DNA of 20,000 nt from IMG/VR virus record IMGVR_UViG_3300046685_000084. One strand, given 5' to 3'. Shown one piece after another: positions 1 to 20,000 of the stretch (position 1 is the stretch's first letter; each line of letters opens with the position of its first letter). The notes beneath the pieces are model-generated. The model searched no databases and had not been told where the DNA came from. It saw only the letters and a program-made list of their open reading frames with translations. The stretch is from an uncultured virus (IMG/VR IMGVR_UViG_3300046685_000084) (Duplodnaviria > Heunggongvirae > Uroviricota > Caudoviricetes). The position numbers and the translations under genes were made by a program.

Positions 1-2
1 CC

Positions 3-524
3 AATACTACAGACTATAATGCCAAGGTGGGTCAGCAACCATTTAGATATGATATGTTGGGTCGTTTTGGCTTTACATTAATGCCTTTCATGGAAGGCAA
101 AGAAGAAAACGAAGGTCAAAAGGAATTACTTAATGATTTATCGAAACTTATGCATGACAAATTCATGGAAATCATCAAGTATTATTATAAGAATCCAAAT
201 AAATTAAAATCAGATTATAGAAAAGCATCTGCAGATAATGCAGAGCATTCAGAAGAATGTCAGAAAGCTGATATGGAATCAGCAAGAAAGATTATTAAGG
301 TTGTTGAAAAACATTTTGAAAACGCATTTAAAAAACCCGAAATAATTGATGAAGCTGCAATGCTTGAAGACAAAGTAATTGACAAAAGAACTGAAGACGA
401 AATCAGTGAAAAATCTGAAGACAAAGAAATTAGCGATAAAAAACTTGAAAAAATTGCTGGCTTAATAAATAAGTTGGACCAAAAAGATATTGATAAGATA
501 AAGAATTTATTGGAAGCAAAATAA
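3..524 (+). CDS. Hypothetical phage protein, probably 5'-truncated by the window edge; acidic/lysine-rich C-terminus
   Basis: Frame is open from position 3 (NTTDYNAK) through the GTG at 27 to TAA at 522-524. The stop overlaps the next ATG (TAATG). No family recognised. Confidence 0.75.
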   Translation, partial: NTTDYNAKVGQQPFRYDMLGRFGFTLMPFMEGKEENEGQKELLNDLSKLMHDKFMEIIKYYYKNPNKLKSDYRKASADNAEHSEECQKADMESARKIIKVVEKHFENAFKKPEIIDEAAMLEDKVIDKRTEDEISEKSEDKEISDKKLEKIAGLINKLDQKDIDKIKNLLEAK

Positions 525-1321
525 TGGCAAACTCACAATTACTCGATAAACAGTATAGGATACCCCCAGACGTGTTGAAATACATTCAGATGACCTTGGT
601 ATCCAATCCAAGTGGTGAAGGCGTTAAACGAGCCAAATTCATGCTTAATAATGGTGTAATTACATATCAAGCAATGAAAAGACTTAAAAACTTTTTTGAT
701 TATTTTAATTCAGAGTCTGGTGACAAAATACAGTATGCACTTGCTGGTGGAAATTTGATGAAGCAATTTATTGAAACTTCATTGGCGCAAGATAGAGCAG
801 GTGTTGCAAGGTCTAAGGAAGTTCGCCAAGATATGACAGCAGAGCCGAGTTCAGAATTAATGCCATATCAGACACCAAGGTTGAATGAAGAAGATAAAAA
901 AGAAAAGAAAACTGATTTAAAAAAGAATGCTTGTGCGGTAATAGTAAATAAGGACAATAAAATACTTTTGCTTAAAAGAGCAGAAGGTAAAGATATTTGG
1001 ATGCCAAAAAAATGGGCATTGGTTGGTGGTGGTATTGAAAAGGGCGAAACTCCGTTAAGAGCAATAGAAAGAGAAATACTTGAAGAAATTGGAATGGAAA
1101 TCCCGAAGTTTGTTAAGACATTTACTATACAAAGAAATCCCGATAGTATTGAAACAATCTTTGCTTGCCGTTTCGAAGGCGACCCAACAGAAATTGAATT
1201 AAATAATGAAAATACAAATTATGGTTGGTACGATGTAGATGAAATGCATTTTCTCGATACTGTGCCAAACTTAATTGAATATGTTACATTAGCATTTACA
1301 GGTAAAAAATATAACGACTAA
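524..1321 (+). CDS. Two-domain protein: uncharacterised helical N-terminal domain plus C-terminal Nudix hydrolase
   Basis: Canonical Nudix box GX5EX7REUXEEXGU = G-GIEKG-E-TPLRAIE-RE-IL-EE-IGM (nt ~1028-1096), preceded by the typical 'ILLLKR...W.L.GG'. Domains are separated by 'RLNEEDKKEKK'. Confidence 0.9.
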   Translation: MANSQLLDKQYRIPPDVLKYIQMTLVSNPSGEGVKRAKFMLNNGVITYQAMKRLKNFFDYFNSESGDKIQYALAGGNLMKQFIETSLAQDRAGVARSKEVRQDMTAEPSSELMPYQTPRLNEEDKKEKKTDLKKNACAVIVNKDNKILLLKRAEGKDIWMPKKWALVGGGIEKGETPLRAIEREILEEIGMEIPKFVKTFTIQRNPDSIETIFACRFEGDPTEIELNNENTNYGWYDVDEMHFLDTVPNLIEYVTLAFTGKKYND

Positions 1322-1322
1322 T

Positions 1323-1331
1323 GTATTTATA
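1323..1331 (+). promoter_or_regulatory. GTATTTATA putative phage late promoter
   Basis: Recurrent intergenic motif, 31 nt upstream of ATG 1363. Confidence 0.65.
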
Positions 1332-1362
1332 AGAAATAACATTAAAAACTAAAACAAAAAAT

Positions 1363-1602
1363 ATGAGCAGATTAGAAGACATAAGCGTACCTTTCAGAAA
1401 AATCGAAATCGCAAGAAATGATTATGATAATAATGACCAATATAATGCAGGTCATCCCGATGCATTATCAACTGGCGATGAACAAGGTAAGGGCGAAGTA
1501 AATGGTGAAGTTGGTGGTGCAACGGACATCAAAACAAGAAAAGTCTTAATGACCAAAAACAAATTCAACCGTAACAGAGAATACAACGCAGGAACAGCAT
1601 AA
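1363..1602 (+). CDS. Small hypothetical protein (79 aa) with an internal 19-aa repeat
   Basis: ORF follows the promoter motif and an A-rich leader. Repeats are RKIEIARNDYDNNDQYNAG and RKVLMTKNKFNRNREYNAG. Confidence 0.8.
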   Translation: MSRLEDISVPFRKIEIARNDYDNNDQYNAGHPDALSTGDEQGKGEVNGEVGGATDIKTRKVLMTKNKFNRNREYNAGTA

Positions 1603-1603
1603 A

Positions 1604-2497
1604 ATGTTAACTGAAGTTAAAATATTCTTAGAATCTTTGACCCACTTTAGGCAACTTTTAAATGAAGGCGTTGGGGAGGGTAGTATTGTTGATGCCATTA
1701 ATAAGCATAAGATAGTTTATATTTATTATGCTGGTGATGAAACTGTTATGAAGGGTTATCGAACAATATATCCATTGGTATTGGGTCAAAGCAAATCAAA
1801 AAAAGCACAAGAAGAAGGTGGTTATGCATTACTTAGAGCATGGCAGGAAGCAGGCAACACAGATAGTAGAAAAGTATATTATAACCAAAAGGGAAAAGCT
1901 AAATCTGGTTGGCGATTATTTAGAGTAGATAAAATAACTTCATTTTTGCCAACAGGTCAGATTTTTAGTACTGACCCGCAGAAATTTCCCGATATCAAGT
2001 CATATAATCCCGATGATTCTCAAATGACAGGCATTGTAGCTGCCGTACAAATTGATAGTGGCAAGCCACAAACTAATGTTGTTGGTAATACTACTGCACA
2101 AAAGATTGAACCTGAACAGCCATCGGCATTTGCGGGACAAAAAGATAAGTTTCGTAAATTCTCAAATGTTGCCAGAAAACAAAGAGATATTACTGCTGAT
2201 GAAATTCAACATTTGTGGGGTATGGTAAATCAAATGAGGGCAGGCGGGTCAAGGGCAAAATATTGGGTGGTTAGTACGGAGAATGGTGATATGGTGTTGA
2301 AGACCGAAAATCAATTAAAGGATGTCGACCCCAATGCAGTAGTCGGAAATTTGAAAGATTTATATATCAGATTAGTTAAGCCAAATGAAAAAGCCGATAC
2401 AAGTTTTTTCAAAAATGTCGAGAAAGATACTATTCAAGAATTAAATCGAACAAATATTGCACAAGAAAATGTAAATAAACCGACTTTTTTCAAATAA
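1604..2497 (+). CDS. WYL-domain protein with C-terminal extension (no HTH seen)
   Basis: WYL-like pattern 'IYY...GYRTIYPLVLG...LLRAWQ...GWRLFRVDKI'. Confidence 0.75.
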   Translation: MLTEVKIFLESLTHFRQLLNEGVGEGSIVDAINKHKIVYIYYAGDETVMKGYRTIYPLVLGQSKSKKAQEEGGYALLRAWQEAGNTDSRKVYYNQKGKAKSGWRLFRVDKITSFLPTGQIFSTDPQKFPDIKSYNPDDSQMTGIVAAVQIDSGKPQTNVVGNTTAQKIEPEQPSAFAGQKDKFRKFSNVARKQRDITADEIQHLWGMVNQMRAGGSRAKYWVVSTENGDMVLKTENQLKDVDPNAVVGNLKDLYIRLVKPNEKADTSFFKNVEKDTIQELNRTNIAQENVNKPTFFK

Positions 2498-2501
2498 CCA
2501 C

Positions 2502-2510
2502 GTATTTATT
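2502..2510 (+). promoter_or_regulatory. GTATTTATT putative late promoter
   Basis: Recurrent intergenic motif, 33 nt upstream of ATG 2544. Confidence 0.6.
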
Positions 2511-2543
2511 ATAAAAAATAATAAAATTTTATAATTTAAGAAA

Positions 2544-3323
2544 ATGGCAAATATTAAACCCGATTTAAATAAACTTAGAACTGAGATAGATTCCCGTAAA
2601 CGTGAAAAGGGCACTCTTGTTGAAAATGCTCAAGGTGTACAAATGCCTGCAAAGGATGTGTTCTTAAATAGTTTGATGACTTCTGTTTTAACAGGTCAAA
2701 ATACGCCAGTTGTGAACAATATAAAGACAATGAATGAAAGGGCAGATATTGTTAGTGGCGCAATTAAAACGGGTATAGTAACTCCAGAAGCAATAAATAA
2801 AATAAAGGAACTAAAGAATTCCACTGGTTATGTTGCTCCTGCTCCAGTAGCCACTCATCCACAATTTCGACAGCCAGTAAATGAAGTTGCCGAAATGTCA
2901 CCAGACAGAGAAGATGCATTTTATGGCGACCTTAATAGGAAAGTAAAAAATATCACACTTGCTGAATCTATCGAAGGATTTAATAAAGAAAGAATAGCTA
3001 CAAATCCAAATCAATTATACAACGCTAAAGGGCAACCTGTTAATCCAGATGGAAGTTTATTAAATCCACCTGCATTAACATTTAATAATAATGGTATGCC
3101 AATGTTAAATGAAGGTTATTTGGTAGAAAACGTGAAGAAAGTTGTTAGCAACTATCTTATTGAAAATTTAGGTCCTATTATGGAAGAATCGATTAAAAGT
3201 ACGATTCTTGAACTCTATGCAGTTGACCGAATAAAAGAAGTGCTTACCGAGAATAAGGAAATGATAAAAACGATAGTGTACGAAACTATACGAGAACTTC
3301 AAGCAAAGAAAAAGGGACAGTAA
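2544..3323 (+). CDS. Hypothetical protein, possibly prohead core/scaffold-like
   Basis: 259-aa ORF with a helical C-terminus and many [LIV]-x-E motifs (LVE, VNE, LAE, LNE, LIE, LTE, IRE). Function is inference only. Confidence 0.7.
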   Translation: MANIKPDLNKLRTEIDSRKREKGTLVENAQGVQMPAKDVFLNSLMTSVLTGQNTPVVNNIKTMNERADIVSGAIKTGIVTPEAINKIKELKNSTGYVAPAPVATHPQFRQPVNEVAEMSPDREDAFYGDLNRKVKNITLAESIEGFNKERIATNPNQLYNAKGQPVNPDGSLLNPPALTFNNNGMPMLNEGYLVENVKKVVSNYLIENLGPIMEESIKSTILELYAVDRIKEVLTENKEMIKTIVYETIRELQAKKKGQ

Positions 3324-3339
3324 GATGTCCTTTCTTTTT
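3312..3339 (+). terminator. Rho-independent terminator overlapping the stop of 2544..3323
   Basis: AAGGGACA-gtaaga-TGTCCTTT stem-loop (one G-U pair) followed by CTTTTT. Confidence 0.6.
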
Positions 3340-3351
3340 ATAATCAAGTTT

Positions 3352-3360
3352 GTATTTATT
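3352..3360 (+). promoter_or_regulatory. GTATTTATT putative late promoter
   Basis: Motif directly after the terminator, 20 nt upstream of ATG 3381. Confidence 0.6.
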
Positions 3361-3380
3361 AATAACTTAATATTCTTGGA

Positions 3381-6300
3381 ATGACATACGCTGAATTCAA
3401 ACAGAATTTCTTACCAGAATTTCTTAAAATCAAATCATTTGCAGGCAAAGTAAAATATGCCAGCCAATACCTCACAAGAATTGGTTCGGGTACTGGTAGA
3501 ATTGTATATGACATTGATGGCGAAAAAGTATTGAAACTTGCTAAGAATCCCAAGGGTGTTGCTCAGAATGAGACTGAAGCAGGTGCAGGATATTATCGTG
3601 ATACTCAGCATATAGTTACAATAGTATTTGATAGTGCTGATGATGATTCTTGGATAATTTCAGAAAAGGCTAAAAAGGTCAACGAAGCAAGAATTAAACA
3701 ACTGACAGGAATTCCAAATCTTATTGAATTGTGGAAATATTTAAAAAATCAGCATTCAGCCAATAGGGGTAAAGGACAACCATTACATCAAGAACCAGAT
3801 ATGGTTGAAGCGTTAGTCAACAATGAATTTGCACAAGATTTATATGAATTTATTGAAAATTATAGCCAAGAACCTGGCGATATGGATAGACCAAGTACAT
3901 TTGGTGAAGTATTACGTGACGGTCAACCGTCAATAGTGTTAACCGATTATGGACTTAATGATGAAGTTTATAATACCCATTATGCTCCAAAAAGACAACA
4001 AAATCATCGTATTTTTGAACTTTATAATTTCCAAGACGGTAATGATGATATTCTTGGCGATATGCCACCACAAGATGCCATTGATACACGTCAAGGTATG
4101 TGGGCATTAATGCCTTACAGTGTTGGTGATGGACCTGGAGTAATTAATGAAGAATTCCTGTCATTCGTAGAAAATACCGATAAATATCCACAAGAAATTA
4201 CGTTACCAAGTACTCCATACATACTTGACGAATTTCATAATGTAGTAAACAATCTCAAAGAAGTTCTCAACCACGTTAAAGACAAAAAGAAATTCTATGG
4301 TAAGTTATTGGAACTTCAAGATTATCTTATTAGAGGAAAATTCTATGACAGAGAACCGCTTGAAGAAGAAATAGTGCAATTACATGAAGCCAATACGCCT
4401 GGAGTTAAGCCGATGTCATTGAAAAAAGATTATAGTAATACTGTAGCCGAATCTGTTGCGCAAAAATTAAATCTTGGTACTGCCGAATTTCTTGGTGGTG
4501 GTGGATATGGATTTGCATACACAATTAATAACAATAGAGTATTGAAAATAACAACAGACGTATGTGAAGTAGATGCAGGGTTGAAAATTCAAAGAGCAAA
4601 ACCCCAAGCACTTGTGGCAGTTTATAATATATATAAAGTAATTGATAGAGAAAATAATATAACAACATATGCCCTTATTGAAGACCATATCGCAAATAAG
4701 CCGATTGATGAATTTTTTGGATACATTAGTACTATGAATGAAATTAGTATTGTAAATGAAATTAAGCCAAACACTAATTTATATGGAAATCTTTTAATTG
4801 CATTGAGAAAAAAGAAATTGGACGAATATGTAAAATTAAGTCAAAAAATTTTAACTGAAAATCCTACCGCAAATATATCTCAATTTGACAGGCAAAAGGC
4901 TTATCATTTTATGATGGGATTTCTTGAAATTAAAAGGGAATTAATACAACTTCAAATTAAGTCCGATGATTACAGTAATTTAGAAAATGTGGGTTATAAG
5001 AATAATATTTTAACATATTTTGATATTGGCGGTTGCTTTAATATAATGCAAGAACCACAACTTCCACCAGAAAACCGTATCATGCTTCCCGAAGGCGAAG
5101 AATTATTGGATGAGGGTGTTAGTAGAGAAAATGCCGATAAAATTGCTAACGTAGTTGCACAAAAATACTATAATACTGCTCCCAAATATATTGGTGAAGG
5201 AGTGTTTGGTGTTGCTTATGACATAGGCAATAATATGGTGCTAAAGGTTACGGGAGATAAAAGTGAGGCAAACGAAAATCTCATGCTTATTGGTAAACCA
5301 TTGGAACATATTGCAAAGCCATATAAGGTATTTTCAATTAAACCAAAATCTGGTGATACGGAATTATACATAATTATACTTGAAAAACTCCGAACTAATC
5401 CTGCCGAATTTAAAGCAATTAAAGACAGAATGGATTTTGCTTTTAAAAGAATAATGAATATTGATTATCCCGATGTGGTTGATTATTATGTTAATGGCTA
5501 TTCTCCAGGACTTGATGTTGATGAAGAAATGGTCGAAAAATATATGGCAAGAAATCCAAAAGATGCCGACTTTTTTTATGGAGTTGTGAGAATCGGAAGA
5601 GAAGCAAAAGAGTATAGTATTGAAAGTATGGATTATGTAAATCCCACTAATCTTGGATATATGCCAGACGGTAGTTTGGGTTTCTTTGATGTTGGTTTTG
5701 GTAATTATTTCTTTCAAGCAGATAAACAACCAGAAGAAATTCAAGTTGACGAAGATGGCTCTGCAAAATTCAGTACACCAAATAGTTTTGGTCAAGATAA
5801 TTTTCCACCATATGATAACACTGCTGACGATTCTCCTTTGACAGACAATAATGTTCCGACAACTGTTGATGAAGATTTAGAATATCATAATGTTGTGGGT
5901 GATGCGACACAGGATAAATATGAACTTGATGAAAGAATTAAGTCGTTTCAGCCAGGAAGTCAGAGTGTTGAAGTTAAGCAGAAGTGCAGATTAGCGGGTA
6001 ATGGAAATACTTCAACTGCATGCAATCAAGGAGATATTAATAATCTGAACATCAAGCCAATTAAAGAAAGTGCAGGAAATAGTTCTAAAGATTTTTGGGG
6101 ATGGGTTTCTCCGGACAATAAACTTATTAAAGTTCCATATCTCGACCATAGAAGTTTTATTGAGAAAAAATATCCTGAATATGCAAATGATGTTACCGAA
6201 TTATTTAACGTGGCATTTAGAGATGGCTGGGTTAGAGTGACATATGAATACAATCAAAGCAACTATCAAGGTAGTTTGGCTTTAAATGGATATGACAAAA

Positions 6301-8516
6301 GCAGAGTAAAACAAGTACTTAAAGATAAGTTTTTTAATTTAGTTAAATATGGTAACAATACAATTTATGTTGACTTTGAAGAGCCTTCAAGTAAAGAGCC
6401 ATATACTGTTCCGGATAATAGTTTGGCATTTTCGACACGTGATAGTGATGGAAAAGCTAAATTAATAAATTTTATAAGTGAAGAAATTGATGCTAAAGAA
6501 GTATATAATGATACAAACTACAATAAGGCACTTAAATCTGTTATTAATGGCAAAAGGGATGTGTGCTTTATTGAAATGAATCAGGCTAACGTAAATCTTG
6601 TTGAAAAGAATAAACTTCGTATTATTCCGACAAGAATGACATTACAGAATACTATGATGGCAATTGTTTATCGTGATAGTATTAAGGCGCATAAATTATA
6701 TGATATTGCTAAAAGTCATGGTGGATATCTTAACGATAAATCTGCTGAAGAAGCACGTGAAATTGGTCAATTATTGGGTTATAAAGAAGCAAGCATCGAA
6801 GAATATATACATAGAAAATACGGCAATAAAACACCAATAATGCCAGATAGGTCGCCTGATGATTTTGATGACCTTGCGGAAGGCGAATTTGATAATTATG
6901 AAAAAGAAATTGAGAAAGACAATCTAACACACGGTCTGGATAAAAAATTAATCAGAACTTATAATGATGGTATTGACGTTAATCCCGTCTATGCTGTTAA
7001 TGGTGATGAAGTACGTGAAAGTGGTTTTATTGAATGGGTTGAGGGTGGTAACCATTGGGTAGATTATGACTTACCGAGAAATGAACAGAAGTATGCAAAA
7101 CGCATACCTGCGGATGATTTGTGGGTTGATGACGTACATTTGGCAAAACCAAACGACTTTGAAGGAATATTATTGCACGAAAGAACTGAAAGTTATGTGA
7201 TAAAACATTATGGTTATACTTATGATGATGCACATGATATTGCAAATAAGATTGAATTACTCTTTAGAAAGAAAACACAAGAGCAAAATATTCAAAATGA
7301 TGAAGATTCTGAAGCATTAAGTAGTTCAATGTTTACCGCATTTAAGAAGCATTTTAAAGGCAAGAAAGGTCATACAAATTTTCAAAATGAAGGCGTGAGC
7401 GATGTTGCCGCAGAAAAACAATTTGGTATACAACAACCACATCAAGGCTTTGAAGATAAGTTTGCAAGAGACCAACAGGAAGATGTTGTTTATACTGACC
7501 CCAACAGTGATTTGGTAATTATTAGAAATCCTAAAAGACTTGATAGTATTTTTGGCTATGCCAGAGGCGTTATTGATACAATAGGAAATCTGTATATTGA
7601 ACAACGACCAACTGGAATACATTTTGATGTGCTATATGCATTAAATAAATTAGGTCTTGTTGAAGACGAAGAAGATTGGGATGTTAGACTTCCCCATAAT
7701 TTTGTAACAGTACAAAGATATTTAAGGTCCAACAAAATATTGCTTGGTGAATCGAATTTTGCAATGATTCCCGATAAAGAAAGACCCACACTTAGTAAAA
7801 CATGGCAGGCAATTCCAACTTATGAAGAAGCCAAGCCAGTTTATCAAAGATTCTTAGATAGAGCAAAACAAAAAACACCTGTTTTTGAATTTATTAATGA
7901 ACCTCTGCAGAGATATAAAAAGAAAATTGAGGCGGGTGCAGTAAACGAATTATTTGAAAATAAGCCTACCACGCAATGCAAAGAAGTTCAACTAACTTCT
8001 GAAATCAGAGAATATTTACAGAAGTTCGATTCAGATGAAGAACTTTTGAGAAGTGGTGGAATTCCTGTCGATATGCTTGATAGAGCAGCATTTGGATTTG
8101 ATGACAGCCTTAAAGAATTAATGCCCAAACAATTATCAATTAAATGGAACGATGATTTAGAAAATGTTAAGTGGGAGGTAAAAAAGAAAGGATTAACTGA
8201 TGTTGATTACGCAAAAAAGATTAACTTAGCCGAGCCAATTGATGTGTCATTTGATGGTAAAAATTTTAATATTGAAGATGGTCATCATAGGTATTATGCT
8301 GCGAGTGTATTAAATTTGCCGTTGAAAATTAATCTCGAAATAAAGGCAAATCCGGTTGCAGCTTTAAGTCAAGGTATGGGATATGATGATTTTCATAGGT
8401 GTATATGGAAACAAGCACATAATGTAACAGAAATATTGAACGAAAATATGGTTAATGAGACAGAATTAATTTTAAATAATATTAACGAAGCAAAAATGAT
8501 GATGAAAATAATGTAA
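3381..8516 (+). CDS. 1711-aa polyvalent multidomain protein: three protein-kinase-fold domains, Cys-motif segment, GW..P..H..GWVR domain, IG.LLGY domain, zincin-like HExxE domain, unknown shared domain, ParB/Srx-like domain
   Basis: Kinase motifs: IGSGTGRIVY/VLK/GD/DYG; LGGGGYGFAY/VLK/DYSNLEN/FDIG; IGEGVFGVAY/VLK/DYVNPTN/FDVG. Zincin-like LLHERTE...AH...E. ParB/Srx IEDGHHRYYAA. Confidence 0.85.
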   Translation: MTYAEFKQNFLPEFLKIKSFAGKVKYASQYLTRIGSGTGRIVYDIDGEKVLKLAKNPKGVAQNETEAGAGYYRDTQHIVTIVFDSADDDSWIISEKAKKVNEARIKQLTGIPNLIELWKYLKNQHSANRGKGQPLHQEPDMVEALVNNEFAQDLYEFIENYSQEPGDMDRPSTFGEVLRDGQPSIVLTDYGLNDEVYNTHYAPKRQQNHRIFELYNFQDGNDDILGDMPPQDAIDTRQGMWALMPYSVGDGPGVINEEFLSFVENTDKYPQEITLPSTPYILDEFHNVVNNLKEVLNHVKDKKKFYGKLLELQDYLIRGKFYDREPLEEEIVQLHEANTPGVKPMSLKKDYSNTVAESVAQKLNLGTAEFLGGGGYGFAYTINNNRVLKITTDVCEVDAGLKIQRAKPQALVAVYNIYKVIDRENNITTYALIEDHIANKPIDEFFGYISTMNEISIVNEIKPNTNLYGNLLIALRKKKLDEYVKLSQKILTENPTANISQFDRQKAYHFMMGFLEIKRELIQLQIKSDDYSNLENVGYKNNILTYFDIGGCFNIMQEPQLPPENRIMLPEGEELLDEGVSRENADKIANVVAQKYYNTAPKYIGEGVFGVAYDIGNNMVLKVTGDKSEANENLMLIGKPLEHIAKPYKVFSIKPKSGDTELYIIILEKLRTNPAEFKAIKDRMDFAFKRIMNIDYPDVVDYYVNGYSPGLDVDEEMVEKYMARNPKDADFFYGVVRIGREAKEYSIESMDYVNPTNLGYMPDGSLGFFDVGFGNYFFQADKQPEEIQVDEDGSAKFSTPNSFGQDNFPPYDNTADDSPLTDNNVPTTVDEDLEYHNVVGDATQDKYELDERIKSFQPGSQSVEVKQKCRLAGNGNTSTACNQGDINNLNIKPIKESAGNSSKDFWGWVSPDNKLIKVPYLDHRSFIEKKYPEYANDVTELFNVAFRDGWVRVTYEYNQSNYQGSLALNGYDKSRVKQVLKDKFFNLVKYGNNTIYVDFEEPSSKEPYTVPDNSLAFSTRDSDGKAKLINFISEEIDAKEVYNDTNYNKALKSVINGKRDVCFIEMNQANVNLVEKNKLRIIPTRMTLQNTMMAIVYRDSIKAHKLYDIAKSHGGYLNDKSAEEAREIGQLLGYKEASIEEYIHRKYGNKTPIMPDRSPDDFDDLAEGEFDNYEKEIEKDNLTHGLDKKLIRTYNDGIDVNPVYAVNGDEVRESGFIEWVEGGNHWVDYDLPRNEQKYAKRIPADDLWVDDVHLAKPNDFEGILLHERTESYVIKHYGYTYDDAHDIANKIELLFRKKTQEQNIQNDEDSEALSSSMFTAFKKHFKGKKGHTNFQNEGVSDVAAEKQFGIQQPHQGFEDKFARDQQEDVVYTDPNSDLVIIRNPKRLDSIFGYARGVIDTIGNLYIEQRPTGIHFDVLYALNKLGLVEDEEDWDVRLPHNFVTVQRYLRSNKILLGESNFAMIPDKERPTLSKTWQAIPTYEEAKPVYQRFLDRAKQKTPVFEFINEPLQRYKKKIEAGAVNELFENKPTTQCKEVQLTSEIREYLQKFDSDEELLRSGGIPVDMLDRAAFGFDDSLKELMPKQLSIKWNDDLENVKWEVKKKGLTDVDYAKKINLAEPIDVSFDGKNFNIEDGHHRYYAASVLNLPLKINLEIKANPVAALSQGMGYDDFHRCIWKQAHNVTEILNENMVNETELILNNINEAKMMMKIM

Positions 8517-8545
8517 ATAATATGATTCTTTTAGTAGACATGTTA

Positions 8546-8554
8546 GTATTTATA
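8546..8554 (+). promoter_or_regulatory. GTATTTATA putative late promoter of the homing endonuclease gene
   Basis: Motif 13 nt upstream of ATG 8568. Confidence 0.6.
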
Positions 8555-8567
8555 TAAAAATATTAAC

Positions 8568-9383
8568 ATGGGAAAACCGAGAACATATTCGATAGACGAA
8601 AATTATTTTAATGAGATTAATTCAAACAATAAAGCCTATATATTAGGTTTTATTTATGCAGACGGTAGTGTATGTAAAAATTATTTAAGTATTTGGTTGT
8701 CGGATAAAGATATTGAAATTTTAGAATTTATTAAATTGGAGTTAAAATATGAAGGTAAAATATATGTTCGTAATAATGAAATAAAAAATAAAAAATATGT
8801 AGGATTTTCCGTTTCGTCGAAAAAAATGGTTAATGATTTAATAAAATTGGGTGTCGTTAGAAATAAAACCTATTTATCAAAGGAATTACCAATTTATGAT
8901 AAGAAATATGAAGCAGCGTTTCTTAGAGGCTTTTTTGATGGTGATGGGTCAATATATTTAAATAATAATAGGGGGTATGATGAATATACGATTTGTTTTT
9001 CTGGTAATATTAGAGTTTTGGGCCAAATAAAAAATATATTGATAGGATACGATATCTCAAGTTGCAACATAAGGCATAGACATAGTAGCGATGAATCATG
9101 TATGTTGGAAATTAGAGGTAATTTAAATATTGAAAAAATATATAATTTATTTTATAATAATGCTGATTTTTATTTAAAAAGAAAAAAAGAAAGATTTAAT
9201 AACTTTAAATTAATGTTAACAAAATTAATAAAAAGAAATTTATCGGATGAAATAATAAACAACATAAGAATTTCATATTGTTCAGGAATGAAACAATTTC
9301 AAATAGCTAATGATAATAATATGCCTAAAAGTTCGGTAAGAACGGTAATACAAAGACTTAGGAAATATGGGGAAGTTAAATAG
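8568..9383 (+). CDS. Free-standing LAGLIDADG homing endonuclease with C-terminal HTH
   Basis: Two LAGLIDADG motifs (AYILGFIYADG, FLRGFFDGDG), typical phage 'DENYF..I' leader, and C-terminal HTH-like 'GMKQFQIANDNNMPKSSVRTVI'. Visibly more AT-rich than its neighbours. Overlaps the next gene by 17 nt. Confidence 0.92.
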   Translation: MGKPRTYSIDENYFNEINSNNKAYILGFIYADGSVCKNYLSIWLSDKDIEILEFIKLELKYEGKIYVRNNEIKNKKYVGFSVSSKKMVNDLIKLGVVRNKTYLSKELPIYDKKYEAAFLRGFFDGDGSIYLNNNRGYDEYTICFSGNIRVLGQIKNILIGYDISSCNIRHRHSSDESCMLEIRGNLNIEKIYNLFYNNADFYLKRKKERFNNFKLMLTKLIKRNLSDEIINNIRISYCSGMKQFQIANDNNMPKSSVRTVIQRLRKYGEVK

Positions 9384-12306
9384 TTTTATATTAAATTTAA
9401 GGGAAAAACCTTTCATTCAATCAATTATAAATGACTTGGGAGGCGAAGTTTTTGCAATGGGTGGAGTAGTTCGTGACCTTATACTTAACAAGCCAAATAA
9501 AGATATTGATTTGGTTGTTAGAAAAGTGTCAATAGATAGATTAATATCACAATTACAAAAATTTGGTAGAGTAGATGTTGTGGGTAAATCATTTGGGGTT
9601 ATTAAATTTATTGATAGTAATGGTGTCGATTATGATGTGGCTCTGCCAAGAACAGATAAAAAAAATGCTGAAGGTGGATATCGTGGATTCGATGTACAAA
9701 GCGATGAAAATTTGCCAATTGAGGCAGATATTACGAGAAGAGATGCTAAGATGAATGCAATGGCAATAAATATTAACACCGGAAAGTTTATTGACCCATT
9801 AGGTGGATTGAAAGATATTGAAAATAAACAGATTTCTGCTGCAAATCCGGAGGCGTTTTCAGACGACCCCTTAAGGATGATAAGAATTGTAGCATTTGCT
9901 AGTCGTTTTGGTTTTACTATTGAACTACAGACCATGCAGATGATTAAAGATAATGCTCATAGAGTAAAAGAAATTGCACCGGAAAGAATTTTGACAGAAT
10001 TTGACAAAATTATTGAGAAAGGCAATATAATTTTGGGAGTAAACCTTTTGACTAATACTGGATTGTATGAGCAAATATTTGGTGGTATTAAAAATACCGT
10101 AAGTCCGTTATTTGCTGATGTTCAGACGATGGGCGAATTTATTTATCTATTGGCTGTCGGTACAGTACCAAGTCCTGCAGAATTCTACAAGAACAATCTC
10201 AAGGGTGATATTCCAACATATAAAGAAATTAAGGCACTTGAATTGGCATTTACATTACCCGATATAAGTCTTCCTATTATTGAAAGGTCAACTGTTCATA
10301 ATATGTATTTACTTAGTCCACAAGCATTGCAAAGTCAAATAATTCCAATGGGATTACAAAAAGCCTCAGAAGAATTTCAACAAGGTAAATATCCTAAGAC
10401 CGTTAATGAATTGGCTGTAAATGGACAAGACTTGATGAGCGTTGGATTACAAGGTAAAGCTGTTGGTGATATGCAGAAGTCTTTACTATTAAAGATTTAT
10501 GCCGATAAGGTTAGAAATTCCAAGGAAGATTTATTAGCTTTGGCAAGACCTAATGGTGAAGTTATTAAAGAAGAAGTGAAGCCTGAAGACAAAATTGAAT
10601 ATGGTTGTTTGATGTTATTTCTTGATGTGCCTATTTGGAGTAAAATTACTTCCGTTATTAATCGTGAAGATATTTATGATGCTCCGGGATATGGAATTGA
10701 AACAGAACCACATACAACAATATTATATGGCTTTCATGATGAAGTAACTTCGGAAGATTGTTTTAATTTGTTCAAGGAAAACATGCCTGTGAAACCATTT
10801 AAGATAGGAATTAAAGGTATATCATTCTTTACAGGTAATCCTAAGTTTGATGTTGTTAAGTTCGATGTTGAATCACCAGAACTTACAGAATTAAATGAGG
10901 TTATGAAGGCATTACCACATACCAGTGCATTTCCAGATTATCATCCGCACATTACAATTGCGTATGTTAAACCCGGAGAAGGACAGAAGTATGTTAAGCC
11001 ATTCAAAAAGAACAGAATGCTCAATGGTAATGAATTGGTTTATACTTGGAAAGGTCATAAAGGTAATGACGGTGATAAACTCATGCTTGATGGTAGTATA
11101 GATGAAAGTATTGCAGATAAAGCAGCAGAGAAAATGTTTAATATTCCAAATCAGAGTGCAAAACAAGATATTCAAGCTGCAGGAGCAGTACAGGCGCAGG
11201 AAGAAAAACCAGTTGCTGTTATAAGCAAAATGAAAAATGGTAAAATTGATGCCTTTAGCATTGGAATATATGAAAACCCCAAATCTTTAGCTAATTTTGG
11301 TTCAAATACGAGAGCGATTGTAGACTTTGATGGAAACTTATTTATTGCACAAGAAAATGGTTGGTTCAATCACGGTGACATGGCACAAGTATTAGGTATT
11401 AGTGATTGGGAAGATGGCGTATACGAACAAATGGAAGAATATCAATTACTACAAAGAATTGAGAATAGCAATGCATTTGGATTAGCAGATAGTAGTGCAG
11501 ACTTTGCAGGCAGTAGACCATTATTGCCCAATGACCTTGAACCCAATCAAGATGAATATAATGAGAATTTTAAAATAGTTAACAACATATTACGTGCAGC
11601 TAAAAGAAAAAACCCTCAATATGATTTTTATAGTCAATACTATTTGAGTATTAATACTGAACCAGTTAGTCTTGAAGAAACCTATATGTACAATACATTG
11701 GAGCCAAAAAAATCTACTTGGAATGTAAGTGGTCAAACTGTCGACATTAATTTCTTCACTGACCAATATTATCAGTGGAATCAAGACAGATATGTATATA
11801 CAACAACAAAATCCGTATTGGAATTTCTTGATAATAATTATCCTGATTTAATGAATGATGAAAAATTAAAACACGATTTATATCACAAATTGGTCGATAA
11901 TGAAATACTTGATGAAGAACAGAAACAAATGAAAAACGTCAGATATACTGCAGTTGTACTTGATGATAAATCACGTACTGCTTTGTTAAAAAGACTTGGA
12001 AATATGATACCCGAAGGTTGGGAAACTATTGCACATCACATGACAATTAATATGGGTGCTATTGTTCCGGAGTTTGCAAAATTCTTGGGAATGAATGTTG
12101 ATTTAAATGCAGAAGACTTTGCTGCAGATGATAAAGTTATGGCTGTGGGTGTTGCAGGTATGCCAACTAAGAATGGTAAGCCACATATAACATTGGCAGT
12201 CAATCGTGCAAATGGTGGCAAACCAATGATGTCAAATCAATTAACTAATTGGGAAAAATTAAGCGAACCGCTTGTTTTAAGTGGTAAAGTAACTGAAGTA
12301 GAATAA
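9367..12306 (+). CDS. cca: 979-aa fusion: class II CCA-adding-type tRNA nucleotidyltransferase, Acb1/T4 gp57B-like 2H phosphoesterase, unknown domain(s), second 2H phosphoesterase (tRNA-ligase CPDase/SAK-like)
   Basis: NTase motifs GGVVRD, KDIDL, RRDAKMNAMA, FSDDPLRMIR, ERILTEFDK and tail LAVNGQDL. First 2H: YGCLM...PHTTILYG...PHITIAY. Second 2H: YTAVVLD...HHMTI...PHITLAVN. Confidence 0.9.
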   Translation: MGKLNSFILNLREKPFIQSIINDLGGEVFAMGGVVRDLILNKPNKDIDLVVRKVSIDRLISQLQKFGRVDVVGKSFGVIKFIDSNGVDYDVALPRTDKKNAEGGYRGFDVQSDENLPIEADITRRDAKMNAMAININTGKFIDPLGGLKDIENKQISAANPEAFSDDPLRMIRIVAFASRFGFTIELQTMQMIKDNAHRVKEIAPERILTEFDKIIEKGNIILGVNLLTNTGLYEQIFGGIKNTVSPLFADVQTMGEFIYLLAVGTVPSPAEFYKNNLKGDIPTYKEIKALELAFTLPDISLPIIERSTVHNMYLLSPQALQSQIIPMGLQKASEEFQQGKYPKTVNELAVNGQDLMSVGLQGKAVGDMQKSLLLKIYADKVRNSKEDLLALARPNGEVIKEEVKPEDKIEYGCLMLFLDVPIWSKITSVINREDIYDAPGYGIETEPHTTILYGFHDEVTSEDCFNLFKENMPVKPFKIGIKGISFFTGNPKFDVVKFDVESPELTELNEVMKALPHTSAFPDYHPHITIAYVKPGEGQKYVKPFKKNRMLNGNELVYTWKGHKGNDGDKLMLDGSIDESIADKAAEKMFNIPNQSAKQDIQAAGAVQAQEEKPVAVISKMKNGKIDAFSIGIYENPKSLANFGSNTRAIVDFDGNLFIAQENGWFNHGDMAQVLGISDWEDGVYEQMEEYQLLQRIENSNAFGLADSSADFAGSRPLLPNDLEPNQDEYNENFKIVNNILRAAKRKNPQYDFYSQYYLSINTEPVSLEETYMYNTLEPKKSTWNVSGQTVDINFFTDQYYQWNQDRYVYTTTKSVLEFLDNNYPDLMNDEKLKHDLYHKLVDNEILDEEQKQMKNVRYTAVVLDDKSRTALLKRLGNMIPEGWETIAHHMTINMGAIVPEFAKFLGMNVDLNAEDFAADDKVMAVGVAGMPTKNGKPHITLAVNRANGGKPMMSNQLTNWEKLSEPLVLSGKVTEVE

Positions 12307-12833
12307 TGGACGACAATAAAGAACATCCTTGGCAAGAAACATCGGAAGAAGGATTTGGCTATGAAAACGAATGCCTTAAAGATATTAATAATAAAAAATA
12401 TCCTGTTGCATATAGAAATTTAGATAAAGAAAAATATAAACTTTACGATATTATTCTTTTCGATGGCAAAATTCCTATTGTTCTTGAAAACCATAAAAAA
12501 GTAGAATGTAAATTTGATAAAAGAGGTCTTTTTACAGGCAACATTTGTATTGAAGTTGGCTGTAATGGTATTGCATCGGGTTTGATTACTTCCGAAGCAG
12601 AATATTGGATTATTTGTGACAGTGTTACAGAATATTTAATAAAAAAATCGGAAATACATCGTTGTATTGTTGAAAACATAAATATTATTCGATATGAACC
12701 CAAGTATTTGTTGAAACAAGAAGGTGGTATTTATAAAGAAATGAGTTTGTATTTAATAAATTCTACTATATTTACAGACTATTGTTTAGAAATTAAAGAC
12801 AGAGGTAAATTAACATACGAGAAAATGATATGA
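12306..12833 (+). CDS. PD-(D/E)XK-fold nuclease (phage family)
   Basis: 'YDII...VECKFD...TGNICIEV...SGLITSEAEYW' pattern. Coupled to neighbours by TAATG and ATGA overlaps. Confidence 0.7.
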   Translation: MDDNKEHPWQETSEEGFGYENECLKDINNKKYPVAYRNLDKEKYKLYDIILFDGKIPIVLENHKKVECKFDKRGLFTGNICIEVGCNGIASGLITSEAEYWIICDSVTEYLIKKSEIHRCIVENINIIRYEPKYLLKQEGGIYKEMSLYLINSTIFTDYCLEIKDRGKLTYEKMI

Positions 12834-13396
12834 TTAAGAGATTAGCAGTATTTGATTTTGATGGAACTCTTATGGATTCTCCTATGCCGGAAACAGGTAA
12901 AACACAGTGGTCGGAGAAAATGGGAAAGCCATATCCATTCTCAGGGTGGTGGGGCAGACCAGAAAGTTTAGATTTACAGATATTTGACATAAAACCATTT
13001 CTAAGTGTGTTGAAACAACTGAAAAAGGAAATTGTCACCCCCGGAACTTATGTGGTAGTCCTCACATCGAGAATGGAAAAACTACGTCCGCAAGTTCAAG
13101 CAGTACTTGATGCTAATAAAATTAAGGTTGATAAACTTGATATGAAACGTGCTGAAGGCAATAAAGGCACAAAAGTATTGCGTTATGTACAACAATTTCC
13201 CGACCTAAAAAGAATTAATGTTTATGAGGACCGTGATACTGATATCGAAGCATATGAAGGAATCAGAAATCAAGTACCACCTGGCATTGAATTTAATATC
13301 TATTTGGCAAACGAAGGTACTTTGGCATTAACCGAATCCAGTCGTAGTAATAACATATTGTGCATTATTCAAGAAGAAATTCAAAAATTAAAATAG
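12830..13396 (+). CDS. HAD-superfamily phosphatase, Swiss Army Knife RNA-repair-like (HAD_SAK)
   Basis: Motif I FDFDGTL.DSP, the WW..PESL segment characteristic of SAK-type HADs, motif II LTSR, conserved K, motif IV YEDR. Confidence 0.85.
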   Translation: MIKRLAVFDFDGTLMDSPMPETGKTQWSEKMGKPYPFSGWWGRPESLDLQIFDIKPFLSVLKQLKKEIVTPGTYVVVLTSRMEKLRPQVQAVLDANKIKVDKLDMKRAEGNKGTKVLRYVQQFPDLKRINVYEDRDTDIEAYEGIRNQVPPGIEFNIYLANEGTLALTESSRSNNILCIIQEEIQKLK

Positions 13397-13398
13397 AT

Positions 13399-13407
13399 GT
13401 ATTTATA
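13399..13407 (+). promoter_or_regulatory. GTATTTATA(GAAAA) putative late promoter
   Basis: Same 14-mer GTATTTATAGAAAA as at 18712-18725. Confidence 0.65.
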
Positions 13408-13411
13408 GAAA

Positions 13412-14269
13412 ATGTGTACGATGATAACAATGAAACACAAACCTCTTTATTTACCACAAATTAACATGCCTGTCGATGCGGTTGTAAAGCAACTGGATGA
13501 AGAGGGTGTTGATTATGAATATGTTCAAATACAACCAAGTGAATCTGATGGCATAAATCCCTCACAAGGTTTTACTTTTAGTGATGATGTCGGAAAGGTT
13601 GAACTCGATGACAAAAATCCAATTTGGCTTGCTAAAGAAGGTGATAAAGATAAAATTTGTGATGGTCATCATCGCTATACCCGTGCATTATTGGATGAAG
13701 TTCCAATGACTGCCATAAAAATAGATATGGATTTTAAAGATGCTTGTAGATTACTTAATAAAATACAGGATGTTTATGATTATACGGAACAACAGAGAAT
13801 GGAAGAAGTTGTTGCACAAGATGCTATCAATGCAAATAATGAAACAAACTCAGGTGCAAGTTACAATGAATTTCTAAGCAATCTTGAAGAAGATAACGCA
13901 GGTGTTCAAACAGAAAAACCAAGTAAAAATGATAAAGTAATTATCGGCTATCGTAGAGACCCTATAAGCGAAACTTCAGTCATTGGTAATTTTTTTACAA
14001 TAAGTCCGATAGAAGGATTTACACCATACGAAATTGAATTTGAAAACTTATTGGATACAAATGATTTGGGGGTTCAGTTTAAGGATAGCCAAATACCTGC
14101 AGAAATACTTGCAAAGATTTGGTTTCCGCACGTGAATTTCGAAAAATTAAGTGAGCAATATAATATTCCTTCACTTAATTTAAAAAATAAAGCCATTGCC
14201 GAAAAAGCAAAACACATGGGTTTTGATGGCATTAAATATGGCGATACATTATTACAAGGATTAAAATAA
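13412..14269 (+). CDS. ParB/Srx-like N-terminal domain plus possible degenerate ADP-ribosyltransferase-like C-terminal domain (true start may be 13421 or 13430)
   Basis: PSQ...PIW...ICDGHHRY (ParB/Srx). C-terminal 'GYR...GNFFT...YEIEFENLLD...GFDGIKY' resembles the ART-PolyVal layout. Confidence 0.7.
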   Translation: MCTMITMKHKPLYLPQINMPVDAVVKQLDEEGVDYEYVQIQPSESDGINPSQGFTFSDDVGKVELDDKNPIWLAKEGDKDKICDGHHRYTRALLDEVPMTAIKIDMDFKDACRLLNKIQDVYDYTEQQRMEEVVAQDAINANNETNSGASYNEFLSNLEEDNAGVQTEKPSKNDKVIIGYRRDPISETSVIGNFFTISPIEGFTPYEIEFENLLDTNDLGVQFKDSQIPAEILAKIWFPHVNFEKLSEQYNIPSLNLKNKAIAEKAKHMGFDGIKYGDTLLQGLK

Positions 14270-14275
14270 ATTATT

Positions 14276-14650
14276 ATGGCAAATTATAGAATTACAAACA
14301 TAACAGATACATTGGGAAAGCGTGAAGCTAAGTACGATGCAACATTAGATTTGAACTATATAGATTCAATGATGAAGAAGACCATTAAAGTTAAACCAAG
14401 TGAAACGGTTTATCTGAAAATACATTCATTACCACTCTCAATTCAGCAACTCAGAGTAAAGAAACTCATTAGTGTTGTTGAAATCAGCAATACAGAATTG
14501 GCGAATTGCATGAATGAGCACAAGCCAGTCATTCAGCCAATGCCTGTACCCGTAGAAATGGTAGAAACTCAAGAAGAAACCGAAAAAAGAGTGGCAACTA
14601 CAGAAAAAAAGAAAACGGGTAGAAAACCTCATGAAGTACTTGAAAGTTAG
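14276..14650 (+). CDS. Hypothetical protein (124 aa), charged disordered tail
   Basis: ORF in operon context, followed by a terminator. Confidence 0.75.
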   Translation: MANYRITNITDTLGKREAKYDATLDLNYIDSMMKKTIKVKPSETVYLKIHSLPLSIQQLRVKKLISVVEISNTELANCMNEHKPVIQPMPVPVEMVETQEETEKRVATTEKKKTGRKPHEVLES

Positions 14651-14675
14651 TAATATGCAGTAATATCGATATTCG

Positions 14676-14701
14676 AAGCCAACAAAATGTTGGCTTTTTT
14701 T
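14676..14701 (+). terminator. Rho-independent terminator
   Basis: AAGCCAACA-aaa-TGTTGGCTT perfect 9-bp stem plus T tract. Confidence 0.85.
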
Positions 14702-14743
14702 ATAAAATGTCTTGCCACTTGGCAGATTTTCCGCTATTTTTAC

Positions 14744-14752
14744 GTATTTATA
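14744..14752 (+). promoter_or_regulatory. GTATTTATA putative late promoter
   Basis: Motif after the terminator, 38 nt upstream of ATG 14791. Confidence 0.6.
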
Positions 14753-14790
14753 ATTAATTACATTATTTTATAATATTTTATAAATACAAC

Positions 14791-16173
14791 ATGGACGGAA
14801 AAATTAGAATCTTATTCTATAATTTAGACGGGGCGGGCGTAAACTACTTCAGAACACTAACGCCTGCACAAGAACTTGAAAAAAATCACTCAGATGAATT
14901 TTACTCCGAAATAAATCCTGAACTCGATTTTAATGACCCTAAGACAATTGATTATCTCAAAACTTTTCACATCATACATTATCATCGTCAATTTTTACAA
15001 GACAGTCAAAAGATGAAGCAACTTGTCGAAGAGTTGCGTAAGAATGGCACAATCATAATGGTTGACATTGATGACTACTGGCAATTACATAAGAATCACC
15101 CCTTCTATTCACTTAGTTTAGAAAAGAAAATGCATATTCCCATTTTGGAGAATCTTAAGATGGCTGACTATGTAACTACAACCACAGACTTATTTGCAGA
15201 AGAAATTCGTAAAGTTACTGGTAAAGATAATGTTGGGGTATTTTATAACTCAATTGACCCCACATGGATGAAACAATTTCAAAACAACTGGAAACCCGAC
15301 CCTGATGGTCTTGTTAGAATTACATATATGGCAGGTTCTTCTCACATGGGTGATGTTCAACAACTTGATGGAGTATTCAATGTACTTCATAATGATTGGA
15401 ATTTAAAGAACAAATTTAAAGTAATTATTGCTGGTTGGGATACGGAAGGTAATACTACTGATATCACATTCAACCAAGATTTTGGCGATGAACTACAGAA
15501 AATCGGTAAGTGGACCATTAGCAATGTTAAAATTATTAATAAAACTCGTGGTAATGTTGATATGATTCCCGGCTTGTCACAAGAATTGAAAGACAAATAC
15601 AGGGGCAAAGTTTTTAGTGAGAATCAAAGAGACATCAAATCTGAAGAAAGCGTTTATCTTATCTATGAAAAAATTCTGACAGATAATCACCGTAATATTG
15701 AAAACAAAGATTACGTGCAGTGGTTATCAAATATGGAAAGAAATGTTAATTATGATAATGAAGGCAACTTTGGTAGACGTTGGACTCAAAAAGCAAATAC
15801 ATATGCCCAAGTATTGGACGAAACCGATATTGTAATAGCACCACTTGCAGACAATCCATTTAACAGAATGAAGTCTAATTTGAAACAAGTGGAATGCTGG
15901 ACAAGGAAACTTCCAATAGTATGTTCAGGTATTCCACCATATGATGTAGATGGTAGACATTTAGAAAATTGTGTACTAATTCCTGCAGAAAAAAATGCCA
16001 GAAAGTATTGGCAGAAGTATTTAAAAAGACTAATATTAGATGCTGACCTTCGTAAACAACTTGGAGAACAGCTATATGAAGACTTTAAAGATAAATATAA
16101 TTTAGCTGATGTTACTAAGAAACGTGCAGACTTTTATAGAGCTGCAGTTATGAAAACATTGGCAGTAGTATAA
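14791..16173 (+). CDS. GT-B fold glycosyltransferase (GT4-like phage family)
   Basis: 'GVNYFRTLTP', 'DIDDYW', 'ADYVTTTT..FAEEI', 'NSID', 'GSSHMGD', 'DIVIAPLADNPFNRMKSNLKQVE', 'LRKQLGEQLYE'. Confidence 0.85.
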   Translation: MDGKIRILFYNLDGAGVNYFRTLTPAQELEKNHSDEFYSEINPELDFNDPKTIDYLKTFHIIHYHRQFLQDSQKMKQLVEELRKNGTIIMVDIDDYWQLHKNHPFYSLSLEKKMHIPILENLKMADYVTTTTDLFAEEIRKVTGKDNVGVFYNSIDPTWMKQFQNNWKPDPDGLVRITYMAGSSHMGDVQQLDGVFNVLHNDWNLKNKFKVIIAGWDTEGNTTDITFNQDFGDELQKIGKWTISNVKIINKTRGNVDMIPGLSQELKDKYRGKVFSENQRDIKSEESVYLIYEKILTDNHRNIENKDYVQWLSNMERNVNYDNEGNFGRRWTQKANTYAQVLDETDIVIAPLADNPFNRMKSNLKQVECWTRKLPIVCSGIPPYDVDGRHLENCVLIPAEKNARKYWQKYLKRLILDADLRKQLGEQLYEDFKDKYNLADVTKKRADFYRAAVMKTLAVV

Positions 16174-16184
16174 AACTAAAAACA

Positions 16185-16856
16185 ATGAATTTCAAAAAAT
16201 TAAAATCAGTAAAGAAAAGGTCGAAACTCTATATGTGGTTCGCCAATTTAAGTGCAAAACTCTCAGGTCGTTATGTAAAAGATTGTCATCCGGCATTTAT
16301 GTCGTTTGTTGAAAAACACAATCTTGCAACGGCTTCTATTTGGAACAATGCTTGGGCAGAGAGATATGAAGAAATAATGAAAATGCTTAACAGTGATGAT
16401 TATAAAAAATATTTCTATAATGCTGTTGACTATAAACGTGAAGCAGTGAAACCATTACCACAAAAATGGTATGTTATGATTTTCGATAAGATTGTTTATG
16501 GTCTGTCTAAAGCATATGTGTTTGTTTTTGAAAGGGAACTATATAGAAAAATCAAACAATTCGAACTTGTTTCTAAGGGTGTTGCTAATTTAATAAAGAA
16601 AACAGACGAATATATTGCTTCAACCACTTCGTTACAGAGATTGTCAAGAATGCAGGCACTTGGAATCATTTCATATCAGAGTTTTCAAGATGATTTTGAT
16701 ATTCTTGTTAATCGAATACCTCACGAAGTAATAGAAGAACGACATAAAAAAATAGATGAAGAACTTCAAGCAAAACTTCGAGTAAAATTGGCTACTGTTG
16801 ACGAGCATAGAAAATTACCTGATGAGGTTGTTAAATTACTTCGTAGAGAACAATGA
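16185..16856 (+). CDS. Hypothetical protein (223 aa)
   Basis: Long ORF in operon with an ATGA overlap to the next gene. Confidence 0.75.
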   Translation: MNFKKLKSVKKRSKLYMWFANLSAKLSGRYVKDCHPAFMSFVEKHNLATASIWNNAWAERYEEIMKMLNSDDYKKYFYNAVDYKREAVKPLPQKWYVMIFDKIVYGLSKAYVFVFERELYRKIKQFELVSKGVANLIKKTDEYIASTTSLQRLSRMQALGIISYQSFQDDFDILVNRIPHEVIEERHKKIDEELQAKLRVKLATVDEHRKLPDEVVKLLRREQ

Positions 16857-17746
16857 TAGAATTCTTTAAAAAGATATATTATTGGTGTTATATAAAGATT
16901 CATACAGTTATAATAGCAATTAGTATTGCTTTATATAATACTGAGCAGGAGATATTGAAAGCTGACCCGAATGATTTACAGGAACGTGATAAACGTGAAA
17001 CCCGTAAGCTACATAGGAATCAGACTCTTGAAAAATTCTATGCTGGTAAAACAGATGAAAAATACGTGAAAGATTATTACGAAATATTAAAAAAAGCCGA
17101 TAAGTTCATGCGTACAGCAACTCCGCATCAAATGGCTGTTGCTGCAGATAAATATGCTAAAGGTTATGGTGGTGAAGATAAACATGGCAATAAGTATGAA
17201 CATTTTGGTTTCTTCGATGAAAAACATAAGCATGCAGGTAAAACTCTTACGGAAGTTTTTAAAACAGAATACGATGAAAGGCGTACTAAAGATGATGACT
17301 TAGAACTCGTATACATCTTCAATAACAAGCCAATTGTTGCGGGAATGGGAAAGTTTTACGAAGCACTTGAGAAGTCTAAAGAAGAAAAGACTGAGTTTGA
17401 AGTTACTGTGGTAAAATCCTGGGAATTTCCTCTCAAGGTCAGTCGTGAAACTGAAGTGGTGAATAAAATTGAGCAACTCACGGAATTCTTGCACATTAAA
17501 AAGATTGGTTTTGAATATAGGCAACTTGAATTCTTCATTCCTGTGAAGTTTAAGACATCCGAACTTACTGAGGACTCAGATACCTTCAAGGAGATAATAA
17601 ATGCCAAGGAAGTCTATATAAAGGACGAATATGGTCAGTTACACGGTTTCTCTATCCTCAAATATTTTAAAAGAATAAATTATAACAATACCCACGATGT
17701 TTTGAAATTCGAAGGAATTGAAATGGAAAATGTGGGCATACACTAA
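16853..17746 (+). CDS. Hypothetical protein (297 aa) with a hydrophobic N-terminal stretch
   Basis: Long ORF; N-terminus IYYWCYIKIHTVIIAISIALY. Confidence 0.75.
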   Translation: MIEFFKKIYYWCYIKIHTVIIAISIALYNTEQEILKADPNDLQERDKRETRKLHRNQTLEKFYAGKTDEKYVKDYYEILKKADKFMRTATPHQMAVAADKYAKGYGGEDKHGNKYEHFGFFDEKHKHAGKTLTEVFKTEYDERRTKDDDLELVYIFNNKPIVAGMGKFYEALEKSKEEKTEFEVTVVKSWEFPLKVSRETEVVNKIEQLTEFLHIKKIGFEYRQLEFFIPVKFKTSELTEDSDTFKEIINAKEVYIKDEYGQLHGFSILKYFKRINYNNTHDVLKFEGIEMENVGIH

Positions 17747-17757
17747 AATCAAATAAT

Positions 17758-18180
17758 ATGTCAAAATTTTTAGATGACCTTAAAAATGCTGCAGATAAGG
17801 GTGAATTTAATTCCGAAGCAGCAAAAAAAATTATCGAAGTAGATAAACTTGCAGATAATGCAAATGTTGAAAATCTCGCAGACAGAATAGAAAAGGCAGG
17901 TGTTAAAACCGTTACCGAAGAAGAAGCATCAATAATTAATTCGGATTATGAAAAAAAGATGCTGGAAATTAAAGAAAAAGATTTAGCTTTGCATCAGATA
18001 GCGATACTCAAGGAAATTGATGAAACATTGATGTTAAGTCTCTATGATATGAAGGATTTTATTACAACTGTTGAAACTTCATTCGATAAGACTAAGCCAG
18101 TCAATGTCGAATTATTTCAAGAAGTAGAAAAAATCAAAAATAAATATAGTTCAATTATTAATCTCAATCAAATTATTTAA
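17758..18180 (+). CDS. Hypothetical helical protein (140 aa)
   Basis: ORF in operon with an A-rich leader. Confidence 0.75.
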   Translation: MSKFLDDLKNAADKGEFNSEAAKKIIEVDKLADNANVENLADRIEKAGVKTVTEEEASIINSDYEKKMLEIKEKDLALHQIAILKEIDETLMLSLYDMKDFITTVETSFDKTKPVNVELFQEVEKIKNKYSSIINLNQII

Positions 18181-18185
18181 ATTAA

Positions 18186-18650
18186 ATGGCAAAAATTGAA
18201 AAAGCATCTGATGACGTAAAACTTCTTTTCGAAGAAGTACGTGAGGAAACGACAATCCCTCAGTGGGTTGAATTCGAAGTCCTTTCAAGTAATAAACAAA
18301 AAGACCTTTATAAAATTGTTAAACTCAATGATATTGTTGAGACAATAACAGAAGGTTTGAACTTTGCGGTAGTTTTCAATGAAGAAATTCTTGACCAGCT
18401 TCCTGAAAACATGAAGAAAATGGCAATTGCAGAATGCCTTGCGGGTGTTTGTGTTGACGAAAATGATAAAGTATCATTGGAAAAACCTAACTTCAGCACT
18501 TACAGGGGCATTCTTGAGAAGTACGGACATGACCCAATCATAGTTCTGCATGAAAGTATCAAAAGTCTTTATGATAAGAGAAAACAAGAAGCAGACGAAG
18601 CAAAAGCACAGAAAAAAGGTAAAAGAGGTAAGAAAACCGCAGAGGTATAA
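18186..18650 (+). CDS. Phage metallopeptidase-like protein, probably catalytically inactive
   Basis: Overall pattern (hydrophobic strand, 'L....K..AI.E.L', 'F....GILEKYG') resembles the putative phage metallopeptidase family, but HExxH is absent (IAECLAG). Confidence 0.55.
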   Translation: MAKIEKASDDVKLLFEEVREETTIPQWVEFEVLSSNKQKDLYKIVKLNDIVETITEGLNFAVVFNEEILDQLPENMKKMAIAECLAGVCVDENDKVSLEKPNFSTYRGILEKYGHDPIIVLHESIKSLYDKRKQEADEAKAQKKGKRGKKTAEV

Positions 18651-18674
18651 AACAATTCTAATTTAAATTAAGAC

Positions 18675-18703
18675 AAATCCTGGCACATCGTCAGGATTTT
18701 TTT
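18675..18703 (+). terminator. Rho-independent terminator
   Basis: AAATCCTGGC-acatc-GTCAGGATTT stem (one G-U pair) plus T tract. Confidence 0.8.
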
Positions 18704-18711
18704 GTTTATTA

Positions 18712-18720
18712 GTATTTATA
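18712..18720 (+). promoter_or_regulatory. GTATTTATA putative late promoter of the baseplate operon
   Basis: Motif between the terminator and the gp25-like gene, 13 nt upstream of ATG 18734. Confidence 0.7.
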
Positions 18721-18733
18721 GAAAATCTTATAT

Positions 18734-19132
18734 ATGATTACTTACAATATCAAATTTCCTTTAAATGATAACTTGAGTACAAATACGTATTTTTTATTGA
18801 CCCAAGTAACTAAGGATGCGTTTAGTTCTGACCTGTTGTTATTACTGCTCACATCAAAGGGGGAAAGATATTATGAGCCAGATTATGGTACGAATTTATT
18901 AAAACACATTTTCGAACCAAACGATAATTTAACTGCAGATGATGTAGAAGAAGACGTAAGAAACACGGTATCGAAATACATCCCGAATTTAAAAATCAAT
19001 AAGATTACATTCAATTGGCTTTTAGATGATGCAGGAATGCCAATATCAGAAAACCAATTAAACGTAAAAATTAGTTTCACATATACCGAAGATAGTTTTA
19101 CAGAAGAAGGTCAATTAGATTTAAACTTTTAA
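18734..19132 (+). CDS. gp25: Baseplate wedge subunit, T4 gp25/GPW-like
   Basis: 'IKFP...LLLTSKGERYYEPDYGTNL..IFEP...V...VSKYIP' gp25 signature. Confidence 0.9.
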   Translation: MITYNIKFPLNDNLSTNTYFLLTQVTKDAFSSDLLLLLLTSKGERYYEPDYGTNLLKHIFEPNDNLTADDVEEDVRNTVSKYIPNLKINKITFNWLLDDAGMPISENQLNVKISFTYTEDSFTEEGQLDLNF

Positions 19133-19135
19133 AAT

Positions 19136-20000
19136 ATGGCAACAGATACAACAACAAACATAATTCAGTACGGAAGCAGAACATTTGGGCAAATTAGACA
19201 GGATTTAATTACTTTTATCAGGCAAGCATATCCTGAAGTACTCTCAGATTTTACTGATTCAAGTGTTGGCGCAATGTTAATCGACCTCAATGCAGGTGTC
19301 GGAAATAACTTAGCAATTAATACTGATAGGGCATTTCAAGAAACACAATTGGAGTATGCACAATTACGTGCTTCAATTCTAAACATTGCAAAAAATATGG
19401 GATTCAATATTCCCGGAAGACGACCTTCAGTAACAGTAATAGATTTTACCGTAACTGTTCCTGTACTCGGTGATAAACCCGATGCAAGCTATTATCCCAT
19501 TTTATCGCCTGGTGCGCAAGTGCTTGGCGGTGGAAAGATATTTGAAACCCAAGATACAATTGATTGGAGTTCTCCTGTTAGTAATCTTGGCGACCCTAAC
19601 CGTTCTATTATTCCCAATTTAGATTCAAATGGTATTATTGTAAGTTATGGTGTTACCAAAAGAGAAGTTGTTATCAATGGTAGTACAAACATATTTAAAA
19701 GAATTATAAACCCAAATGATGTTATACCATTTTTTCAGATAACTCTTCCAGACCCAGATGTAATTGAAATTGAAAATGTTATTTTATTAGAAGGCACAAA
19801 TTATACCACAAACCCCCCACTTGCAGATTTTTATACGAGCACAAACAGATTTTATGAAGTAGATTATCTTGCACAGCAAAGAGTTTTTGTTGAAAATACA
19901 AGTAGTTCTGTTAGTAGTACAGGTACTACGGAAGGCATAAAAGCAGCTCGTTGGATTGACGTAACAAAGAAATTTATAAAAGAATATACTCCAAATGGTT
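19136..20000 (+). CDS. gp6: Baseplate wedge protein, T4 gp6-like (3'-truncated; absent from the ORF track)
   Basis: ATG 19136 is open to the window end: MATDTTTNIIQYGSRTFGQIRQDLITFIRQAYPEVLSDFTDSSVGAMLIDLNAGVGNNLAINTDRAFQETQLEYAQLRASILNIAKNMGFNIP..., a gp6/baseplate-J N-terminal pattern. Follows gp25. Confidence 0.88.
   Translation, partial: MATDTTTNIIQYGSRTFGQIRQDLITFIRQAYPEVLSDFTDSSVGAMLIDLNAGVGNNLAINTDRAFQETQLEYAQLRASILNIAKNMGFNIPGRRPSVTVIDFTVTVPVLGDKPDASYYPILSPGAQVLGGGKIFETQDTIDWSSPVSNLGDPNRSIIPNLDSNGIIVSYGVTKREVVINGSTNIFKRIINPNDVIPFFQITLPDPDVIEIENVILLEGTNYTTNPPLADFYTSTNRFYEVDYLAQQRVFVENTSSSVSSTGTTEGIKAARWIDVTKKFIKEYTPNG

Follow-up and report, generated by a model that had tools for sequence, protein, structure and literature searches.

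Genes and features of the locus

The window, that is, the whole stretch of 20,000 nucleotides analysed in this work, belongs to a tailed phage and is AT-rich (28–35% GC), with a gene block on a single strand. A single unbroken ORF of 1711 aa was found on the plus strand at 3381–8516, in agreement with an earlier note on this DNA, which had placed a 1711-aa polyvalent protein there. The features of this ORF and of the second ORF downstream are listed below; counts of "others" refer to the 23 orthologous loci outside the window.

3352–3359, +: GTATTTAT, putative late-promoter element (motif counts in orthologues and relatives)
3381–8516, +: modular polyprotein ORF, 1711 aa
3381–3419, +: leader resembling the T4 capsid-targeting sequence (T-Y-x-E-F), end L-P-E13
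3420–4019, +: kinase-like K1, aa 14–213, end I-F-E213, without the catalytic-loop Asn
4020–4151, +: conserved acidic peptide, aa 214–257, end I-N-E257, low pLDDT; in 22/23 others
4152–4388, +: small helical module, aa 258–336, end L-H-E336; in 23/23 others
4389–5114, +: kinase-like K2, aa 337–578, truncated after DxG, end L-D-E578; in 15/23 others
5115–5753, +: kinase-like K3, aa 579–791, end V-D-E791; in 14/23 others
5754–5933, +: two conserved acidic peptides, aa 792–831 and 832–851, ends V-D-E831 and L-D-E851
5934–6068, +: two-Cys basic peptide, aa 852–896, end I-K-E896; in 22/23 others
6069–6482, +: GW module, aa 897–1034, end I-S-E1034; in 4/23 others
6483–6881, +: predicted NleE/OspZ-like SAM-binding methyltransferase fold, aa 1035–1167, end L-A-E1167; in 11/23 others
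6882–7391, +: metallopeptidase-like module, aa 1168–1337, end Q-N-E1337 (deviant site); in 8/23 others
7392–7949, +: repeated "shared" module, aa 1338–1523, end V-N-E1523; in 8/23 others
7950–8444, +: ParB/sulfiredoxin-like module, aa 1524–1688, DGHHR at 1633, end L-N-E1688; in 2/23 others
8445–8516, +: tail with V-N-E1693 and I-N-E1703, like the junction preceding the CCA module in fused orthologues
8568–9383, +: LAGLIDADG endonuclease gene inside the split of the polyprotein gene (PF14528, E 1e-12)
9367–12306, +: second part, 979 aa: CCA-adding enzyme, 2H phosphoesterase, shared module, two further modules
within 9367–12306, +: joint sites of the second part, I-K-E402, I-D-E580, L-E-E771 and L-D-E850

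The earlier note had divided the ORF into about nine segments, whose order and limits agree with ours within a few codons; aa 214–257, 792–831, and 832–851 have to be added as separate segments, each a short, conserved, acidic peptide. Record G001 is 100% identical to window bases 6227–19767, including the 3′ 45% of the ORF. The stretch 3300–12400, or part of it, is present in 24 public runs, all labelled as peat metagenome, and at least half of its sampled words occur in 19 of these 24; a flag as a possible source was given to 7. The sole RNA run contained a fraction of 0.11 of the sampled words and therefore provides no evidence of expression.

The orthologues were collected by a K1 scan, which gave 29 loci; six near-identical ones (L007, L012, L014, L023, L024, and L029) were left out. 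The resulting set consists of 23 loci and the window, in which K1 is present by selection and four members are cut by contig ends. The ORF extends without a break into the CCA-adding enzyme in 15 of these 24 orthologues, giving proteins of up to 2688 aa (L006). In seven, the window among them, it ends directly ahead of the CCA enzyme with a tail like I-N-E-A-K; of the two remaining orthologues, one shows no CCA enzyme within the span retrieved, and the other is truncated. By comparison of the reading frames, the 1711-aa ORF is the front part of a split gene, a feature that had been missed before. The gap in the window is filled by the LAGLIDADG gene. A group I intron was considered but is not supported, because Rfam gave no intron match around the LAGLIDADG gene, this gene carries its own upstream motif, and the other split loci differ, holding Vsr-like genes, unassigned ORFs, or no gene at all. 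The modules fused to or neighbouring the polyprotein are the CCA enzyme, 2H, HAD phosphatase, and Nudix. The 979-aa ORF has the junction motif described below at four joints but no clear leader site that all split loci conserve, which makes packaging less certain for it than for the front part.

Modules of the 1711-aa protein

No significant match was obtained in Pfam for the whole 1711-aa protein or for ten segments of it, and phmmer found no match for the whole protein in PDB, yet parts of it match kinase, NleE-like, and ParB/Srx folds. In two AlphaFold models (aa 1–792 and aa 897–1688), the modules were confident and the linkers of low confidence, with pTM of 0.37 and 0.35. A single integrated structural protein of the tail or baseplate, an alternative that the earlier note had itself raised, would suit the baseplate wedge genes at the window end, about 10 kb downstream of the polyprotein ORF. 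The models instead have the form of beads on a string, and with the enzyme folds and the free gain and loss of modules we regard a structural protein as scarcely credible.

K2 and K3 align to protein-kinase-like structures with VIA Z scores of 7.4–9.9, and the fold is protein-kinase-like up to the DxG motif. The catalytic Lys, Glu, Asp, Asn, and DxG are retained in 28/28 aligned copies of K2 and K3 (K389, E396, D530, N536, and D548 in K2). Both modules stop 10–30 aa past DxG, so that the C-terminal subdomain is lost while the active-site residues are kept. The kinase fold previously proposed for these two modules is thus borne out; on the other hand, the description of the modules as unrelated is not wholly true, since K2 and K3 are paralogues with 25–26% identity. 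Profile searches with K2/K3 retrieved no relevant structure, and their alignments gave scattered weak matches only against Pfam. A conserved His before the catalytic Asp, with an insert between them, is a trait of the kinase clade of Iyer 2017; no such His was seen in alignments A1 and A2 of the present modules. That clade also has a Gln in the last N-lobe strand and a Glu ahead of strand 2; among our own sequences, many K2 orthologues have a Q-E-N, which is absent from the window copy of K2 and from K3.

K1 matches phrog_4301 (E 2e-11) and keeps the Gly loop, Lys, Glu, Asp, and DxG in 21/21 sequences, which supports its earlier assignment as a kinase, but the catalytic-loop Asn is replaced by Ser/Thr in 21/21. 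K1 may therefore be an atypical or inactive kinase. Among the structure matches listed, none covered K1; the module was folded only inside a longer fragment, which makes this result uninformative. Stand-alone homologues of K1 occur in the cultured phages XacN1 (ORF170) and Xoo-sp13 (ORF166); in the supplement of PMC5852040, as far as it was available, XacN1 ORF170 is entered only as a predicted ORF, and the same paper names a public XacN1 virion data set (PXD008065).

The module with the IG.LLGY motif, entered in the earlier note as an unnamed domain, was found to be NleE/OspZ-like. Its model aligned to NleE (4r29) with VIA Z 10.4, an rmsd of 2.4, and 111 aligned residues, and this match was tied with that to the uncharacterised PG1857 (2guk; Z 9.7–10.0). 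A profile comparison likewise matched the module to NleE (E 1.2e-4). R1059 and Y1142 of the window copy correspond to NleE Arg107 and Tyr212, which, together with Glu191, are SAM-binding residues in the account of NleE given in PMC4239114. The Arg107 position is basic in 146/146 aligned homologues (R in 119 and K in 27), and the Tyr212 position is aromatic in 147/149; at Glu191, HMMER placed a gap when aligning the window copy. The window copy has no Pfam match and reaches 15 bits in NCBIfam against a cut-off of 75, and the Pfam cut-off was reached by one of 12 short NleE-like homologues tested. The NleE-like profile collected 330 representatives at E ≤ 0.001. In the ESM Atlas, only unnamed clusters were matched, at 0.87–0.90. 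One NleE-like stand-alone protein had no match among cultured phages, and no paper describing a phage NleE homologue was found in a literature search conducted mostly outside subscription journals.

The module described before as zincin-like contains H1266-E-x-x-E1270, H1285, and E1292. Its model has a beta sheet followed by two helices, the order seen in zincin-like domains, where a Glu lies on the second helix. The motif is HExxE instead of HExxH in 9/9 copies, with the later His and Glu, including the invariant E1292, also in 9/9. No zincin was among the structure matches listed, and a profile search with this module retrieved no relevant structure. Its distant homologue P0026 matches a metallo-protease PHROG (E 3e-6), and the module may bind metal. 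In polyvalent proteins, autoproteolysis by zincin-like domains has been proposed (PMC5512222), and the invariant His and Glu residues would fit self-processing of the present chain. However, all 24 orthologues carry the junction motif, although the module occurs in 8/23 other orthologues (four of the 24 being cut by contig ends). The polyvalent reading of the earlier note is partly supported, by the disparate enzyme domains, the late-gene context, and the gain and loss of modules. A zincin-like module without HExxH that is missing from most orthologues does not fit the self-processing model of the Iyer type, and we consider cleavage by the chain's own module very improbable.

The assignment of the ParB/Srx module was substantiated by a structural match to sulfiredoxin (Z 8.8, rmsd 2.7, 74 aligned), a match to phrog_1033 (E 0.0015), and the DGHHR-type motif at aa 1633. 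The module called shared in the earlier note does recur, in the downstream CCA ORF (E 1e-5); it is present in up to three copies per orthologue. For the shared module, no match was found in Pfam, the ESM Atlas, or the structures, the last being uninformative as the module was folded only inside a longer fragment. The GW module gave gelsolin-like structure matches only, with Z of about 5, which lies in the common range and is weak. With an hhalign probability of 0, the GW and shared modules are not regarded as homologous, and alignments of both showed scattered weak matches only against Pfam. For the GW, HExxE, shared, helical, and K1 modules, all of which were modelled only inside longer fragments, missing structure matches carry no information.

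Gain and loss of modules among orthologues

The comparison of orthologues proposed in the earlier note revealed that modules are gained and lost as whole units. The orthologues range from 755 to 2688 aa and display 18 presence patterns of modules among the 24 proteins, four of which are cut by contig ends. A fixed scaffold of K1, acidic peptide, helical module, acidic peptides, and two-Cys peptide is present in 21–23 of 23 other orthologues. The variable modules are K2 (15 of 23), K3 (14), GW (4), NleE-like (11), HExxE (8), shared (8), and ParB (2). In L019, K2–K3 are gone between L-H-E336 and V-D-E791 and one motif is left, while added modules are inserted at E851 or E831 in L011, L020, and L028. 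The linkers are thus joints of module gain, loss, and duplication. Single-module scans of viral contigs added few further loci; at least ten homologues lack both K1 and the leader and have the acidic peptide at their start.

A motif at the module junctions

The modules end in [ILV]-x-Glu, a regularity that the earlier note had missed. The motif was first spotted by eye at module ends and then tested. In the breakpoint test, the motif was masked before 276 pairs were aligned, so the boundaries were set without it; of 489 long gaps, the 192 flanked on each side by 40 columns with at least 12 identities were kept and merged to 156 positions. [ILV]xE lay within 10 aa of 128 of these 156 breakpoints, which are related by descent and not independent, as compared with 55.7 (maximum 73) for random positions and 62.8 (maximum 79) for shuffled windows. 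Control motifs were at or below expectation at the same 156 breakpoints ([ILV]xD 40, [ILV]xK 23, [ILV]xQ 13, and [ILV]xN 45), and [AGS]xE was not enriched (34/156 vs. 31 expected). Ex[ILV] was raised too (94/156), an excess that we read as the P1–P2′ context of the cut site. With no mask or with control motifs masked, [ILV]xE was found at 128/159, 136/172, and 127/163 breakpoints. The rule L/I-x-E, known a priori from T4, was matched at 104/156 breakpoints vs. 44 expected. When the breakpoints were grouped into crude classes, the motif had a majority in 23 of 42 classes and in 10 of the 15 with three or more members. The test was repeated on another 40 long proteins, the remainder of 51 from which 11 close to members of the first set had been removed; [ILV]xE was found at 172/247 of their breakpoints, vs. 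78 and 91 expected from random positions and shuffled windows, respectively.

The protein contains 52 [ILVM]xE sites, several of which are fully conserved inside domains, so the selectivity of any cutting must come from folding. The mean pLDDT was 46 at junction sites (n = 9) and 79 at other sites (n = 38), and junction sites were kept in orthologues at a rate of 0.83 against 0.42 for other sites, with the junction labels in both contrasts set by the analyst with the motif in view. E1034 sits in a block with pLDDT of 76, and its counterpart in NleE is also a Glu (E85); thus, E1034 may be structural. The site at aa 1337 deviates from the rule, being Q-N-E.

The same motif also precedes modules that stand alone. 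Among the best 150 of the 330 NleE-like representatives, a usable start was available in 139/154 domain hits, and [ILVM]xE lay ahead of the NleE-like core in 128 of these 139 occurrences (N-terminal, 55/61 vs. 19 expected; internal, 73/78 vs. 49 expected). In most NleE-like genes that stand alone, the motif thus closes a short leader, and the K1 homologues of XacN1 and Xoo-sp13 likewise begin with a leader whose last residues are L-S-E or L-T-E. One explanation would be that the modules were once separate head-targeted proteins whose fusion left the leader ends behind, so that the chain is now delivered largely intact or is cut at few sites. The stand-alone homologues with the same motif at the module start would be expected from such a history, as would one deviant junction and another at the end of a confident helix; furthermore, the N4 virion RNA polymerase and the plasmid proteins ArdC/TraC1 are delivered unprocessed, according to the part of PMC5512222 that treats them. 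On the other hand, relic sites do not account well for the better conservation of junction sites (as labelled above) or for the recurrence of the motif in tandem in the linkers and at the bounds of the short scaffold peptides. An exposed L/I-x-E in a T4-type prohead would, moreover, be expected to be cut, as we infer from the account of T4 in PMC9026906. Delivery of a mostly uncut chain is therefore unlikely in our judgement.

Head protease, leader, and upstream motif

In phage T4, the head protease gp21 cuts after L/I-X-E (PMC9026906), and Alt is cut at both ends, at ITE and LTE (PMC5694885). A gp21-type protease (PF03420) and a gp23-type capsid protein (PF07068) were found in four of five related contigs of 218–334 kb. 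The relatives' protease matches T4 gp21 with E 5e-10, with His, Ser, and Asp kept where aligned; in G004, the gene is an ORF of 234 aa without an intein (L064:3107–3811). The protease gene was not found within the window or G001. In the relatives' capsid protein, I-N-E60 stands just before the mature-chain core in 3/3 genomes read. It is located twelve residues before the element aligning with residue 29 of the T4 mature chain, and T4 is cut at 65, so the position of I-N-E60 is similar but not identical to that of the T4 cut. The gene preceding the capsid gene is rich in [ILV]xE-type sites and, by its position, is read as the scaffold gene. Among cultured phages, those matching a relative's capsid protein best were Flavobacterium immuto phages, with 33% identity.

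The N-terminus of the polyprotein resembles the T4 capsid-targeting sequence (CTS). In the ten residues of the T4 CTS, aromatic residues 4 and 7 serve targeting and residues 8 and 10 direct cleavage (PMC9026906); the sequence itself is printed in PMC8442874. The pattern [YF]xx[FY] was present in 22/22 complete orthologue N-termini as compared with 41/1057 background genes, and T[YF]xEF in 17/22 as compared with 2/1057, although these counts amount to one observation because the orthologues share ancestry. LxE was found at aa 8–18 in 15/22 orthologues and was missing after the leader in 7/22.

Upstream of the gene, [GC]TATTTAT was present within 70 nt in 21/21 orthologues examined. In the related genomes, it precedes 50–67 of 338–371 genes per genome, compared with 8–11 on the antisense strand and 4–6 in shuffled sequence, and the genes bearing it include the protease and scaffold-position genes. 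We infer that [GC]TATTTAT, GTATTTAT in the window, is probably a late-promoter element. Leader sites were more frequent in motif-bearing than in other genes in G004 (16/59 vs. 45/312) and G003 (16/50 vs. 39/298), with p of 0.02 and 0.003, and were not enriched in G002 (5/67 vs. 22/271, p 1.0). In the relatives, regions upstream of genes show a two- to three-fold enrichment of TAnnTTTG, the −7 promoter element of Bacteroidota. With the Flavobacterium phage matches, this weakly suggests that the host of the phage could belong to the Bacteroidota.

The gene could also encode a multi-enzyme hub that acts late in the cytoplasm, in RNA repair and conflict, and is never packaged, with the motif as a by-product of acidic linkers. 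The CCA enzyme, 2H, HAD phosphatase, and Nudix would fit RNA repair (PMC7824862, as far as its text was available), and the density of the motif in the whole protein is modestly raised (uncorrected p 8e-4 to 0.03). However, shuffled junction windows keep the composition and lose the enrichment, stand-alone copies have T4-like leaders, and the upstream motif is common to this gene and the head genes. We thus give little credence to such a hub.

A proposed pathway for the polyprotein

Rather, we hypothesize that the phage is a large one of the T4 type and that the ORF probably encodes a head-packaged polyprotein which is cut into about ten cargo proteins. The gene would be transcribed late, together with the morphogenesis genes, as the common upstream motif suggests. 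The chain would then enter the prohead core via its T4-CTS-like N-terminus and/or the acidic and Cys peptides. During head maturation, the gp21-type protease would cut after [ILV]-x-Glu in the unfolded linkers, giving about ten proteins of 9–27 kDa and small peptides. The products would be ejected with the DNA and could modify host proteins or counter host defences. This cargo would include two intact kinase-like enzymes, an NleE-like methyltransferase fold, and a ParB/Srx nucleotide-handling fold, and the second ORF would add the tRNA CCA enzyme and the 2H phosphoesterase. The same linkers are also the joints for the gain, loss, and duplication of modules.

More tentatively, and without ranking it as probable, we suggest that large T4-type phages may possess an expandable effector array under one targeting signal, cut by the head protease into at least ten injected enzymes, in which the cut sites are the swap points and an active cysteine methyltransferase of the NleE type, directed at bacterial proteins, is one of the cassettes; NleE-type enzymes would then be widespread phage effectors beyond secreted virulence factors. 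If the pathway proposed above is right, polyvalent proteins and T4 head-protease processing would be united, with one gene giving a swappable set of separate injected enzymes. The junction rule would also be a way to cut giant unannotated phage proteins into testable units, each a candidate early anti-defence or takeover enzyme. In addition, the NleE fold, described as first-in-class from enteric pathogens, would take its place in a family that comprises at least 330 clusters, of which many have leaders of the phage type.

Comparison with known systems

No description of this architecture was found in the literature search, as the earlier note had supposed, although the supplements of PMC5512222 may list related ones. 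The same search, made mostly outside subscription journals, gave no paper describing polyproteins cut by a prohead protease or this locus.

The phage module shares with NleE/OspZ the fold over NleE residues 83–220 and the counterparts of Arg107 and Tyr212. It differs in its 17% identity, in having no counterpart of NleE residues 1–82, and in being phage-encoded, so its substrate should be bacterial.

The polyvalent proteins of Iyer et al. (2017; PMC5512222), as presented in the available text, likewise combine many disparate enzyme domains in one chain, with a late-gene context and a proposed injection. The domains themselves are also alike, i.e., kinases without the C-terminal subdomain and ParB-like, 2H, GNAT (here in L001), and peptidase-like domains. 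Processing there is proposed to be the work of a zincin within the chain or of an assemblin-like peptidase at its C-terminus, whereas the joints here bear the cut-site motif of a T4-type head protease, which is a protein of its own; the word "prohead" occurs once in PMC5512222, in the title of a reference. MuF, ArdC-N, and HExxH were not detected in the window protein.

In phiKZ and SPN3US, as in the system proposed here, there are a Glu-specific prohead protease, redundant sites in the processed head and ejection proteins, and large ejection proteins that undergo processing. Unlike here, their sites are S/A/G-x-E (the [AGS]xE class, not enriched at our breakpoints) and propeptides are removed; the release of many separate enzymes is not among the processing described in the portions of that literature available.

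The T4 internal proteins IPI–III and Alt (PMC9026906 and PMC5694885, in their relevant parts) share the L/I-x-E rule, a CTS-like N-terminus, and a variable, conflict-related cargo, and the stand-alone homologues of the modules resemble ordinary internal proteins of this kind. In T4, each cargo has a gene of its own and loses one or two terminal propeptides, whereas here about ten candidate cargos would travel in one chain under one leader.

Splitting of the polyprotein gene and starts of the CCA enzyme

The gene of the 1711-aa polyprotein is interrupted in the window as follows.

Window 8517-9383: split of the polyprotein gene, with the gap filled by a LAGLIDADG gene

At other split loci the gap is occupied by Vsr/DUF559-like genes (L020, L027) or unassigned ORFs (L019, L025), or is devoid of any gene (L013, L017). 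Because the gap content differs among the split loci, the sequences suggest that the split is a hotspot for free-standing endonucleases and that the polyprotein gene tolerates splitting. Two types of CCA-enzyme start were observed (window 9367-9420; L004, L005, L013, L017, L019, L020, L025, L027). Type 1, N-E-A-x-I-M-S-L..LPF, occurs in the majority of fused forms, in which the polyprotein ORF runs on into the CCA-adding enzyme, and type 2, K-[IL]-x-x-F..KPFI, in the split forms and two fused forms. In split forms, the polyprotein tail resembles type 1 and the downstream gene type 2.

Constant peptides and possible capsid-targeting leaders

Two peptides are the most constant parts of the polyprotein family.

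Window 4020-4151: acidic peptide
Window 5934-6068: two-Cys peptide

Both are still present in homologues without K1, the first kinase-like module, and are candidates for a core-binding anchor. In the homologous polyproteins P0071, P0087, P0106 and P0111, a Nudix-like sequence at the start, spotted by eye, replaces K1.

Two recurrent types of N-terminal leader, K-x-R-L-F-E-[VM]-M and I-I-x-E-E-I (L060-L073 of G004, L076-L092 of G003 and L055 of G002, all related large phage contigs), terminate in [ILV]-N-E and look like capsid-targeting signals of the window's phage clade. The I-I-x-E-E-I type also occurs at the end of the window's HAD phosphatase (12830-13396). Copies of the polyprotein's shared module stand alone or in another context, and two of the three carry I-I-x-E-E-[IL] leaders.

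L067:11420-11983 (G004): shared-module copy
L044:13389-14336 (G002): shared-module copy
L045:8086-9351 (G002): shared-module copy

Within window 524-2497, L-N-E precedes the Nudix domain of one ORF, and a 297-aa ORF has a short leader followed by L-N-E21; their synteny is kept in 27 loci, and both are possibly additional head cargo.

Resemblance to known elements

The prohead protease genes of G002 (L058:15639-17558) and G003 (L077:9026-10813) are each interrupted in frame by a stretch of about 400 aa which, by eye, looks like an intein. The weak Rfam match to the sRNA STnc430 (window 14665-14748, minus strand; E 0.048, under its gathering score) is probably a terminator-like hairpin region. 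The 2H phosphoesterase module (window 10573-11106) weakly matches anti-CBASS Acb1 (PF23474, E 1e-5, slightly below the cut-off).
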